Shown: positions 1 through 52,432 of the stretch, one piece after another | Layout of the letters: the number at the start of each line of letters is the position of its first letter | How positions within the stretch are numbered: position 1 is the first letter of the stretch | From: an uncultured Oscillospiraceae bacterium | Lineage (GTDB): Bacteria > Bacillota > Clostridia > Oscillospirales > Oscillospiraceae | Direction of reading: 5' to 3' | DNA length: 52,432 nucleotides | Assembly (NCBI GenBank): GCA_944386845.1 | Contig: CALXCP010000008.1 | Coordinates: 1-52,432, forward strand | Notes under the pieces: model-generated | Told to the model about the DNA's origin: nothing | Databases searched by the model: none | The model's input: the letters and a program-made list of their open reading frames with translations, nothing else | Program-made: the position numbers and the translations under genes

Positions 1-1137
1 GTGAAGGTCGCGCCCCTGGGGGATCCGCTGGAGCTGTCGCTGCGGGGCTATGAGCTGTCGCTGCGGAAGGAGGACGCCGCCCAGATCCGCGTTAGGCCCC
101 TAAAAGCGGGGGAGAAGGCGGAGGCGGCGGTTTCCGAGCGCGCCTACCACCTGGGGGGCAGGTGCCACGGGGACTGCGGCAGCTGCGCCATGGCCTGCCC
201 GGACAAGGCCACGCTGGAGGAGATGCGCCGCTCCCATGTCCACGAGCAGGAGCAGCACCCCCGGCAGTACGACGCCGCGGAGCACGACAAGCACCAGTGG
301 AAGGTGGCCCTGGTGGGAAACCCCAACGCGGGGAAGACCACCCTCTTCCATCTGATCGCCGGTCTGTACCGGCCGGACGGCGGGACGGTCCGGGTCATGG
401 GACGAGACCCGGTGCGGGACCGCAGACAGGTCAGGCGGCAGATCGGCCTGCTGCCCCAGGGGACGGCGCTCTACCCCGACCTGTCGGCCCGGGAGAACCT
501 GCGCTTCCACGCCGCCCTGTATCTCCCGGGCGGGCGGCGGGAGGCCGAGCGGCGGATCGGGGAGATCCTGACGCTGGTGGATCTGGCCGGGCGGGCGGAT
601 GAGCCGGTGAAGAACTACTCCGGCGGCATGTGCCGGCGGCTGGGGATCGGGCGGGCGCTGCTGGGCGACCCCCGGGTCCTGCTCCTGGACGAGCCCACCC
701 TTGGGGTGGACGTACAGAGCACCCACCGGATCTATGAGTATATCCGCGCCCTGAGGGGGGACGACAAGACCATCCTGGTGGCCACCAACGTCATGGCGGA
801 GGCCGACGCGCTCTGTGACGAGGTGATCATCCTCGACCGCGGGAGGGTGGTCCGGGCGGGGCCGCCGGAGCGGCTGAAGGAGGAGCTGGGCACGGGGTCG
901 ATTCGCCTGGTCCCCAAGGGGGACGGCGGCGACGTCCGGGCGCGCATCCGGGAGCGGGTGGGGGACTTCACCGAGGACGGCGGCGCCATCGTCATCGACG
1001 CGCCCCGGGGCGAGCGGGACCTGGCGGATGTGCTGGCGCGGCTGAGCGGGGCGGTGGAGCTGGAGCGGGCCGCCCTGGTGAAGCCGAGCCTGGACGACGT
1101 GTTCCTGTGGTACACGGGCAGGAGCCTACGGGACTGA
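1..1137 (+). CDS. ABC transporter ATP-binding protein (5' end at or beyond window edge, atypical Cys/His-rich N-terminal region)
   Basis: Frame is open from base 1. Walker A LVGNPNAGKTT, ABC signature LSGGM, Walker B LLLDEPT, C-terminal ABC-2-type regulatory tail. The preceding ~100 codons carry CHGDCGSCAMACP and His-rich stretches. Confidence 0.8.
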   Translation: MKVAPLGDPLELSLRGYELSLRKEDAAQIRVRPLKAGEKAEAAVSERAYHLGGRCHGDCGSCAMACPDKATLEEMRRSHVHEQEQHPRQYDAAEHDKHQWKVALVGNPNAGKTTLFHLIAGLYRPDGGTVRVMGRDPVRDRRQVRRQIGLLPQGTALYPDLSARENLRFHAALYLPGGRREAERRIGEILTLVDLAGRADEPVKNYSGGMCRRLGIGRALLGDPRVLLLDEPTLGVDVQSTHRIYEYIRALRGDDKTILVATNVMAEADALCDEVIILDRGRVVRAGPPERLKEELGTGSIRLVPKGDGGDVRARIRERVGDFTEDGGAIVIDAPRGERDLADVLARLSGAVELERAALVKPSLDDVFLWYTGRSLRD

Positions 1138-1152
1138 AGGGGGGAGGCTGTC

Positions 1153-2232
1153 ATGCGGATCGTCTCTGTGGCAGCGAAGGAGCTCCGGTGCGTGCGGGGG
1201 GATCTCCCCTTCCACCTGGCGGCGCTGATCTCCCCGCTGCTGTTCCTGCTGGCCTTCTCCCTGATGCTCTCGTCGGGGATCCTGCTCCCCGTCCAGACCT
1301 ATCCCGGGACGGGGGACAGCGCCTTCCTGAGGCACCTGGAGGAGTTCCGGGCGCCGGACGGGACGGCGTATCTGGAGCTGAGCCCCGCGGCGGAGGACGC
1401 GCCGCCCACCGGCGCGGAGAGCGACCTCATCGTGGTCCGGCGGGAGCCCGCCGCCCAGGGGGGCGTCATCGGAGGGGAGATCGTCCACTATCTCAACGAC
1501 GTCAATGAGAACATGACGAAAAACTTTCGCAACCGCCTGAGCGGGGCCCTGGTCAGCTATGTGGAGACGCTGCGGGCGGGGGGCAACGTCACCGTGAACG
1601 AGATTACGATGTACGGGCGGGACATCCCCTGGGCGACGGCCTTCGGGGTGAGCGTGCTGGTGTTCGGGGCCATGCTCTCGGGGCTGGTGTTCGGTATGCT
1701 GTCGGCCGCCGGCGAGTGGGGGGCGGGCACCGCGGTGCTGCTGAAGCTGGCGCCGGCCGCTCCGGGGACGGTCCTGGCGGGGAAGCTCCTGGCCGGCCTG
1801 ATCAAATGCTGCCTGGCCGGCGCGGCCTTCCTCGGGATCTTTTACCTGCTGTCGGCGGCGCTGCCGGTGCGCGCGCTCCCCTTCGCGGCCGCCGCTCTCC
1901 TGACCCATGGCGTCTTCCTCTGCCTGGGGATGTGCCTGGGGCTCTGGGTGCGGTCCTCCCTGACGGCGTTCCTGCTCTCCCTGGTTTCGGCACTGGTGCT
2001 GTGGGTGGGCGGCGGAGGGTTCGGCCCCCTCTCCTATCACGGCGGCGTGGCCAACGCGGTGGGGCGGTTCGACCCCGCCACCTATGCCATCGAGCTGGTC
2101 CGGTGGTGCTACTTCGGCGGGACCGCCCGGCCGGCGGCGGGCTTCGCCGCGCTGGCCCTGGCCTTCCTGCTGGCGGCGGGGCTGGCCCTGGCCGTCTACA
2201 CCGGGTGGGCGCGCAGAGAGGGGGGCGTGTGA
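1153..2232 (+). CDS. ABC-2 family transporter permease
   Basis: ATG preceded by GGGGGAGG. Multi-TM hydrophobic protein directly after the ATPase. 4-nt ATGA overlap with the next gene. Confidence 0.7.
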   Translation: MRIVSVAAKELRCVRGDLPFHLAALISPLLFLLAFSLMLSSGILLPVQTYPGTGDSAFLRHLEEFRAPDGTAYLELSPAAEDAPPTGAESDLIVVRREPAAQGGVIGGEIVHYLNDVNENMTKNFRNRLSGALVSYVETLRAGGNVTVNEITMYGRDIPWATAFGVSVLVFGAMLSGLVFGMLSAAGEWGAGTAVLLKLAPAAPGTVLAGKLLAGLIKCCLAGAAFLGIFYLLSAALPVRALPFAAAALLTHGVFLCLGMCLGLWVRSSLTAFLLSLVSALVLWVGGGGFGPLSYHGGVANAVGRFDPATYAIELVRWCYFGGTARPAAGFAALALAFLLAAGLALAVYTGWARREGGV

Positions 2233-3359
2233 TGCGGGTGTTCGCGGCGGAGCTGAGGAAGCTGCTGCTCCGGCTCAGGGCCGATCCCAGGTCCCTGATG
2301 GCCGGCATCATCGCCCCGACGGTCATCCTGATCGTGTTCGCCATCACCTTCGGCGACTTCACGTCGCTGAAGCTGGCCTATGTCAACGAGGACCGGGGGA
2401 CACAGGGGGCGGTGCTGGAGCGCTCGATCTTCCGGCAGATCTCCCCCCTGGGGGACCGGCCCTACTTTGAAGAGATCCGGACGGACCGGGAGACGGCGCT
2501 GGAGCTCTACCGGCAGGGCCGGGTGAACGGCGTGATCCTGGTGGGGGAGCGCTTCAGCGCGGAGATAGAGGGCGGGGGCGACGCCGGGATCGACTACTGG
2601 TTCAACAACTACAACACGGACGTGGCCAAGAACCTGCGCCTGTACCTGGCGGAGGGCATCCTGGACTTTTACCGGGAGACCGACCCCGCCCTGCAGATCC
2701 GGGTGGAGGAGGTGCAGAACGTGGAGACGCAGCTGCCCTGGTTCCACATCATCGCGGTGGCGGTGTTCCTGCTGGCCTTCCTGCTGGGCGCCATGTTCGA
2801 CATGCTGTACCTGCTCTACGGGGAGAAGTCGGACGGCACCCTGTACGAGTACCGGCTGTCCCCCGGCGGGATCTGGACGTCCCTGCTGGCGCGGATGACC
2901 GTCGCCCTTTTGGCCGGGGCGGTGACGGCGGGGGTCAACGCCGTCCTGCTGTACGCCGTGACCGGGATCTCCCTGACGGCCTGCCTGCCCGGGCTCATCC
3001 CGCCCCTGCTGCTGCTGGGGATCACCTATGTGTGCTTCGCGGTGATCGTGGCGCTGCTGGTCAGCAGCTTCAGCGGCGCGGCGGTCTTTGCCATGGCGTC
3101 CGCCGTGGTGATCTGGTTCCTCTCCGGGGCCACCGCCTCCATCAAGTACGCCACGGGGGTGCTGCGGGCCATCGCGCTGGCGCTGCCCAACACCTACGGG
3201 CTGAGCCAGATCCGGGGCGCGGTCTTCCACACGGACCCGTCCGTCGGAGGCATCCTCGGGGCGGAGACGGGGTGGCTGGTCATGCTGGCCTACGCGCTGG
3301 CGGCGGCGGTGCCGGCGTTTTACCTCTACGGGAAAAAGCTCTCCCGGGCGGTGGGATAG
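2232..3359 (+). CDS. ABC-2 family transporter permease (second subunit)
   Basis: Start chosen at ATG 2232 (MRVFAAELRKLLL...) overlapping the upstream stop (ATGA). The track ORF 1716..3359 has an implausible Gly/Arg-rich N-extension. 6 TM-like segments. Confidence 0.7.
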   Translation: MRVFAAELRKLLLRLRADPRSLMAGIIAPTVILIVFAITFGDFTSLKLAYVNEDRGTQGAVLERSIFRQISPLGDRPYFEEIRTDRETALELYRQGRVNGVILVGERFSAEIEGGGDAGIDYWFNNYNTDVAKNLRLYLAEGILDFYRETDPALQIRVEEVQNVETQLPWFHIIAVAVFLLAFLLGAMFDMLYLLYGEKSDGTLYEYRLSPGGIWTSLLARMTVALLAGAVTAGVNAVLLYAVTGISLTACLPGLIPPLLLLGITYVCFAVIVALLVSSFSGAAVFAMASAVVIWFLSGATASIKYATGVLRAIALALPNTYGLSQIRGAVFHTDPSVGGILGAETGWLVMLAYALAAAVPAFYLYGKKLSRAVG

Positions 3360-3373
3360 CCGCCGGGGAACAG

Positions 3374-3420
3374 GGCGCGCCCGCGCGGCACGGGGCCGCG
3401 CGGGCGCGCTTCGGCTTTTT
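3374..3420. terminator. bidirectional rho-independent terminator
   Basis: ~15-bp GC stem GGCGCGCCCGCGCGGC/GCCGCGCGGGCGCGC followed by TTCGGCTTTTT. Lies between convergent genes. Confidence 0.6.
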
Positions 3421-3429
3421 ACGGGCGCG

Positions 3430-4173
3430 TCACCACCCGTCCCCGTGCCGGGCGGCGATCTGCTCCCAGAGGGGGGTGGTGACGAAGCTCTCGCCGGCGT
3501 CCCGGAGCATCCGGGCGAAGTCACCGGCGCTGACGGTGAGGGCGGTCCAGTCCGCCGGGAAGTGGACCCGGGCGTTGATGTCGGTCAGGCCGATCACCGC
3601 CCGGGGCTCGTCCCGCTCCAGCTCCCCGAAGGGGATGCGGAACAGGGAGGCGCAGCCGGACACCGCCGGGGCGATCGCCGTGTCGTACCGGCTGCCGTCC
3701 TTGCTGAAATGGAAGAGGTAGATCATGGCGCTGAGCTGGTCGGGGCCGCAGAACAGGGCCACCGTGTCGGCCCCGTCCCCCTCGGCGTAGGGGGACAGGC
3801 GCACCCCGTCGAAGCCCTCGGCCACCCTCTGGGGCTGGGAGAGGATCATCCGCTCGCCGCACTCCGGGTCGGCCTTGAGCCGTTCCCCGGGGCGGAAGCC
3901 CTCCCCCCGGCCGTAGGAGATGAAGTGCCCGAAGCCCCCGGGGATGTCGGGCAGCCCGTCCCGCAGGCCCAGTCCCACCAGCCCGCCCTTACAGGGGCTG
4001 TTGTGCTCGGTGAGCACCACCTCGTGTCCCTTCAGGGCGTACAGGATGGCGGACAGGGAGCAGCGGGCGGAGAACACCTCCGCCCCCCGGGTGGGCGTCT
4101 CCCCCTTCACCCGGCGGATGGAGAGCACCCGGCCCTCCAGCCCGAAGCGCCGGCAGAATTCCTGATATGTCAT
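3430..4173 (-). CDS. DUF169 domain-containing protein
   Basis: ~247 aa with the C...G..LT..N..C.GG..LGLG pattern (ARCSLSAILYALKGHEVVLTEHNSPCKGGLVGLGL) typical of DUF169. Recognised by eye only. Confidence 0.5.
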   Translation of the reverse strand: MTYQEFCRRFGLEGRVLSIRRVKGETPTRGAEVFSARCSLSAILYALKGHEVVLTEHNSPCKGGLVGLGLRDGLPDIPGGFGHFISYGRGEGFRPGERLKADPECGERMILSQPQRVAEGFDGVRLSPYAEGDGADTVALFCGPDQLSAMIYLFHFSKDGSRYDTAIAPAVSGCASLFRIPFGELERDEPRAVIGLTDINARVHFPADWTALTVSAGDFARMLRDAGESFVTTPLWEQIAARHGDGW

Positions 4174-4185
4174 GCGAAACCCTCC

Positions 4186-5373
4186 TTATCGTCTGTCCGC
4201 CCACTGCTCCGGCGGCAGGGTGGCGAAAAAGTCCTCGATCTCCCGCCGGGGGGCCCGGAGGGAGCCCTGACAGAAGTCGGGTCTGCCCCCGCCCCGGCCG
4301 TTCAGGGCGGCGTTCATGGCCTTCACCAGGGGGCGCACGTCCCCGCCGTGCCGGCCCACGGCATAGTGCCAGCCCGCCCCGTCGTCCCCGGAGAGGACGG
4401 CGCACCCCCCGCCGCACAGGTCCAGCACCCCGTCGGCCAGCCGGCGCACCCCGTCGGGGGAGAGGCCCTCCTCAAAGAGCAGCACGTCCCCCGCCCCGGC
4501 CAGCTCCCGGGCCCGGAGAGCCACCCAGGCCCGCTCCCACCGGGCGGCCTGTTCCTTGAGCCGCTGTGTCTCGCCCAGCAGCCGCTCCACCGCCCCGGAG
4601 GTGGCGGCGGGTTTGGCGGAGAGGAGGGCGGAGATCCGGTCGTTTTCCCGCTGACACCGGGACAGGTGGTCCAGCGCCCGGCCGCCGCACACCAGCTCGA
4701 TGCGCACCCCGTCCCGGAACCTCTGCCAGGACAGGAACTTCACCAGCCCGATCTGCCCGCCGGAGCGCACGTGGGTGCCGCAGCAGGCGCACAGGTCGGC
4801 CCCGGGGAACTCCACCAGCCGAACCGGCCCGTCCAGCTCCTTCTTGCTGCGGTAGGGGAGGGCGGAGAGCTCCTCCGCCGCGGGCCACAGCACCCGCACC
4901 TCCCGGTCCTCCCACAGCCAGCGGTTGGCCCGGCCCTCGATGTCCAGCAGCTGCTCCCCGGTGAGGGGGCGGTCGAAGTCGATGGTGGTGGTCTCGGCTC
5001 CGAGATGGAAGCCCACGTTGTCGCACCCGAAGGCGGCGTGGAGCAGCCCGCTGACCACATGCTCCCCCGAGTGCTGCTGCATCAGGTCGAAGCGCCGGTC
5101 CCAGTCGATCTGCCCCTCCACCGTCTCCCCGGGGGAGAGGGGGGCGTCGGTGCGGTGGACCACCGCGCCGTCCCGGAGATGGACCGCCCGGACGGCGGCG
5201 CCCCCGAGGACGCCGGTGTCACAGGGCTGCCCGCCCCCCTCGGGGTAGAAGGCGGTGCGGTCCAGCACCACGTCGAAGCCGTCCCCTGCCGGGACGCAGG
5301 ACAGCACCCGGGCGGAGAAGCGGGTGAGGAAGGGGTCGTCGTAGTAGAGCTTTTCGGTGTCCATGGGAACCAC
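4186..5373 (-). CDS. alanyl-tRNA editing protein AlaX-L type (TGS-like N-domain, SAD with HxxxH/CxxxH zinc motif, C-terminal DHHA1-like)
   Basis: Motifs HSGEHVVSGLLH and CACCGTHV match the AlaRS editing (second additional) domain. GGG-rich C-terminus like DHHA1. RBS present. Confidence 0.65.
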   Translation of the reverse strand: MVPMDTEKLYYDDPFLTRFSARVLSCVPAGDGFDVVLDRTAFYPEGGGQPCDTGVLGGAAVRAVHLRDGAVVHRTDAPLSPGETVEGQIDWDRRFDLMQQHSGEHVVSGLLHAAFGCDNVGFHLGAETTTIDFDRPLTGEQLLDIEGRANRWLWEDREVRVLWPAAEELSALPYRSKKELDGPVRLVEFPGADLCACCGTHVRSGGQIGLVKFLSWQRFRDGVRIELVCGGRALDHLSRCQRENDRISALLSAKPAATSGAVERLLGETQRLKEQAARWERAWVALRARELAGAGDVLLFEEGLSPDGVRRLADGVLDLCGGGCAVLSGDDGAGWHYAVGRHGGDVRPLVKAMNAALNGRGGGRPDFCQGSLRAPRREIEDFFATLPPEQWADRR

Positions 5374-5579
5374 CTCTAAGGTCGAAAATCGGAGAGCGGG
5401 AATGGGCCGCGAGAAATTTCGGCGTCCGGCGGAGCCGGACGCTGCGGCTCCTGTCTCGTGTCTTTCTCATTATACCCGACCGGCCGCCCCGGCGCAAGGG
5501 CGGGACCACTTCCTCTCCGGCGGAATAGGATAGTCTGCGGCGGACCGCCCGGCGGCCGCCGCGGAGAGGAGAGAGACCG

Positions 5580-5834
5580 ATGGAGGAGAGACATGTCCTG
5601 ACCGACCTGCGCCCCGGCCAGGCGGCCCGGGTGACCGCCCTGGACCCCCGGGGGGAGCTGACGGCCCGGCTGGCCGAGCTGGGCTTTCTGCCCGGGACGC
5701 GGGTGGTCTGCGTGGCCCGGGCCCCGCTGGGGGACCCCACGGCCTATCTGGTGCGGGGGGCGGTGATCGCCCTGCGGGGGCGGGACGCCGCCGGGGTGGA
5801 GACCGGTCCGGGGGAGGAGGCCGGCCGTGGCTGA
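5580..5834 (+). CDS. feoA: ferrous iron transport protein FeoA
   Basis: 84 aa FeoA-like SH3 fold sequence (LTDLRPGQAARVTAL...GFLPGTRVVCVARAPLGDP). RBS GGAGAGGAGAGAG. Overlaps feoB start. Confidence 0.8.
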   Translation: MEERHVLTDLRPGQAARVTALDPRGELTARLAELGFLPGTRVVCVARAPLGDPTAYLVRGAVIALRGRDAAGVETGPGEEAGRG

Positions 5835-7641
5835 GGCGGGGCGGCCGGTGGTGGCCCTGGTGGGCAACCCCAACGTGGGCAAGTCCACCCTCTTCAACGC
5901 CGCCACCGGCCTGCGGCAGCACACGGGGAACTGGGCGGGGGTGACGGTGTCGGCCGCCCGGGGGACCGCCCGCCGGGGCGGGCGGGAGTTCACCCTCATC
6001 GACCTGCCCGGGACCTACGCCCTGTCCGCCCGCTCCCCGGAGGAGGAGGTCACCCGGGCCTTTCTGGCGGGCGGCGGGGCGGACGTGACGGCGGTGGTGT
6101 GCGACGCCGCCTGCCTGGAGCGGGGGCTGATCCTGTTCTACCAGGTGCGGGAGCTCACCGGCCGGGCGGTGGTGTGCGTCAGCATGCTGGACGAGGCGGC
6201 CCGGCGGGGGATCTCGGTGGACCTGGAGGAGCTGTCCCGGGCCCTCGGGGCGCCGGTGATGGGTGGGGGCCGGGGGGCGGAGGAGCTGCTGGACGCGGCG
6301 GCGGAGGCGGCCCTGGGGCCGCCCCTGCCCCTGCTGCCCCCGGCGGGGGCGGCGGAGCAGGCCGCGGCGGCGGAGCGGGCGGCCCGGCGGGCGGTCCGGA
6401 CCCGGGGGGACCCGGGGGCGCCCGACCGGCGGCTGGACCGGGTGCTCACCGGGCGGTACACCGCCCTGCCCTGTCTGGCCCTTCTGCTGCTGGGGGTGCT
6501 GTGGCTGACGGCGGTGGGGGCCAACGTCCCGTCCCAGTGGCTGTCCGCCCTGTTCGCCCGGGGGGAGGCGGCCCTGTCCGCCCTGCTGGCCGCCCTGTCC
6601 GCCCCGGAGTGGCTCCGGGGGGCGCTGGCGGAGGGGGCCTTCCGGGTGCTGGGCTGGGTGGTGAGCGTCATGCTGCCCCCCATGGCCATCTTCTTCCCCC
6701 TGTTCGCCCTGCTGGAGGAGCTGGGCTACCTGCCCCGGGTGGCCTTCGTGGCCGACCGGGCCGTTCAGGGGTGCCGGGCCTGCGGCAAGCAGGCGCTGAC
6801 CATGTGCATGGGCCTGGGGTGCAACGCCGTGGGGGTGACGGGCTGCCGCATCATCGACTCCCCCCGGGAGCGGCTGCTGGCCGTCCTCACCAACAGCCTC
6901 ATGCCCTGCAACGGCCGCTTCCCCGCCATGATCGCGGTGTTCACCCTGTGCTTCGCCGGGCGGGGCGGGGCCCTGGCCGCTGCGGCGGCGGTGGCGGGGG
7001 TCATCGCCCTGGGGGCGGGGCTGACCTTCCTGCTGTGCCGGCTGCTGTCGGCCACCGTGTTGCGGGGGGTGCCCTCCGCCTTCACCCTGGAGCTGCCCCC
7101 CTACCGCCGGCCCCGGGTGGGGCAGGTGGTGGTGCGCTCGGTGCTGGACCGGACCCTCCATGTCCTGGCCCGGGCGGCGGCGGTGGCCGCCCCGGCGGGG
7201 CTGCTGCTGTGGGCCCTGGCCCACGTGGAGGCGGGGGGCGTCACCCTGCTGTCCGCCCTGGCCGGGGCGCTGGACCCCCTGGGCCGGCTGCTGGGAATGG
7301 ACGGGGCCCTGCTGGCGGCCTTCCTGCTGGGCTGGCCCGCCAACGAGATCGTGCTGCCCATCGCCCTGATGATCTACCTGTCCGGGGGCTCCCTCACCGA
7401 GTGGGACAGCCTGGCGGGGCTGGGACAGGTGCTGGCCGACAACGGCTGGACCTGGCTGACGGCGGTGTGCATGGCGGTGTTCTCTCTGGCCCACTGGCCC
7501 TGCGCCACCACCTGTCTCACCATCTATCGGGAGACGGGGCGGCTGCGCTGGACCCTGCTGGCCATGGCCCTGCCCACGGCGGCGGGGGGGCTGCTGTGCG
7601 CCGGCATCGCCGCCGCCGCCCGGCTGGCCGGGCTGGCATGA
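5827..7641 (+). CDS. feoB: ferrous iron transporter FeoB (G-domain plus membrane domain)
   Basis: VVALVGNPNVGKSTLFNAATG G1 motif, DLPGTYAL G3 motif, long polytopic C-terminal domain. Confidence 0.9.
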   Translation: MAEAGRPVVALVGNPNVGKSTLFNAATGLRQHTGNWAGVTVSAARGTARRGGREFTLIDLPGTYALSARSPEEEVTRAFLAGGGADVTAVVCDAACLERGLILFYQVRELTGRAVVCVSMLDEAARRGISVDLEELSRALGAPVMGGGRGAEELLDAAAEAALGPPLPLLPPAGAAEQAAAAERAARRAVRTRGDPGAPDRRLDRVLTGRYTALPCLALLLLGVLWLTAVGANVPSQWLSALFARGEAALSALLAALSAPEWLRGALAEGAFRVLGWVVSVMLPPMAIFFPLFALLEELGYLPRVAFVADRAVQGCRACGKQALTMCMGLGCNAVGVTGCRIIDSPRERLLAVLTNSLMPCNGRFPAMIAVFTLCFAGRGGALAAAAAVAGVIALGAGLTFLLCRLLSATVLRGVPSAFTLELPPYRRPRVGQVVVRSVLDRTLHVLARAAAVAAPAGLLLWALAHVEAGGVTLLSALAGALDPLGRLLGMDGALLAAFLLGWPANEIVLPIALMIYLSGGSLTEWDSLAGLGQVLADNGWTWLTAVCMAVFSLAHWPCATTCLTIYRETGRLRWTLLAMALPTAAGGLLCAGIAAAARLAGLA

Positions 7642-7645
7642 GGGG

Positions 7646-7674
7646 TTGCCAAACGGGCCGGGAGCGGGTATAAT
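7646..7674 (+). promoter_or_regulatory. sigma-A-type promoter TTGCCA-17-TATAAT
   Basis: Hexamers at 7646-7651 and 7669-7674 with a 17-nt spacer, upstream of the TSCPD gene. Confidence 0.55.
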
Positions 7675-7722
7675 GGGACCCGCGCGGAGAGCGCGACCAA
7701 GAAAAAGGAAGGAAACGAGACC

Positions 7723-7965
7723 ATGACATACCACTACACCCCCCGGGGGGTCTGTTCCCGGGACATCGCCGTCGACGTGGAGGACGGCACCATCCGCCGC
7801 ATCGAGTTCCGGGGCGGCTGCCACGGGAATCTCCAGGGCATCTCCCGCCTGGTGGAGGGGATGCCGGTGGAGGAGGCCATCCGCCGGCTGGAGGGCATCC
7901 GCTGCGGCGGAAAGCCCACCTCCTGCCCCGACCAGCTGGCCAAGGCGCTGCGGGAGAGCCTGTGA
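7723..7965 (+). CDS. TSCPD domain 4-Cys protein
   Basis: 80 aa with RGGCHGNLQGI and CGGKPTSCPDQ motifs. Strong RBS AAGGAAGGAAACGAGACC. Confidence 0.7.
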   Translation: MTYHYTPRGVCSRDIAVDVEDGTIRRIEFRGGCHGNLQGISRLVEGMPVEEAIRRLEGIRCGGKPTSCPDQLAKALRESL

Positions 7966-7969
7966 GCAA

Positions 7970-8018
7970 AACAGGGGGCCGCGTTCCGTCGGGAACGCGG
8001 CCCCCTGTCTGCCGTTTG
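7970..8018. terminator. bidirectional rho-independent terminator
   Basis: 17-bp perfect stem ACAGGGGGCCGCGTTCC / GGAACGCGGCCCCCTGT with loop GTCG, between convergent genes. Confidence 0.65.
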
Positions 8019-8020
8019 GT

Positions 8021-9391
8021 TCACCGCCGCCGGCGGAAGCGCCGGCCGGAGTAGTGGGAGGAGCCGGAGTACCGGCCCCGGGCGCCGTAGCGCCGGCGCC
8101 GGGAGAAGAGGGTGAAGCGGAGGATGACCGCCGCCACCAGGATGAGGACCACCGCCACCAGCAGCTTGGCCCAGGCCTGGGAGAAGAAGTTTTCCAGCTG
8201 GTCCAGCCGGTAGAGCAGCGGGTCCCGGGACACCGAGTGGGTGGCCACCAGGTCCACCGTGCCGTACTCGGTGTCGCCGTGGCGCAGGGTGACCGTGCCC
8301 AGCACCTGCCCCTCCTCCACCGGGGCGGCCACCGTGTCGGCGTAGAGGGTGACCTCCTGCCGGATCTCGGACAGGTCCAGGTCGTTGGGCAGGGTGCGCT
8401 CGATGGTGCCGGCGGGCCGGGCGGTGACGCTCTCCGCCTCCTTGGACAGGGTGACCTCCACCTCGGCCAGGGGGAGCAGCGGGTCCAGGATGGTCCGGCG
8501 GGAGAAGTCGTCGAAGCCGTGGTCCAGCAGGCGGATGGACTCGGAGAACTGGGTGAAGCCCTCGCTGCCGGTGGTGCCCGGGACGCGCTGGGCCCCCAGC
8601 ACCACCGAGATGAGGTAGACCCCGTCCCGCTCCGCCGCCGCGGCCAGGCAAAGGCCCGCCGCGTCGGTGCTCCCCGTCTTGACGCCGATGGCGTCGGGGT
8701 AGACATAGCCCATGTACCGCAGGTTGGACAGCAGACCGTTGGTGTTGAAGAAGTGCCGCTGGTCGGAGAGGTTGGTGGCGTCGATGTAGCAGTCGGCGGT
8801 GGAGACGATCTCCCGGAAGGTGTCGTGCTCCATGGCCTCTTCCACGAAGCGGCAGATGTCCCGGGCGGTGGTGTAGTGGTCGTCGTCGTGGAGCCCGTGG
8901 GGGTTGACGAAGTGGGTGCCGGTGCAGCCCAGCTCGGCCGCCCGCTGGTTCATCAGGGCCACGAAGCTCTCCACGTCCCCCGCCACCGTCTCGGCCAGGA
9001 TGTTGGCCGCCTCGTTGGCCGAGGCGATGAGCAGGCACTGCAGCAGCTGGTGGACGGTGAGCTGCTCCCCCGGCTTGATGTTCTGGGTGGAGCCGTCGGG
9101 GGACAGGCCGGCCCGGAAGGTGTCGCTGGCGGTGATGACCTGCTCCAGGGTCAGCTCCCCCCGGTCCACCGCTTCCAGCACCAGCAGGGCGGTCATCACC
9201 TTGGTGATGCTGGCGGGGTAGGCCTTCTCCTCGCCCCCCTGGTCGAAGAGGACCTCGTCGTGGTTGGCGTCCAGGAGGATGGCGTGCTCCGCGTCCACCG
9301 AGAAGGACTCGGAGGCGGCGGCGGGGAGGGCCAGCAGGCCGGCCGTGAGGACGGCGCAGAGAAGCGCCGCGAAAAAACGATATTTTTTCAT
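8021..9391 (-). CDS. D-alanyl-D-alanine carboxypeptidase (serine-type, PBP5/DacB-like) with C-terminal membrane anchor and Arg-rich tail
   Basis: Signal peptide, SITK (SxxK), SAN (SxN) motifs, C-terminal TM helix followed by RRRRYGARGRY...RRFRRRR. Confidence 0.85.
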   Translation of the reverse strand: MKKYRFFAALLCAVLTAGLLALPAAASESFSVDAEHAILLDANHDEVLFDQGGEEKAYPASITKVMTALLVLEAVDRGELTLEQVITASDTFRAGLSPDGSTQNIKPGEQLTVHQLLQCLLIASANEAANILAETVAGDVESFVALMNQRAAELGCTGTHFVNPHGLHDDDHYTTARDICRFVEEAMEHDTFREIVSTADCYIDATNLSDQRHFFNTNGLLSNLRYMGYVYPDAIGVKTGSTDAAGLCLAAAAERDGVYLISVVLGAQRVPGTTGSEGFTQFSESIRLLDHGFDDFSRRTILDPLLPLAEVEVTLSKEAESVTARPAGTIERTLPNDLDLSEIRQEVTLYADTVAAPVEEGQVLGTVTLRHGDTEYGTVDLVATHSVSRDPLLYRLDQLENFFSQAWAKLLVAVVLILVAAVILRFTLFSRRRRYGARGRYSGSSHYSGRRFRRRR

Positions 9392-9514
9392 GGAAAAAAC
9401 TCCGTATCTGTGTTATGATGTGATATGTATCGCCCGCCGGCCCGGGGGCCGGGGCGTTCCGGTCCCTTTCAGTATACCAAAGCCGGAGGAAAAACGCAAC
9501 CGTCGGAGGGGGGA

Positions 9515-9919
9515 ATGGCCGTGGACAGGCTGCGGAAATTCGACATCGCCGTGGTGTGCGTCACGGCGGCCTTCCTGCTGCTGGCGGCGGGATACTTCCT
9601 CTGGACCGACCGGGGGGACGAGCCCTGGCAGGTGGAGACGGTCCGCCGGGACGAGCCGCCCGCCGCCCAGACGGCGGAGCAGCCGGAGGCGTCCCAGCGG
9701 CCCGAGAAGCTGCTGGAGGGGGAGACCATCGACATCAACACGGCCTCGGTGCTGGAGCTGCAGCGGCTGCCCGGCATCGGGGAGGCCCGGGCCCAGGCCA
9801 TCGCCGACTGGCGGGAGGAGGAGGGCCCCTTCACCGCGCCCGAGGACCTGATGCTGGTCCCCGGCATCGGCGAGGGCATCCTGGCCCAGTGCCGGGACTA
9901 CATCACGGTGGGGGAGTGA
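9515..9919 (+). CDS. comEA: ComEA-like helix-hairpin-helix DNA-binding competence protein
   Basis: N-terminal TM, C-terminal tandem HhH (LQRLPGIGEARAQAIADWREEEGPFTAPEDLMLVPGIGEGIL). Start chosen at ATG 9515 behind GGAGGGGGGA. The track start at 9425 lacks an RBS. Confidence 0.65.
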   Translation: MAVDRLRKFDIAVVCVTAAFLLLAAGYFLWTDRGDEPWQVETVRRDEPPAAQTAEQPEASQRPEKLLEGETIDINTASVLELQRLPGIGEARAQAIADWREEEGPFTAPEDLMLVPGIGEGILAQCRDYITVGE

Positions 9920-9923
9920 GGAC

Positions 9924-10619
9924 ATGGCCAGGATCCTGGTGGTGGACGACGAGAAGGTGCTGGTGAAGGGCATCAAGTTCAACCTGGAGAACGAGGGCTA
10001 CCAGGTGGAGACCGGCTCCGACGGCGAGGAGGCGGTGGAGCTGGCCCGGGGGGGCGGCTTCGACCTGATCCTGCTGGACCTGATGATGCCCAAGATCGAC
10101 GGGCTCCAGGCCTGTATGCGCATCCGGGAGTTCTCCAACGTCCCCATCATCATGCTCACCGCCCGCAGCGAGGACGCCGACAAGCTGGTGGGCTTCGAGT
10201 GCGGGGCAGACGACTACATCACCAAGCCCTTCAACATCCTGGAGCTCAAGGCCCGGATCCGGGCCCTGCTGCGCCGGGCGGGGGCCGCCGAGAAGCGGAC
10301 GGGGGGCGCCCGGCTCACCCAGGGGCACATCACCCTGGACACGGCGGAGCGCGCCGCCTGGCGGGGGGAGGAGCCGGTGGACCTCACCGCCAAGGAGTTC
10401 GACCTGATGGAGCTGCTCATGCGCAACCCCGGCCGGGTCTACTCCCGGGAGAACCTGCTGAACATCGTCTGGGGGTATGAGTACGCCGGGGACTACCGCA
10501 CGGTGGACGTCCACGTCCGCCGCCTGCGGGAGAAGCTGGAGCTGGACCCCGCCAACCCCGAGTTCATCCGGACCAAGTGGGGGGTGGGCTACTACCTGAA
10601 GGGGCAGCAGCCCGCGTGA
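9924..10619 (+). CDS. OmpR/PhoB-family response regulator
   Basis: Receiver domain (VVDDE...D...LDLMMP), winged-helix C-terminus (VDVHVRRLREKLE...IRTKWGVGY). Confidence 0.9.
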   Translation: MARILVVDDEKVLVKGIKFNLENEGYQVETGSDGEEAVELARGGGFDLILLDLMMPKIDGLQACMRIREFSNVPIIMLTARSEDADKLVGFECGADDYITKPFNILELKARIRALLRRAGAAEKRTGGARLTQGHITLDTAERAAWRGEEPVDLTAKEFDLMELLMRNPGRVYSRENLLNIVWGYEYAGDYRTVDVHVRRLREKLELDPANPEFIRTKWGVGYYLKGQQPA

Positions 10620-10641
10620 CGCCGGGGAAGGAGGCACCGCC

Positions 10642-12126
10642 ATGAACGAGACCCGGGGCGCCCCCCGGTTTTTCCAGTCCATCCAGGTGAAGTACGCCCT
10701 GACCTATCTCGTCCTGATCGGGGCGGTGCTCATCCTGATGAACACCTACCCGGTGCTCATCTCTCAGGACTCGGTGTTCCGGTCCAAGACCACCGCCCTG
10801 CAGAGCCAGGTGACGGTGATCGCCTCGGCCCTGGCCGAGCAGGAGACCCTCACCGCCGACAACGTGGGGCAGGTCATGGAGGTGCTGGGCCCCATGGGGC
10901 TGACCCGCATCGTGGTCACCGACCCGGCCGGCCTGGTGCTGTACGACTCGGCTGCCCTCCCCGACGGGGAGGAGACCCTCCCGCCCGAGGCGGAGGGGCC
11001 GGCGGAGGAGGAGCCCCCCGTGTACCGCTACGCCCTGTACCGGGAGGTGGTCCGGGCCCTGGAGGGGTACGACAAGGCCACCTCCCGCTTCGCCGGGGAC
11101 GAGTTCCGCAGCAGCGCCGCCGGTCCGGTGGTCTACCGGAACATGATCGTGGGGGCGGTGTACGTCTATGAGGCCGACGGGGAGCAGGCCGCCCTGCTGC
11201 TGGGCATGCAGTCCAACCTGCGGGGCATCTCGCTGCTGATCTGCGCCATGGTGCTGGTGATGAGCGTCCTGTTCTCCAAGGCGCTCACCTCCCGGATCGG
11301 GACGCTGCTCCGGGCCATCCGCATCGTGCGGGAGGGGGAGTACAACCACCGGGTCACCCTGAAGGGCCGGGATGAGCTTACCCAGCTGGCCGACGAGTTC
11401 AACCAGCTCACCGACCGCCTCCAGACCACCGAGGAGGTGCGCCGCCGCTTCGTCTCCGACGCCAGCCACGAGCTCAAGACCCCCCTGGCCTCCATCCGGC
11501 TGCTCACCGACTCCATCCTCCAGAGCCAGCACATCGACGAGGCCCTGGCCCGGGAGTTTGTGGGGGACATCGGCGAGGAGGCCGACCGGCTCACCCGCAT
11601 CACCGAGAAGCTGCTCACCCTCACCCGCCTGGACACGGCGCCCCCCGCCCACACCGGGCCGGTTGACGTGGCGGCGGTGGTGGAGAAGGTCCGGCGGATG
11701 CTGGTCCCCCTGGCCCGGGCGGGCGAGGTGGACATCCGGTGCCGTCTGGAGGAGGGCTGCGTCATCCGCTGCACCGAGGACGACCTGTACCAGATCGCCT
11801 TCAACCTCATGGAGAACGCGGTGAAATACAACCTGCCCGGGGGGAGCGTCACGGTGACCCTCCGCCGGGCGGAGGACACCGTGGAGCTGGAGGTGGCCGA
11901 CACCGGGGTGGGCATCCCCCAGGAGGACCTGGACAAGGTGTTCCGCCGCTTCTACCGGGTGGACAAGGCCCGCTCCCGGGCCGCCGGCGGCACCGGGCTG
12001 GGGCTGTCCATCGTCCGGGACACCGTCCTGGCCCACAGCGGAACGGTGTCCGCCCGGGCGGGGGAGGCCGGGGGCAGCGTGTTCCTGGTCACCTTCCCGG
12101 CGTGGAGAGAGGGGGAGGAGCCGTGA
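10642..12126 (+). CDS. sensor histidine kinase (TM-sensor-HAMP-HisKA-HATPase)
   Basis: HELKTPLASI H-box, N/G1/G2 boxes (NAVKYN, DTGVGI, GGTGLGLSIV). Confidence 0.9.
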   Translation: MNETRGAPRFFQSIQVKYALTYLVLIGAVLILMNTYPVLISQDSVFRSKTTALQSQVTVIASALAEQETLTADNVGQVMEVLGPMGLTRIVVTDPAGLVLYDSAALPDGEETLPPEAEGPAEEEPPVYRYALYREVVRALEGYDKATSRFAGDEFRSSAAGPVVYRNMIVGAVYVYEADGEQAALLLGMQSNLRGISLLICAMVLVMSVLFSKALTSRIGTLLRAIRIVREGEYNHRVTLKGRDELTQLADEFNQLTDRLQTTEEVRRRFVSDASHELKTPLASIRLLTDSILQSQHIDEALAREFVGDIGEEADRLTRITEKLLTLTRLDTAPPAHTGPVDVAAVVEKVRRMLVPLARAGEVDIRCRLEEGCVIRCTEDDLYQIAFNLMENAVKYNLPGGSVTVTLRRAEDTVELEVADTGVGIPQEDLDKVFRRFYRVDKARSRAAGGTGLGLSIVRDTVLAHSGTVSARAGEAGGSVFLVTFPAWREGEEP

Positions 12127-12599
12127 AAAAGCTGACCCTGAGCCTGCTGGCCGCCGCCCTGGTGGTCCTGGCCGCCTGCGCCCCCGCCCCGGGGGAGAGC
12201 GGGGAGGGGCTGTTCCTCTACTTCGCCTCGACGGAGGACGCGGGGGCCGCCCTGGTCCCGGTGGAGTACACCGGGGCGGAGGAGCCCGGCGTGCGGCAGC
12301 TGATGAGCGCCCTGCTGGCCGGCCCGGAAGAGCCCGGCCTGACCTCGGCGGTGCCCTCCTGGGTGACCCTGCGGGGCTATCGCCTGGAGGACGGGGTGCT
12401 CTACCTGGACCTGTCGGAGAATTACGGCGGGCTCAGCGGCGTCGACCTGACCCTGGCGGACTACGCCATCACCCTCACCCTGAGCCAGCTGCCCGGGGTG
12501 GAGGGGGTCCGGATCACCGCCGACGGAGAGCCCCTGAGCTATCGCAGCCATCAGATCCTCACCTCCGAGGAGGCCCTGCTGTGGGCGGAGGAGCCCTGA
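12123..12599 (+). CDS. GerMN-domain lipoprotein
   Basis: GTG start overlapping the HK stop (GTGA). Signal peptide with LAAC lipobox-like end. GerMN-like C-terminal pattern. Family assignment by eye only. Confidence 0.5.
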   Translation: MKKLTLSLLAAALVVLAACAPAPGESGEGLFLYFASTEDAGAALVPVEYTGAEEPGVRQLMSALLAGPEEPGLTSAVPSWVTLRGYRLEDGVLYLDLSENYGGLSGVDLTLADYAITLTLSQLPGVEGVRITADGEPLSYRSHQILTSEEALLWAEEP

Positions 12600-12642
12600 G
12601 AGAAGAAAACAGACACTTTACAGATAAAAGGAGCAAACGAGC

Positions 12643-13923
12643 ATGAGCAACTACAACATCAACACCAAGTGCGTCCAGGGGGGCTACACCCCCAAAAACG
12701 GCGAGCCCCGCCAGATCCCCATCGTCCAGTCCACCACCTTCCGGTACGCCACCAGCGAGGACATGGGCAAGCTCTTCGACCTGGAGGCCAGCGGCTATTT
12801 CTACACCCGGCTCCAGAACCCCACCAACGACATGGTGGCGGCCAAGATCTGCGACATGGAGGGGGGCGCCGCCGCCATGCTCACCTCTTCGGGCCAGGCG
12901 GCCAACTTCTTCTCCATCTTCAACATCGCCAACTGCGGCGACCATGTGGTGGCCTCCTCCACCATCTACGGCGGCACCTACAACCTCTTCCACGTCACCA
13001 TGCGGAAGATGGGCATCGACTTCACCTTCGTGGAGCCCGACTGCACCGACGAGGAACTGGAGGCCGCCTTCCGGCCCAACACCAAGGCGGTCTTCGGCGA
13101 GACCATCGCCAACCCCGCCCTCACCGTGCTGGACCTGGAGCGCTTCGCCGGGGCGGCCCACGCCCACGGGGTGCCCTTCATCGTGGACAACACCTTCGCC
13201 ACCCCGGTGAACTGCCGCCCCATCGAGTGGGGGGCCGACATCGTCACCCACTCCACCACCAAGTACATGGACGGCCACGGGGCCGCCGTGGGCGGGGCCA
13301 TCGTGGACTCCGGCAAGTTCGACTGGATGGCCCACGCCGACAAGTTCCCCGGCCTGACCACCCCCGACGAGAGCTACCACGGCATCACCTACGCCACCAA
13401 GTTCGGCCCCGGGGCCTTCATCACCAAGTGCACCGCCCAGCTCATGCGGGACTTCGGCTCCATCCAGGCCCCCCAGAACGCCTTTCTGCTGAACCTCGGT
13501 CTGGAGAGCCTTCACGTCCGGATGCCCCGGCACTGTGAGAACGCCCTGGCGGTGGCCCGGTTCCTGAAGAGCCACGACAAGATCTCCTTCGTCACCTACC
13601 CCGGTCTGGAGGGGGACAAGTACTACGACCTGGCGAAGAAGTACATGCCCAACGGCACCTGCGGCGTGGTGTCCTTCGGCTTTAAGGGCGGCCGGAAGGC
13701 GGCGGAGAGCTTCATGAAGCACCTGAAGCTGGCCGCCATCGAGACCCATGTGGCCGACGCCCGGACCTGCTGCCTGCACCCCGCCTCGGCCACCCACCGG
13801 CAGATGAACGACCAGGAGCTGGCCGCCGCCGGCATCACCCCCGACCTGGTGCGCTTCTCCTGCGGCATCGAGGACGCCGGTGACCTCGTCGCCGACATCG
13901 CCCAGGCGCTGGACCAGATTTGA
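12643..13923 (+). CDS. metY: O-acetylhomoserine/O-acetylserine sulfhydrylase (PLP-dependent, Cys/Met metabolism family)
   Basis: N-terminus MSNYNINTKCVQGGYTP..., PLP-lysine region HSTTKYMDGHG, ~426 aa. Confidence 0.9.
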   Translation: MSNYNINTKCVQGGYTPKNGEPRQIPIVQSTTFRYATSEDMGKLFDLEASGYFYTRLQNPTNDMVAAKICDMEGGAAAMLTSSGQAANFFSIFNIANCGDHVVASSTIYGGTYNLFHVTMRKMGIDFTFVEPDCTDEELEAAFRPNTKAVFGETIANPALTVLDLERFAGAAHAHGVPFIVDNTFATPVNCRPIEWGADIVTHSTTKYMDGHGAAVGGAIVDSGKFDWMAHADKFPGLTTPDESYHGITYATKFGPGAFITKCTAQLMRDFGSIQAPQNAFLLNLGLESLHVRMPRHCENALAVARFLKSHDKISFVTYPGLEGDKYYDLAKKYMPNGTCGVVSFGFKGGRKAAESFMKHLKLAAIETHVADARTCCLHPASATHRQMNDQELAAAGITPDLVRFSCGIEDAGDLVADIAQALDQI

Positions 13924-13939
13924 CACACAGGACCGCGAA

Positions 13940-13972
13940 GGGCCCCGCACGAGAGCGTGCGGGGCCCTTTTC
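13940..13972 (+). terminator. rho-independent terminator
   Basis: GGGCCCCGCACG-AGAGC-GTGCGGGGCCC followed by TTTT. Confidence 0.7.
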
Positions 13973-14005
13973 ACGGTCGATGAGGAATCAGGAATGAGGG
14001 ACCAG

Positions 14006-14063
14006 GGAGCGCGGGGCCCGGCCGGGCCCCGCGCTCCTTCGTTTCTGATTTTTTTATTTTTTT
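14006..14063 (+). terminator. second tandem terminator
   Basis: Perfect 14-bp stem GGAGCGCGGGGCCC/GGGCCCCGCGCTCC with loop GGCC, followed by a T-rich tract TTCGTTTCTGATTTTTTTATTTTTTT. Confidence 0.7.
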
Positions 14064-14074
14064 CGCAGAAGGGC

Positions 14075-14129
14075 TTGACAAACGCCTGAGGTTGTATTAT
14101 TGTATTAGTTGTTTAATACAATAATACAA
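14075..14129 (+). promoter_or_regulatory. promoter (TTGACA-17-TATTGT) overlapping a perfect 16-bp inverted-repeat operator
   Basis: TTGACA at 14075-14080. TTGTATTATTGTATTA (14092-14107) - GTTGTT - TAATACAATAATACAA (14114-14129) are exact reverse complements. Lies directly upstream of the GntR gene. Confidence 0.6.
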
Positions 14130-14146
14130 TGAAGGGAGCGGAGCCA

Positions 14147-14506
14147 ATGGAGTGGAAGTTCAGCGATGACCGGCCCATCTGGGTCCAGCTCAGCGAGCAG
14201 CTGGCCCGGCGGATCGTCACCGGGGCCTACCCGCCGGGGAGCAAGCTGCCCCCGGTGCGGGAGCTGGCCGCCGAGGCGGGGGTGAACCCCAACACCATGC
14301 AGCGGGCGCTGGCCCAGCTGGAGCAGGACGGCCTGGCCAGGGCCGACCGCACCGCCGGCCGGACGGTCACCGGGGACGCCGGGGTCATCGAGGCGGCCCG
14401 GATGGCCTACGCCAGGGTGAACATCGACGCCTATTTCGACGCCATGGCCGACCTGGGCTTTTCCAGGCAGGCTGCGGTGGACCTGGCCCGGGAGGCGGGA
14501 ACATGA
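14147..14506 (+). CDS. GntR-family transcriptional regulator, YtrA subfamily
   Basis: wHTH N-terminus (LPPVRELAAEAGVNPNTMQRALAQLEQDGL), short C-terminus. Start at ATG 14147 behind GAAGGGAG. Heads an ABC operon as in ytrA loci. Confidence 0.8.
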   Translation: MEWKFSDDRPIWVQLSEQLARRIVTGAYPPGSKLPPVRELAAEAGVNPNTMQRALAQLEQDGLARADRTAGRTVTGDAGVIEAARMAYARVNIDAYFDAMADLGFSRQAAVDLAREAGT

Positions 14507-14637
14507 GCTGCGACGCGCTGGAACGGGGGCGCCTGCTGTGCGCCCGGGAGGAGCTGGAACGCTATCTGCGCCGGATGGCGGAGCTGGGCATCGGCCCGGC
14601 GGAGGCCGTGGCGCTGCTGAAGGAGGAAGGACGATGA
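14503..14637 (+). CDS. 44-codon small ORF (MSCDALERGRLLCAREELERYLRRMAELGIGPAEAVALLKEEGR) translationally coupled at both ends
   Basis: ATGA overlap with the GntR stop and ATGA overlap with the ABC ATPase start. No homology recognised. Confidence 0.35.
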   Translation: MSCDALERGRLLCAREELERYLRRMAELGIGPAEAVALLKEEGR

Positions 14638-15359
14638 ACGAGACATTGGTGGAGTGCCGGGACCTGCGGAAGGTCTACGGCAGAAAGACGGCCCTGGACG
14701 GGGTGGACCTGTCCCTCGGGCGGGGGAGGATCGTGGGTCTGCTGGGCCCCAACGGGAGCGGCAAGACCACCCTCATCAAGATCCTGTGCGGGCTGATCCA
14801 GCCCACCGGAGGCGCCGCGGCGGTGGACGGCCGGGCGGTGGGGCCCTATACCAAGAGCATCATCAGCTATCTGCCCGACCGGATGTACTTCGCCGACTGG
14901 ATGCGGGCCAGCGACCTGTTCGACCTGTTCGGCGACTTCTACGCCGACTTCGACCGGAAGCGGGCGGAGGCCATGTGCCAGAGCCTCGGGGTGGACCCCC
15001 GGGACCGGATGAAGACCATGTCCAAGGGCACCAAGGAGAAGGTGCAGCTGGTGCTGGTGATGGCCCGGCAGGCCCAGCTCTACCTGCTGGATGAGCCCAT
15101 CGCCGGGGTGGATCCGGCGGCCCGGGACTTCATCCTCCACACCATCCTCACCAACTACAACGAGGCGGGCACCGTCCTCATCTCCACCCACCTCATCGGC
15201 GACATCGAGCGGGTGCTGGACGAGGCGGTGTTCCTGAAGGAGGGGAAGGTCACCCTCCACGACAGCGTGGACGGCATCCGGGAAAAGACGGGCAAGAGCG
15301 TGGACGCCCTGTTCCGGGATGTGTTCCGCGCCCAGCCCATGGAAGGAGGCGCGTTCTGA
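14634..15359 (+). CDS. ABC transporter ATP-binding protein (YtrB-like)
   Basis: Start MNETLVECRDLRKVYG behind GAAGGAGGAAGG. Walker A GPNGSGKTT, Walker B LLDEP. Confidence 0.9.
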   Translation: MNETLVECRDLRKVYGRKTALDGVDLSLGRGRIVGLLGPNGSGKTTLIKILCGLIQPTGGAAAVDGRAVGPYTKSIISYLPDRMYFADWMRASDLFDLFGDFYADFDRKRAEAMCQSLGVDPRDRMKTMSKGTKEKVQLVLVMARQAQLYLLDEPIAGVDPAARDFILHTILTNYNEAGTVLISTHLIGDIERVLDEAVFLKEGKVTLHDSVDGIREKTGKSVDALFRDVFRAQPMEGGAF

Positions 15360-16138
15360 TGCTGTGGAAGCTTTTGAAATACGATTTCCGCTCCATGTGG
15401 AAGCAGTTTGCCGTAGTCTGGCCGGCGGTCCTGGTCATCGGCCTGGTCAACCGGTTCACCCTGCCCTGGGAGGTGACGGGGAGCTCCGCCATGGCCAACG
15501 TCCCCGGCGCGGTGGGGGTCACCACTGTCATATTGCTCTTTGCCGGCCTGCTGGCCATGGGGGTGCTGGCCCTGGTGTTCATCCTCCAGCGGTTCTACAA
15601 GGGCCTGCTGGGGGACGAGGGCTACCTGATGCACACCCTGCCGGTGAAGCCCTGGCAGCTGGTGGCATCCAAGCTCATCTGCGCGGTGGTCATGCTGATC
15701 ATCAGCGGCGCCGTGGCCTTTCTGGCCATGCTGCTGATGGTGCCGGTGGATTGGAGCGCCCTGTTCCAGGAGGGCATCCTGGGCAACGTGATCCGCTGGG
15801 CCGCCACGAACCTCGGGGACGTGGCGGTGCTGCTGGAGATCGTCCTTCTGCTGGTGGAGGTGCTGGCCCTGATGGTGCTGACGTGCTACGCCGCCATGGC
15901 GGTGGGCCACCTCTTCCAGCGCCACCGGGTGGCCATGAGCGTGGTGGCCTTCGTGGTGCTGGACATCGTGATCAGCAACCTCACCGCCATCCTGGGCCGG
16001 CTGGCGGCCCCTCTGGAGATCTTCGCGGTGAACTCCCAGGTGGGCATCTGGGCGGTCATCCTGTACCAGGCCGTCCTGGGCGCCGCCCTCTTCGCCGGCG
16101 CCACCCTGGTCCTCAGCCGCCGGCTGAACCTGGAGTAA
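15359..16138 (+). CDS. ABC-2/YtrC-like membrane permease
   Basis: ATGA overlap with the ATPase gene. 6 predicted TM segments. Confidence 0.7.
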   Translation: MLWKLLKYDFRSMWKQFAVVWPAVLVIGLVNRFTLPWEVTGSSAMANVPGAVGVTTVILLFAGLLAMGVLALVFILQRFYKGLLGDEGYLMHTLPVKPWQLVASKLICAVVMLIISGAVAFLAMLLMVPVDWSALFQEGILGNVIRWAATNLGDVAVLLEIVLLLVEVLALMVLTCYAAMAVGHLFQRHRVAMSVVAFVVLDIVISNLTAILGRLAAPLEIFAVNSQVGIWAVILYQAVLGAALFAGATLVLSRRLNLE

Positions 16139-16170
16139 ACGGAACACAAAGGCGTGCCGCCCCGGCGGTA

Positions 16171-16215
16171 AAAAGCGAACGCGCTGCTCTGAAGCTCAGA
16201 GCAGCGCGTTCAGCG
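16171..16215. terminator. bidirectional terminator (perfect 16-bp stem)
   Basis: GAACGCGCTGCTCTGA-AGC-TCAGAGCAGCGCGTTC flanked by A-run and T-containing tracts. Overlaps the last codons of the Sir2 gene. Confidence 0.65.
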
Positions 16216-17065
16216 TCTTTCCGATGTCCCCGCCGACGCAGACAGACCGGGAGGCCAGCTCCCGGGGGGCGGTGGCCTGGCCGGCGTTGACCACGGCGTA
16301 GACTGCGTCCGGGTTTTGGGCGGTGAGCCGCCAGAAGGAGTACTTGATGATGCCCGGGGTGCTGTAGCCCACCCCCAGCTCCAGGTAGAGCACCCGGCCC
16401 GTTCGGTGCCGGCGGAGGAAGTCCTCATATCGGGCCGCCGCGGCGTACCAGCCCCCATCCTGGACGAAGGTGCCGTCGGTGCGCAGGTTCATGGCCATGG
16501 GGGCCCCGCACCTATGGCAGCGGGGGACCAGCCCGGAGGGGATCCGCATATCCCGCTGCTCCGCCGCCATCCGCCGGACGGCCGCCTCGTTGTCGTAGGT
16601 CTCCTGATGACAGGGCACTGAGCACTGCCACAGGCCGTAGTCCCCCTGGGTGTAGAACAGCCGCCCCTTGTCAAAGCCCGCCCGCTGGAAGCAGTGGTCC
16701 ACGTTGGTGGTGAGGACGAAGTGGTCCCGCTCTTCCAGCAGCCGGCGCAGGGCTTCGTACACCGGCCCGGGCGGGTCCCCGTACCGGTTGAGAAGGATGC
16801 TCCGGCTCCAGAAGGCCCACTGCTCCTCTGGGGTGGGGTAGGGGTAGAAGCCCCCGGTGTACATGTCGTGGAAGCCGTATCTGGCCTCAAAGTCGGCGAA
16901 GTGGGCCCGAAAGCGCGCCCCGCCGTAGTCGAAGCCGGCCGAGGCGGACAGACCGGCCCCGGCCCCCACCACCACCGCGTCCGCCCGGTCAAGGGCGGCC
17001 CGGAGCCGGTCAACAGAGTCCGAGCAGCTCCCGGTAGATGGAGGCATCTGTGTTTTGAAAGACAT
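16196..17065 (-). CDS. Sir2-family protein, SirTM-like (predicted ADP-ribosyltransferase rather than deacylase)
   Basis: GAGAGLSASAGFDYGG (sirtuin GAGIS...FR), TTNVDHCFQRAG (TQNIDxLHxxAG), Cys4 Zn ribbon CSVPC...CHRCG. The expected catalytic His in the (E)LHG motif reads TQG. Start uncertain; the ORF overlaps the macro gene by up to 56 nt. Confidence 0.7.
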   Translation of the reverse strand: MSFKTQMPPSTGSCSDSVDRLRAALDRADAVVVGAGAGLSASAGFDYGGARFRAHFADFEARYGFHDMYTGGFYPYPTPEEQWAFWSRSILLNRYGDPPGPVYEALRRLLEERDHFVLTTNVDHCFQRAGFDKGRLFYTQGDYGLWQCSVPCHQETYDNEAAVRRMAAEQRDMRIPSGLVPRCHRCGAPMAMNLRTDGTFVQDGGWYAAAARYEDFLRRHRTGRVLYLELGVGYSTPGIIKYSFWRLTAQNPDAVYAVVNAGQATAPRELASRSVCVGGDIGKTLNALL

Positions 17066-17798
17066 TGAAAATCACCCTCTTGATGCAGGTGGGGGCGGAC
17101 AAAAAACGGGTCACCGTCTCCACGGCAATCTCCGCCGCCGCCCGGTGGGGGAAGCGGAACTCCCCGGTGGAGATACAGCAGAAGGCCACGCTGCTCAGAC
17201 CATGCTCCGCCGCCAGGGACAGGCAGGACGTGTAGCAGGAGGCCAGAGCCGCCCGGTCCGCCGCCGTCACCGACCCGGAGACGATGGGACCCACGGTGTG
17301 GAGCACATGCCGGGCGGGCAGGTTATAGCCCGCCGTCAGCCTGGCCCGCCCGGCGGGCTCGGGGTATCCCTGGGCCGCCATGAGGCGGGCGCACTCGTCC
17401 CGGAGCTGGAGCCCCGCCGCCGAGTGGATGGCGTTGTCGATGCAGCCGTGGCAGGGGTGGAAGCAGCCCAGCAGGGCGGAGTTGGCGGCATTGACGATGG
17501 CATCGGCCCGCAGACGGGTGATGTCTCCCTGCCACAGCGCCACGCCGGGGCGCCCGGGGACCTCCGGCAGGGTCATGACGTCCACCGCGCCTCGCTCCGC
17601 CGCCTCGGCGGACAGGAGCCGGTCCTGGAGCCGGAGAAACTCCGGGTCCAGGGGCAGAGGCGGACGGATGTTCATCAGAGCCCGCAGGAGCCGCCGCGCC
17701 CCTTCCCGGGTCCGGAACTCCGCCGCCCAGAGGCGGCACTCGGGCATCTCGGCCAGCAGCATTTTGTTGAGCTGCTCGATCTGCCGCAGACGGTCCAT
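17010..17798 (-). CDS. macrodomain protein (MacroD-type, with extra Cys/His in catalytic loop, Zn-macro-like)
   Basis: ADAIVNAANSALLGCFHPCHGCIDNAIHSAAG matches the DAIVNAANxxLLGGGGVDGAIHRAAG core with a CFHPCHGC insertion. Confidence 0.85.
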   Translation of the reverse strand: MDRLRQIEQLNKMLLAEMPECRLWAAEFRTREGARRLLRALMNIRPPLPLDPEFLRLQDRLLSAEAAERGAVDVMTLPEVPGRPGVALWQGDITRLRADAIVNAANSALLGCFHPCHGCIDNAIHSAAGLQLRDECARLMAAQGYPEPAGRARLTAGYNLPARHVLHTVGPIVSGSVTAADRAALASCYTSCLSLAAEHGLSSVAFCCISTGEFRFPHRAAAEIAVETVTRFLSAPTCIKRVIFNVFQNTDASIYRELLGLC

Positions 17799-17827
17799 GG
17801 GGAGACCTCCTCTCTGAAAGCTGCCTG

Positions 17828-18625
17828 TCAGGGGAAGAAGAAGCCGGCGGTCATGTCCAAATAGTTCTCGCCGCTGTACTGAGGGTATCTCTTCTGTACC
17901 GAGGCCTTGAAGCTGTCCCGGTCGGCACTGGCGGCGGCGATGGCCTTCAGCTCCTTCAGATAGTCGATCTTGGTCCGGGCGTCCTTCAGGTCCTCGGGGG
18001 TGTAGTGGGAGGTGAGGATCAGGCCATAGCCCCGGGCGATATAGCTCTCCAACTGGGCGACCATGGCGTCGGCGTGGGACGCCCCGGCCACGATGGAGTG
18101 GCAGTCGTGGCCCAGCATGTGGGTGTACACGGCGTTGATCTCCGGGATCTCCACGTCAAAGGCGTCGGAGGTGGGGTGGATGACAAAGCCGATGCCGCCG
18201 ACGGTGACCCTCCCCTCCGACAAAATGTGGTCCGCCGCATGGATGGTGGGGTCGAAGGCGTCCCCAAAGGAGGCGGCAAAGCCGTCGATGAGCGCCCTGC
18301 CGCCTCCCCGGGCGGAGTAGTCCACCGCATTTTCCGTGGCGTATCTGGGCACGCCGGGCAGGAAGGACGCCCCGGCCCCGTGGTAGGCCACCAGCATCCC
18401 CGCCGGCTCCAGCGCCCGGTCCTTCAGGTAGGCGGTGAGCTCGGCGATGTTGTCGCGGAAGCAGGGGCTCTCGATGACCGCGGCTCTCCCGGCCTTCTCC
18501 ACCAGAAAGACCTCGTCGTCGATGGGGTCGTTGGTCTGGTAGGCGTGGAGCTTGACGGCGCCGAAGTCGTAGATGTGCATCTCGCCCTTGGGCAGCTTGA
18601 CGGTCTCGCAGGTGTTCTTGTTCAT
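17828..18625 (-). CDS. hypothetical protein, His-rich, possible metal-dependent hydrolase; first gene of the macro-Sir2 unit
   Basis: Start at MNKNTCETV behind GAGGAGG. His motifs HAADH, THMLGHDCH, SHYT. No confident family assignment. Confidence 0.45.
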   Translation of the reverse strand: MNKNTCETVKLPKGEMHIYDFGAVKLHAYQTNDPIDDEVFLVEKAGRAAVIESPCFRDNIAELTAYLKDRALEPAGMLVAYHGAGASFLPGVPRYATENAVDYSARGGGRALIDGFAASFGDAFDPTIHAADHILSEGRVTVGGIGFVIHPTSDAFDVEIPEINAVYTHMLGHDCHSIVAGASHADAMVAQLESYIARGYGLILTSHYTPEDLKDARTKIDYLKELKAIAAASADRDSFKASVQKRYPQYSGENYLDMTAGFFFP

Positions 18626-18730
18626 GATCAGGTTCCTCCTCGGGATGGTTTGGGGCGGTTCGTCCGCCGCTGTACCCTGATCATAGCGCGGCCCGGCGGG
18701 TTTGGCCAGTACGCACAAATTTGTGCCGTA

Positions 18731-18771
18731 GTCACCTTTCGGTGACCTTTGGACGGTCACCGGAAGGTGAC
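18731..18771. promoter_or_regulatory. tandem palindromic operator sites GTCACC-N4-GGTGAC (x2)
   Basis: GTCACCTTTCGGTGAC (18731-18746) and GTCACCGGAAGGTGAC (18756-18771) in the divergent intergenic region upstream of the HxlR gene. Confidence 0.5.
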
Positions 18772-18918
18772 TTTTTGGCGGCCCGTGGGTTCACGGGCAT
18801 GGTGGACGGCAAAAAAATTTTTGCCCGCCCCGGGCCCTTGACGGCCTCCGGTCCCGTGGGGTATGATGTCAGAGGATACCATACAGGACCCGGGAGAAGA
18901 CTGCAAGGGGGCGAGGGC

Positions 18919-19287
18919 ATGTCCGTGGACCTGGCGAAGCTGCCGGCCTGCCCGGTGGAGACCACCCTGCTGCTCATCAGCAGCAAGTGGAAGGTGCTCA
19001 TACTTCGGGACCTGCTCTCCGGCCCCCGGCGGTTCGGGGAGCTGCGCCGGTCCCTTGCCGGGGTGAGCCAGAAGGTGCTCACCGCCCAGCTCCGGGAGAT
19101 GGAGGAGGACGGACTGGTGGTCCGTACCGCCTACCCCGAGGTGCCGCCCCGGGTGGAGTACGCCCTGACCGGGCTGGGGATGAGCCTCAGACCGGTGATG
19201 GACGCCATGTGGAGCTGGGGCGAGGACTATCAGAAAAGCGCGTGCGCTGCCGGGGCGGACCCGGCGGGGCGGGAGAGGACGGAGTGA
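18919..19287 (+). CDS. HxlR-family winged-helix transcriptional regulator
   Basis: [36 protein letters not shown]...[10 protein letters not shown] is a classic HxlR core. Start at ATG 18919. Confidence 0.85.
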
Positions 19288-19289
19288 CC

Positions 19290-19859
19290 ATGATGAACTG
19301 GGACGAGCTGGAGCAGACCTGTCTGAGCTGCCGGAAGTGCGGCCTGGCGGACACCCGCACCCACGTGGTGTTCGGGGTGGGGAGCCGGGACGCGGAGGTA
19401 CTTTTCGTGGGCGAGGGCCCCGGGGAGAACGAGGACCTGCAGGGGGAGCCCTTCGTGGGCCGGGGGGGCAAGCTGCTGGACGAGATGCTCACCATCATCG
19501 ACCTGGACCGGACAAAGAACATCTACATCGCCAACATCGTCAAGTGCCGCCCGCCCCAGAACCGGGACCCCCTGAACACCGAGCAGGACGCCTGCATCGG
19601 ATATCTCCGGAACCAGGTGTCCCTGCTGCGGCCCAAGATCATCGTCTGTCTGGGCCGCATCGCCGCCATGAAGCTCATCAAGGAGGACTTCAAGATCACC
19701 CGGGAGCACGGCCAGTGGTTCCAGAAGAGCGGGGTGTGGATGACCGCCCTGTACCACCCCGCCGCCCTGCTCCGGGACCCCCGGCGCAAGCCTGAGACCT
19801 TCGACGACCTGAAATCCATCCAGGCCAAGATCCGGGAGGTCTGCGACCACACCTATTGA
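19290..19859 (+). CDS. uracil-DNA glycosylase, family 4 (Fe-S type)
   Basis: CRKC...GEGPGENED...HPAALLR motifs. Starts 3 nt after the hxlR stop. Confidence 0.85.
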
Positions 19860-19870
19860 GAAAGCGGAAA

Positions 19871-19918
19871 AGAGGAGCCGGGCGCTGCTTTGCAGCGCCC
19901 GGCTCCTCTCATATTTTC
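19871..19918. terminator. bidirectional rho-independent terminator
   Basis: GAGGAGCCGGGCGCTGC-TTTG-CAGCGCCCGGCTCCTC then TCATATTTTCGG. Confidence 0.7.
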
Positions 19919-19923
19919 GGGGG

Positions 19924-20580
19924 TCATACGGGGTAGCCGTCGCCGGCCACCGTGAGGCGGACGCCGTCCGGCGTCCGGGCCAGGGACACCTGGACCTTGC
20001 CCACCGTCCACAGGGAGGTCGGGTCTCCGTCCTCCCCGGAGGCGAGGCCGTAGGTCTCCTCCAGCCAGGTCAGGCCGGCCTGCCAGGCGGCATCCACGGC
20101 GGCCTGGTCCGTGCCGGAAAAGTCGTACCACCCGGCCCGCAGCTTGCCGTCCCCGTCGAAGCGGTAGACCGCCGTGGCCTCCAGGCCGCCCACGGGGACC
20201 CCCTCCTGGGCCAGATGCCAGTACCGCCAGTCGGCCTCCGCCGCGATCTCCTCCGCCGGGGTGCCGTAGGGGAAGCCGTCGAAGCCGTCCTCCTCCCCGG
20301 GCTCCGCCGGGGGCTGGCCGTCGGCCGGGACATACTCCCCGGCGGCCAGCCGGCCTTCCCCGTCCAGACGGTAGAGGACGGTGACATCCTCCTCCGACCG
20401 GACCAGGGCGAAGTCCCCACCCGTCTGGATCACGTCGGTCAGCCGGGTGCCCCAGGGCACGCCCTGGAACCCGCTGATCTTGTCCTTCGAGCGGCTGACG
20501 GTGACCGCCGCCGCGATGCACAGCACCACCACGCACACCGCCATGGCCGCCGCGATGATCTTGCTGGCTTTTTCCTTCAT
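19924..20580 (-). CDS. membrane-anchored hypothetical protein with internal YR(L/F)DG(E/D)G repeats (paralog family A)
   Basis: N-terminal TM helix. Repeated modules YRLDGEGRLAAGEY / YRFDGDGKLRAGWY. Shares motifs with the products of 22460..23599 and 23637..24200. Confidence 0.6.
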   Translation of the reverse strand: MKEKASKIIAAAMAVCVVVLCIAAAVTVSRSKDKISGFQGVPWGTRLTDVIQTGGDFALVRSEEDVTVLYRLDGEGRLAAGEYVPADGQPPAEPGEEDGFDGFPYGTPAEEIAAEADWRYWHLAQEGVPVGGLEATAVYRFDGDGKLRAGWYDFSGTDQAAVDAAWQAGLTWLEETYGLASGEDGDPTSLWTVGKVQVSLARTPDGVRLTVAGDGYPV

Positions 20581-20678
20581 GGGACGTCCCCCTTTCCCGG
20601 AGGGAGCTCCCTCCGCCCCTCAGTATATCAGCGGGAGAAAAAATGTCAACAAAAAGCGAAATGTTTTGCCCCGGGTAC

Positions 20679-20707
20679 TTGACAAAACCGCACGATCGGT
20701 GTATTAT
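20679..20707 (+). promoter_or_regulatory. promoter TTGACA-17-TATTAT
   Basis: Consensus -35 at 20679-20684, 17-nt spacer, -10 at 20702-20707, upstream of the SPFH gene. Confidence 0.6.
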
Positions 20708-20761
20708 CATGATGCTATCAAAATGATATCAAAGTGGACGACCGAAAAGGAGGAGTCGATC

Positions 20762-21865
20762 ATGAGTGAAGAGAAACTGACCAACGCGGCGGAGGCGCCT
20801 GAGGGGCGGCAGCTGCACGATGGGGAGAAGGTCTTGGGCCACTCCGGCCGGGGCATGGTGATGCTCTTTGTGACCATCCTGCTGTTTCTGGCGGTGGTGC
20901 CTCTGGTCGTGGGGGGCGTCTACATGATCACCCCGCCCAGCGTCCCCCAGATCGTGGAGCCAACCATCCGGGGCACCGCCGGGGGCATGGCCCTGGGCGC
21001 GGTCATGATCATCGCCGGCGTGCTGTGCGTTATCCTGGGCATCTTCAGCTCCATGGGGCTGAAGGTGATGAAGCCCAACGAGGCCCTGGTGCTCACCCTG
21101 TTCGGCAAGTACTACGGCACCCTGAAGAAGGAGGGCTACTACTGGGTCAACCCCTTCACCGAGGGGGTCAACCCCACCGTCACCCAGTACAAGGCCGAGG
21201 ACACCATGGGGGGCGCCCCCCGGCTGGAGACCACCCCGGGCAAGGTGAAGAGCAAGGGGGACAGCACCTCCGGCATGCGCATCTCCATGAAGGCCATCAC
21301 CCTGGACAACCGCAAGCAGAAGATCAACGACAAGCTGGGCAACCCCATCGAGATCGGCATCGTGGTCATCTGGCGGGTGGTGAACACGGCCAAGGCGGTG
21401 TTCAACGTGGACAACTACATGGAGTTCCTCTCCATCCAGGCTGACTCCGCCCTGCGGAACATCGTGCGGCTCTACCCCTATGACCTGGCGGAGGACAGGG
21501 GCGACGAGTGCACCCTCCGGGGTAGCAGCCAGGAGGTGGCCGAGAAGCTGAAGGCGGCCATCCAGGAGAAGGTGGACATCGCCGGGCTGGAGGTGCTGGA
21601 GGCCCGGATCACCCACCTGGCCTACGCCCCCGAGATCGCCGCCGCCATGCTCCAGCGGCAGCAGGCCGCCGCCATCGTGGACGCCCGCCGGATGATCGTG
21701 GACGGCGCGGTGGGCATGGTGGAGATGGCTCTGGAGAAGCTGGAGGAGAGCCAGAAGGTGACGCTGGACGAGGAACGCAAGGCCGCCATGGTGTCCAACC
21801 TGCTGGTGGTCCTCTGCGGCAACAAGGACGCCCAGCCTGTTGTCAATTCGGGCAGCCTGTATTAA
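20762..21865 (+). CDS. SPFH/band-7 (stomatin/prohibitin-like) domain membrane protein
   Basis: Start MSEEKLT behind AAAGGAGGAG. Two N-terminal TM helices. SPFH-like core ([19 protein letters not shown]...). Ala-rich coiled C-terminus. Confidence 0.75.
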
Positions 21866-21928
21866 AATAGCCCAACAGAGGAAGCAGACCGCGCCGGATG
21901 AGAGCGGGGAAGGGAGGGCGACGGACCG

Positions 21929-22114
21929 GTGGAGAACAAGGACAAGGAGAAGAAGCAGATCCTGCTCCGGGTGTCGCCCACCCTGTGGAAGGAGCTGGCC
22001 GCCTGGGCGGAGGACGACTTTCGCTCCATCAACGGCCAGATCGAGTACCTGCTCACCGAGTGCGTGAAGAAGCGCAAAGGCAAGCGAGCCCCTGAAAAGG
22101 AAGACGAGGACTGA
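21929..22114 (+). CDS. Arc/MetJ-type ribbon-helix-helix DNA-binding protein
   Basis: ILLRVSPTLWKELAAWAEDDFRSINGQIEYLL fits the Arc-like RHH pattern. GTG start behind GAAGGGAGGG. Confidence 0.55.
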   Translation: MENKDKEKKQILLRVSPTLWKELAAWAEDDFRSINGQIEYLLTECVKKRKGKRAPEKEDED

Positions 22115-22136
22115 GAAACGAGAGGAGGCGGTCAGC

Positions 22137-22373
22137 ATGAAATGCCCGTTCTGCGGCGGAGAGATGGCCCGGGGCGCCCTGTCCCTGGAGCGCCGCTTCG
22201 CCGAGTTCAACGAAGCCCCGACCAAATACATCGGTCTGCGGGACAGCCTGGGCAGACCGATCCGCATCAACTGGTTCAAGATCGAGAAGGAGTCGGCCTG
22301 GTGCTGCCCGGCCTGCCGGAAGATCATCCTGGACTACCCGGAGGGGGAACAGGAGACCAGCGGGCAGGGCTGA
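22137..22373 (+). CDS. small zinc-ribbon protein (CxxC...CxxC)
   Basis: MKCPFCGG...WCCPACRK. Good RBS GAGAGGAGG. Confidence 0.6.
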   Translation: MKCPFCGGEMARGALSLERRFAEFNEAPTKYIGLRDSLGRPIRINWFKIEKESAWCCPACRKIILDYPEGEQETSGQG

Positions 22374-22459
22374 CCGGGGGACCGAAGAAGACCACCGAAA
22401 ACAGGGCGCGGGCTGTGGACAGCCCGCGCCCGTTTCAACGCAGGAAAGGAGGACCTGAC

Positions 22460-23599
22460 ATGAAACGCAGAATTTTGGCTCTGACTCTGGCGGCGGCTCT
22501 GGCTTTGATTTGCGCCGCCTGCACCCCCGCCGGCGAGACGCCGGAGGACACCGCCCCGGCGGAGACCGGGAACACCGCCCCGGCGGACCACGACTTCAGC
22601 GGCGCGGTGCTGGACGAGTACACCGAGACCCTCACCGGCTTCGGCGGCCTGCCTTGGGGCTATGTGCTGCCCCGGGAGACGGCGGACGCCCTGGCCACCG
22701 AACAGAACGAGACCATCGCCCTGACCACCGTGGAGGAGTTTGCCGGGCTCACCTTCCGCATGGAGCGCATCTTCAGCTACACCGACGGCATCCCCGGCCT
22801 GAGAGAGGGGCAGCGGGCCCTGACCATGGGGCGGTACGTTGAGACGGGCTTCCTGTCTCCCGACGACCCGGAGGGCGGGACCGCCACGGCGGTGGAGTGG
22901 TTCGACCAGACCCTGGCCTATCTCACCGGGCTGTACGGTCAGCCCGACAGCTATACCCTCAGCGGGGACGATGAGGAGCTCGCCGCCCCCCTGACGGCGG
23001 AGCAGTACACCGCCGAGGGGGTGACGGCCTGCACGGCGGCGTGGACCGGCCTGGAGAACGGGCAGGTGACCCTGCGGCTGGCGGACAGCTACGGCCTGTC
23101 CCTGACCGTCACCTTCGCCCCCGGCGCCGAGACCCTGCGGAATTCCGGACAGACGGCGGACCTCACCCTGAGCGGGATGGACGCCCCGGGCCTGGCCGCC
23201 GACGTGGCCGGGTTCGAGGACGCCCTGTGGGGGGACAGCCTCCAGTCGGTGCTGGACGGAAAGGACTGGGAACACATGGAGCTGAGAGGGGAGAGCGCCG
23301 CCTTCGGCGGGATGCCCGCCGAGGCGTACTACGCCTTTGAGGACGGCGCCCTGTACGCCGGCTACTACGTGCTGAACGCCGGGGAGGGCAACGAGTCCGC
23401 CCTGACCCGGGCGGTGGTGGACTACCTCACCGAACTGTACGGCTCGCCGGACATCCCCCAGACCCCCGGCGAGACCAACATGATCGCCTGGTCCAATGAG
23501 GCCGGCCAGCCCAAGGCGGGGACCTCGGGACCCGTGGTGTACACCTTTGACAACGGCGACGTCCACGTGTGCTTCTACGCCGCCGGCGACCGGAACTAA
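22460..23599 (+). CDS. putative lipoprotein, paralog family A (379 aa)
   Basis: Signal peptide MKRRILALTLAAALALICAAC. FGGLPWG and YYAFEDGALYAGYY motifs. Track ORF trimmed to the ATG behind GAAAGGAGGA. Confidence 0.65.
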   Translation: MKRRILALTLAAALALICAACTPAGETPEDTAPAETGNTAPADHDFSGAVLDEYTETLTGFGGLPWGYVLPRETADALATEQNETIALTTVEEFAGLTFRMERIFSYTDGIPGLREGQRALTMGRYVETGFLSPDDPEGGTATAVEWFDQTLAYLTGLYGQPDSYTLSGDDEELAAPLTAEQYTAEGVTACTAAWTGLENGQVTLRLADSYGLSLTVTFAPGAETLRNSGQTADLTLSGMDAPGLAADVAGFEDALWGDSLQSVLDGKDWEHMELRGESAAFGGMPAEAYYAFEDGALYAGYYVLNAGEGNESALTRAVVDYLTELYGSPDIPQTPGETNMIAWSNEAGQPKAGTSGPVVYTFDNGDVHVCFYAAGDRN

Positions 23600-23636
23600 C
23601 GACAGGCAGACCGACGAACGGAAGGGAGGAGCTGAT

Positions 23637-24200
23637 ATGAAGCGCAGGATCCTGGCCCTGACTCTGGCGGCGGCTCTGGCCCTGCTGTGCGCCGCCTGCA
23701 CCCCCGCCGGAGAGACACCGGAGGACACCGCCCCGGCGGTGACGCTCCCCTCCGGCGCGTGCACCGGCTTCGGCGGGCTGGAGTGGGGAGACTCCTATGA
23801 GACCCTGTTCCCCGGGGACGAGATCCCGGAGGCCGCCCGGCGGGACTATCAGCTGGACGGCTGGCCCTGCACGGCGGTGTACGCCTTCGACGGGGACGGC
23901 CTGCTGTGGTCGGGGCAGTACGAGTTCCGGCCTGACCGGGCCGACATCCCGGCGGTGCTCCGGGCGGCGCTGGCGGCCATGACCGAGGCCTATGGCGAGC
24001 CCCAGCCCGCCTATACCACCACGGATGACTGGGAGACGGTCCCGGCCCCTACGGTGGAGGATGTGGAGGCGGGAACAGCGGACTTCTGTCTCTACATCTG
24101 GGGCGGCCTGGACGACGGCGGGGTCAGCCATGTCAACGCCAGCCTCCAGCTCCAGGACGGGGTGGTCTACCTGGCCATGTACCAGTCCCCGGCAAAATAA
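23637..24200 (+). CDS. putative lipoprotein, paralog family A (187 aa)
   Basis: Near-identical signal peptide MKRRILALTLAAALALLCAAC. FGGLEWG, VYAFDGDGLLWSGQYEF. RBS GAAGGGAGGAG. Confidence 0.65.
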   Translation: MKRRILALTLAAALALLCAACTPAGETPEDTAPAVTLPSGACTGFGGLEWGDSYETLFPGDEIPEAARRDYQLDGWPCTAVYAFDGDGLLWSGQYEFRPDRADIPAVLRAALAAMTEAYGEPQPAYTTTDDWETVPAPTVEDVEAGTADFCLYIWGGLDDGGVSHVNASLQLQDGVVYLAMYQSPAK

Positions 24201-24214
24201 AATTTCTGCCCCCC

Positions 24215-24252
24215 GGCGGCGGCCCGCGTTATGCGCGGGCCGCCGCCTTTTT
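24215..24252 (+). terminator. rho-independent terminator
   Basis: GGCGGCGGCCCGCG-TTATG-CGCGGGCCGCCGCC followed by TTTTT. Confidence 0.75.
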
Positions 24253-24441
24253 CCGCGCTCCGAAGGGGACCACAAGATATGGTGTCCAAAAAATGACCCC
24301 GCCACCGTATCCGGGGGAGAGGCTGGGGGGACTGATACCTTTTGTAACCAATTTTTTTCGCGGCAGAAAGGAAGAAAAAGGGAAAAACCTGCGGAGCCTT
24401 GGGACAGAAGGACTTTCCCGGAAAAAAATTTGAAAAAAGTA

Positions 24442-24470
24442 TTGCAATTTGTTTACATAACCTGTATACT
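24442..24470 (+). promoter_or_regulatory. dcw-cluster promoter TTGCAA-17-TATACT (mraZ promoter)
   Basis: Near-consensus hexamers with a 17-nt spacer in the A/T-rich gap upstream of mraZ. Confidence 0.65.
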
Positions 24471-24480
24471 GAAAACCACA

Positions 24481-24498
24481 GTGGAGCAAAGTGGAGCG
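24481..24498 (+). promoter_or_regulatory. MraZ-box-like direct repeats GTGGAGC x2 (10-bp phasing)
   Basis: GTGGAGCAAAGTGGAGCG immediately downstream of the -10. A further GTGGGGAGG lies at 24522-24530. Confidence 0.4.
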
Positions 24499-24542
24499 TT
24501 TTAGATGAAAAACCCACGAAAGTGGGGAGGGAGGTGGACAGC

Positions 24543-24959
24543 TTGACCGGCACCTATGAGCACGGCATCGACGCCAAGGGCAGGCTGTTCATCCCGGCCA
24601 AGCTCCGGGAGGAGCTGGGCACCACCTTCTACCTGGCCATGGGGGTGGACGCCTGCCTGGCCATCTACCCCCTGTCCACCTGGGAGCGCTTCACCGAGAA
24701 GTTCGCCTCCCTGCCCATGAGCCAGTCGGCCGCCATGCGGCCCCTGTTCGCCAACGCCGCCAAGTGCGAGCCCGACACCCAGGGCCGCATCGTCATCCCC
24801 CAGAAGCTGCGGCAGTACGCCGGCCTGGACAAGGACGCGGTGATCATCGGGGTCAACGACCGGGCCGAGATCTGGGCGGCCGACGCCTGGAAGGCCCGGG
24901 AGGAAGAGGAGATGACCCCCGAGAAGATGCGGGCCTGTCTGGAGGCCCTGGGCTTCTGA
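24543..24959 (+). CDS. mraZ: transcriptional regulator MraZ
   Basis: TGTYEHGIDAKGRLFIPAKLREELG and a second DxxGR repeat (DTQGRIVIPQKLRQ). No in-frame ATG near the domain start. Probable TTG start 8 nt after GGAGGGAGG. Confidence 0.8.
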   Translation: MTGTYEHGIDAKGRLFIPAKLREELGTTFYLAMGVDACLAIYPLSTWERFTEKFASLPMSQSAAMRPLFANAAKCEPDTQGRIVIPQKLRQYAGLDKDAVIIGVNDRAEIWAADAWKAREEEEMTPEKMRACLEALGF

Positions 24960-24960
24960 G

Positions 24961-25899
24961 ATGGGGGAGACCTTCACCCACCGCCCGGTGCTCCTGCGGG
25001 AGTGTATCGAGGCGCTGAACATACGGCCTGACGGCGTCTATGTGGACGGTACCCTGGGCCGGGCGGGCCACAGCGCCGAGATCGCCCGGCGGCTCACCAC
25101 CGGGCGGCTCATCGCCATCGACCGGGACCGGGCGGCCCTGGAGGCCGCGGAGGAGCGGCTGGCCCCCTGGATGGACCGGGTGACCCTGGTCCACGGGAAC
25201 TTCGCCGACCTGGCCGATATCCTGGACGGGGCCGGCGCGGCCGGGGCGGACGGGATGCCCTTCGACCTGGGGGTGTCCTCCCCCCAGTTGGACGACGGGA
25301 GCCGGGGCTTCTCCTACATGGCGGACGCCCCGCTGGACATGCGCATGGATCAAAGCGCCGGACTCACCGCGGCCGAGGTGGTGAACACCTGGCCCCGGGA
25401 GGAGCTGCGGCGCATCCTGTACGAGTACGGCGAGGAGCGCTATGCCCCCCAGATCGCCGCCGCCATCGAGGCCCGGCGGATGGAAAGGCCCATCGGGACC
25501 ACCCTGGAGCTGGTGGACGTGATCAAGGGCGCCATGCCGGCCAGGGCCCTGCGGGAGAAGCAGCACCCCGCCAAGCGATCCTTCCAGGCTATCCGCATCG
25601 CGGTGAACGACGAGCTGGGGGCGGTGGAGCGGATGCTGGACGCGGCGGTGCCCCGGCTGGATCCCGGCGGGCGGCTGGCGGTGATCTCCTTCCACTCCCT
25701 GGAGGACCGGATCGTCAAGCTGAAGCTGGCCGGCTGGGCCAGGGGCTGCACCTGCCCCCCCGATTTCCCGGTGTGCGTGTGCGGGAAAAAGCCCCAGGTG
25801 AAGCTGATCGGCCACAAGCCCATCCTCCCTGGCGAGGAGGAGCTGAACGAGAACCCCCGTGCCCGGAGCGCCAAGCTGCGGGTGGCGGAGAAGCTGTAA
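24961..25899 (+). CDS. rsmH: 16S rRNA (cytosine1402-N4)-methyltransferase RsmH
   Basis: HRPVLLRECIEAL...YVDGTLGRAGHS...FDLGVSSPQLD motifs. Confidence 0.9.
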   Translation: MGETFTHRPVLLRECIEALNIRPDGVYVDGTLGRAGHSAEIARRLTTGRLIAIDRDRAALEAAEERLAPWMDRVTLVHGNFADLADILDGAGAAGADGMPFDLGVSSPQLDDGSRGFSYMADAPLDMRMDQSAGLTAAEVVNTWPREELRRILYEYGEERYAPQIAAAIEARRMERPIGTTLELVDVIKGAMPARALREKQHPAKRSFQAIRIAVNDELGAVERMLDAAVPRLDPGGRLAVISFHSLEDRIVKLKLAGWARGCTCPPDFPVCVCGKKPQVKLIGHKPILPGEEELNENPRARSAKLRVAEKL

Positions 25900-25924
25900 A
25901 ACGCGAGAGAGAGGAGCCCCTGCG

Positions 25925-26482
25925 ATGGCGAGTCTGGCAGAGAAGCGGATGATGACCCGGTATCAGAGCTACGGCAACGTGGCCTATGCCCCTCAGTACG
26001 CCGGCGGCACGGTGCGCGTGCCCCGGGAGGAGGAGATCTACCGTCCCCGTCCCACCGTGCGCCCCCGGGAGCGGGCCATCGCCCGGCCCCAGGTGGACGT
26101 CCGCCCGGCGGGGCGGGTGGCCCCCTTCGCGGTACTGGGCTTCCTGGCGGCGGCGGTGTGCGCCGCGCTGCTGGTGTTCAGCTATGTGCAGCTGACGGTG
26201 CTCACCGATCAGGCCGCCGCGGCCCGCAGCGAGCTCTCCGCCCTGGAGACGGAGCACTCCACCCTGGCGGCGCAGTATGAGAGCACCTTTGACCAGGCAA
26301 GCCTGGAGGCCGCCGTGGGCGGCTACATGACCAAGCCGGACAGCAGCCAGTATATCTACATCGACCTGTCCGAGGCGGACGCCGTGGTGGTCTACGACCA
26401 GGAGCCCGTCTGGAGCGGCGCGGCCGGCCTGTTCCAGGGGGCGGCCGAGGTGGTGGGCAACGTGGTGGAATACTTCCGCTGA
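25925..26482 (+). CDS. ftsL: FtsL-like cell division protein (bitopic, coiled-coil)
   Basis: Position after rsmH. Single TM (FAVLGFLAAAVCAALLVF) followed by a coiled coil. RBS GAGAGGAG. Confidence 0.55.
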   Translation: MASLAEKRMMTRYQSYGNVAYAPQYAGGTVRVPREEEIYRPRPTVRPRERAIARPQVDVRPAGRVAPFAVLGFLAAAVCAALLVFSYVQLTVLTDQAAAARSELSALETEHSTLAAQYESTFDQASLEAAVGGYMTKPDSSQYIYIDLSEADAVVVYDQEPVWSGAAGLFQGAAEVVGNVVEYFR

Positions 26483-26518
26483 GCCCGCCATACCATGTGA
26501 CAGAAACACAGACCATCT

Positions 26519-26568
26519 GGGCGTAAGAAAAGGAGGCAGGACACGAAGCCTTTTCTTACGCCCTTTTG
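26519..26568 (+). terminator. intrinsic terminator-like hairpin inside dcw cluster (possible attenuator)
   Basis: GGGCGTAAGAAAAGG...CCTTTTCTTACGCCC (15-bp stem) followed by TTTTG, between ftsL and the PBP gene. Confidence 0.5.
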
Positions 26569-26585
26569 CCGGGAGGTGAGGAGAG

Positions 26586-28979
26586 ATGCGGGAACAGGAC
26601 AGACGGGGGGCGGACCGGCCGGAGGGGGGCGACCGCCCCCAGCGCACCCACGACCGCCGGGCCAACAAGGTGATCCTCCAGCGCAGCATCTTCCTCATGG
26701 CGGTGTGCGGGGTGCTCATGTTCCTCCCCCTGATCTGGACGCTGTGGCAGATCTGCATCGTGCAGCACGACTACTACCAGGAGCTGGCCGTCCGGCAGCA
26801 GACCCGGGACGTGGAGGTCAGCGCCATGCGGGGGGACATCCTGGACCGCAACGGCAACGTGCTGGCCATGTCGGCCACGGTGTACAACCTGATCCTCTCC
26901 CCCCGGGACGTCATCAACAGCGTGGACGAGAAGGACTATCAGAATGAGGACGGCGTCACCGACCAGACCCTCTATCAGGCGGCCGTCGCCGCGAAAAAGG
27001 CCGCCATCGTGGACGGCCTTTGCGCCGTTCTCCCCCAGCTGGACCGGGCCGACGTGGAGGAGCGCATGGGGCGGGACTCCGCCTATCAGATCCTGGCCCG
27101 GGACCTGGAGCGGGAGGACTCCACCGCCGTGCGGGAGTACATCAGCGAGAACAAGCTCAGCGCCTGCGTCTATCTCACCCCCAGCTCCAAGCGGTATTAC
27201 CCCTACTCCAGCCTGGCCGCCCAGGTGGTGGGCTTCGTCAACGACAACGGCGGGGCCTATGGGGTGGAGGCCCTGTATGACGAGGAGCTGTCGGGCACGG
27301 TGGGCCGGGTGGTCACCGCCAAGGCCAACAACGGCACCGAGATGCCCAACGGCTGGTCCAACTACGTGGACGCCTCCGACGGCAGCGACGTCACCCTCAC
27401 CATCGACGTGAACATCCAGCAGTTCGCCGAGCAGGCGGTGCAGCAGGGCATCGAGGCCTACAACGCCCAGGGGGGCGGCATCTGCATCGTCATGGACCCG
27501 GACACCGGGGCCATCCTGGCCCACGTCAGCGTCCCCACCTATGACCTGAACCAGCCCGGCGCCGTCATCGACAAGAGCCTGTCCGCCTCGCTGGAGGCCC
27601 TGCGGGGCGACCCGGCGGGCACCGACGAGGCCTATGACCAGGCGGTGAGCGACGCCCGCTTCCAGCAGTGGCGCAGCAAGGTGGTCAACGACACCTATGA
27701 GCCGGGCTCCACCTTCAAGGCGGTGGTGCTGGCCGCCGCTCTGGAGGAGGGGGTGGTGTCGGAGAGCGACACCTTCTACTGCCCCGGCTATACCGTTGTC
27801 AACGGGGAGCACATCGCCTGCTCCAAGGCCAGCGGCCACGGCAGCCAGACCCTGCGGGAGGCGGTGCAGAACTCCTGCAACCCCGCCTTCATCGAGATCG
27901 GCCAGCGGCTGGGAGCCGAGAAGTTCTACGAGTACTTCGAGACCTTCGGCATGACCGAGGTCACCGGGGTGGACCTGATCGGGGAGACCAAGGGCCTGGC
28001 CTGGACGGAGGACTACTTTACCTCCGCCGAGGGCTACCTGTCCCTGGCCACCGCCTCCTTCGGCCAGCGCTTTACGACGACCCCCATCCGGATGATCACC
28101 GCCTTTGCCGCCACCATCAACGGCGGATACCTCTATCAGCCCTATGTGGTGGACCGGATCAGCGACTCGGAGGGCAACCTCATCCGGCAGACCGAGCCCA
28201 CCGTGGTGCGCCAGACGGTGAGTGAGGCCACCAGCGCCCACACCAGCGAGATCCTGGAGTCGGTGGTCAGCGAGGGCACCGGCGGCAACGCCTATGTGGA
28301 GGGATACCGGGTGGGCGGCAAGACCGGCACCTCCCAGACCCTGGTGGGGGAGCACGACTACATCGTTTCCTTCATGGGCTACGCCCCGGCGGACGACCCG
28401 GAGGTCATCGTGCTGCTGGCCCTGTACTATCCAGAGTGGGACTACGGCATGTACTCCACCAGCGGCACCTACATCAGCGGCGGCCAGATGGCAGCCCCCC
28501 TGGTGGGCCAGGTCATCGAGGAGACCCTGGAGTACATGGGGGTGGAGCGGGAGTACACCGCCGAGGAGGCCAACGCCGCCGACGTGGAGGTGCCCCAGCT
28601 GGTGGGCCTGTCCGCCGCCGACGCCAAGACCCGGCTGGAGCGGGCCGGCCTGGGCTGCCGCACCGTGGGCGACGGGGACACCGTCACCGGCCAGATCCCC
28701 GCCCGGGGCACGTCCATCCCCGGGGAGAGCCAGGTGGTGCTCTACCTGGGTGAGGAGATGCCCACCGAGCCGGTCACCGTCCCCGACGTGACGGGCAAGA
28801 CCCTGGAGGGGGCCCGGGCGGCCCTGGCCGAGGCGGGCCTGTACATGCGGGCCAGCGGCGTGTCCACCTACTACACCTCGTCCACCCTGGCCATCGACCA
28901 GTCGGTCCAGGGCGGGGAGACGGCGGCCCCCGGCACCGTCATCGAGGTGCGCTTCGCCAACAACAACGTCTACGACTGA
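26586..28979 (+). CDS. class B penicillin-binding protein (FtsI/PBP2B/SpoVD family) with two C-terminal PASTA domains
   Basis: STFK, SCN, KTGT active-site motifs. Two PASTA-like repeats (VPQLVGLSAADAK..., VPDVTGKTLEGAR...). Confidence 0.9.
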   Translation: MREQDRRGADRPEGGDRPQRTHDRRANKVILQRSIFLMAVCGVLMFLPLIWTLWQICIVQHDYYQELAVRQQTRDVEVSAMRGDILDRNGNVLAMSATVYNLILSPRDVINSVDEKDYQNEDGVTDQTLYQAAVAAKKAAIVDGLCAVLPQLDRADVEERMGRDSAYQILARDLEREDSTAVREYISENKLSACVYLTPSSKRYYPYSSLAAQVVGFVNDNGGAYGVEALYDEELSGTVGRVVTAKANNGTEMPNGWSNYVDASDGSDVTLTIDVNIQQFAEQAVQQGIEAYNAQGGGICIVMDPDTGAILAHVSVPTYDLNQPGAVIDKSLSASLEALRGDPAGTDEAYDQAVSDARFQQWRSKVVNDTYEPGSTFKAVVLAAALEEGVVSESDTFYCPGYTVVNGEHIACSKASGHGSQTLREAVQNSCNPAFIEIGQRLGAEKFYEYFETFGMTEVTGVDLIGETKGLAWTEDYFTSAEGYLSLATASFGQRFTTTPIRMITAFAATINGGYLYQPYVVDRISDSEGNLIRQTEPTVVRQTVSEATSAHTSEILESVVSEGTGGNAYVEGYRVGGKTGTSQTLVGEHDYIVSFMGYAPADDPEVIVLLALYYPEWDYGMYSTSGTYISGGQMAAPLVGQVIEETLEYMGVEREYTAEEANAADVEVPQLVGLSAADAKTRLERAGLGCRTVGDGDTVTGQIPARGTSIPGESQVVLYLGEEMPTEPVTVPDVTGKTLEGARAALAEAGLYMRASGVSTYYTSSTLAIDQSVQGGETAAPGTVIEVRFANNNVYD

Positions 28980-29022
28980 GCGCCTTACAGAGAATGAAAC
29001 CCCATCCCCGGAGGGGAGCGGC

Positions 29023-29547
29023 ATGACAGAAGGAGGACGCCCCGCCATGGCCGTGGCGGGGGGAGAGCGGCAGGCGGCCCTGCTGCGGGACCTGCTGGCC
29101 CGGACGGGCCGGGGGGAGTGGCAGGTGCTGCCCCTGTCCCGGGCGGCCGGCCCCCTGACGGTGGCCAGCCTGGGGGAGCTGGACTGGCCCGGCCTGGGCC
29201 GGGCGGTGCGGGAGGACCGCATCGCCCTGGCGGTGCTGGACCTGGACGCCCCCCTGAGCCGCTACTGGCTGGAGGCGGGGCTCACCCCCTGCCTGACCTA
29301 CTCGGAGAACAAGGACCGGGCCGACCTGACCGCCAAGAACCTGGTCCCCCTGCCCGGGGGCGGGGTGCGGTTCGAGGCCCTGTGGCGGGACGCCCTGTGC
29401 CGGGTGACCCTGGCCCCGGGGAGCTGCTCCCTGTACCAGGCGCTGGAGGTCATGGCCTGCGCCCGGGCGGCGGGGGTGGAGCCGGCCCAGTCGGCGGCCT
29501 ACCTCAGCGCCCTGCCCGCCGGACGGCCTGTTACCATTTGTGGTTGA
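29023..29547 (+). CDS. hypothetical protein (occupies the slot where murE/murF usually lie)
   Basis: 174-aa ORF with RBS GGAGGGGAG filling the 640-bp gap between the PBP gene and mraY. No recognisable family. Could be spurious GC-driven. Confidence 0.35.
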   Translation: MTEGGRPAMAVAGGERQAALLRDLLARTGRGEWQVLPLSRAAGPLTVASLGELDWPGLGRAVREDRIALAVLDLDAPLSRYWLEAGLTPCLTYSENKDRADLTAKNLVPLPGGGVRFEALWRDALCRVTLAPGSCSLYQALEVMACARAAGVEPAQSAAYLSALPAGRPVTICG

Positions 29548-29572
29548 AAAGAGGGGCGCCCTGTGATACACT
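29544..29572 (+). promoter_or_regulatory. internal promoter TTGAAA-17-TACACT upstream of mraY
   Basis: Hexamers at 29544-29549 and 29567-29572. Confidence 0.45.
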
Positions 29573-29620
29573 GGCGTGCCCGCGCAAAAGAAATGAGATC
29601 CCCCGGGGGAGGAGAAGGAA

Positions 29621-30607
29621 ATGAAGATCGTACTCGGCTTTATCGTGGCCTTCGCGGTGACCTTCGCGGCGGGGCGCTTCCTGGTGCCCGCCCTGCGGCG
29701 GCTGAAGGCCGGCCAGTCCATCAAGGAGATCGGCCCGTCCTGGCACATGTCCAAGCAGGGCACCCCCACCATGGGCGGCCTGATGTTCATCCTGGGCATC
29801 GGCGTGGCCACGGTGGCCCTCGGGTGGCAGCACATGCTGGCGGGGGACTTCGTCCACCTGTTCGTCTATCTCTTCGCCCTGGTCTTCGGGGCCATCGGCT
29901 TCATCGACGACTTTGAGAAGGTGAAGCACCATCAGAACACCGGCCTCACCGCCCCCCAGAAGTTCCTGCTCCAGCTGGCGGCCGCCCTGCTGTTCACCGT
30001 GCTGCTGCGGTACGAGGGGTACCTGAGCCCCAACCTGTACATCCCCTTCCTCAACGTGGAGCTCATCCTGCCCTGGTGGCTGTACATGGTGTTCGCCGCC
30101 TTCGTCATCGTGGGCACGGTGAACGCCGTGAACATCACCGACGGGGTGGACGGCCTGGCCACCGGGGTGACCATGCCGGTGGCCCTGTTCTTCACCGCCG
30201 TGGCCTGCTACTGGGGGTACACCACCCTCGGCATCTTCGCCGCCGCCGTGTTTGGCGGGCTGTGCGCCTTCCTGTTCTACAACTTCCATCCGGCCAAGGT
30301 GTTCATGGGGGACACCGGCTCCCTGTTCCTGGGCGGCGTGGTGTGCGGCCTGGCCTTCGCCCTGGACATCCCCCTGGCCCTCATCCCGGTGGGCATCGTC
30401 TACATCGCCGAGACCCTGTCCGACATCATCCAGGTCACCTATTTCAAGCTCACCCACGGCAAGCGCATCTTCCGCATGGCCCCCCTCCACCACCACTTCG
30501 AGCTGGGGGGCTGGAGCGAGGAAAAGCTCTTCTGCGTCTTCGCCGGGGTGACGGTGCTCACCTGCGTGCTCACCTTCTTCGGCGTCATGGACCGGATGCC
30601 CGTCTGA
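29621..30607 (+). CDS. mraY: phospho-N-acetylmuramoyl-pentapeptide transferase MraY
   Basis: 10-TM protein with MraY signatures (KxGTPTMGG, DDxxK, NAVNxTDGxDGLA, HHHFE). Confidence 0.9.
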   Translation: MKIVLGFIVAFAVTFAAGRFLVPALRRLKAGQSIKEIGPSWHMSKQGTPTMGGLMFILGIGVATVALGWQHMLAGDFVHLFVYLFALVFGAIGFIDDFEKVKHHQNTGLTAPQKFLLQLAAALLFTVLLRYEGYLSPNLYIPFLNVELILPWWLYMVFAAFVIVGTVNAVNITDGVDGLATGVTMPVALFFTAVACYWGYTTLGIFAAAVFGGLCAFLFYNFHPAKVFMGDTGSLFLGGVVCGLAFALDIPLALIPVGIVYIAETLSDIIQVTYFKLTHGKRIFRMAPLHHHFELGGWSEEKLFCVFAGVTVLTCVLTFFGVMDRMPV

Positions 30608-30645
30608 CCGGCGCCCCCATCTGAACCCGGAAAGGAGGTCCCCCC

Positions 30646-31857
30646 GTGCCCAAGTCCAAACGCGATCTGACCATGGAGCAGCAGCTCGGCCGGGGGCCGG
30701 TGGACCTGCCCTTTCTGATGCTGGTGCTGCTGCTGGTGGGGATCGGGGCGGTGATGGTGTTCTCCGCCTCCTTCGCCACCGCCTATTACGTGGAGGATGA
30801 CCCCTTTTACTATGTCAAGCGCCACGCCGTCTTCGTGGCGGCCGGCCTGGTGATCATGTACCTGATCTCCAAGTTCAACTACCAGCTCTGGCGGGGGCTG
30901 TCCATGCCCCTGCTGGGGGCGGCCTTCGTGCTGCTGGTGCTGGTGCTCACCCCGCTGGGCTACGGCAGCGAGGAGGTGGGCGCCCAGCGGTGGATGAAGG
31001 TGTTTCTGGTGGCCGGCCCGGGCTTTCAGCCCTCGGAGATCGCCAAGCTGGCGGTCATCCTCTTCTTCTCCGCCCGGCTGGCCAAGCGGGACGGGCAGAA
31101 AAAGCGGAAGTGGAACCGCCGCACCGCCCTGGGCCGGCTGCTCCAGGTGCTGGATGACATCGGCTTTCTGGAGCTGGTGCCCTACGCCGCCATCCTGCTG
31201 GCCATGGCGGGCCTGATGCTGAAGGAGCCCCACCTGTCGGGCACGGTGCTCATCATGGCGGGGGGCGCCGCGGTGCTCTTCGCCGCCGGGGTGCGGCTGT
31301 ACTGGTTCATCATCGGGGGCGGCTTCGCGGCGGCGGGGCTGTGGTTCATCATCACCTTCACCGACTACATGTCCGCCCGCATCGAGCTGTGGCTGGACCC
31401 CTGGTCGGACGCCCAGAACAAGGGCTACCAGACCATCCAGTCCATCTACGCCATCGCCTCCGGCGGCCTCACCGGCCTGGGCCTGGGCCAGAGCCGGCAG
31501 AAATACCTCTATCTCCCCGAGCCGGAGAACGACTTTATCTTCTCCATCGCGGTGGAGGAGCTGGGCTTCATCGGGGCCATCCTGATCATCGCCCTGTTCG
31601 CCCTGCTGATCATCCGGGGGTACTGGCTGGCCATCCACGCCCGGGACCGGTTCGGCTCCCTGGTCATCGTGGGCATCAACACCCTGCTGGCGGTGCAGGT
31701 CTTCCTGAACATCGGCGTGGTGACCAACTTCCTGCCCAACACGGGCATCTCCCTGCCCTTCTTCAGCTACGGCGGCACCGCCCTGTGGATCCACATGGCC
31801 GAGATGGGCATCATCCTGGCGGTGTCCCGGCAGATCCCGGCGCCCAAGCAGGAATAA
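30646..31857 (+). CDS. ftsW: FtsW/RodA/SpoVE-family peptidoglycan glycosyltransferase
   Basis: SEDS family motifs (PSEIAKLAV, SGGLTGLGLGQS, DFIFSIAVEELGFIG), GTG start. Confidence 0.85.
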   Translation: MPKSKRDLTMEQQLGRGPVDLPFLMLVLLLVGIGAVMVFSASFATAYYVEDDPFYYVKRHAVFVAAGLVIMYLISKFNYQLWRGLSMPLLGAAFVLLVLVLTPLGYGSEEVGAQRWMKVFLVAGPGFQPSEIAKLAVILFFSARLAKRDGQKKRKWNRRTALGRLLQVLDDIGFLELVPYAAILLAMAGLMLKEPHLSGTVLIMAGGAAVLFAAGVRLYWFIIGGGFAAAGLWFIITFTDYMSARIELWLDPWSDAQNKGYQTIQSIYAIASGGLTGLGLGQSRQKYLYLPEPENDFIFSIAVEELGFIGAILIIALFALLIIRGYWLAIHARDRFGSLVIVGINTLLAVQVFLNIGVVTNFLPNTGISLPFFSYGGTALWIHMAEMGIILAVSRQIPAPKQE

Positions 31858-31935
31858 TGAGGAATTAGGAGTTAGGAATTAGGAATTGCCGAAGCTCCGA
31901 ACATTCCTAATTCCTAATTTCTAATTTGATGAACG
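31858..31935. repeat. tandem/inverted TTAGGAA heptamer repeat element (AT-rich hairpin)
   Basis: GGAATTAGGAGTTAGGAATTAGGAATTG ... CATTCCTAATTCCTAATTTCTAATTTG; the two halves are near reverse complements. Confidence 0.6.
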
Positions 31936-31948
31936 GGGTGTATCATCC

Positions 31949-33070
31949 ATGAAGATCCTCTTCACCTGCGGCGGGACCGCGGGACATGTGAATCCGGCGG
32001 TGGCGGTGGCCCGGCTGTTCCAGGAGCGCCACCCCGGCTGCGAGGTCCTCTTCGTGGGGGCGGACGGCGGCATGGAGCAGGACCTGGTCCCCCGGGAGGG
32101 CTTCCCCATCCGCACGGTGACCATCACCAACTTCCGCCGCAGGCTCACCCCCGAGGGCATCCGGCACAACCTGGTCACCCTGCGCAACCTGGCGGTGTCC
32201 CGGGGGCAGGCCAGACGCATCCTGGATGAGTTCCCCGCCGACCTGGTGGTGGGGACGGGGGGATACGCCTCTTATCCCGTGGTCCGGGAGGCGGCCCGCC
32301 GGGGCATCCCCACCGCGGTCCACGAGTCCAACGCCGTCCCCGGCCTGACCACCCAGCGGCTGGCCCGGGTGGTGGACCGGGTGATGGTGGGCTTTGAGGA
32401 GAGCCGGGCCCACTATCCCCACCCCGAGCGGGTGGTGGTCACCGGCACCCCGGTGCGGGGGGACTTCTTCCGCTATACCAGGGCGGAGGCCCGGGAGAAG
32501 CTGGGCCTCACCGACGACCGGCCCCTGCTGCTGTCCACCTGGGGCTCCCTCGGGGCCTCGGTGATGAACGGCTACACCGTGGAGATGCTGGAGCGGGAGC
32601 AGCGGGAGGGCTGGCCCTTCCGCCACATCGCCGGCGGGGGGCGCAGCTATCCGGCCATGCGGGCCGCCCTAACGGAGCGGGGGGTGGACCTGACGGGCTC
32701 GGGCTGTGAGCTGCGGGAGTACATCTACGACATGCCCCTGGTCATGGCGGCCGCCGACCTGGTGCTGTGCCGGGCGGGGGCGTCCACCCTGGCGGAGCTG
32801 AGCGCCATCGCCAAGCCCGCCATCCTGGTGCCCTCTCCCAACGTCACCGCCAACCACCAGGAGAAGAACGCCCGGGTGCTGGCCGGCGCCGGCGGCGCCG
32901 AGCTGCTGCTGGAGAGCGAGTGCACCGGCCCCGTCCTCTATGAGCGGGCGGCCGCCCTGCTCCGGGACGCCGGCCGCCGGGACGAGATGACCCGCCGGCT
33001 GCGGGGCCTGGGGGTGCCCGACGCGGGGGAGCGGATCTACACCACCCTGCGCGCCCTGATGAAGAACTGA
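31949..33070 (+). CDS. murG: UDP-N-acetylglucosamine--N-acetylmuramyl-(pentapeptide) pyrophosphoryl-undecaprenol GlcNAc transferase MurG
   Basis: MKILFTCGGTAGHVNPAVAVA N-terminus, GT28 C-terminal domain. Confidence 0.9.
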   Translation: MKILFTCGGTAGHVNPAVAVARLFQERHPGCEVLFVGADGGMEQDLVPREGFPIRTVTITNFRRRLTPEGIRHNLVTLRNLAVSRGQARRILDEFPADLVVGTGGYASYPVVREAARRGIPTAVHESNAVPGLTTQRLARVVDRVMVGFEESRAHYPHPERVVVTGTPVRGDFFRYTRAEAREKLGLTDDRPLLLSTWGSLGASVMNGYTVEMLEREQREGWPFRHIAGGGRSYPAMRAALTERGVDLTGSGCELREYIYDMPLVMAAADLVLCRAGASTLAELSAIAKPAILVPSPNVTANHQEKNARVLAGAGGAELLLESECTGPVLYERAAALLRDAGRRDEMTRRLRGLGVPDAGERIYTTLRALMKN

Positions 33071-33133
33071 GGGAACGGCCCCGCCGCCCCCCACATAGGA
33101 TGGCCTGAGACCACCAATGTGGGAGGGTGTTTC

Positions 33134-34396
33134 ATGGAACAGTTGCTGATCGCGGGGGGAAGGCCCCTGTCCGGGAGCGTGGAGGTCCACGGGGCCAAGA
33201 ACAGCGTGCTGCCCATCCTGGCGGCCACCCTGCTCTCAGGCGGGGAGTGCATGATCGAGAACTGCCCCCGCCTGTCCGACGTGGCCGCCTCCATCCGCAT
33301 CCTGGAGCACCTGGGCTGCCAGGTGATCCAGCGGGGGAGCACCGTGTGGGTGGACGCAGGCCGCCCCCTCCGGGGGGACGTCCCCGACGGGCTCATGCGG
33401 GAGATGCGCTCCTCGGTCATCTTCCTCGGGGCCATCCTGGCCCGGCTGGGAGAGGCCGTCATCAGCTACCCCGGCGGCTGCGAGCTGGGCCCCCGGCCCA
33501 TCGACCTGCATCTGGAGGCCCTGCGCCGGCTGGGGGCGGAGGTGGAGGAGGACCACGGCGCCCTGCGCTGCCGGGCGGGGAGACTCACCGGCTGTGAGAT
33601 CCCCCTGTCCATCCCCAGCGTGGGGGCCACCGAGAACGCCATCCTGGCCGCCTGCGGCGCGGAGGGGACCACCGTCATCCTCAACGCCGCCCGGGAGCCC
33701 GAGATCGTGGACCTGCAGCGCTTCCTCACCGCCCTCGGGGCCCGGGTGCGGGGGGCGGGCAGCTCCACGGTGACGGTGGAGGGCGGCCGGCCCCTCCACG
33801 GCGGACGCTTCCGGGTCATGGGGGATCGGATCGTGGCCTCCACCTACCTGGCGGCGGTGGCCGCCGCCGGGGGCGAGGCCGAGATCCGAGGGGCCGACTG
33901 GCGCCACCTGGCCACCATGACCGCCGCCCTGGGGGAGGCGGGCTGCCGGGTGAGCAGCGGGCCCGACCGGGCGGTCATCCGGGCGCAGGGGCGGCTGCGG
34001 GGCCTGCGCCCCATCCGCACCGCCCCCTACCCCGGCTTCCCCACCGACGCCCAGGCCATCCTCATGGCCGCCCTGTGCACCGCCGAGGGGGCCACCGTGT
34101 TCGTGGAGAACATCTTTGAGAGCCGGTACCGCCACGTGGATGAGCTGGCCCGCATGGGGGCGGACATCCGGGTGGAGGGCCGGGTGGCGGTGGTGTACGG
34201 GGTGCCCCGGCTCCACGGGGCCCGGCTGCGGTGCACCGACCTGCGGGGGGGCGCCGCCTTGGCGGTGGCCGCCCTCGGGGCCGAGGGGGAGAGCGCCATC
34301 ACCGGCCTGGAGCACATCCGCCGGGGGTACGAGGACCTGCCCGGCGCCCTGGCCGCCCTCGGGGCGGAGGCCCGCCTCACCGGCGGCGATACATAA
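33134..34396 (+). CDS. murA: UDP-N-acetylglucosamine 1-carboxyvinyltransferase MurA
   Basis: LxIxGGxxLxGxVxVxGAKNSVLPILAATLL N-terminus. EPSP-synthase-fold repeats. Start at ATG 33134 behind GGGAGGG. Confidence 0.9.
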   Translation: MEQLLIAGGRPLSGSVEVHGAKNSVLPILAATLLSGGECMIENCPRLSDVAASIRILEHLGCQVIQRGSTVWVDAGRPLRGDVPDGLMREMRSSVIFLGAILARLGEAVISYPGGCELGPRPIDLHLEALRRLGAEVEEDHGALRCRAGRLTGCEIPLSIPSVGATENAILAACGAEGTTVILNAAREPEIVDLQRFLTALGARVRGAGSSTVTVEGGRPLHGGRFRVMGDRIVASTYLAAVAAAGGEAEIRGADWRHLATMTAALGEAGCRVSSGPDRAVIRAQGRLRGLRPIRTAPYPGFPTDAQAILMAALCTAEGATVFVENIFESRYRHVDELARMGADIRVEGRVAVVYGVPRLHGARLRCTDLRGGAALAVAALGAEGESAITGLEHIRRGYEDLPGALAALGAEARLTGGDT

Positions 34397-34416
34397 GGAA
34401 CGAACAGGAGAACACC

Positions 34417-35193
34417 ATGGCACACAGGAGCAGCAGACGAAGAGCACGCCGCAGGGGCCGCTTCAGCGGTCTCTATAAGCTGCTGTCCGCGCTGCTCATC
34501 CTGGCGGCCCTGGTGGCCGGCTGCCTGGTGTTTTTCCGGGCGGAGGGGGTGGCCGTCTCGGGCAACGAGCGCTACACCGAGGAGGAGATCGTCCGGGTCT
34601 CCGGCGTGACCCAGGGGGAAAACCTCTTCGCCCTGCTGCTGCGCCGGGGGGAGATCGCCGACACCCTGCGGGAGCAGCTGCCCTATGTGGAGGCGGTGTC
34701 CATCCGCTCCGCCCTGCCCGACACCCTGGTCATCGAGGTGCGGGAGTGCCGGGCGGCGGCCTATATCCGGTATGAGGGGGCCGACTGGCTGCTGAACGCC
34801 GGGGGCAAGCTGCTGGAGCGGGTCACCGACGGGGAGACGGGAGACACGGTGGAGCTCACCGGCGTCACCGCTCTGCAGCCCTCTCCGGGCACCCAGCTGG
34901 CGGTGAGCCAGGAGGAGTCCCGGAAGCTGGAGGACGCCCTGGCCCTGCTGGGGGCGCTGGAGGAGCGGGGGCTGCTGGCCGGGGCGGACTCCATCGACCT
35001 GTCCTCGGACAGCCGGATGGAGATGCGCTATGAGGACCGGCTCACCGTCCGCCTGGCCTATGCCTCGGACTATGACTACGACGCCAAGGCCCTGGCCGCC
35101 GCCATCGACTACCTCGGGCCGGAGGAGCGCTCGGTGGTGGACCTGACCTTCGAGGACGGGCCCCACCTCTACCCGGAGCGGCCGGCGGGCTGA
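34417..35193 (+). CDS. divIB: FtsQ/DivIB-type cell division protein (POTRA domain)
   Basis: Basic N-terminus, single TM, POTRA-like VSGNERYTEEEI...LVIEVRE. Confidence 0.7.
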   Translation: MAHRSSRRRARRRGRFSGLYKLLSALLILAALVAGCLVFFRAEGVAVSGNERYTEEEIVRVSGVTQGENLFALLLRRGEIADTLREQLPYVEAVSIRSALPDTLVIEVRECRAAAYIRYEGADWLLNAGGKLLERVTDGETGDTVELTGVTALQPSPGTQLAVSQEESRKLEDALALLGALEERGLLAGADSIDLSSDSRMEMRYEDRLTVRLAYASDYDYDAKALAAAIDYLGPEERSVVDLTFEDGPHLYPERPAG

Positions 35194-35232
35194 CCGCCGG
35201 CCCGGGCCGGTGAAAAAAAGCCGCCCCGGCTC

Positions 35233-35261
35233 TTGACCTGAGGGGAAAAGAGCGATACAAT
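35233..35261 (+). promoter_or_regulatory. ftsZ promoter TTGACC-17-TACAAT
   Basis: Hexamers at 35233-35238 and 35256-35261. Confidence 0.6.
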
Positions 35262-35353
35262 ATAACAAAATATAGACACACTGGGGGCGTCCCGACACAA
35301 GGGTTTGTTTTTCGCCCCCTTATGACAGTTTTACAACACAGGAGGAACCGCGT

Positions 35354-36505
35354 ATGGCATTCGGACTGGACATGGGTCCTGACAACGTCGTCACCATCAA
35401 GGTGGTGGGCGTCGGCGGCGGCGGCAACAATGTGGTCAACCGCATGGTGCGCTCGGGCACCAAGGGTGTGGATTTTATCGGCATCAATACGGACAAGCAG
35501 GCGCTGTCCGTCTCCAGCGCCACCCAGAAGATCCAGATCGGGGAGAAGCTCACCAACGGACAGGGGGCTGGCTCCGACCCCGAGGTGGGCCGCAAGTCCG
35601 CCGAGGAGAACCGCAGTCAGATCGCCAAGGCCATGGAGGACGCCGACATGGTCTTCATCACCGCCGGCATGGGGGGCGGCACCGGCACCGGCGCGGCCCC
35701 CATCGTGGCCGACATCGCCAAGGAGATGGGCGTGCTCACCGTGGGCGTGGTCACCAAGCCCTTTGCCTTTGAGGGCCGCCGCCGGATGCAGCAGGCCGAG
35801 GCCGGCATCGCCGAGCTGCGCACCAAGGTGGACTCCCTGGTCATCATCCCCAACGAACGCCTCAAGTACGCCACCGACCAGAAGGTCACCCTGGCCAACG
35901 CCTTCGAGATCGCCGACGACGTGCTGCGCCAGGCGGTGCAGTCCATCTCCGACCTGATCAAGAACACCGGTTTCATCAACCTGGACTTCGCCGACGTGTC
36001 CGCCGTCATGAAGAACGCGGGCATGGCCCACATGGGCGTGGGCCGGGCCGCCGGCAAGGGCAAGGCGGAGGAGGCCGCCAAGCTGGCCATCTCCAGCCCC
36101 CTGCTGGAGACCTCCATCAACGGCGCCAAGGGCGTACTGGTCAACGTCACCGGCTCGGTGGACATCGGCCTGGAGGAGGTGGAGACCGCCTCCAACCTGG
36201 TGCGGGACGCCGCCCACCCCGACGCCCTGATCATCTTCGGCGCCACCTTCGACGAGACCATGGAGGACGAGATCCGGGTCACCGTCATCGCCACCGGCTT
36301 TGAGGAGGGGCAGGGCGCCCTTCCCGACCAGCCCTTCACCCGGGCGGGCGAGAAGGTGGAGAGCCAGAAGCAGGAGCAGGCCCAGGCGCAGGCGGAGGAG
36401 GCCCCCGCCGCCGAGGAGAAGAAGCCGGAGGACAAGCCCCCGGAGACCGGCCTGGGGGAGAGCGACTTCGACGCCATCTTCCAGATCTTCAACCGCAAGA
36501 AGTGA
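35354..36505 (+). CDS. ftsZ: cell division GTPase FtsZ
   Basis: [18 protein letters not shown] tubulin signature, conserved C-terminal peptide DFDAIFQIF. Confidence 0.95.
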
Positions 36506-36517
36506 TTGGAGCGCACC

Positions 36518-36552
36518 GCTGCCGCCCGGCGAAAGCCGGGCGGCAGCTTTTC
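36518..36552 (+). terminator. rho-independent terminator
   Basis: GCTGCCGCCCGGC-GAAA-GCCGGGCGGCAGC followed by TTTT. Confidence 0.8.
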
Positions 36553-36563
36553 ATGCCCCTTCA

Positions 36564-36593
36564 TTGACAGAGACGGCGGAAATGGGGTAAAAT
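36564..36593 (+). promoter_or_regulatory. promoter TTGACA-18-TAAAAT
   Basis: Upstream of the lysA-like gene. Confidence 0.5.
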
Positions 36594-36625
36594 AACTGAT
36601 CATCACACCAAGAGGAGGCCCGCCC

Positions 36626-37894
36626 ATGAAACGGCCCTTTGTCACGAAAGAACAGGCGGAGGCCATCGCCGCCCGCTATCCCACCCCCTTCCATATCTAC
36701 GACGAGGGGGGCATCCGGGCCAACGCCCGGCGGCTGTACCGGGCCTTCGCCTGGGATCCCGGCTTCCGGGAGTACTTCGCCGTCAAGGCCACCCCCACCC
36801 CCGGCATCCTGAAGCTCCTGAAGGAGGAGGGCTGCGGGGTGGACTGCTCCTCCCTCACCGAGCTGATGATGGCCCAGCGCTGCGGCTTCCGGGGGGAGGA
36901 GATCATGTTCTCCTCCAACGACACCCCGGCGGAGGAGTTCGCCCTGGCCGCCCGGCTGGGGGCGATCATCAACCTGGACGACATCAGCCACATCGACACC
37001 CTGCTGGCGGCGGCGGGGTCGGTGCCCAGAAAGATCTGCTGCCGCTTCAACCCCGGCGGCGTCTTTCAGCTGGGGGAGAGCGAGGAGGGCTTCCAGGTCA
37101 TGGACAGCCCCGGGGACGCCAAGTACGGCATGACCCGGGAGCAGATCGCCCAGGCGTTCCGGCGGCTGAAGGAGCTGGGGGCGGAGGAGTTCGGCATCCA
37201 CGCCTTCCTGGCGTCCAACACCCTGTCCAACGACTACTATCCCGCCCTGGCCCGGATCCTGTTCCGGCTGGCGGTGGAGCTGAGGGAGGAGACGGGCTGC
37301 CGGGTCACCTTCATCGACCTGTCCGGCGGGGTGGGGGTGCCCTACCGGCCCGAGCAGCCCGAAAACGACATCGCCGCCATCGGCGAGGGAGTCCGCCGGG
37401 CCTATGAGGAGGTGCTGGTCCCTGCCGGTATGGGGGACGTGGCCCTGTGCACCGAGCTGGGCCGCTTCATGCTGGCCCCCTACGGGCACCTGATCACCCG
37501 GGTCATCCACGAGAAGCACATCTACAAGGACTATATCGGGGTGGACGCCTGCGCCGCCGATTTGATGCGCCCCGCCATGTACGGGGCCTACCACCACATC
37601 ACCGTCCTGGGTAAGGAGGACGTCCCCTGCACGCATAAGTACGACGTCACCGGCGCCCTGTGCGAGAACAACGACAAGTTCGCCGTGGACCGGATGCTCC
37701 CCGAGATCCGGGTGGGCGACCTGCTGGCCATCCACGACACCGGGGCCCACGGCCACGCCATGGGCTACCAGTACAACGGGCGGCTGCGCTCGGCAGAGCT
37801 GCTGCTCCGGCAGGACGGCTCGGTGACCCTGCTGCGCAGGGCCGAAACGCCGGAGGACTACTTCGCCACGGTGGTCTGGGATGCGGACGTTTAA
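36626..37894 (+). CDS. lysA: diaminopimelate decarboxylase (type III PLP-dependent decarboxylase family)
   Basis: YPTPFHIYDEGGIRANARRL...YFAVKATP (PLP-Lys region), EEGCGVDCSSLTEL, GG..V.Y motifs. 422 aa. Confidence 0.75.
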   Translation: MKRPFVTKEQAEAIAARYPTPFHIYDEGGIRANARRLYRAFAWDPGFREYFAVKATPTPGILKLLKEEGCGVDCSSLTELMMAQRCGFRGEEIMFSSNDTPAEEFALAARLGAIINLDDISHIDTLLAAAGSVPRKICCRFNPGGVFQLGESEEGFQVMDSPGDAKYGMTREQIAQAFRRLKELGAEEFGIHAFLASNTLSNDYYPALARILFRLAVELREETGCRVTFIDLSGGVGVPYRPEQPENDIAAIGEGVRRAYEEVLVPAGMGDVALCTELGRFMLAPYGHLITRVIHEKHIYKDYIGVDACAADLMRPAMYGAYHHITVLGKEDVPCTHKYDVTGALCENNDKFAVDRMLPEIRVGDLLAIHDTGAHGHAMGYQYNGRLRSAELLLRQDGSVTLLRRAETPEDYFATVVWDADV

Positions 37895-37985
37895 ACTTTG
37901 ACCGGAGATCCGAGATCCCGCATGAACGGCCTCCTTTTGGGGAAGGATAGGCATGTATCCCCAAAAAAGAGGAGGGAGTAGATCC

Positions 37986-38201
37986 ATGCTGATCGACAAG
38001 ATCGCGCTGGCGCTGGCCATCGTGGGCGGGCTGAACTGGGGAGCCGTGGGGCTGTTCCAGTTCGACCTGGTGGCCTTCCTGCTGGGAGGGCCGGACAGTG
38101 TGCTGAGCCGCGCCGTGTACACGGTGGTGGGCCTGGCGGCCATCTGGTGTATCTCGCTGCTGTTCCGGGACGCCGCCGACACGGCGGAGCACCGCACCTG
38201 A
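37986..38201 (+). CDS. DUF378 small membrane protein
   Basis: MLIDKIALALAIVGGLNWGAVGLFQFDLVAFL...VYTVVGLAAI pattern. RBS GGAGGGAG. Confidence 0.7.
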   Translation: MLIDKIALALAIVGGLNWGAVGLFQFDLVAFLLGGPDSVLSRAVYTVVGLAAIWCISLLFRDAADTAEHRT

Positions 38202-38205
38202 CCGA

Positions 38206-38238
38206 CAGCCCCCGCGGCACGCCGCGGGGGCTGTTTTC
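38206..38238 (+). terminator. rho-independent terminator
   Basis: CAGCCCCCGCGGC-AC-GCCGCGGGGGCTG followed by TTTT. Confidence 0.8.
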
Positions 38239-38341
38239 CCACCGGCAGAAAAACAGGAAAAACGGAAATCACAGTTGCAAAACGAGAGGATCTCTGGTAA
38301 ACTAAGTAAAGTTAAGCCCACAATGAGGAGAATCGAGCTGC

Positions 38342-39130
38342 ATGGAGAAAAATCTGAAGCTGGAGAAGGCCCGGCAGGAGGACTCCGCGCTGAACCGCGC
38401 CCTGCTCTGGGTGGCGGGCGCCATCATCCTGGAAGTCCTGCTGGTGCTGATCGACCGTTATTACATCAATTTTTATACTGACGAGCAGTCGGTGGCCCTG
38501 GCCCTGGGGCTCGGGACGGCGGTGCGGGTGTGCTGTGTGCTCTTCCTGGCGGTGTTCGTGGCCGGAGCTGTGTGGACAGGCCTGCGGTGGAAGAAAAAGG
38601 CCGCTCTGATGCTCCCCTGGGGGATCACCCTGGCCGGCTTCGCTCTGTTCGTATTCTTTGCCCTGATCTGGCGTTTCAACAGCGACGGAGTGGCCCTGCT
38701 GTATGTGATCATCCCCGCTGTGGCGGTGCTGGCCCTGGTGTACTACCTGTACCAGCGGGAGTGCTTCCTGGCGGTGGCCCTCACCGCCCTGGGCCTGCTG
38801 GGTATGTGGCTGGTGCGCAAGGGGAGCTACGGCCCCTATGCCACCCTCATCGACGTGTACCTGGCGGGGATGGCGGTGGTGTCTGTGCTGGCGCTGATCG
38901 CCCTGGCGCTGCTCCAGAAGCGGGGGGGCGTCCTGCCCCGGAAGGAGGGCGGCATCCGGGTGCTCCACAAGAAGACCAACTATCCGCTGCTGTACGTCAC
39001 CTGCGTGCTGATGCTGGCGGCCTTCGTGGCGGCGCTGGTGCTGGTCCCCACCCTGACCTATTATCTGATCTTCGCCCTCATCGCCTGGGCCTTCATCCTG
39101 GTGGTGTACTACACGGTGCAGATGCTGTAA
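38342..39130 (+). CDS. polytopic membrane protein, function unknown
   Basis: 262 aa, ~7 hydrophobic helices, no recognisable family. Confidence 0.55.
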   Translation: MEKNLKLEKARQEDSALNRALLWVAGAIILEVLLVLIDRYYINFYTDEQSVALALGLGTAVRVCCVLFLAVFVAGAVWTGLRWKKKAALMLPWGITLAGFALFVFFALIWRFNSDGVALLYVIIPAVAVLALVYYLYQRECFLAVALTALGLLGMWLVRKGSYGPYATLIDVYLAGMAVVSVLALIALALLQKRGGVLPRKEGGIRVLHKKTNYPLLYVTCVLMLAAFVAALVLVPTLTYYLIFALIAWAFILVVYYTVQML

Positions 39131-39153
39131 ACAGAACGACCTGCAAAGACGCG

Positions 39154-39185
39154 GCGCCCGGCCAAGCTGGCCGGGCGCTGCTTTG
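39154..39185. terminator. bidirectional terminator between convergent genes
   Basis: GCGCCCGGCCAAGCTGGCCGGGCGC palindrome with flanking T/A runs. Confidence 0.55.
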
Positions 39186-39195
39186 TCCTGTCCGT

Positions 39196-42100
39196 TTACT
39201 GCCAGCGCTCCCCGTCCTCGGTGAGGACGGCCCGGTGCTGCCACGCGGCCTCCATGATCTGGGGGAAGGCCCAGTGGCCGTCGCTGAGGTCCCGGAACAG
39301 CGCCTCCGTCTCCCCGTGGCTCTGGAGATAGCCGGTGTCGGGGGCGCGGTGGAGCATCCCGTTGACCACCACCACGGCCTCCGCCCGGGTGATGGGGGCG
39401 TCGGGGCGGAAGGTGCCGTCGGCGTAGCCGGTGACCCAGCCCTCCCGGACGGCGTAGTTGATGTAGGGATAGGCCCAGTGGCCGGCGGACACGTCGGCAA
39501 AGGCGTTCACCGTGTCCACCGGGGCATAGGCGGCAAACTGGGCGCACATGGTGACGAACTCCGCCCGGGTGATGGTGTCCTCCGGGGCGAACAGGCCGTT
39601 CCCCCGGCCGGCAGTGATGCCGTGCCGGTACAGGTAGTTGACAATGTCGTAGTACCAGTCGCCGGGGACCACGTCGTCAAAGGGGGCGGGCAGGCCGCCG
39701 GGCACCGGGTCGTCCCCGGCCAGCAGCCGGGCGAAGATGGAGGCCGCCTCTGCCCGGGTGATGTTTCCGTCGGGGCGGAAGGTGCCGTCCTCATAGCCCG
39801 CCACGTAGGGGCTGTGGGTGACGGCCTGGGAGCCGGCGCTCCCGCCCCCGCCGCCGCCGGAGGCGTAGACCACGGCGGACGCCGGGGTGACGTCGGGCAG
39901 CTCATAGTGGCCGGCGTCATAGCCGCCGGCGGCGGTGAAGGGTTCGGCCGTCAGGTCGATGGAGAACCGATAGGACGCGTCGCTGTTGGGGGCCTGGAAC
40001 ACGGCGGTATAGGTATTGGGGTCGGAGCCCTGGGTCAGGGACAGAGGCTCCAGGGCGGCCGCGCTGCCGCCGGAGACGGTGCGTGTGACGGTGAGCAGCT
40101 CCTCGCCGTCCAGGTCCACCCCCGCCGGCAGACCGGCGGCGGTCACCGTCAGGGTGATGGAGGTGCTCCCAGTGTGGGAGGCGGGGGAGGCGGCCACCGT
40201 CAGGGAGGGCCGGGCCCTGGAGACGGTCACCGTGACCGAGGACACCATGCCGGTGGAGTAGCTCCCCGTACCCGAGCCCTGGGCGGTGACGGTGTAGGTC
40301 CCGGGCTCGGCGATGGCGGCCCGGGCGTCATCCGCGGTGGCATAGCCGACCGCCGTTCCGTCGGGCCCGGTCACCGTGAGGGTGTAGTCGTTCCCCAGGA
40401 CCAGCTCGGCGTCGTTGTCGGTGAGCACCCGGATGGCGCCGGCGTCGGTGCCGCTGCCCCAGGTCCAGGCGGTGTTCTCCACCGTCAGCTGGAAGCGGAC
40501 GCCGCTGAGGGTCACGGTAAACTCGGCCGTCAGGGTGTCGCCGGTGTAGTTGCCCCGGCCGTGGACGGTGACGGAGGCGGTGCCCGCCGCGCCGTTGTCC
40601 GCGTAGGTGAGGGTGTAGTCGCCGCTGGCCAGAGCCGTGCCGTTTTTGTCCCGGACGGTGACGCCGGGCCGGGCCTCGCCCCCGGCGGTGATGAGCTGCT
40701 CGGAGATGGGGTCCACGGTGAAGCCGTTGGCCGCGCTGAGCTCCAGCGGCGCGATGGAGAAGGGCACCGCCGCCGTGCCGGTGAAGTTGTTGCTGCCTGT
40801 CTCGGCGGACACCACGGCGTAGCCCTGTCCGGCGTTTTTGTTGTTCTTCCAGGTAATGTCATAGTCGTCCGCCGTGATGTCCAGGTCTCCCAGGGTACCC
40901 CAGGCGACGGAGGTGACGCCGGGCGTCTGCGGCTCGCCGTCATAGACCAGCCCGTCGGCATCCAGGGCGATGTCCGCCCCGTCCAGGCTCCGCTTCTGGA
41001 CCAGGAACACGAAGGTGCCGGAGCCCTCTGTGCCGCCGCCCGCCTTGAGCGTGGCGGTGACCACATACAGCCCCGCCGGGGCGGGGGCGGCGCCGTTGAA
41101 CACGGCGTCGGGGTCATAGGTGCCCTTGTCCTGCACTGCGCCGCCCAGGGCGTCCTGATAGGTGTAGGTGAGGTCGTACAGCGCCGGGTCCAGGGGCAGG
41201 CCGGAACCGCTGGGGTCGGCCACCGAGATGGTCCCGTTGATGTCATCGCCGTAGACGGCCACCACCGGGGAGGCCGAGCCGTCGGCGGTCAGGGTCAGGC
41301 CGCCGGGGTCGGAGGCGGGCAGCAGGGTGTAGGTCAGGGTGACCGTGCCGGTGTAGCTGCCCGTGCCCGTCACCGCGACGGTGTGGCTGCGTACCTGGGT
41401 GAAGGTGAGGGTGTTGTCACTGCTTTCGGTACCGTCGCAGGAGAGGATATAGTCCTCCCCCAGGGTCAGGGCCTCGCCGCCGTAGGTCACGGTGACGGTG
41501 GCGGTGTTGGTTTCCGGGTCGCCGTAGGTGCCGTAGTAGCGGTCCAGGCTGGCGGTGAGGTAGCTGGCGTCCAGGGCGGTGACAGAGAAGCCCACGGTCC
41601 TGGTCCCGGTGTAGTTGCCGCCGCCCGTCAGGGTGAGGGTGTAGTCCCCCGCCGTCAGGGGAAGGTCGCTGCTGTCCAGGGAAGCCCCGCCGCCCACGGC
41701 GGCATAGGACGCGGTGTAGTCGGCGCCCGGCGTCAGGGCCATCCCCTTGTAGGTCAGCCGCACCGCCGCCGCCGGGTCGATGCCTGCCCCGGTGTAGGGG
41801 AGCTGGGCGCCTTCCGCCAGTCCGGTGAGGGCCACGTCTGCAGCCCCGAGGTCCTTGGCGGTGACCGTCACCGTCTGGATGCCGGTGGTGGAGGTATATC
41901 CCTCGGCCTGGAGCTGGAACCGGATGTCCAGCGAGCCCACATCGGTGATGGTGGGGGAGACAGCGGAGCTGTACCCGCCGCCGGTGCTGGTCTGATACCA
42001 GACGGTGGCGTTGTAGCTGCCGTCCACCGTGATTTGGCTGCCGTGGGGCTGACCGTCGTAGGGTACGGAGTAGGGAGCAGCCTGATACTCGATTTGACTG

Positions 42101-45100
42101 CCCTCGGCCACCACATTCAGGGTGTAGGTGGCCAGCTTGCTGTTGTAGTTGTCATCCCCCCCGTAATAGGCCTGGATGGTCGCGGTGCCCACCCTGTGGA
42201 GCTGCACCTGGGCGTGGGACTTGCTGACCACCGTGGCCACCGTGGTGTCCAGACTGGTGTACTCGACTTTATCCGTCAGCTCGTCGGGAAGGTCCCGCAG
42301 CGGGTCGCCCTCTGTCTCGTCGGTCCCATCGTAGGAGGTCACGGTGGGATATTCCTTTGTCAGCGTGTCATGGGCGAACCCGGTGAAGGGGTCGGCCTTG
42401 GCGATGGTGACGTCCACAGTCTGGCCGGTGATGTCGTCATAGCCGCTGTCGTCGAAGTCGGCGCTCCAGGTCACCCGGTAGTCCCCGGCGTCGGTGGCGG
42501 CGGGGAGACCGTTGACATCCTGCTGGGGCTGCATCTCGGTGTAGCTGCCGTTGGCGTTTCGTCTGCTCACCGACCAGGTGAGAGAGACGCCCACCCCCTC
42601 GGGGATGTATACCGTCACCAGCGCCTGGGGCTGGCCGGTGTAGGTGGCGTCCCGCCCCGTCACCGTCAGCCCGGAGGCCCCGCCCCCGGCGGGGTAGGTG
42701 GTGACCTGATAGGTCTTTTCCAGCGTGTTGAAATCGTCTCCCGTCACGGTCACGGTGATGGTGGCGGTCCGGCTGCCCTGGAGGGCGGTGACCCGGCCGT
42801 CCTTGTCCACGGAGACCGCATCCTCGTTGTCGGGGCGGTAAGTGAAGGTCAGCGCGCCGCGCTCCGTCTCGGTCAGCTCCTTGCCGTCGGCGCTGGCGTT
42901 GACCAGGGTCATGCCGTTGGCGCGGCTGTCCCCATAGGGGACGAAGAGGGGGTCGCTGGCAAAGGTCAGGCCCAGAGTGGCCCTGCTGACGGTGTAGGTG
43001 CCCCAGCTGTTTCCATCGGGGGCCTCGGGGGCCTCGCCCGTCCACGGGGTCTGCCCTTCGAAGGTGACGGCGTAGTTGCCCAGGTCCGCCCCCGACGCCT
43101 GGCCGGTGATGGCGTAGGAGCCCGCGCCGGAGCCTGTTTGCGCGTCGGTGGACAGGGTGATGGTCAGGTCGTCGTCGGAGACGATGTCATAGGTGCCGCT
43201 GCCCGACTTGACATCGTGGCCCAGCTGGCTGATCTCCTGCCCGTACAGCGACCCGGCGTCCCGGATCACGATGGTCACCGGCCGCCGGGTCACCGTGTAG
43301 GTGCCCGGCTTAAAGGTCACATTGTAGTTGCCGATTTCCCCGTTCTGCGTGGCGGTGATGGCGTATTTCCCATCGCCGTCCGGCCCGCCGTTTACGGTGA
43401 GTTTAGGGTCCTTGCCCTGGTCCACGGTGAGCAGGTCGCCGAACAGGTCCATGGGGTCCTGCCCCTGGACCATCCCGCTGTTGGGACCTTCATCAGTTTC
43501 ATCAGTGATATCCTCCAGACTGACCCCGGACAGGTCGGGCGTCACTCCATACACGCCGGTGTCCTTACCGATCTGGAGGGTCACCGGGCGGTGGGTGATG
43601 GCGAGGGCGGGGGCGGACACCGTGAAGGTGTAGTTGCCCGCCGTGCCGCCGGTCAGCTGGATTTGGCTCTCTGCCACCGTGACGGTCAGGTCATCCCCCA
43701 CATCGGCGCGGCTGGCCGTGCCGGCGGCGTCGGGGACCAGACTGGCGGTGAGGGTCTCGCCGTCCACCACGCCGCTGTCGGGATCGCCGGTCACGCCGGT
43801 GATCTCGACCGTGCCGGTGAGGGCCACATCGTCCGTGCCGTCGTAGACCTTTTTCTGATCGTCCAGCACGATCACCACGGGCCGCGCGGTGATTTTGCCG
43901 TCGGCGGTTTCGGTGACGGTGTTTTCGTTCCGGGCGAGGGTCTCGCCATCCTCATTTTGGAAGGCGTAGTTGCCCAGGTCCACGCCGTTTGCGGTGAGGG
44001 CGTAGGTGACGGTGATGGTCCTGTCGCCTACCCCGGTCCCGTCGTACGCGGCGGAGACGGACACGCCAATGGTCTCGCCGTTGACACCGGTCAGGGGGGC
44101 CGTGTCCATGGTGACCGCTGCGGTGTTCTTCCCGTCATAGACCTTTTCGGCGGTGAGATCAGCGGACAGGGTGAGGGGGACGGCGGTCACCGCGGCGGTG
44201 AAGCTTCCCGTGTCCGTCTGATAGCCGTCGGCGGTGATCTGATAGTACCAGGTCCCGCTGTCCGCCACGCCGGTCACGGTGGGCATGGCCTCGATATCAT
44301 AGGGGCCGCCCTCTGTTTTAGAGAACGCGATGCTATAGTCCGAACCGGGGGTGAGGGCCGCGCCCCCGTAGGATACCGTGATGGCGGCGGCGGGATGCTC
44401 GTCGCCGTCATATTCGTCAGTGTACCCGGTCACCGACACCGTCAGCTTCCCTTCCACCACGAAGATTTGGATGGGCTCGGACTTGGCGGCATCGTAGTTG
44501 GCGTCGCCGGGATAGGACACCACCAGCCAGCAGCCGCCCTCGTTGACCTGGCCGGGGGCGGTGGTGGAGCCGCCGTCGCCCGCCTGGGCGGCTTCCTGGG
44601 TGTCGTAGAAGGTGTAGACCAATTTGGTTTGGTCCGGCTGGGGCAGGCTCTTGTCCGACACCCCGGACACCGTGGCCTTGTCATAGCCGGTGATGGGGGA
44701 GCCGCCGTTGTAGGGGAAGGTGTTGCCGCCCTCTGCCGAATAGGCAGAGACATCGAGGACAGGGTCCGCCCGCTCCACCGTGACGGTGTAGGTGGTGGCG
44801 GATTTGGCCACATTGTCCGTCTTCTCCGCCGTGACGGTGACGGTGGCGGTGCCCGCCGCCAGGATGGTCACCTGGCCGCTGCTCTCGTCCACCGAGATGA
44901 CCTGGGTGCCCTCGGCCCCGTCGTTGGGGTCGTTGTCGGTGACCGCATAGCGGATGTCCGCCGTGGGGTCCAGCGTCCCTGCGCCGGTGACGGTGAAGCC
45001 CACGTCCCCGAGGGTCTTGGTGATATCGTCGTTCTCACCCAGGGTGGTCCCCTCGCTGGGGGTCAGGGTGATGTCCTGGCCGCTGGCCCCGGTGACGGTG

Positions 45101-48100
45101 AGGGCATATTCCAGCGGGCTGGGGTCGCCCTTGTAGTTCCCGCCGGCCCGGACAGTGACGGAGATGTCGTATGTCCCCGCCGCCACGATGTCATCCGGCT
45201 CCACGGGCTCCCCATCTCTTGTCACCGTGTAGACCAGCGTCCAGTCGCCCGCCGCCGCCGACTCACCGGCGATCTCCCCGGAGACGGCGGGGGCGGGGAT
45301 GCCGATGAGCTGGCCGGTGTAGGGCTTGGACAGCTGTGAAGCATCCGGCGCTTTCAGCGTCAGCGCCGCCTGTCCGATGGTGACCATGACGCGGGGGTTG
45401 GACTGGAAGGTGTAGTTGCCGTTCAGCGTGTAGCTTACCGCCAGCCAGTAGGTCCCGGCGTCCACCACCCGGGACACAGTCTCCGTGCCGGTCGAGTTGG
45501 TGTAATAGGTATACTGGGGATCGGCAGTTTCGCCGCTGAGCTCGTTCTTTTCTTCCAGGATCTGCGCGTTGGCGGCGCCGTAGTCGATTTGGATGTTGCT
45601 CTCATCAAAATCTTCCCCGGTGTAGACCGCAGAGGTGACAATGACCGTGGGGGCGGGGACAGCCTTGGGGGAGATGGTGTAGCTGCCCACGGTGTAGGCG
45701 GCCTGCTCCCCCTCTGCTTTCCCGTACCAGTAGAAGTTGTCCGCGTTTTCCACGGTGGCGATGGCCTGGTAAGTCGCGGCGTTGAGGGCCTGGGCGTTGG
45801 TGACCCGGAAGGCGGTGATATCGGTGCCGTCGATGGTCCCCACCATGGTTTGGGTGCCGTTGTCCCCCGCCTCGTAGGAGATGGTCACCTGGAAGTCGTC
45901 GATGCTGATGGACGGTGCCCGGACCCCCTGCTGGAGCCCCCCGTCATAGGTCAGCACCGCGTCCCCGGAGACCGCCATGGTGGGGGCCACCAGGGCGCGC
46001 CTGGCGATGGACCAGGAGAACTGGCGCTCCAGCGCCGTCTCGCCGTCCGCCCAGACGAAGTTGCCGCTGGCCAGCTCGGCGGTGGCGGTGTAGTCGCCGG
46101 CGTCGGTGGCCGCCGTAGTGCCGGTGAGGGCGTACTGGGTCTCGTCCTGTGGCTTGGAGACGCCGGTCTGCTCCGTGCCGTCATAGGTGAGGTCCGCCGA
46201 CACCGTGGGCAGGGGGACGGACTGCCGGGCGATGGTGACCTCGGTGGTCAGCGTTACGGTGTCGCCCTCTACCCCGGTGTTCTCGTTGGTGATGGTGACG
46301 CTGATCTCATAGGTGCCGGCCTCTGTCAGCTGGATGTCGTCGAAGGAGGACTCGGTCTCGGAGCTATCAAAGCTGCCGCTGGCGACTTGCTGGCCGCCCT
46401 TGGTGGCGGTCCAGTTCACCGTGGAGCCAAAGGGCACGCCGCTGAAGGAGACGGTGTCCATGTCTTTTCCGGAGTAGGTGAGGCTGGGGATGGGGGAGAT
46501 GGCGGCGTTCTGGATGTCCTGGGCCACGATGGTGTAGGGGTGGGTGATGGTCACTTCGCCGGTATCATTGTCGGCAGAATAGGAATAGCCGTCCGGGAGC
46601 TGGGCCGCGTCCGGGGCCGCGTAGGCGTCCGGGTCGAAGGTGTAGGTGACCCGCACCTGGCCGTCATTCAAAAGCGTGTCTCTGCTGGGGACGGTCCCGG
46701 ACCAGCCGGAGCCGTCGAAGTACTCCACCTTGGGATCCTCTGTCAGTGTGCTCCGGTCCGGTCCGCCGGAGACGGTGACCGCCTGGTCGGGGAGGTCGTC
46801 GCTGCGGTACACCAGGGTGCCGCTGAGACGCACGTCGTCGAAGGACAGGGAGATCTTGTCCACCGTGACCGCGACGGTGAGAGGGGCGTCGTTGAATTCG
46901 GTGACCTTATCGATGCCCTTGTAGTCGGCATAGGTCAGGGGGTCCGGGGTGAAGACCACCGCATAGGCGGACTGGTCCGCGGAGAGGTAGGCGTCCGGCT
47001 CCGCCCACGACAGGGTGCCGCCCGTCACCTCGGGCAGCTCCAGCTCGCCGAGGGTCTGCAGCGGGGTGCCCGAGAGGGACCCGGCGGAGGGGATGGTGAA
47101 GGTCACCTCAGCGGCCATGCCCTCGCCGTCGTGACGCCCATTTTCCTCGTTGGCGCAGGTGAAGGTGATGGTCCCGCCGCCGGTGAGGTCGGTGGTGGCG
47201 GCGGTCAGCTGATACTTGTGGCCCAGGGGCTCGTCCCCGCTGTTCTGGACGTACCGGCTGTGAAGCTCGTCCGGATGAAGGGCGCAGACGCTGTTGGCGC
47301 ACTCCTCGTAGAACGCGCCGTACTGGGTGCAGGTGGCGGGGCGGTACTTGTCCTCGATCCGCACCCAGTCGTGGTCGGGCAGCTTCGCCAGCGTCTCCAC
47401 CAGCTCCTTTTGGACGCCGTTGTAGGAATAGGTGTAGACGTTCTGCCCCTCGTGGGCGCAGGTGGCGGGATAGGACCTGTCCCCGTCCAGGGTCAGGGGG
47501 CTGGTCTCGCCCAGGTAGCAGATGTCCCCGCCCCCCGCCTCCAGCGCGGCGAGCACCTTCTCTTCTGCCAGGAAGATGGTGCCGATGAGGATCTGAGCCC
47601 CCTCGTTGTCCGGGTCGTCGATGTACTCCGAGTGGGCGTTGGCGATGCTGTCGCCGAAGGCGGCGTCGCCGATGGCATCATCTTTCGCCAGCGCGGTGCC
47701 CTGGATGGTCACCGTGGCCAGGTTCTTGTGGTTGAAGAAGGCCTTATCCCCGATGGAGGTGACGCTCTCCGGGATGGTGAGCGAGGTCAGCGGGGTGTCG
47801 GCGGCGCTGAGGCTGCGCTCAAAGGCGGACGCCCCGATGGAGAGCAGGGTGTCCGGCAGGGAGAGGGTCTGCACCGGGACGTTGTAGAAGGCGCTCGCCC
47901 CGATGGTCTCCGCCCCCTGGAGCACGATGTTGGACAGCTTGGAGCAGCCGTTGAAGGCGTCGTCCCCCACCGTTTTGATGTTGCTGGGGATGTTGACGGA
48001 GGTGAGGCCGGTGCCCGCGAAGGCGTAGGAGGGGATGGCGTTGAAGGCCGAACCGATGGGCAGGGTGACCCCGGTGAGCTTGGAGCAGCCGCGGAAGGCC

Positions 48101-48675
48101 TGCTCCCCCAGACTGCTCAGGTTGGACAGGTCCAGCTCGCCCAGGGGGAGCTGGGAGCAGCCGTAAAAGGCGCTCTCGCCGATCTCCGCCACCTGGGACA
48201 GGTCCAGGGTGCTGGTCAGTTTGTTGTCCCCCCGGAAGGCGTGGTCGCCGACCCTGGTCACCGTGGAGGGCAGGTCCACGGTGACCAGGTTGCTCATGCC
48301 GGAGAACGCGTAGTCCCCGACGGAGGTGACCCCTTCCTGGATGTAGACGGCGCTGATCATGCCGGCGTTGCCCGCCCAGGGGACTTCGCTGGCAGCGTCA
48401 TAGTTGGGCATGGGATAGCTCCCGGCGTCATCCTGATTGGTCTTATGAATGACCAGGCTGAGTGTGATGCCCGTCGACTCTGTCGCCATGTAGGTCGTGG
48501 CGGTGAGGCCGTCGCTCAGGACGTAGGTATATATCGCCTGAGGCTCGCCGATATCGCCCAGCTCATCCAGGCTGACGAACCCCCACGCCGGGGCGGGGAG
48601 CAGGGTGAACAGCAGGCAGACGGCCAGGGCGGCCGACAGGGCCCGCCGCAGGATGCGGGATGCTCGATGCTTCAT
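39196..48675 (-). CDS. giant (3159 aa) S-layer-homology-anchored surface protein: signal peptide, BspA-type leucine-rich repeats, multiple MBG/Ig-like (incl. Big_2) repeats, 3 C-terminal SLH domains
   Basis: N-terminal signal peptide. ~23-aa LRR units (AFxGCSKLTxVxLPxxVTxIGxxAF). Long Thr/Gly/Tyr-rich beta-repeat region (YTVTV...). C-terminal SLH repeats (FxDVxxGHWAYPYI..., TGYxDGTFRPDxxITRAEA). RBS AAGGAGGAAC. Confidence 0.9.
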   Translation of the reverse strand: MKHRASRILRRALSAALAVCLLFTLLPAPAWGFVSLDELGDIGEPQAIYTYVLSDGLTATTYMATESTGITLSLVIHKTNQDDAGSYPMPNYDAASEVPWAGNAGMISAVYIQEGVTSVGDYAFSGMSNLVTVDLPSTVTRVGDHAFRGDNKLTSTLDLSQVAEIGESAFYGCSQLPLGELDLSNLSSLGEQAFRGCSKLTGVTLPIGSAFNAIPSYAFAGTGLTSVNIPSNIKTVGDDAFNGCSKLSNIVLQGAETIGASAFYNVPVQTLSLPDTLLSIGASAFERSLSAADTPLTSLTIPESVTSIGDKAFFNHKNLATVTIQGTALAKDDAIGDAAFGDSIANAHSEYIDDPDNEGAQILIGTIFLAEEKVLAALEAGGGDICYLGETSPLTLDGDRSYPATCAHEGQNVYTYSYNGVQKELVETLAKLPDHDWVRIEDKYRPATCTQYGAFYEECANSVCALHPDELHSRYVQNSGDEPLGHKYQLTAATTDLTGGGTITFTCANEENGRHDGEGMAAEVTFTIPSAGSLSGTPLQTLGELELPEVTGGTLSWAEPDAYLSADQSAYAVVFTPDPLTYADYKGIDKVTEFNDAPLTVAVTVDKISLSFDDVRLSGTLVYRSDDLPDQAVTVSGGPDRSTLTEDPKVEYFDGSGWSGTVPSRDTLLNDGQVRVTYTFDPDAYAAPDAAQLPDGYSYSADNDTGEVTITHPYTIVAQDIQNAAISPIPSLTYSGKDMDTVSFSGVPFGSTVNWTATKGGQQVASGSFDSSETESSFDDIQLTEAGTYEISVTITNENTGVEGDTVTLTTEVTIARQSVPLPTVSADLTYDGTEQTGVSKPQDETQYALTGTTAATDAGDYTATAELASGNFVWADGETALERQFSWSIARRALVAPTMAVSGDAVLTYDGGLQQGVRAPSISIDDFQVTISYEAGDNGTQTMVGTIDGTDITAFRVTNAQALNAATYQAIATVENADNFYWYGKAEGEQAAYTVGSYTISPKAVPAPTVIVTSAVYTGEDFDESNIQIDYGAANAQILEEKNELSGETADPQYTYYTNSTGTETVSRVVDAGTYWLAVSYTLNGNYTFQSNPRVMVTIGQAALTLKAPDASQLSKPYTGQLIGIPAPAVSGEIAGESAAAGDWTLVYTVTRDGEPVEPDDIVAAGTYDISVTVRAGGNYKGDPSPLEYALTVTGASGQDITLTPSEGTTLGENDDITKTLGDVGFTVTGAGTLDPTADIRYAVTDNDPNDGAEGTQVISVDESSGQVTILAAGTATVTVTAEKTDNVAKSATTYTVTVERADPVLDVSAYSAEGGNTFPYNGGSPITGYDKATVSGVSDKSLPQPDQTKLVYTFYDTQEAAQAGDGGSTTAPGQVNEGGCWLVVSYPGDANYDAAKSEPIQIFVVEGKLTVSVTGYTDEYDGDEHPAAAITVSYGGAALTPGSDYSIAFSKTEGGPYDIEAMPTVTGVADSGTWYYQITADGYQTDTGSFTAAVTAVPLTLSADLTAEKVYDGKNTAAVTMDTAPLTGVNGETIGVSVSAAYDGTGVGDRTITVTYALTANGVDLGNYAFQNEDGETLARNENTVTETADGKITARPVVIVLDDQKKVYDGTDDVALTGTVEITGVTGDPDSGVVDGETLTASLVPDAAGTASRADVGDDLTVTVAESQIQLTGGTAGNYTFTVSAPALAITHRPVTLQIGKDTGVYGVTPDLSGVSLEDITDETDEGPNSGMVQGQDPMDLFGDLLTVDQGKDPKLTVNGGPDGDGKYAITATQNGEIGNYNVTFKPGTYTVTRRPVTIVIRDAGSLYGQEISQLGHDVKSGSGTYDIVSDDDLTITLSTDAQTGSGAGSYAITGQASGADLGNYAVTFEGQTPWTGEAPEAPDGNSWGTYTVSRATLGLTFASDPLFVPYGDSRANGMTLVNASADGKELTETERGALTFTYRPDNEDAVSVDKDGRVTALQGSRTATITVTVTGDDFNTLEKTYQVTTYPAGGGASGLTVTGRDATYTGQPQALVTVYIPEGVGVSLTWSVSRRNANGSYTEMQPQQDVNGLPAATDAGDYRVTWSADFDDSGYDDITGQTVDVTIAKADPFTGFAHDTLTKEYPTVTSYDGTDETEGDPLRDLPDELTDKVEYTSLDTTVATVVSKSHAQVQLHRVGTATIQAYYGGDDNYNSKLATYTLNVVAEGSQIEYQAAPYSVPYDGQPHGSQITVDGSYNATVWYQTSTGGGYSSAVSPTITDVGSLDIRFQLQAEGYTSTTGIQTVTVTAKDLGAADVALTGLAEGAQLPYTGAGIDPAAAVRLTYKGMALTPGADYTASYAAVGGGASLDSSDLPLTAGDYTLTLTGGGNYTGTRTVGFSVTALDASYLTASLDRYYGTYGDPETNTATVTVTYGGEALTLGEDYILSCDGTESSDNTLTFTQVRSHTVAVTGTGSYTGTVTLTYTLLPASDPGGLTLTADGSASPVVAVYGDDINGTISVADPSGSGLPLDPALYDLTYTYQDALGGAVQDKGTYDPDAVFNGAAPAPAGLYVVTATLKAGGGTEGSGTFVFLVQKRSLDGADIALDADGLVYDGEPQTPGVTSVAWGTLGDLDITADDYDITWKNNKNAGQGYAVVSAETGSNNFTGTAAVPFSIAPLELSAANGFTVDPISEQLITAGGEARPGVTVRDKNGTALASGDYTLTYADNGAAGTASVTVHGRGNYTGDTLTAEFTVTLSGVRFQLTVENTAWTWGSGTDAGAIRVLTDNDAELVLGNDYTLTVTGPDGTAVGYATADDARAAIAEPGTYTVTAQGSGTGSYSTGMVSSVTVTVSRARPSLTVAASPASHTGSTSITLTVTAAGLPAGVDLDGEELLTVTRTVSGGSAAALEPLSLTQGSDPNTYTAVFQAPNSDASYRFSIDLTAEPFTAAGGYDAGHYELPDVTPASAVVYASGGGGGGSAGSQAVTHSPYVAGYEDGTFRPDGNITRAEAASIFARLLAGDDPVPGGLPAPFDDVVPGDWYYDIVNYLYRHGITAGRGNGLFAPEDTITRAEFVTMCAQFAAYAPVDTVNAFADVSAGHWAYPYINYAVREGWVTGYADGTFRPDAPITRAEAVVVVNGMLHRAPDTGYLQSHGETEALFRDLSDGHWAFPQIMEAAWQHRAVLTEDGERWQ

Positions 48676-48715
48676 GTTCGGTTCCTCCTTCTGATCAGAT
48701 CGTGCGGGGCAGGGG

Positions 48716-48755
48716 GGCGGACATGGACAAAATGGATATTTTGTCCATGCCCGCC
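48716..48755. repeat. left inverted repeat / recombinase-type site (IR-L), core GGACAAAATGGATATTTTGTCC
   Basis: Internally palindromic arms CATGGACAAAAT / ATTTTGTCCATG around GGAT. Core at 48725-48746. Confidence 0.7.
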
Positions 48756-48970
48756 GGGCCCCTGCGGCGGCCGGACCGCTCCGGAGCGGTCCGGGACGGC
48801 CAAAAAAGGAAATAAATGGAAGGACATGGACGCGCAGAGCGAGGCCGCCGGCGGGATCTTCGTCAACGGTCTGCTTTTCCGCGCGTAAAACAGGAAAAGG
48901 TCTTGATAAAAAGGAAAAATTATGCTAATGTAAAAGAACAGTTATGCAATACAGCGGAATATGTGGGGGA
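48756..48970. other. putative invertible promoter segment (phase-variation switch) upstream of the giant surface-protein gene
   Basis: Bounded by two copies of the same 22-bp site in opposite orientation. Contains promoter-like hexamers on both strands. Adjacent tyrosine recombinase gene. Confidence 0.55.
48903..48931 (+). promoter_or_regulatory. promoter TTGATA-17-TGcTAATGT (extended -10) inside the invertible segment, currently facing away from the surface-protein gene
   Basis: Hexamers at 48903-48908 and 48926-48931 with TG at 48923-48924. Confidence 0.5.
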
Positions 48971-49005
48971 GCGCGCCGGACAAAATATCCATTTTGTCCG
49001 GCGCG
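48971..49005. repeat. right inverted repeat / recombinase-type site (IR-R), core GGACAAAATATCCATTTTGTCC
   Basis: Core 48978-48999 is the exact reverse complement of the IR-L core. Arms GCGCGCCGGACAAAAT / ATTTTGTCCGGCGCG. Abuts the recombinase stop codon. Confidence 0.7.
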
Positions 49006-49857
49006 TTACGACAACAGCCCCAGCCGGGCCATCTGCCGGGCGTGTTCGGCGCCGGTGGAGATCAGGTAGAGCCGGGTGGTCTCCACGCTGCTGTGGCCCA
49101 GGATGTCGGCCAGCCGGGCCATGTCCCGGCACGCCCGGTAGAACGTCCGGGCGAACAGGTGGCGCAGGTTGTGGGGGAACACCTTGCTGGGGGCCACCCC
49201 CGCCCGGGGGCACAGGGATTTCATCTCCGCCCAGATCTGCTTCCGGGACAGGCCGTTCCCCGCCGCCGTGAGGAAGATCTCCCCCGTCCCGATGCCCCGC
49301 CGCCTGGCATAGGCCAGCAGCCTGCGGCACAGCTTGCCGGGCAGCAGGATGGTGCGGATCTTCCCCTTCAGGGCCACGTCGGCCCGCCGGGCCCGGGCGG
49401 CCTCCACGGTGAGATACCGCACCTCGGACACCCGGATGCCGGTGGAGCAGATGGCCTCCAGCAGCAGGGCCAGCCGCTCCCGCCCCGCCTCCCGGGCCGC
49501 CGAGAGCAGCCGGCCGTACTCCTCCCGGGTGAGCTCCCGCTCGTCCCCCCGGAACAGCCGGCGCTGCAGCCGGAGATAGCGCACCCGGAAGGGGGCGCCG
49601 GCGTGGGAGAGAAATTTGTTCACCGCCCCCAGCATGGAGTTGACGGTGGCGGGGGCGTATCCCCGGGCGGTCAGGTGCTCCTTCCAGGCGGCGGCGGTCT
49701 CCCGGGTGAGGGGCCGCCCGGCCAGCCAGCCGTCCAGCGTCTCCAGGTCCCGGAGATACTTCCGCACCGTCCCCGGGCTGCGCTCCTCCCGCAGCAGCTC
49801 GTCCTTCAGGGCGCGCCGCGCCTGGGGGCCGGGGTCCCACAGGTCCCGTTCAGTCAT
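49006..49857 (-). CDS. tyrosine-type site-specific recombinase (XerC/XerD/integrase family)
   Basis: 283 aa. N-terminal SAM-like core-binding domain. Catalytic-domain motifs HNLRHLFAR (box I/II Arg-His-Arg region) and LGHSSVETTRLYL (catalytic Tyr). Confidence 0.85.
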   Translation of the reverse strand: MTERDLWDPGPQARRALKDELLREERSPGTVRKYLRDLETLDGWLAGRPLTRETAAAWKEHLTARGYAPATVNSMLGAVNKFLSHAGAPFRVRYLRLQRRLFRGDERELTREEYGRLLSAAREAGRERLALLLEAICSTGIRVSEVRYLTVEAARARRADVALKGKIRTILLPGKLCRRLLAYARRRGIGTGEIFLTAAGNGLSRKQIWAEMKSLCPRAGVAPSKVFPHNLRHLFARTFYRACRDMARLADILGHSSVETTRLYLISTGAEHARQMARLGLLS

Positions 49858-49980
49858 GTCCAGTCCCTCCTTCGTGTGGGGCCCGCTCCCGGGCCCGTCC
49901 CTATCATAGACCGGAAAGGCCGTCGGAAAATAGGAAAATATGGTAAAACCGACGGAAAACTTCCCCGACCGGAAAAAGCC

Positions 49981-50020
49981 CGGCGGAGGTCAACAGACCT
50001 CCGCCGGGCTTTTGGGCGCA
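49981..50020. terminator. bidirectional terminator
   Basis: GCCCGGCGGAGGTC-AACA-GACCTCCGCCGGGC flanked by AAAAA and TTTT. Confidence 0.7.
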
Positions 50021-50025
50021 AAAAC

Positions 50026-50060
50026 GGGCGGCGCAGAAACGCCGCCCGTATGCCGGACAT
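50026..50060 (-). terminator. rho-independent terminator for the ireB-like gene
   Basis: ACGGGCGGCG-CAGAAA-CGCCGCCCGT. On the minus strand it is followed by TTTTTGCGCCC. Confidence 0.7.
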
Positions 50061-50064
50061 CGAC

Positions 50065-50313
50065 TCAGTGGGTCAGGTAGTACTTCACCAGCGCCTGGAG
50101 CAGCTCGTCCCGGTCCAGCTTGCGGATGAGGGCCCGGGCGCCGTTGTGGTTGGTGATGTAGGTGGGGTCCTCGGAGAGGATGTAGCCCACGATCTGGTTG
50201 ATGGGGTTGTAGCCCTTCTCCTGCAGCGCCTGATAGACGGTGGTGAGGATGGTCTTGATCTCCAGATCCTTCTCGTCCGTGATGCTGAACTTGCGGGTGA
50301 AATCCATATCCAT
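50065..50313 (-). CDS. ireB: UPF0297/IreB-family small protein
   Basis: [51 protein letters not shown] is a conserved IreB core. Start at MDMDFT behind GGGGAGG. The track N-extension is unlikely to be real. Confidence 0.7.
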
Positions 50314-50413
50314 GTCAGGCGCACCTCCCCGGAAAAACTGAGTACAGTTTACTCCAAGTCGGCGTGTCTGTAAAGGGATTCCCGTCAATTTTCCGAAAAA
50401 CTTTCGGAAAACT

Positions 50414-51316
50414 TCAGAATCTCATCCGGGGCAGACCCTCCCAGGGGGCCATGTCGATGGTGAAGCCCGCCCCGAGGGCCCCCTGTCCGGTGTGGGTGCC
50501 GATGCTCAGGGGCAGCTCGTGGACCTCCACGGTGCAGCCGGGGAAGTGGACGGTCTCCAGCTCCTCCTTCCAGGCGGCGGCCTCCTCGGGGATGCCGGTG
50601 TGGGCGATGTGAGGGCGGACCAGCCCCTGCTCCCGGAAGGCGGCGAACCGGCCGGCCAGGTCGTCCTTCATGGCCTGGACGATGGCGGCCTTGGAGCTCT
50701 TCCGGCCCCGGACCTTGGCGAAGGCGTCCAGCTTGCCCCGCTCGATCTTCATCACCGGGCGGATGTTCAGCACGTCGCCGATGGCGGCCGCCGCGGGGGT
50801 GACCCGGCCGCCCTTCTTCAGGTATTTCAGGGTGTTCACCGTGATGTAGATGCACACGTTGTCGGCGTGGTCCTCCAGCCGGCGGCGGATCTCCTCGGGC
50901 TGCGCCCCCTGGTCGGCCAGGCGGCGGGCCTCCAGCACCGCCATCTTCAGGGTGGCCGAGATGGCGCAGTTGTCCACCACGGTGACCCGGCCGTCGAAGC
51001 CCCCGCTGAGCATCTGGGCGGTGGCGCAGGTGCCGCTGAGGCCGCTGGTCATGGGGATGAACACCAGGGACTCGTACTCCTCCAGCACCCGGGCCCACAG
51101 CCCGGCCATGGCGGCGGGAGAGGGCTGGGCGGTGGTGATGTCCGCCCCCTCGGCCTGCCGGCGGTAGAACTCCTCCGCCGTGATGGAGACGCCCTCCTCA
51201 TAGTCCGCCCCGTTGATGGAGATGGGCATAGGGACCACGAACACGCCGCCCATCTCCTCCGCCTGGGCGGGGAAGATGCCGCTGTTGGTGTCCGTCACGA
51301 TCGCGACTTTTTTCAC
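50414..51316 (-). CDS. DegV-family fatty-acid-binding protein
   Basis: [15 protein letters not shown]-terminus, DegV fold motifs (TAQPSP, GTCATAQ). GTG start behind AAGGAGGG. Confidence 0.85.
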
Positions 51317-51495
51317 TGGGTTCCCTCCTTGGGGGCCAGGCGCGGCCCGGGCCCTCTCTCCAAAGCCCGGCGCGCCGGTATATGGGGCGCGCCGCCGGAG
51401 CGGCGCAGAACGAAAATGCCAGATATATCGAAAAACGTAGAGATATCGCCGGATAGTTTCGCGTGATGGGAGATATACCGCTGGAAATCAAACCT

Positions 51496-51524
51496 ATTAT
51501 ATCCTCCCCCGGGAGCATCGTCAA
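51496..51524 (-). promoter_or_regulatory. consensus promoter TTGACG-17-TATAAT (minus strand) with ~175-nt leader before degV
   Basis: Reverse complement of 51496-51524 reads TTGACGATGCTCCCGGGGGAGGATATAAT. Confidence 0.6.
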
Positions 51525-51540
51525 GGAAAACCGGGAAAAA

Positions 51541-51582
51541 TGTAGCGAAAAGGCCCCCGGGCCGCACGGCGGCCCGGGGGCC
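51541..51582 (-). terminator. rho-independent terminator for pheT
   Basis: 14-bp GC stem GGCCCCCGGGCCGC/GCGGCCCGGGGGCC followed on the minus strand by TTTTCGCTACA. Confidence 0.7.
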
Positions 51583-51599
51583 TGGGAGAGCGGGGCGGT

Positions 51600-52432
51600 T
51601 TACCGCAGCACGGCGCCGCAGTCCCGCTCCAGAGTCTCCAGGATAGACTTGACGTCTTCCTCCGCCTCTTCCGCGGTGAGGCTCCGGTCGTCGGCCCGGA
51701 GGGTGAGGCTGAAGGCCACGCTCTTCCTGCCCTCGGGGATGTTGGCCCCCCGGTAGATGTCGAAGAGGGCGACCCCCTTCAGCAGGCCCCTGGCCCCCTT
51801 GCGGATGGCGTCCTCCAGAGCGCCCACGGTGACCGCCTCGTCGCACACCACGGCGATGTCCCGCTCCACCGAGGGGTACCTGGGCAGGGGGACGTACTCC
51901 GGGTCGGCCCCCCTGGCCTCCAGCAGGGCGTTGAAGTCCAGCTCGGCGCAGTAGAACTCCGCCTCCACGCCGTAGTTGGCGGCCACCAGGGGGTGGATCT
52001 GGCCCAGAACGCCGATGCGGCAGTCCCCGGCGTACACGTCGGCCACCCGGCCGGGGTGGTAGGAGGGGTTGGGCACGGCGGGGACCTCGAAGCGGACGCC
52101 GGCCGCCCGGATCTCTGTCAGGATGGCCTCCACGGCCCCCTTCAGGGCGTAGAAGTCCATATCCGGCCCGTAGGCCCCCATGGAGAGCACCTTGTCCTCC
52201 GCCGCCAGGCCGTCCTCCCCGCCGGGCAGGTAGATCCGGCCCAGCTCATAGAGCTTGGCGCTCTGGTTGCGGTAGTTGTAGTTCCGGGTCAGGATCTCCA
52301 GCATGGAGGGCAGCACGGTGGTGCGCATGATGGAGGTGTCCTCCCCCAGGGGGTTCAGGATCTTGAAGCTCTCCCGCCGGGGGTCGTCGGCGGCCCAGCG
52401 GATCTTGTCGTACTGGGTGGGGGAGATGAAGG
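51600..52432 (-). CDS. pheT: phenylalanine--tRNA ligase beta subunit (3' portion; 5' end outside window)
   Basis: FKILNPLGEDTSIMRTTVLPSMLE (B5 region) and C-terminal FDX-ACB domain (RYPSVERDIAVV...VALFDIYRG...KSVAFSLTLR). Frame stays open to the window edge. Confidence 0.9.
   Translation of the reverse strand, partial: FISPTQYDKIRWAADDPRRESFKILNPLGEDTSIMRTTVLPSMLEILTRNYNYRNQSAKLYELGRIYLPGGEDGLAAEDKVLSMGAYGPDMDFYALKGAVEAILTEIRAAGVRFEVPAVPNPSYHPGRVADVYAGDCRIGVLGQIHPLVAANYGVEAEFYCAELDFNALLEARGADPEYVPLPRYPSVERDIAVVCDEAVTVGALEDAIRKGARGLLKGVALFDIYRGANIPEGRKSVAFSLTLRADDRSLTAEEAEEDVKSILETLERDCGAVLR

Follow-up and report, generated by a model that had tools for sequence, protein, structure and literature searches.

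A class-M sirtuin and a zinc macrodomain share an operon with a predicted MBL-fold protein, divergent from an HxlR-family regulator, in a gut Oscillospiraceae-type bacterium

Three consecutive minus-strand genes of an uncultured gut bacterium of Oscillospiraceae type encode a 265-aa protein (hereafter X265), a macrodomain and a Sir2-like protein, which raises the question of which ADP-ribosylation system the two enzymes belong to and how the third protein relates to it. We examined the locus within a window of 52,432 nucleotides, the whole stretch of DNA analyzed here. Taken as a whole, it is probably best explained as a chromosomal operon, X265–Zn-Macro–SirTM, divergent from an HxlR-family regulator gene. 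The operon layout is established: the three genes run between one promoter-like site and one strong terminator, and the three-gene unit of the original prediction, divergent from an HxlR regulator with tandem palindromic operators, is there in the sequence. Independent gene calls in four public contigs with the identical 265-aa protein give 122 aa for HxlR, 265 aa for X265 and 262 aa for the macrodomain protein in 4/4, and 289 aa for SirTM in the three contigs where it is complete (3/3). The X265 gene (17828..18625, minus strand) comes first and opens at an ATG preceded by GAGGAGG. A 29-nt gap containing GAGAGGAGG, which resembles a ribosome-binding site, separates it from the macrodomain gene, which overlaps the SirTM gene by 56 nt; the similarly ribosome-binding-like AGAGGGTGA lies 5′ of the ATG at 17065. 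The operon ends at an intrinsic-terminator-like hairpin (16176..16212, minus strand), a 17-bp stem followed by CTTTTT that overlaps the SirTM stop codon.

The Sir2-like product (289 aa; 16196..17065, minus strand) is by sequence a class-M sirtuin, SirTM, with a predicted activity of NAD-dependent protein mono-ADP-ribosyltransferase. In phmmer searches against PDB sequences it matches SpySirTM of Streptococcus pyogenes (PDB 5a3a) over residues 19-276 (E = 1.8e-74) and the SirTM half of a fungal Macro-SirTM fusion (PDB 8rsn; E = 7.6e-25). With 20.4 bits the protein misses the Pfam SIR2 cut-off of 24, and for this reason public annotation gives the gene no name. The catalytic trio, as defined for SirTMs (Rack et al., 2015, PMC4518038; PMC8120803), lies at 16481..16705 on the minus strand and comprises Asn121 (16703-16705), Gln140, followed by Gly141 (16643-16648), and Arg195 (16481-16483), with the Cys4 zinc-ribbon cysteines C148, C152, C183 and C186 (16508-16624) inside the same region. 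The segments TTN(121)VD and FYTQ(140)GD match TTN(118)AD and FHIQ(137)GE of SpySirTM residue for residue, and with the offset taken from the alignment N121/Q140/R195 correspond to N118/Q137/R192. Trio and Cys4 are invariant in an alignment of eight sequences (the window protein, SpySirTM and six relatives), in which identity to SpySirTM is 43%; in the phmmer alignment to SpySirTM, judged by eye, about half of the residues agree. With a SirTM profile, the QG also lines up with the HG of SIRT5, although this alignment is marginal (E = 0.39). The replacement of the catalytic histidine by glutamine, proposed at the outset, is borne out by all three comparisons, the last of them at that E value, but it is no peculiarity of this gene, being the defining and absolutely conserved trait of class-M sirtuins (PMC4518038).

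The neighboring gene (17010..17798, minus strand) encodes a MacroD-type macrodomain of 262 aa which, from its sequence, is a Zn-Macro, a predicted protein-ADP-ribose hydrolase with a predicted zinc ion. The NCBIfam model NF003163, "protein-ADP-ribose hydrolase", matches at 316.4 bits (cut-off 272), Pfam Macro matches at 8.1e-36, and the closest PDB sequences are 8rsi (E = 1.1e-73) and the Staphylococcus aureus Zn-Macro (5kiv/8rsl, about 7e-65). The alignment to 8rsi starts from residue 29 and takes in the ~85 residues N-terminal of the macrodomain, the part that would hold the helical bundle by which Zn-Macros stabilize the zinc loop. Besides the NAAN motif, the protein contains the zinc loop C112-x4-H117-x-C119 (17442-17465), read as GC(112)FHPCH(117)GC(119), and after it the D121-x3-H125 motif, D(121)NAIH(125) (17424-17438), which together span 17424..17465 on the minus strand; an eight-residue zinc motif with Dx3H has been described (Ariza et al., 2024, PMC11490716). 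In the loop, GCFHPCHGCIDNAIH aligns to GCFIPMHNCIDNIIH of 8rsi and GCMQANHDCIDNIIH of 5kiv. The CFHPCHGC segment had been taken for an insertion in the catalytic loop; it is real in the alignments, but it takes the place of the glycine-rich loop of the catalytic site, and within it only C112, H117 and C119 fit the published zinc ligand pattern. The identity of both enzymes and of their catalytic residues is established.

A different pairing, of a CobB-like deacylase with a YmdB/MacroD-like O-acetyl-ADP-ribose deacetylase, could draw on weak matches of the sirtuin to NCBIfam CobB-type deacylase models (~25 bits vs cut-offs of 243-320) and of the macrodomain to O-acetyl-ADP-ribose deacetylase models. 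All of these macrodomain models, like the remaining ones, fall below their own cut-offs, NF003163 alone being passed; the catalytic histidine is glutamine in 8/8 aligned sequences; and no deacylase activity was measurable for the SirTMs already published (PMC4518038). We consider this pairing extremely improbable.

The surroundings of the locus are of housekeeping character, with a dcw cell-division cluster and ABC transporter, Feo and tRNA synthetase genes. The Macro-SirTM pair is flanked by X265 and a convergent ABC-transporter operon, and the terminator stands directly after SirTM. A uracil-DNA glycosylase gene next to the operon recurs in 1/80 related loci, and its presence is incidental. 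SIR2 domains are frequent in defence systems, and the weak Pfam SIR2 match is of the kind seen in many defence SIR2 proteins, so that the Sir2 protein and the macrodomain might be read as an anti-phage module of the NAD-depleting SIR2 type. Such a module is effectively refuted, and scarcely credible here: none of X265, the macrodomain protein and SirTM matches a PADLOC model, the Sir2 protein is an orthologue of SpySirTM, the context is housekeeping, and the arrangement is stable in dozens of species, unlike defence islands.

How does the pair compare with known SirTM systems? The original prediction of a SirTM and zinc-macrodomain writer/eraser pair is upheld by the 5a3a match, NF003163 and the zinc loop, as is the statement that GcvH-L and LplA2 are missing, since no plausible gene in the 52-kb window matches the GCV_H or BPL_LplA_LipB families. 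A pair without them is, however, no new minimal form, and belongs to a category already published. Stand-alone SirTM/Zn-Macro pairs constitute an "operon" class, with targets stated to be unknown (PMC4518038; PMC11490716), found in Clostridia such as Hydrogeniiclostridium mannosilyticum, Dorea formicigenerans and Clostridium asparagiforme (PMC11490716 Fig. 1A, Table S3), and in Methanobrevibacter oralis. The window shares with this class the two adjacent and partly overlapping enzyme genes, the lack of GcvH-L and LplA2, a clostridial host, the QG-R signature of the sirtuin, and the C-x4-H-x-C zinc loop and Dx3H of the macrodomain. The enzyme pair is a typical representative of the SirTM/zinc-macrodomain system known from the literature.

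[quoted passage not shown] This operon, with its OYE and LLM flavoenzymes, is induced by oxidative stress (PMC11490716), and ADP-ribosylation shields lipoyl-GcvH-L from oxidation (PMC12440151). It has in common with the window a homologous writer and eraser, overlapping genes, co-encoded redox enzymes and an expected link to oxidative stress. In contrast, the window contains neither GcvH-L nor a lipoate ligase, its host is a commensal anaerobe rather than a pathogen, and the co-encoded proteins, an MBL fold here and PNPOx-type proteins in relatives, are unrelated to OYE and LLM. Because the Zn-Macros of stand-alone pairs are unable to demodify GcvH-L (PMC11490716), the target of the window pair probably differs from GcvH-L.

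Stand-alone pairs as published consist of two genes, whereas in the window the pair forms the 3′ part of a longer operon that also encodes an MBL-fold protein, X265. This 265-aa protein is cytosolic and matches nothing in Pfam, NCBIfam, PADLOC or the PDB sequences. Its AlphaFold2 model (pLDDT 84.6, pTM 0.84) has the alpha-beta/beta-alpha arrangement of the MBL fold, with a C-terminal third predicted to be helical, and a Foldseek search with the model gave E = 1.7e-9 and a TM-score of 0.62. The nearest MBL structures are 8d2z from Burkholderia cenocepacia, B1/B3 beta-lactamases, the chlorothalonil dehalogenase 6uxu and PqsE (2q0j), from which X265 differs in showing 10-19% identity and no Pfam Lactamase_B match. 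The HxHxDH motif was not found in X265, and its position reads Y-H82-G-A-G-A. A family profile searched against the PDB gave a best E of 0.075, to an uncharacterised protein, and best MBL-type matches at 0.64 and 1.2. On account of the absent motif, the lack of a Pfam or NCBIfam match and these weak profile matches, X265 is classed, from its model, as an MBL-fold protein rather than a canonical MBL hydrolase. "His-rich", as it had been called, amounts to 11 histidines in 265 residues. Four of them stand out: in an alignment of 58 sequences with identities down to 27%, no sequence departs from H169 or H176, while H82 and H207 are each kept in at least 90%, and a set of 70 sequences gives 0.94 for H82, 1.00 for H169, 0.99 for H176 and 0.96 for H207. 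H27, E52 and E211 are also conserved. A non-canonical, probably mononuclear four-histidine metal site is predicted for X265, although the loops with H169-H176 and H207 are the least confident parts of the model (pLDDT 57-65).

Homologues of X265 number 2947 in the protein database, and relatives are encoded in at least 478 species genomes. These relatives are often secreted or joined to unrelated domains, which argues for a family function independent of ADP-ribosylation. Could X265 nevertheless act in the ADP-ribose cycle as an MBL-fold hydrolase, either as a second eraser or as a processor of ADP-ribose or of an NAD-derived product? The conserved histidine cluster suggests catalysis, and such a role would explain three loci in which X265 and SirTM occur without Macro. 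However, the classic binuclear hydrolytic site cannot form without HxHxDH, the best structural neighbors are beta-lactamases, a dehalogenase and a thioesterase rather than nucleotide phosphodiesterases, the macrodomain is kept at most X265 loci, and X265 is found without either enzyme too, with relatives that are often secreted. We regard this role as very unlikely.

On the plus strand, the divergent gene (18919..19287) encodes an HxlR-family transcription regulator of 122 aa (Pfam HxlR, 3.6e-32; 110.5 bits vs a cut-off of 20.8), starting at the ATG at 18919 rather than at the upstream TTG of the first reading. Among NCBIfam models, that of the redox regulator RrpB comes nearest (1.1e-34, below cut-off). 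Cys11 of the protein, in PACPVETT, is kept in 101/102 orthologues. In the HxlR members YodB, HypR and QorR an N-terminal cysteine serves to sense quinones, diamide and hypochlorite, and these regulators control nitroreductases and azoreductases. With YodB and HypR of Bacillus subtilis, QorR of Corynebacterium and RrpA/RrpB of Campylobacter the regulator shares the HxlR winged-helix domain and the N-terminal cysteine; its sequence fits the thiol-sensing subgroup and predicts redox sensing by Cys11. Like this locus, thiol-based HxlR/DUF24 regulators have divergent arrangements and palindromic sites, and the genes that they regulate are of nitroreductase or flavoprotein detoxification type; to our knowledge, no member of the family controls an ADP-ribosylation system.

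The control region between the HxlR and X265 genes (18626..18918) contains two tandem palindromes, GTCACC-N4-GGTGAC (18731-18746 and 18756-18771), a third, GCACAAATTTGTGC (18713-18726), and promoter-like sites towards X265 (18708-18680, minus strand) and towards HxlR (18838-18867, plus strand). GTCACC-N4-GGTGAC occurs twice in the whole window, both times in this region, against 0.38 matches expected by chance. The operator sequence differs from the binding sites of known thiol-based HxlR/DUF24 regulators. In related loci, the same intergenic region carries GTTACC-N4-GGTAAC plus GCACAA-N2-TTGTGC or AAAGTGC-N-TACTTT, and the exact motif of the window was not found there, so the type of palindrome is conserved and the sequence is not. 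The palindromes lie upstream of the X265 promoter-like site and do not overlap it, an arrangement from which repression and activation cannot be told apart by sequence.

Is X265 then the target? We compared two samples of related loci: for X265, the top 80 out of at least 478 species genomes, and for SirTM, the top 80 out of at least 581 metagenome hits. The samples are unequal, so the percentages are estimates. Within the X265 sample, SirTM is present in about 66/77 informative loci (~86%), all from different species; the layout X265-(PNPOx-Fer4)-Macro-SirTM occurs in 63/80, and a divergent HxlR gene lies <500 bp upstream of X265 in 54/80. Three more loci (L052, L057, L073), from three species, have X265 and SirTM adjacent without the macrodomain, and seven have X265 without the pair. 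The same layout recurs at X265 homologues of only 45-57% identity. Cultured carriers include Clostridium leptum DSM 753 and Bianquea renquensis NSJ-32. Within the SirTM sample, Macro is adjacent in 55/59 related loci and HxlR is present in 40/51 with room to show it, but X265 is present in only 4/59 (~7%). Most of the others carry different cargo in its place, chiefly flavin and redox genes: PNPOx_N (22), PNPOx with two 4Fe-4S domains (22), an ECF S-component (9), and further nitroreductase, SnoaL and NAD(P)H-binding proteins. The link between X265 and SirTM holds when viewed from X265 and not when viewed from SirTM. Redox-type cargo is common beside HxlR regulators generally, and so its presence is no proof of a functional tie to ADP-ribosylation.

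These statistics bear on the proposal, in line with the substrate suggested at the outset, that X265 is a dedicated SirTM substrate. It would be a functional replacement for lipoyl-GcvH-L, ADP-ribosylation of a conserved acidic or Cys/His residue site would switch it on and off, and Zn-Macro would reset it. Linkage from X265's side, its adjacency to SirTM in the three species that lost the macrodomain, and persistence of the layout down to 45% X265 identity all speak for the proposal, as does the conservation of X265 (68-85% identity), which exceeds that of either enzyme (48-81% and 49-70%). There is also a precedent, the only known SirTM target being a product of the same operon (PMC4518038). 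Yet most closely related SirTM loci have other cargo, X265-linked SirTMs form no clade of their own and their mutual identity (65.3%) does not exceed that to unlinked SirTMs (65.7%), no residue position separates the X265 of the seven loci without the pair from linked copies, and X265 relatives often are secreted proteins or carry unrelated domains. On balance, we find the proposal unlikely, and X265 is one candidate target of SirTM.

The reading that we prefer, and hold to be likely, is that of an ADP-ribosylation operon under stress control whose redox cargo is interchangeable. From sequence, fold and synteny we infer what its enzymes do, which stress triggers it, how the regulator acts and what the target is. 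SirTM would use NAD+ to mono-ADP-ribosylate a protein target and the zinc macrodomain would hydrolyse that mark, the two acting as a published stand-alone pair without GcvH-L and LplA2. X265, a divergent MBL-fold protein, would have a function of its own and be one of several swappable redox-type cargo genes between the HxlR gene and Macro-SirTM; what relatives encode there instead includes PNPOx-like flavoproteins, a fusion of PNPOx with ferredoxin, a nitroreductase and an NAD(P)H-binding protein. Oxidative or electrophile stress would most likely induce the operon via the regulator's thiol, and ADP-ribosylation would then adjust a function in redox or detoxification, in the way known for lipoyl-GcvH-L of S. 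aureus. The target may be X265, the product of another cargo gene or a protein encoded outside the operon.

The position of the pair beneath a divergent HxlR gene, and the exchange of MBL-fold cargo for flavoproteins in related species, are absent from the published description of stand-alone pairs, and our literature search found no paper on X265-type MBL, flavoprotein or HxlR partners of such pairs. The undescribed side of the system is apparently this operon, shared with the MBL-fold X265 under a regulator of redox-sensor type in many gut Clostridia. It is doubtful that, in Oscillospiraceae and related gut Clostridia, X265 is the physiological target or obligate partner of SirTM, with a metal-dependent redox or detoxification activity switched by reversible ADP-ribosylation under a thiol-sensing HxlR. 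If it is, X265 would be the first SirTM substrate besides GcvH-L, the locus would represent a third type of SirTM operon, one that does not depend on lipoylation, and sister operons would have alternative targets in their flavoprotein cargos.

Three ORFs run head to tail on the minus strand of the window: X265 (17828-18625, 265 aa), whose ATG has GAGGAGG ahead of it, the macrodomain gene, Macro (17010-17798, 262 aa), and a Sir2-like gene (16196-17065, 289 aa). A gap of 29 nt containing GAGAGGAGG separates X265 from Macro, and Macro overlaps the Sir2-like gene by 56 nt, with AGAGGGTGA preceding the Sir2-like ATG at 17065. The sole promoter-like site on the strand of the operon lies just upstream of X265, and a hairpin with a 17-bp stem, followed by CTTTTT, overlaps the Sir2-like stop codon. 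All four public metagenome contigs that carry an identical X265 have gene models of 122 aa for the divergent regulator HxlR, 265 aa for X265 and 262 aa for Macro, and the three contigs with a complete sirtuin gene give 289 aa for it; their public records leave both X265 and the sirtuin without a Pfam assignment. The features from which the original prediction started, a minus-strand unit of an uncharacterized protein, a macrodomain and an overlapping Sir2 gene, are thus borne out by the ORFs, the gene junctions and the matching public gene models.

The Sir2-like protein scores 20.4 bits against Pfam SIR2, under the threshold of 24, and matches the structure of the class-M sirtuin of Streptococcus pyogenes (SpySirTM, PDB 5a3a) with an E-value of 1.8e-74 over residues 19-276, as well as a fungal Macro-SirTM fusion (8rsn), in its SirTM half, at 7.6e-25. 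With the numbering offset taken from the alignment, the motifs TTN(121)VD, FYTQ(140)GD and NLR(195)TD fall on SpySirTM N118, Q137 and R192, which are required for ADP-ribosylation (Rack et al. 2015, PMC4518038). When the window protein is aligned with six relatives and SpySirTM, N121, Q140, R195 and the four cysteines of the zinc ribbon do not vary, and the profile of the SirTM alignment sets QG on the HG of SIRT5, a consistent but weak match (E 0.39). The predicted replacement of the catalytic histidine by glutamine is therefore present, Q140 aligning with Q137, but it is not the anomaly it appeared to be, since the change from sirtuin HG to QG is the most distinctive and absolutely conserved feature of class M (Rack et al. 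2015, PMC4518038). The class signature has been summed up as “QG-R” (PMC8120803).

The macrodomain passes the NCBIfam model NF003163, “protein-ADP-ribose hydrolase”, at 316 bits against a cut-off of 272, and fails all other NCBIfam macrodomain models. Among solved Zn-Macros it matches 8rsi with an E-value of 1e-73 and 5kiv and 8rsl (S. aureus) at about 7e-65. Its loop, GC(112)FHPCH(117)GC(119)IDNAIH(125), holds two motifs of Zn-Macros, the eight-residue zinc motif C-x4-H-x-C and Dx3H (Ariza et al. 2024, PMC11490716). Structure matches, family model and aligned motifs agree that both proteins had been correctly identified as a SirTM and its zinc macrodomain. The pairing of an ordinary deacylase with an O-acetyl-ADP-ribose deacetylase, excluded by the QG motif and the family models, is extremely improbable.

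Bacterial SirTM/Macro pairs occur in independent operons, extended operons or fusions (PMC4518038; PMC11490716). In a comparison of every plausible gene of the window with Pfam, none matched the glycine-cleavage H or lipoate-ligase families. [quoted passage not shown] GcvH-L is the only known SirTM target, the Zn-Macros of stand-alone pairs are unable to demodify it, and for pairs outside the GcvH-L operon both the targets and the role in physiology are stated to be unknown (PMC11490716). As enzymes, the SirTM/Zn-Macro pair is a textbook case of this stand-alone class, with nothing new.

X265 is the less familiar member of the operon. Single-sequence searches of Pfam, NCBIfam, PADLOC and the PDB returned nothing significant, nor did a 58-sequence profile against the PDB, and the protein was placed solely by fold comparison. 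AlphaFold2, given 31 sequences, produced a confident model (pLDDT 84.6, pTM 0.84) with the metallo-beta-lactamase (MBL) fold, an assignment that Foldseek supports (E 1.7e-9, TM-score 0.62). X265 lacks the canonical HxHxDH motif, and the corresponding strand is followed by Y-H82-G-A-G-A. Across the 58-sequence alignment, whose most distant members share 27% identity, H169 and H176 never change and H82, H207, H27, E52 and E211 are each at least 90% conserved; in a set of 70 sequences the conserved fractions are 0.94 for H82, 1.00 for H169, 0.99 for H176 and 0.96 for H207. The subfamily adjoining SirTM additionally fixes C55, H129, H173-D174-C175, H184 and D186. We infer metal binding and catalysis from these features, and X265 would bind metal at a non-canonical site and have an independent function.

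The family is large, with 2947 homologues in a database of 5.8 billion proteins, 546 clusters at 50% identity and at least 478 species-level genomes that encode a relative. The 120 best homologues measure 246-273 aa, nearly all of them 263-265, and the small number with a source name are labelled hypothetical. Among distant homologues (P0125, P0147, P0157, P0181 and P0192), the X265 domain is fused to SLH, ABM-monooxygenase, SnoaL, transglutaminase/Big_2 and other domains, and signal peptides or lipoprotein signals are found on many of the distant relatives, including unfused ones. Given these fusions and signals, the family is largely extracytoplasmic outside the SirTM-linked subfamily.

The genomic setting of X265 was assessed in 80 loci, the best-scoring of at least 478, with one genome per species, so that the frequencies are estimates; almost all come from Oscillospiraceae, Ruminococcaceae or unclassified Clostridia. 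X265 is followed by Macro and then SirTM on the same strand in 63 of them, and in 23 of these 63 a PNPOx-like FMN domain fused to two 4Fe-4S motifs lies between X265 and Macro. X265 is followed directly by SirTM in three loci, by Macro with SirTM cut off or absent in four, and stands alone with ample flanking sequence in seven; the last three are too short to judge. X265 is the most conserved of the three proteins (68-85% identity to the window protein, against 48-81% for Macro and 49-70% for SirTM), and the layout with its divergent HxlR is kept even where the identity of the X265 homologue falls to 57% and 45%. Cultured carriers are Clostridium leptum DSM 753, Bianquea renquensis NSJ-32 and Ruminococcus sp. 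Marseille-P6503 (loci L018, L049 and L059).

In the three loci where SirTM follows X265 directly (L052, L057 and L073), HxlR, X265 (∼6001-6792) and SirTM immediately downstream are found with no macrodomain gene nearby, although the L052 sequence stops ∼600 nt past SirTM. These loci would therefore hold a writer without its usual eraser, which suggests that X265 could itself be a second hydrolase in the ADP-ribose cycle. The loss of HxHxDH and the nearest structural neighbours of X265 speak against such a role, and we regard it as very unlikely.

Anchoring the comparison on SirTM reverses the picture. This second sample comprises 80 metagenome loci, the best-scoring of a longer list, with SirTMs 57-68% identical to that of the window; its frequencies are again estimates, and they describe close SirTM relatives only. 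Macro adjoins SirTM in 55 of the 59 loci with enough upstream sequence, and HxlR lies within 6 kb of SirTM in 40 of 51, while no more than 4 of 59 encode X265. In its place, a small recurring set of cargo lies between HxlR and Macro: a PNPOx_N protein of ∼140 aa (22 loci), a PNPOx-ferredoxin fusion (22 loci), the S component of an ECF transporter (9 loci), along with nitroreductases, a SnoaL lipoprotein, an NAD(P)H-binding protein and a radical-SAM/SPASM enzyme accompanied by a peptide of Cys-rich repeats. The radical-SAM/SPASM enzyme is part of the HxlR-Macro-SirTM cargo in L085, L095, L109 and L111 (∼1.5-2.7 kb in each locus; for example L095:2389-2721 and L109:1552-2583), and the small ORF adjoining its gene, made of repeats like AACGAACGAGDKPEEKP, looks like a RiPP precursor. 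In L095 and L109 the order is inverted, with the macrodomain gene after SirTM rather than before it.

These counts bear on the proposal that X265 is the dedicated substrate of SirTM. X265 is nearly always found with the SirTM module, which speaks for the proposal, but its rarity at SirTM-anchored loci argues the other way, and no position distinguishes SirTM-linked X265, as a candidate modification site, from X265 of loci without the pair. Co-evolution of the two proteins was likewise rejected. The nearest-neighbour SirTM carries the same label, X265-linked or not, in 95 of 125 cases, but linked SirTMs are no closer to one another (mean identity 65.3%) than to unlinked ones (65.7%), so the signal reflects species relatedness and not a dedicated clade. 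X265 nearly always travels with the module, and the module does not need X265; this asymmetry is expected of an accessory or regulated protein and does not show X265 to be a substrate. A dedicated substrate seems unlikely to us, and we favour X265 as interchangeable cargo.

The regulator, HxlR (18919-19287, plus strand), matches Pfam HxlR at 3.6e-32; among named models, the one for the Campylobacter redox regulator RrpB comes closest, with a score below cut-off. Of 102 orthologues at X265/SirTM loci, 101 retain the N-terminal cysteine, which is part of a PACPVETT motif. HxlR-family members with an N-terminal cysteine, such as YodB, HypR and QorR, sense quinones, diamide or hypochlorite and control nitroreductase- and azoreductase-type genes. 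These known target types match the cargo found at SirTM loci, and stress would be the trigger of the window operon.

The 293-bp intergenic region between HxlR and X265 contains the palindrome GCACAAATTTGTGC (18713-18726) and two perfect GTCACC-N4-GGTGAC palindromes (18731-18746 and 18756-18771), with no further copies of either elsewhere in the window. None of 80 related loci contains the operator GTCACC-N4-GGTGAC in exact form, and its kinship was seen only on searching each intergenic region for palindromes: in the same place, related loci carry GTTACC-N4-GGTAAC with GCACAA-N2-TTGTGC or AAAGTGC-N-TACTTT. The promoter-like site flanks the palindromes without covering them, which makes the direction of control by HxlR a matter of inference.

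The operon is set among chromosomal housekeeping genes. A plus-strand operon (14129-16138) that encodes a GntR regulator, an ABC ATPase and, lacking any Pfam match, a membrane protein of 259 aa converges on the SirTM terminator, and the GntR/ABC neighbours are also found on public contigs of the same organism. Feo iron transport genes are present in the window, and a complete dcw cell-division and cell-wall cluster on the plus strand (24399-36505; MraZ, MraW, PBP with PASTA, MraY, FtsW, MurG, MurA-like, FtsQ and FtsZ) marks the region as core chromosome. Given this context and the lack of any PADLOC match, a defence-type SIR2 system can be rejected as most improbable.

A family-4 uracil-DNA glycosylase gene (19290-19859, plus strand) starts 2 nt past the HxlR stop codon and is, from this gap, probably co-transcribed with the regulator in the window organism. 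The arrangement is missing from 79 of 80 related loci, with the gene of L001 in the opposite orientation, and the glycosylase was rejected as part of the module since it adjoins in only 1 of 80. Further away, a giant minus-strand ORF (39196-48675) encodes 3159 aa with BspA-type leucine-rich repeats, YDG, MBG and three C-terminal S-layer-homology domains, presumably a cell-surface protein. Adjoining it, a minus-strand tyrosine recombinase of the phage-integrase family with an N-terminal SAM-like domain (49006-49857) may be XerC/D-like or mark a mobile element. Sizeable ORFs at 22142-23599, 23496-24200, 25859-26482 and 38342-39130 on the plus strand and 19924-20580 on the minus strand have coding-like GC3 and no Pfam match.

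In the window locus and ∼150 relatives, the SirTM/Macro pair of gut Clostridia is usually the tail of an HxlR-controlled operon, whose upstream genes form a small recurring redox set of the unassigned MBL-fold family, PNPOx flavoproteins, a PNPOx-ferredoxin fusion and nitroreductase. We consider it likely, from sequence, predicted structure and synteny, that this is a stress operon in which a stand-alone pair acts on a protein linked to redox or detoxification chemistry. HxlR would control the expression of X265, Zn-Macro and SirTM; SirTM would write, and Zn-Macro erase, mono-ADP-ribose on that protein; and X265 would be one among several interchangeable co-encoded redox proteins. The S. aureus operon offers a parallel, being associated with OYE and LLM flavoenzymes (PMC11490716), and there lipoyl-GcvH-L is shielded from oxidation by ADP-ribosylation (PMC12440151).

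The architecture of this operon, with its MBL-fold family, PNPOx-type alternatives, HxlR regulator and palindromes, appears to be undescribed; SirTM together with a metallo-beta-lactamase or HxlR was not found in the literature searched, which mostly left out subscription-journal papers. Any importance of the locus may therefore lie in the context and not in the enzyme pair. The analysis flags an MBL-fold family without family assignment, with its 2947 database homologues and at least 478 species genomes, and widens the range of the SirTM system, which has been described as typical for pathogens, to include commensal anaerobes that are abundant. On the question of what stand-alone pairs modify, it narrows the possible substrates to a few candidates and suggests a candidate signal for induction, in a group for which cultured carriers exist.

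Follow-up and report, generated by a model that had tools for sequence, protein, structure and literature searches.

A probable invertible promoter switch, lying in its OFF orientation, upstream of a giant SLH-anchored surface protein gene in an uncultured Oscillospiraceae bacterium

The 231-bp segment that separates a tyrosine recombinase gene from the gene of a giant surface protein is very probably a site-specific inversion switch, that is, an invertible promoter, and in the sequenced molecule it would be OFF. The segment lies in a 52,432-nucleotide stretch of a contig from an uncultured Oscillospiraceae bacterium (hereafter, the window). A first-pass annotation had proposed that the layout of this locus fits an ON/OFF switch; this proposal held, as all of its elements were verified, the orthologous segments were found in both orientations in four species and an ON junction was found in a scaffold (L043) of the window's own species. 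Our results support the placement of the window's switch among the fimS-like promoters inverted by a tyrosine recombinase, a kind of device that is already known. The coordinates of the locus are collected in Table 1.

Table 1. Features of the switch locus and their positions in the window.
Feature	Position	Strand	Description
Target gene, secreted protein	39196-48675	-	3159 aa; BspA-type LRR, YDG, MBG, three C-terminal SLH cell-wall anchors
RBS of the giant gene	48684-48688	-	GGAGG, 8 nt before the ATG; read directly
Extended palindrome, left site	48716-48755		18-nt arms; strong RNA hairpin predicted in OFF-state read-through from the recombinase gene
Recombination site near the giant gene	48725-48746		GGACAAAAT-GGAT-ATTTTGTCC on the + strand; ATCC centre in the gene direction
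Invertible segment	48747-48977		231 bp; OFF orientation in the window
GC-rich perfect palindrome	48761-48784		CCGGACCGCTCCGGAGCGGTCCGG; inside the segment; downstream A-run on the + strand (upstream T-run on the - strand)
Sigma-A/sigma-70-type promoter (predicted)	48903-48931	+	TTGATA-17 nt-TGc-TAATGT; directed toward the recombinase gene's 3' end
Extended palindrome, right site	48972-49005		15-nt arms; strain-specific
Recombination site near the recombinase gene	48978-48999		GGACAAAAT-ATCC-ATTTTGTCC on the + strand; separated by 6 nt from the stop codon of the recombinase
Xer-like 'simple' tyrosine recombinase, presumed invertase	49006-49857	-	283 aa; Pfam Phage_integrase (4.7e-21) and SAM_1
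Hairpin and T-run terminator after the upstream ireB-like gene	49974-50013	-	18-nt arms, 100% complementary

The segment is bounded by a perfect inverted repeat. The 22-nt sequences GGACAAAATGGATATTTTGTCC (48725-48746) and GGACAAAATATCCATTTTGTCC (48978-48999) are 100% complementary and stand 231 nt apart, which reproduces both the positions and the complementarity reported in the first-pass annotation. When up to three mismatches were allowed, only these two copies were found in the 52 kb of the window, and the 22-mer did not occur in any of 100 dinucleotide-preserving shuffles (the chance expectation is none). A relaxed 16-mer search of the window returned one extra match at 24193, with two mismatches and an unrelated centre, which is taken to be a chance occurrence. 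Each copy of the 22-mer is itself palindromic, with 9-nt arms around a 4-nt asymmetric centre (GGAT or ATCC), and these measurements agree with the earlier description of inverted arms around an asymmetric centre as a site of the tyrosine-recombinase type. The hairpins that both copies could form are not followed by a T-run.

In the sequenced orientation the palindromes extend beyond the 22-mer. The right-site flanks of other strains read TTT and GGTATTA, leaving the palindrome without extension, and the extension at the left site would break upon inversion. That the 15- and 18-nt extensions are found only in the present orientation suggests a long residence in the OFF state. The earlier claim that the recombinase gene ends 0 nt from the right-hand repeat is correct for the extended palindrome only, and not for the 22-mer. 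We also folded the RNA that would result from read-through in the OFF state; the predicted structure (141 nt, -74.1 kcal/mol, z = -5.7) places very stable hairpins just before the RBS of the giant gene.

The gene next to the right-hand site does encode a 283-aa tyrosine recombinase with R-H-R-Y motifs, as had been annotated. In our reading of the alignment the catalytic residues R142, H229, R232, H255 and Y264 form a full set that aligns to those of XerA and XerD, whose structures (4a8e and 1a0p, respectively) are also the closest solved ones, and the Phage_integrase domain was recovered. The best NCBIfam matches were XerA, XerD and XerC, all of them far under the cut-off (115.1 bits vs 220, 92.5 vs 329.6 and 88.3 vs 335.15, respectively); these scores, together with the presence of two inverted sites flanking a promoter, rule out an identity as a dimer-resolving XerC, XerD or XerA. 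Membership in the FimB/FimE family is ruled out by the NCBIfam cut-offs as well, with PRK09870 scoring 24.7 bits (cut-off 221) and PRK09871 scoring 22.0 bits (cut-off 222), and no Bacteroidales-type invertase model appeared among the NCBIfam matches at E <= 0.001. At least 8000 homologues of the recombinase were retrieved at E <= 1e-20, a pool that probably also includes other Xer-like recombinases. The two 22-bp sites of the window are perfect, and the intact recombinase is conserved among the strains of its species. Because a terminator closes the upstream ireB-like gene, the recombinase gene should be a transcription unit of its own starting within 49858-49973; the only promoter match upstream of it is weak (TTTTCC-16-TATGAT).

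On the other side of the segment, the giant LRR/SLH gene begins ~50 nt past the left site. It is co-directional with the recombinase gene, as the first-pass annotation had it, with both on the - strand, and the N-terminus of its product reads as signal-peptide-like. No promoter-like sequence was found between the left site and the RBS. The best sigma-70-like match within the segment is the predicted promoter of Table 1, which stands ~45 nt from one segment end, in a dip of 39-40% GC inside DNA of ~70% GC. This promoter had been called a good one; it is present and is the best of the segment, but the adjective was overstated, since the -10 hexamer TAATGT agrees with the consensus at three of six positions (keeping A2, T6 and the TG extension) and a generic promoter scan of the region called no promoter. 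A weak match directed toward the giant gene, TTGCAT-19-CATAAT, is also present; it was set aside for its non-functional spacing and its lack of conservation. We searched the window's segment for a canonical intrinsic terminator and found none. The GC-rich palindrome at 48761-48784 takes the place of the intrinsic terminator of sister species and is non-canonical as a terminator on either strand; the sister segments, read by eye, carry hairpin and T-run terminators that depend on orientation. Rfam returned no family near the gathering score and only generic hairpin matches, to the terminator that precedes the recombinase gene and to the right-hand site.

The first-pass annotation had suggested a search of genomes for the 22-bp core beside homologous pairs of recombinase and SLH protein. 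This search proved productive, since recombinase homologues with 56-74% identity stand in the same arrangement in each of eight other species. In 9/9 species examined the order is recombinase stop codon, site, segment of ~230 bp, inverted site and target gene, while the module as a whole stands in different chromosomal contexts in different species. The sites follow the consensus RGACAAAAT-N4-ATTTTGYCY, with a centre-to-centre distance of 252-253 bp in six species, and they accompany the recombinase in species whose GC content ranges from 51 to 68%; in four of the other species the outer arm of the site overlaps the recombinase stop codon. The 4-nt centres vary among species (GGAT, AAGT, CTAT, AAAC, AATC, CAAT) and are always matched and inverted within a locus, a covariation expected of the overlap region of a tyrosine recombinase. 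The best promoter match of every segment is predicted at the homologous position in the nine species, on a strand that tracks the orientation of the segment; in the homologous switches these promoters have the form TTGnnn-17-(TGn)TAnnnT and are clearly stronger than that of the window. The earlier suggestion that the sequenced molecule may be OFF is backed by this positional homology. The cargo downstream consists of giant SLH proteins in five species (the window's and four others), a glycosyltransferase cluster in one and an HD-GYP/CotH cluster in one. Among the extras seen in related loci is a catalytically dead paralogue of the recombinase, or else a zinc-ribbon protein (DUF4379), as the first gene of the ON state. 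One metagenome-assembled genome, of 31.8% GC, contains the exact 22-mer; this copy was judged unrelated, as it is a single palindrome without a recombinase gene.

Inversion was observed directly at these orthologous switches. Independent metagenome assemblies of four sister species contain both orientations: P0070, with 7 ON and 3 OFF; P0058, with 1 ON and 9 OFF; P0077, with 1 ON and 4 OFF; and P0035, with 9 ON and 1 OFF. The segments of these species are 99-100% identical when compared as reverse complements and 53-59% otherwise, and their flanks are 98-100% identical. A fifth, UMGS1232-like species located the crossover. Its recombinase genes are 99.3-100% identical but its arrays differ, having two, three or four sites, and a 20-nt module is found on the opposite side as its reverse complement. 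The SNPs of the half-sites fit exactly two nested inversions plus deletions between direct sites, and such half-site exchanges are explained only by site-specific crossovers in the centre.

To describe the window's own species we gathered its loci with the window's recombinase sequence and four allelic variants. The assemblies comprised 31 in the OFF orientation (30 contigs and the window), three cassette deletions, one mixed scaffold (L043) and two uninformative cases. No complete ON contig was found among the conspecific assemblies, where the 31 informative full or left-junction assemblies were all OFF. In the deletions, which are three independent contigs, the cassette has been removed precisely and the giant gene lies directly behind the recombinase gene. 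The ON junctions were predicted to read recombinase flank-site-ATGCCCGCCGGG... and ...GGGAGCGCGCC-site-ATGTCCGCC. The right-hand piece of L043 (source sample SAMEA6814676) matches the in-silico inverted window at 159/160 positions vs 116/160 for the OFF form; it is the sole evidence of the ON state in the species. The piece adjoins a gap of 10 N, and one mismatch falls within the site. Scanning the JGI metagenome collection for the ON junctions gave 0 matches, a result that is uninformative because this collection holds no locus of the window's species (the bare 22-mer led to other species only).

These observations fit the following course of events. The 283-aa Xer-like recombinase, presumably the catalyst, would bind the palindromic arms (RGACAAAAT / ATTTTGTCY) of both 22-bp sites, and the sites, once paired, would exchange strands over their asymmetric centre (the GGAT of AAT-GGAT-ATT). 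The two centres run in opposite directions, and for this reason the exchange would invert 48747-48977. In the OFF state the promoter, if active as predicted, would drive transcription into the recombinase gene from its 3' end. The giant gene, which in the sequenced orientation lacks its own promoter, would therefore be OFF. The antisense transcript expected in this state may dampen the expression of the recombinase and could help to explain the dominance of OFF. Inversion in silico moves the promoter to 48793-48821 on the - strand and puts the start site near 48786; transcripts starting there would have a leader of ~111 nt, crossing the left site and running on to the RBS and the giant gene. 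The orientation of the segment would in this way set the amount of the protein.

We weighed three other explanations against this invertible promoter. According to the strongest of them, which we nevertheless consider unlikely, the switch family is real but the window's copy is a relic or is effectively locked OFF, with inversion rare or lost in this species; any expression of the giant gene would then depend on transcripts reading through from the recombinase gene, or on strain-specific rearrangements such as the deletion of the cassette. The 31 OFF assemblies with no complete ON contig argue for it, as do the weak -10 hexamer, the palindrome extensions confined to the OFF arrangement and the three independent contigs in which the giant gene directly follows the recombinase gene. 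Against it stand the two perfect 22-bp sites, an intact recombinase that is conserved from strain to strain, the ON junction in L043, and the fact that some characterised switches, such as cwpV, are normally biased strongly toward OFF (PMC2784873). Even less probable is that inversion occurs but serves mainly to control the recombinase through antisense RNA, or to govern the read-through or termination of its transcript, the effect on the giant gene being secondary. As the segment now lies, its promoter does run antisense to the recombinase gene, the sister segments have orientation-dependent terminators and very stable hairpins precede the RBS in the OFF read-through RNA. Yet the promoter is the most conserved internal feature, in every ON assembly it is directed at the operon downstream and keeps a constant distance to the site, and the downstream genes are classic phase-variable cargo; moreover, this explanation and a promoter switch are not mutually exclusive.

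It is scarcely credible, finally, that the two copies do not invert at all and are ordinary hairpins (terminators or REP-like elements), operators of a regulator, or sites of the Xer/dif or att type. Each copy is palindromic and could form a hairpin, the right one stands where the terminator of the recombinase gene would be expected, and the recombinase is most similar to Xer proteins. However, the readings as terminator, REP element or operator are contradicted by the occurrence of only two copies, by the absence of T-runs, by the covarying centres and by the observed inversions. Two of these points also speak to the concern, raised in the first-pass annotation, that the copies might be common terminator hairpins: within the 52 kb there are only two, neither with a T-run. 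The co-occurrence of sites and recombinase across species of 51-68% GC and the lack of an Rfam family at the gathering score speak against this explanation too. As for Xer/dif and att sites, the XerC and XerD models, whose cut-offs are 330-335 bits, reach 88-92, dif occurs as one site, and the att sites of an integrated element are direct, not inverted, repeats.

Beyond the window, the invertible promoter may be one instance of a more general device: a self-contained cassette of Xer-like invertase, site, promoter and site, widespread and placed repeatedly before giant SLH-anchored adhesin-like proteins and other surface or signalling operons in Oscillospiraceae-like gut Clostridia, with family extras such as the dead paralogue or DUF4379 protein, multi-site arrays and state-locking cassette deletions. 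We regard the arguments for this generalization as evenly balanced with those for doubt. If it is true, the largest surface proteins of many uncultured gut anaerobes would be phase-variable through one common device. Phase variation of surface structures is well documented in Bacteroidales and C. difficile and has been barely explored in the abundant, mostly uncultured Oscillospiraceae-like Clostridia that live in the guts of animals and humans. Among the cargo are giant SLH-anchored LRR, pilin-like and VWA proteins, likely adhesins or targets of phages or of the immune system. The signature of the module (recombinase stop codon, RGACAAAAT-N4-ATTTTGYCY, ~230 bp with a promoter, inverted site) lets such switches be located in metagenomes and scored there directly for ON and OFF, and it accounts for the contigs of these species often breaking exactly at the switch. 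The small pairs of invertase and site with species-specific centres could also be used as orthogonal genetic switches in Gram-positive anaerobes.

The invertible element fimS, which controls the type 1 fimbriae of E. coli, spans 314 bp, is bounded by 9-bp inverted repeats, carries a sigma-70 promoter and is inverted by the recombinases FimB and FimE. The window's switch resembles it in being a short element (231 bp plus the sites) with a sigma-70-type promoter between short inverted repeats, and in having the recombinase gene immediately upstream of and co-directional with the genes for a surface structure, with the OFF promoter facing the recombinase gene. In both cases the transcripts of the recombinase enter the switch, so that orientation could feed back on the recombinase. 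The window's switch differs in depending on one recombinase instead of two, and one that is neither FimB nor FimE, in its 22-bp sites with palindromic arms as opposed to 9-bp repeats, in its Gram-positive host and in its cargo, a single giant SLH-anchored protein. The closest relatives in sequence and structure are the single-recombinase Xer systems (archaeal XerA/dif, XerH/difH, XerS/difSL), which share the small 'simple' recombinase, the palindromic arms around a short asymmetric centre and the recombinase gene beside the site; here, by contrast, two inverted sites enclose a promoter and lead to inversion instead of dimer resolution.

Within the Clostridia, the RecV-dependent switches of C. 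difficile (cwpV, flgB, cmrRST and pdcB) also show populations strongly biased in orientation (PMC2784873, PMC5386303, PMC9286219), with cwpV mostly OFF in culture (PMC2784873). They share with the window's switch the class of the host, the tyrosine recombinase and segments of ~150-300 bp upstream of genes for cell-wall proteins, signalling and c-di-GMP; one of the homologous switches precedes an HD-GYP response regulator. Unlike the modules described here, each of which abuts its own recombinase gene, the C. difficile switches are dispersed and non-adjacent to RecV, which acts on many of them in trans. Furthermore, the cwpV switch uses a terminator in the leader and its promoter is not moved, whereas the window's segment carries the promoter. 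A nearer counterpart was catalogued in 2025 with PhaseFinderDC in the hCom2 community as inverton group 139 / invertase group 35. It comprises 33 invertons, 32 of them clostridial, across 17 strains, and nearly all have a tyrosine recombinase beside them whose orientation is classed as 'non-regulatable' (PMC11892184). Their sizes include 255 bp in Intestinimonas butyriciproducens and 257 bp in Clostridium sp. D5, and their orientation changed in the course of passage and was not the same in mucin-attached as in planktonic cells (PMC11892184). The window's switch agrees with this group in size (275 bp in total), in its clostridial host and in having a tyrosine recombinase next to the inverton with its 3' end toward it; by this likeness in layout and size it probably belongs to the group. 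That study gave no dissection of site, promoter, recombinase class or cargo, and SLH proteins go unmentioned in it (PMC11892184). The first-pass annotation had supposed that the switch may be undescribed; this should be put more cautiously, given the similar group in that catalogue. In the literature on SLH proteins and invertons or phase variation in Clostridia we found no specific description.

In Bacteroidales, promoter inversion by tyrosine-type invertases (Tsr family, 'cluster 3b') controls surface structures in gut commensals (PMC11892184, PMC4747536). The resemblance lies in the gut habitat and in the invertase gene being often adjacent, and the differences in the phylum, the promoter type (Bacteroidetes -33/-7) and the motifs of the inverted repeats. 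A multiple inversion system of the shufflon type was ruled out for the window, which has two sites only; a related species does have three or four sites and shuffled 20-nt modules, with no coding segments being shuffled.

The two 22-mers flanking the candidate switch lie 231 nt apart and, as the first-pass annotation had stated, each is the exact reverse complement of the other; when up to three mismatches were allowed they were the sole matches across the 52,432-bp window; at this threshold, none of 100 dinucleotide-preserving shuffles of the window contained a match. Loosening the search to a 16-mer brought up a single extra match; it lies at 24193, has two mismatches and an unrelated centre, and we attribute it to chance. 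Each site is itself palindromic: 9-nt arms enclose an asymmetric centre of 4 nt, GGAT or ATCC, and in the window's strain the arms reach 18 nt at one site and 15 nt at the other. The flanking genes are also as described, and their domains were found (Table). Aligned to XerA (4a8e) and XerD (1a0p), the recombinase has, as we read the alignment, the catalytic residues R142, H229, R232, H255 and Y264. The recombinase gene had been said to end 0 nt from the repeat; this holds for the extended palindrome, while the stop codon lies 6 nt from the 22-mer.

Table. Coordinates of the switch, its flanking genes and related features in compared contigs (L-numbers)
Feature	Location	Strand	Remarks
Left (target-proximal) site, GGACAAAATGGATATTTTGTCC	48725-48746		exact reverse complement of right site
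Right (recombinase-proximal) site, GGACAAAATATCCATTTTGTCC	48978-48999		exact reverse complement of left site
Extended palindromes	48716-48755 and 48972-49005		inverted-repeat search
GC-rich palindrome inside segment	48761-48784		A-run after it on + strand, T-run before it on - strand
Promoter-like TTGATA-17-TGcTAATGT	48903-48931	+	39-40% GC trough in ~70% GC DNA
Motif AAAAnAGGAAAA	48884-48898, 48904-48918 and 49924-49938		first two copies inside segment
Recombinase gene	49006-49857	-	283 aa; Phage_integrase and N-terminal SAM-like domains
Giant protein gene	39196-48675	-	3159 aa; BspA-type LRR, YDG, MBG and three SLH domains
Weak promoter match TTTTCC-16-TATGAT	~49903-49930		upstream of recombinase gene
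Two tandem hairpin and T-run terminators	49974-50013 and ~50020-50050	-	after ireB-like gene
Allelic N-terminal stretch of giant protein	~48480-48560		
Deletion junctions	L010 after 2329, L046 after 1114, L087 after 1852		correspond to window 48747-48999
Site arrays, UMGS1232-like species	L014 5467-5823, L019 1925-2281, L017 2916-3272, L016 5663-5978, L018 2736-3009		
Contigs ending at a site	L050, L055, L056; L067		23 nt after recombinase gene; inside target-proximal site (L067)
Recombinase paralogue	L021 4647-5522, L031 2862-3737, L047 4636-5520		first downstream gene; three species
Multi-repeat DUF4379 (treble-clef zinc finger) protein	L019 2307-3242, L011 1896-2795 (-), L068/L069 5041-6222		first gene after switch; three other species

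Assemblies from different samples carried the segment in opposite orientations in four species, named here by their query recombinases: P0070 (7 ON, 3 OFF), P0058 (1 ON, 9 OFF), P0077 (1 ON, 4 OFF) and P0035 (9 ON, 1 OFF), ON being the segment promoter facing the downstream gene and OFF the window's orientation. In these species the ON and OFF segments share 99-100% identity when one of them is reverse-complemented and 53-59% when they are compared as they stand. The flanking DNA, 200 nt on the upstream side and the downstream region, is 98-100% identical. Together with an ON junction in the window's own species, these results support the interpretation of the locus as an invertible switch; the finding is real.

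For the window's own species, a look-up by exact protein with the window recombinase and four allelic variants retrieved 36 metagenome contigs, all sharing the gene order pheT, degV, ireB, recombinase, giant gene. The segment lay as in the window in 30 of them and two were uninformative; OFF is thus dominant in the consensus assemblies. One scaffold, L043, contains the OFF left junction, a 10-N gap and then a piece reading TAATGTAAAAGAACAG...GGGAGCGCGCC-site-ATGTCCGCCCCCC-RBS-ATG, which matched the in-silico inverted window at 159 of 160 positions and the window as sequenced at 116 of 160; therefore, an ON junction exists in this species. That ON is known from this single scaffold junction is the main weakness at the window locus. 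In the remaining three contigs, from three samples and two studies, the segment and one site were precisely absent, so that a lone intact site (GGAT centre) separates the recombinase flank from the leader of the giant gene. Inverted sites do not canonically yield deletions; the perfectly palindromic arms, acting as 9-bp direct repeats, or a mis-aligned synapsis could explain them. Such strains would be 'locked' variants, either promoter-less or fed by read-through.

The UMGS1232-like species, a relative with multi-site arrays, supplied further, separate evidence of inversion and allowed us to locate the exchange. Its contigs hold two, three or four sites each, with recombinase genes of 99.3-100% identity. 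L014 and L019 have a 20-nt module, tttcacctgaaatagaaaaa, on the recombinase side; in L016 and L017 the target side carries it, reverse-complemented. A scheme derived by hand, with an inversion between the outermost sites, a second, nested inversion and deletions between direct sites, predicts exactly how the single-nucleotide differences between half-sites recombine, and because of this agreement we place the crossover within AAT-GGAT-ATT. Modules of 19-20 nt separate the extra sites in these arrays, on either side of the main segment and in opposite orientations, a layout that appears shufflon-like without coding cargo. Several Logan contigs of the P0085 species stop exactly at the last base common to both inverted copies, and the Table gives contigs that end inside a recombination site at this base. 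These ends are suggestive of assembly-graph branching from mixed orientations, which may account for most recombinase-bearing contigs being only 1-5 kb long.

A genome search for the 22-bp core beside homologous recombinases, an idea of the first-pass annotation, was carried out by scanning the exact 22-mer in GTDB representative genomes and a metagenome collection. Matches came from Clostridia of 51-59% GC, including Candidatus Merdivicinus intestinigallinarum (Oscillospiraceae), a 'Clostridiales bacterium' MAG and UMGS1232; at each of these loci the 22-mer directly follows a recombinase gene 56-68% identical to the window's, with the inverted partner 240-252 bp away wherever the locus reached far enough. 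A protein search returned at least 8000 recombinase homologues at E <= 1e-20, the best 120 of which were all 278-314 aa long (nearly all 280-284) and 64-97% identical. Look-ups of five more family members uncovered the same module in five more species. Across nine species the site consensus is RGACAAAAT-N4-ATTTTGYCY, and the two centres are 252-253 bp apart in six of them, 240-242 bp in another two and 220 bp in the last. The recombinase stop codon shares bases with the outer arm in four species. The central 4 nt vary by species (GGAT, AAGT, CTAT, AAAC, AATC, CAAT) and are always identical, inverted, within any one locus, as expected of the strand-exchange region of tyrosine-recombinase sites (Cre, FLP, Xer). 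At the window's sites the flanks are mosaic among strains (L001, L002, L007, L058), with outer GCC or TTT and inner GGCGCGC, GGTATTA or TGTATTA. In many strains the target-proximal site has lost 1 nt from its outer arm (ATTTTGTC-ATG), which might lower recombination in them. A Clostridia MAG of 31.8% GC likewise contains a single copy of the exact 22-mer (L012, 2087-2108), embedded in a longer palindrome, ATGGGGACAAAATGGATATTTTGTCCCCAT, just beyond a 548-aa ORF; the 8 kb examined contained no recombinase homologue, and this locus is probably unrelated.

The promoter-like sequence that had been called a good sigma-A promoter is present, an assessment too generous for its −10 hexamer, which agrees with the consensus at only 3/6 positions and for that reason left a generic promoter scanner silent. 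In each species, the best sigma-70-like match of the segment has the form TTGnnn-17 nt-(TGn)TAnnnT; it occupies a homologous position, ~45-60 nt away from one of the sites, and its strand changes with the segment orientation. In the window this match faces away from the giant gene; by our definition of ON the sequenced molecule is then OFF, as suspected. In-silico inversion of 48725-48999 moves the predicted promoter to 48793-48821 on the - strand, from where transcription would start near 48786 and yield a leader of ~111 nt; between the left site and the giant-gene RBS we read no promoter-like sequence. Sister segments, as read from their sequences, contain a hairpin and T-run terminator that would halt recombinase read-through; the window segment has only the GC-rich palindrome in its place, and its OFF read-through RNA is predicted to fold into very stable hairpins. 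Because the tandem terminators isolate it from the ireB-like gene, the recombinase gene forms its own transcription unit, upstream of which only a weak promoter match was seen. One segment copy of AAAAnAGGAAAA overlaps the −35 box and the third copy lies near that weak match; the motif could be a common regulator site or merely AT-rich promoter DNA.

We propose that the adjacent Xer-like recombinase would bind the palindromic arms, pair both sites and exchange strands across the asymmetric centre; with the centres inverted, this would flip the segment. The promoter would drive the giant surface-protein gene in one orientation and read antisense into the recombinase gene in the other. Our analysis demonstrates the anatomy of the switch, its conservation, inversions in nature, the region of crossover and an ON junction in the window's species; that the promoter is active, which protein catalyses the flip and how far ON and OFF differ in effect are inferred. 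fimE is subject to orientational control, and by analogy antisense transcription in OFF may lower the recombinase level and favour OFF. The switch is functionally like fimS, an invertible promoter, and resembles the Clostridioides difficile RecV switches in class and cargo (PMC2784873, PMC5386303); unlike with RecV, each recombinase of this family is fixed beside its own switch. Curated score cut-offs excluded the recombinase from the FimB/E, XerC/D and XerA families. A survey from 2025, made on a defined gut community, catalogued an 'inverton group 139' of 33 invertons sized 255-257 bp. Of these, 32 are spread over 17 strains of Clostridia, and nearly all of the group adjoin a 'group 35' tyrosine recombinase in a non-regulatable orientation; in an Intestinimonas example the orientation was biased by mucin-carrier attachment (PMC11892184). 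The window switch likely belongs to this group, a match judged by layout, and is probably part of a family already catalogued but uncharacterised. Our literature search found no paper dissecting the sites, recombinase class or SLH-protein link of such switches. The inversion principle will not surprise a specialist; what makes the locus valuable is its compact, searchable signature, the family breadth, the giant SLH cargo and the extras of relatives, namely a putatively dead recombinase paralogue, multi-site arrays and precise, would-be locking deletions.

The cargo differs by species. Giant SLH-anchored proteins of varied domain make-up follow the switch in five (the window's, UMGS1232-like, P0070, P0058 and P0077), a glycosyltransferase cluster in one and an HD-GYP response regulator with CotH in another; in L019 and L069 the DUF4379 gene precedes a giant SLH protein gene. 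The recombinase paralogue (291-294 aa; 37% identical to the recombinase in the one pair compared, L021), of which the window has none, lacks the catalytic Arg (TGIRVSE to TGIPVQE or similar), the HxxR box (HNLRH to RCLKR) and the C-terminal His/Tyr. It would be a dead recombinase made in ON only, possibly a site-binding accessory or lock. Finally, in the giant protein of the window's species the first ~60 residues beyond the signal peptide come in two clearly different allelic versions among strains (L010, L042, L057 and L064), …GDIGEPQAIYTYVLSDG… and …GDIGSPWTEATYDLGGG…, a pattern that would fit diversifying selection, or recombination, acting on a surface-exposed domain.
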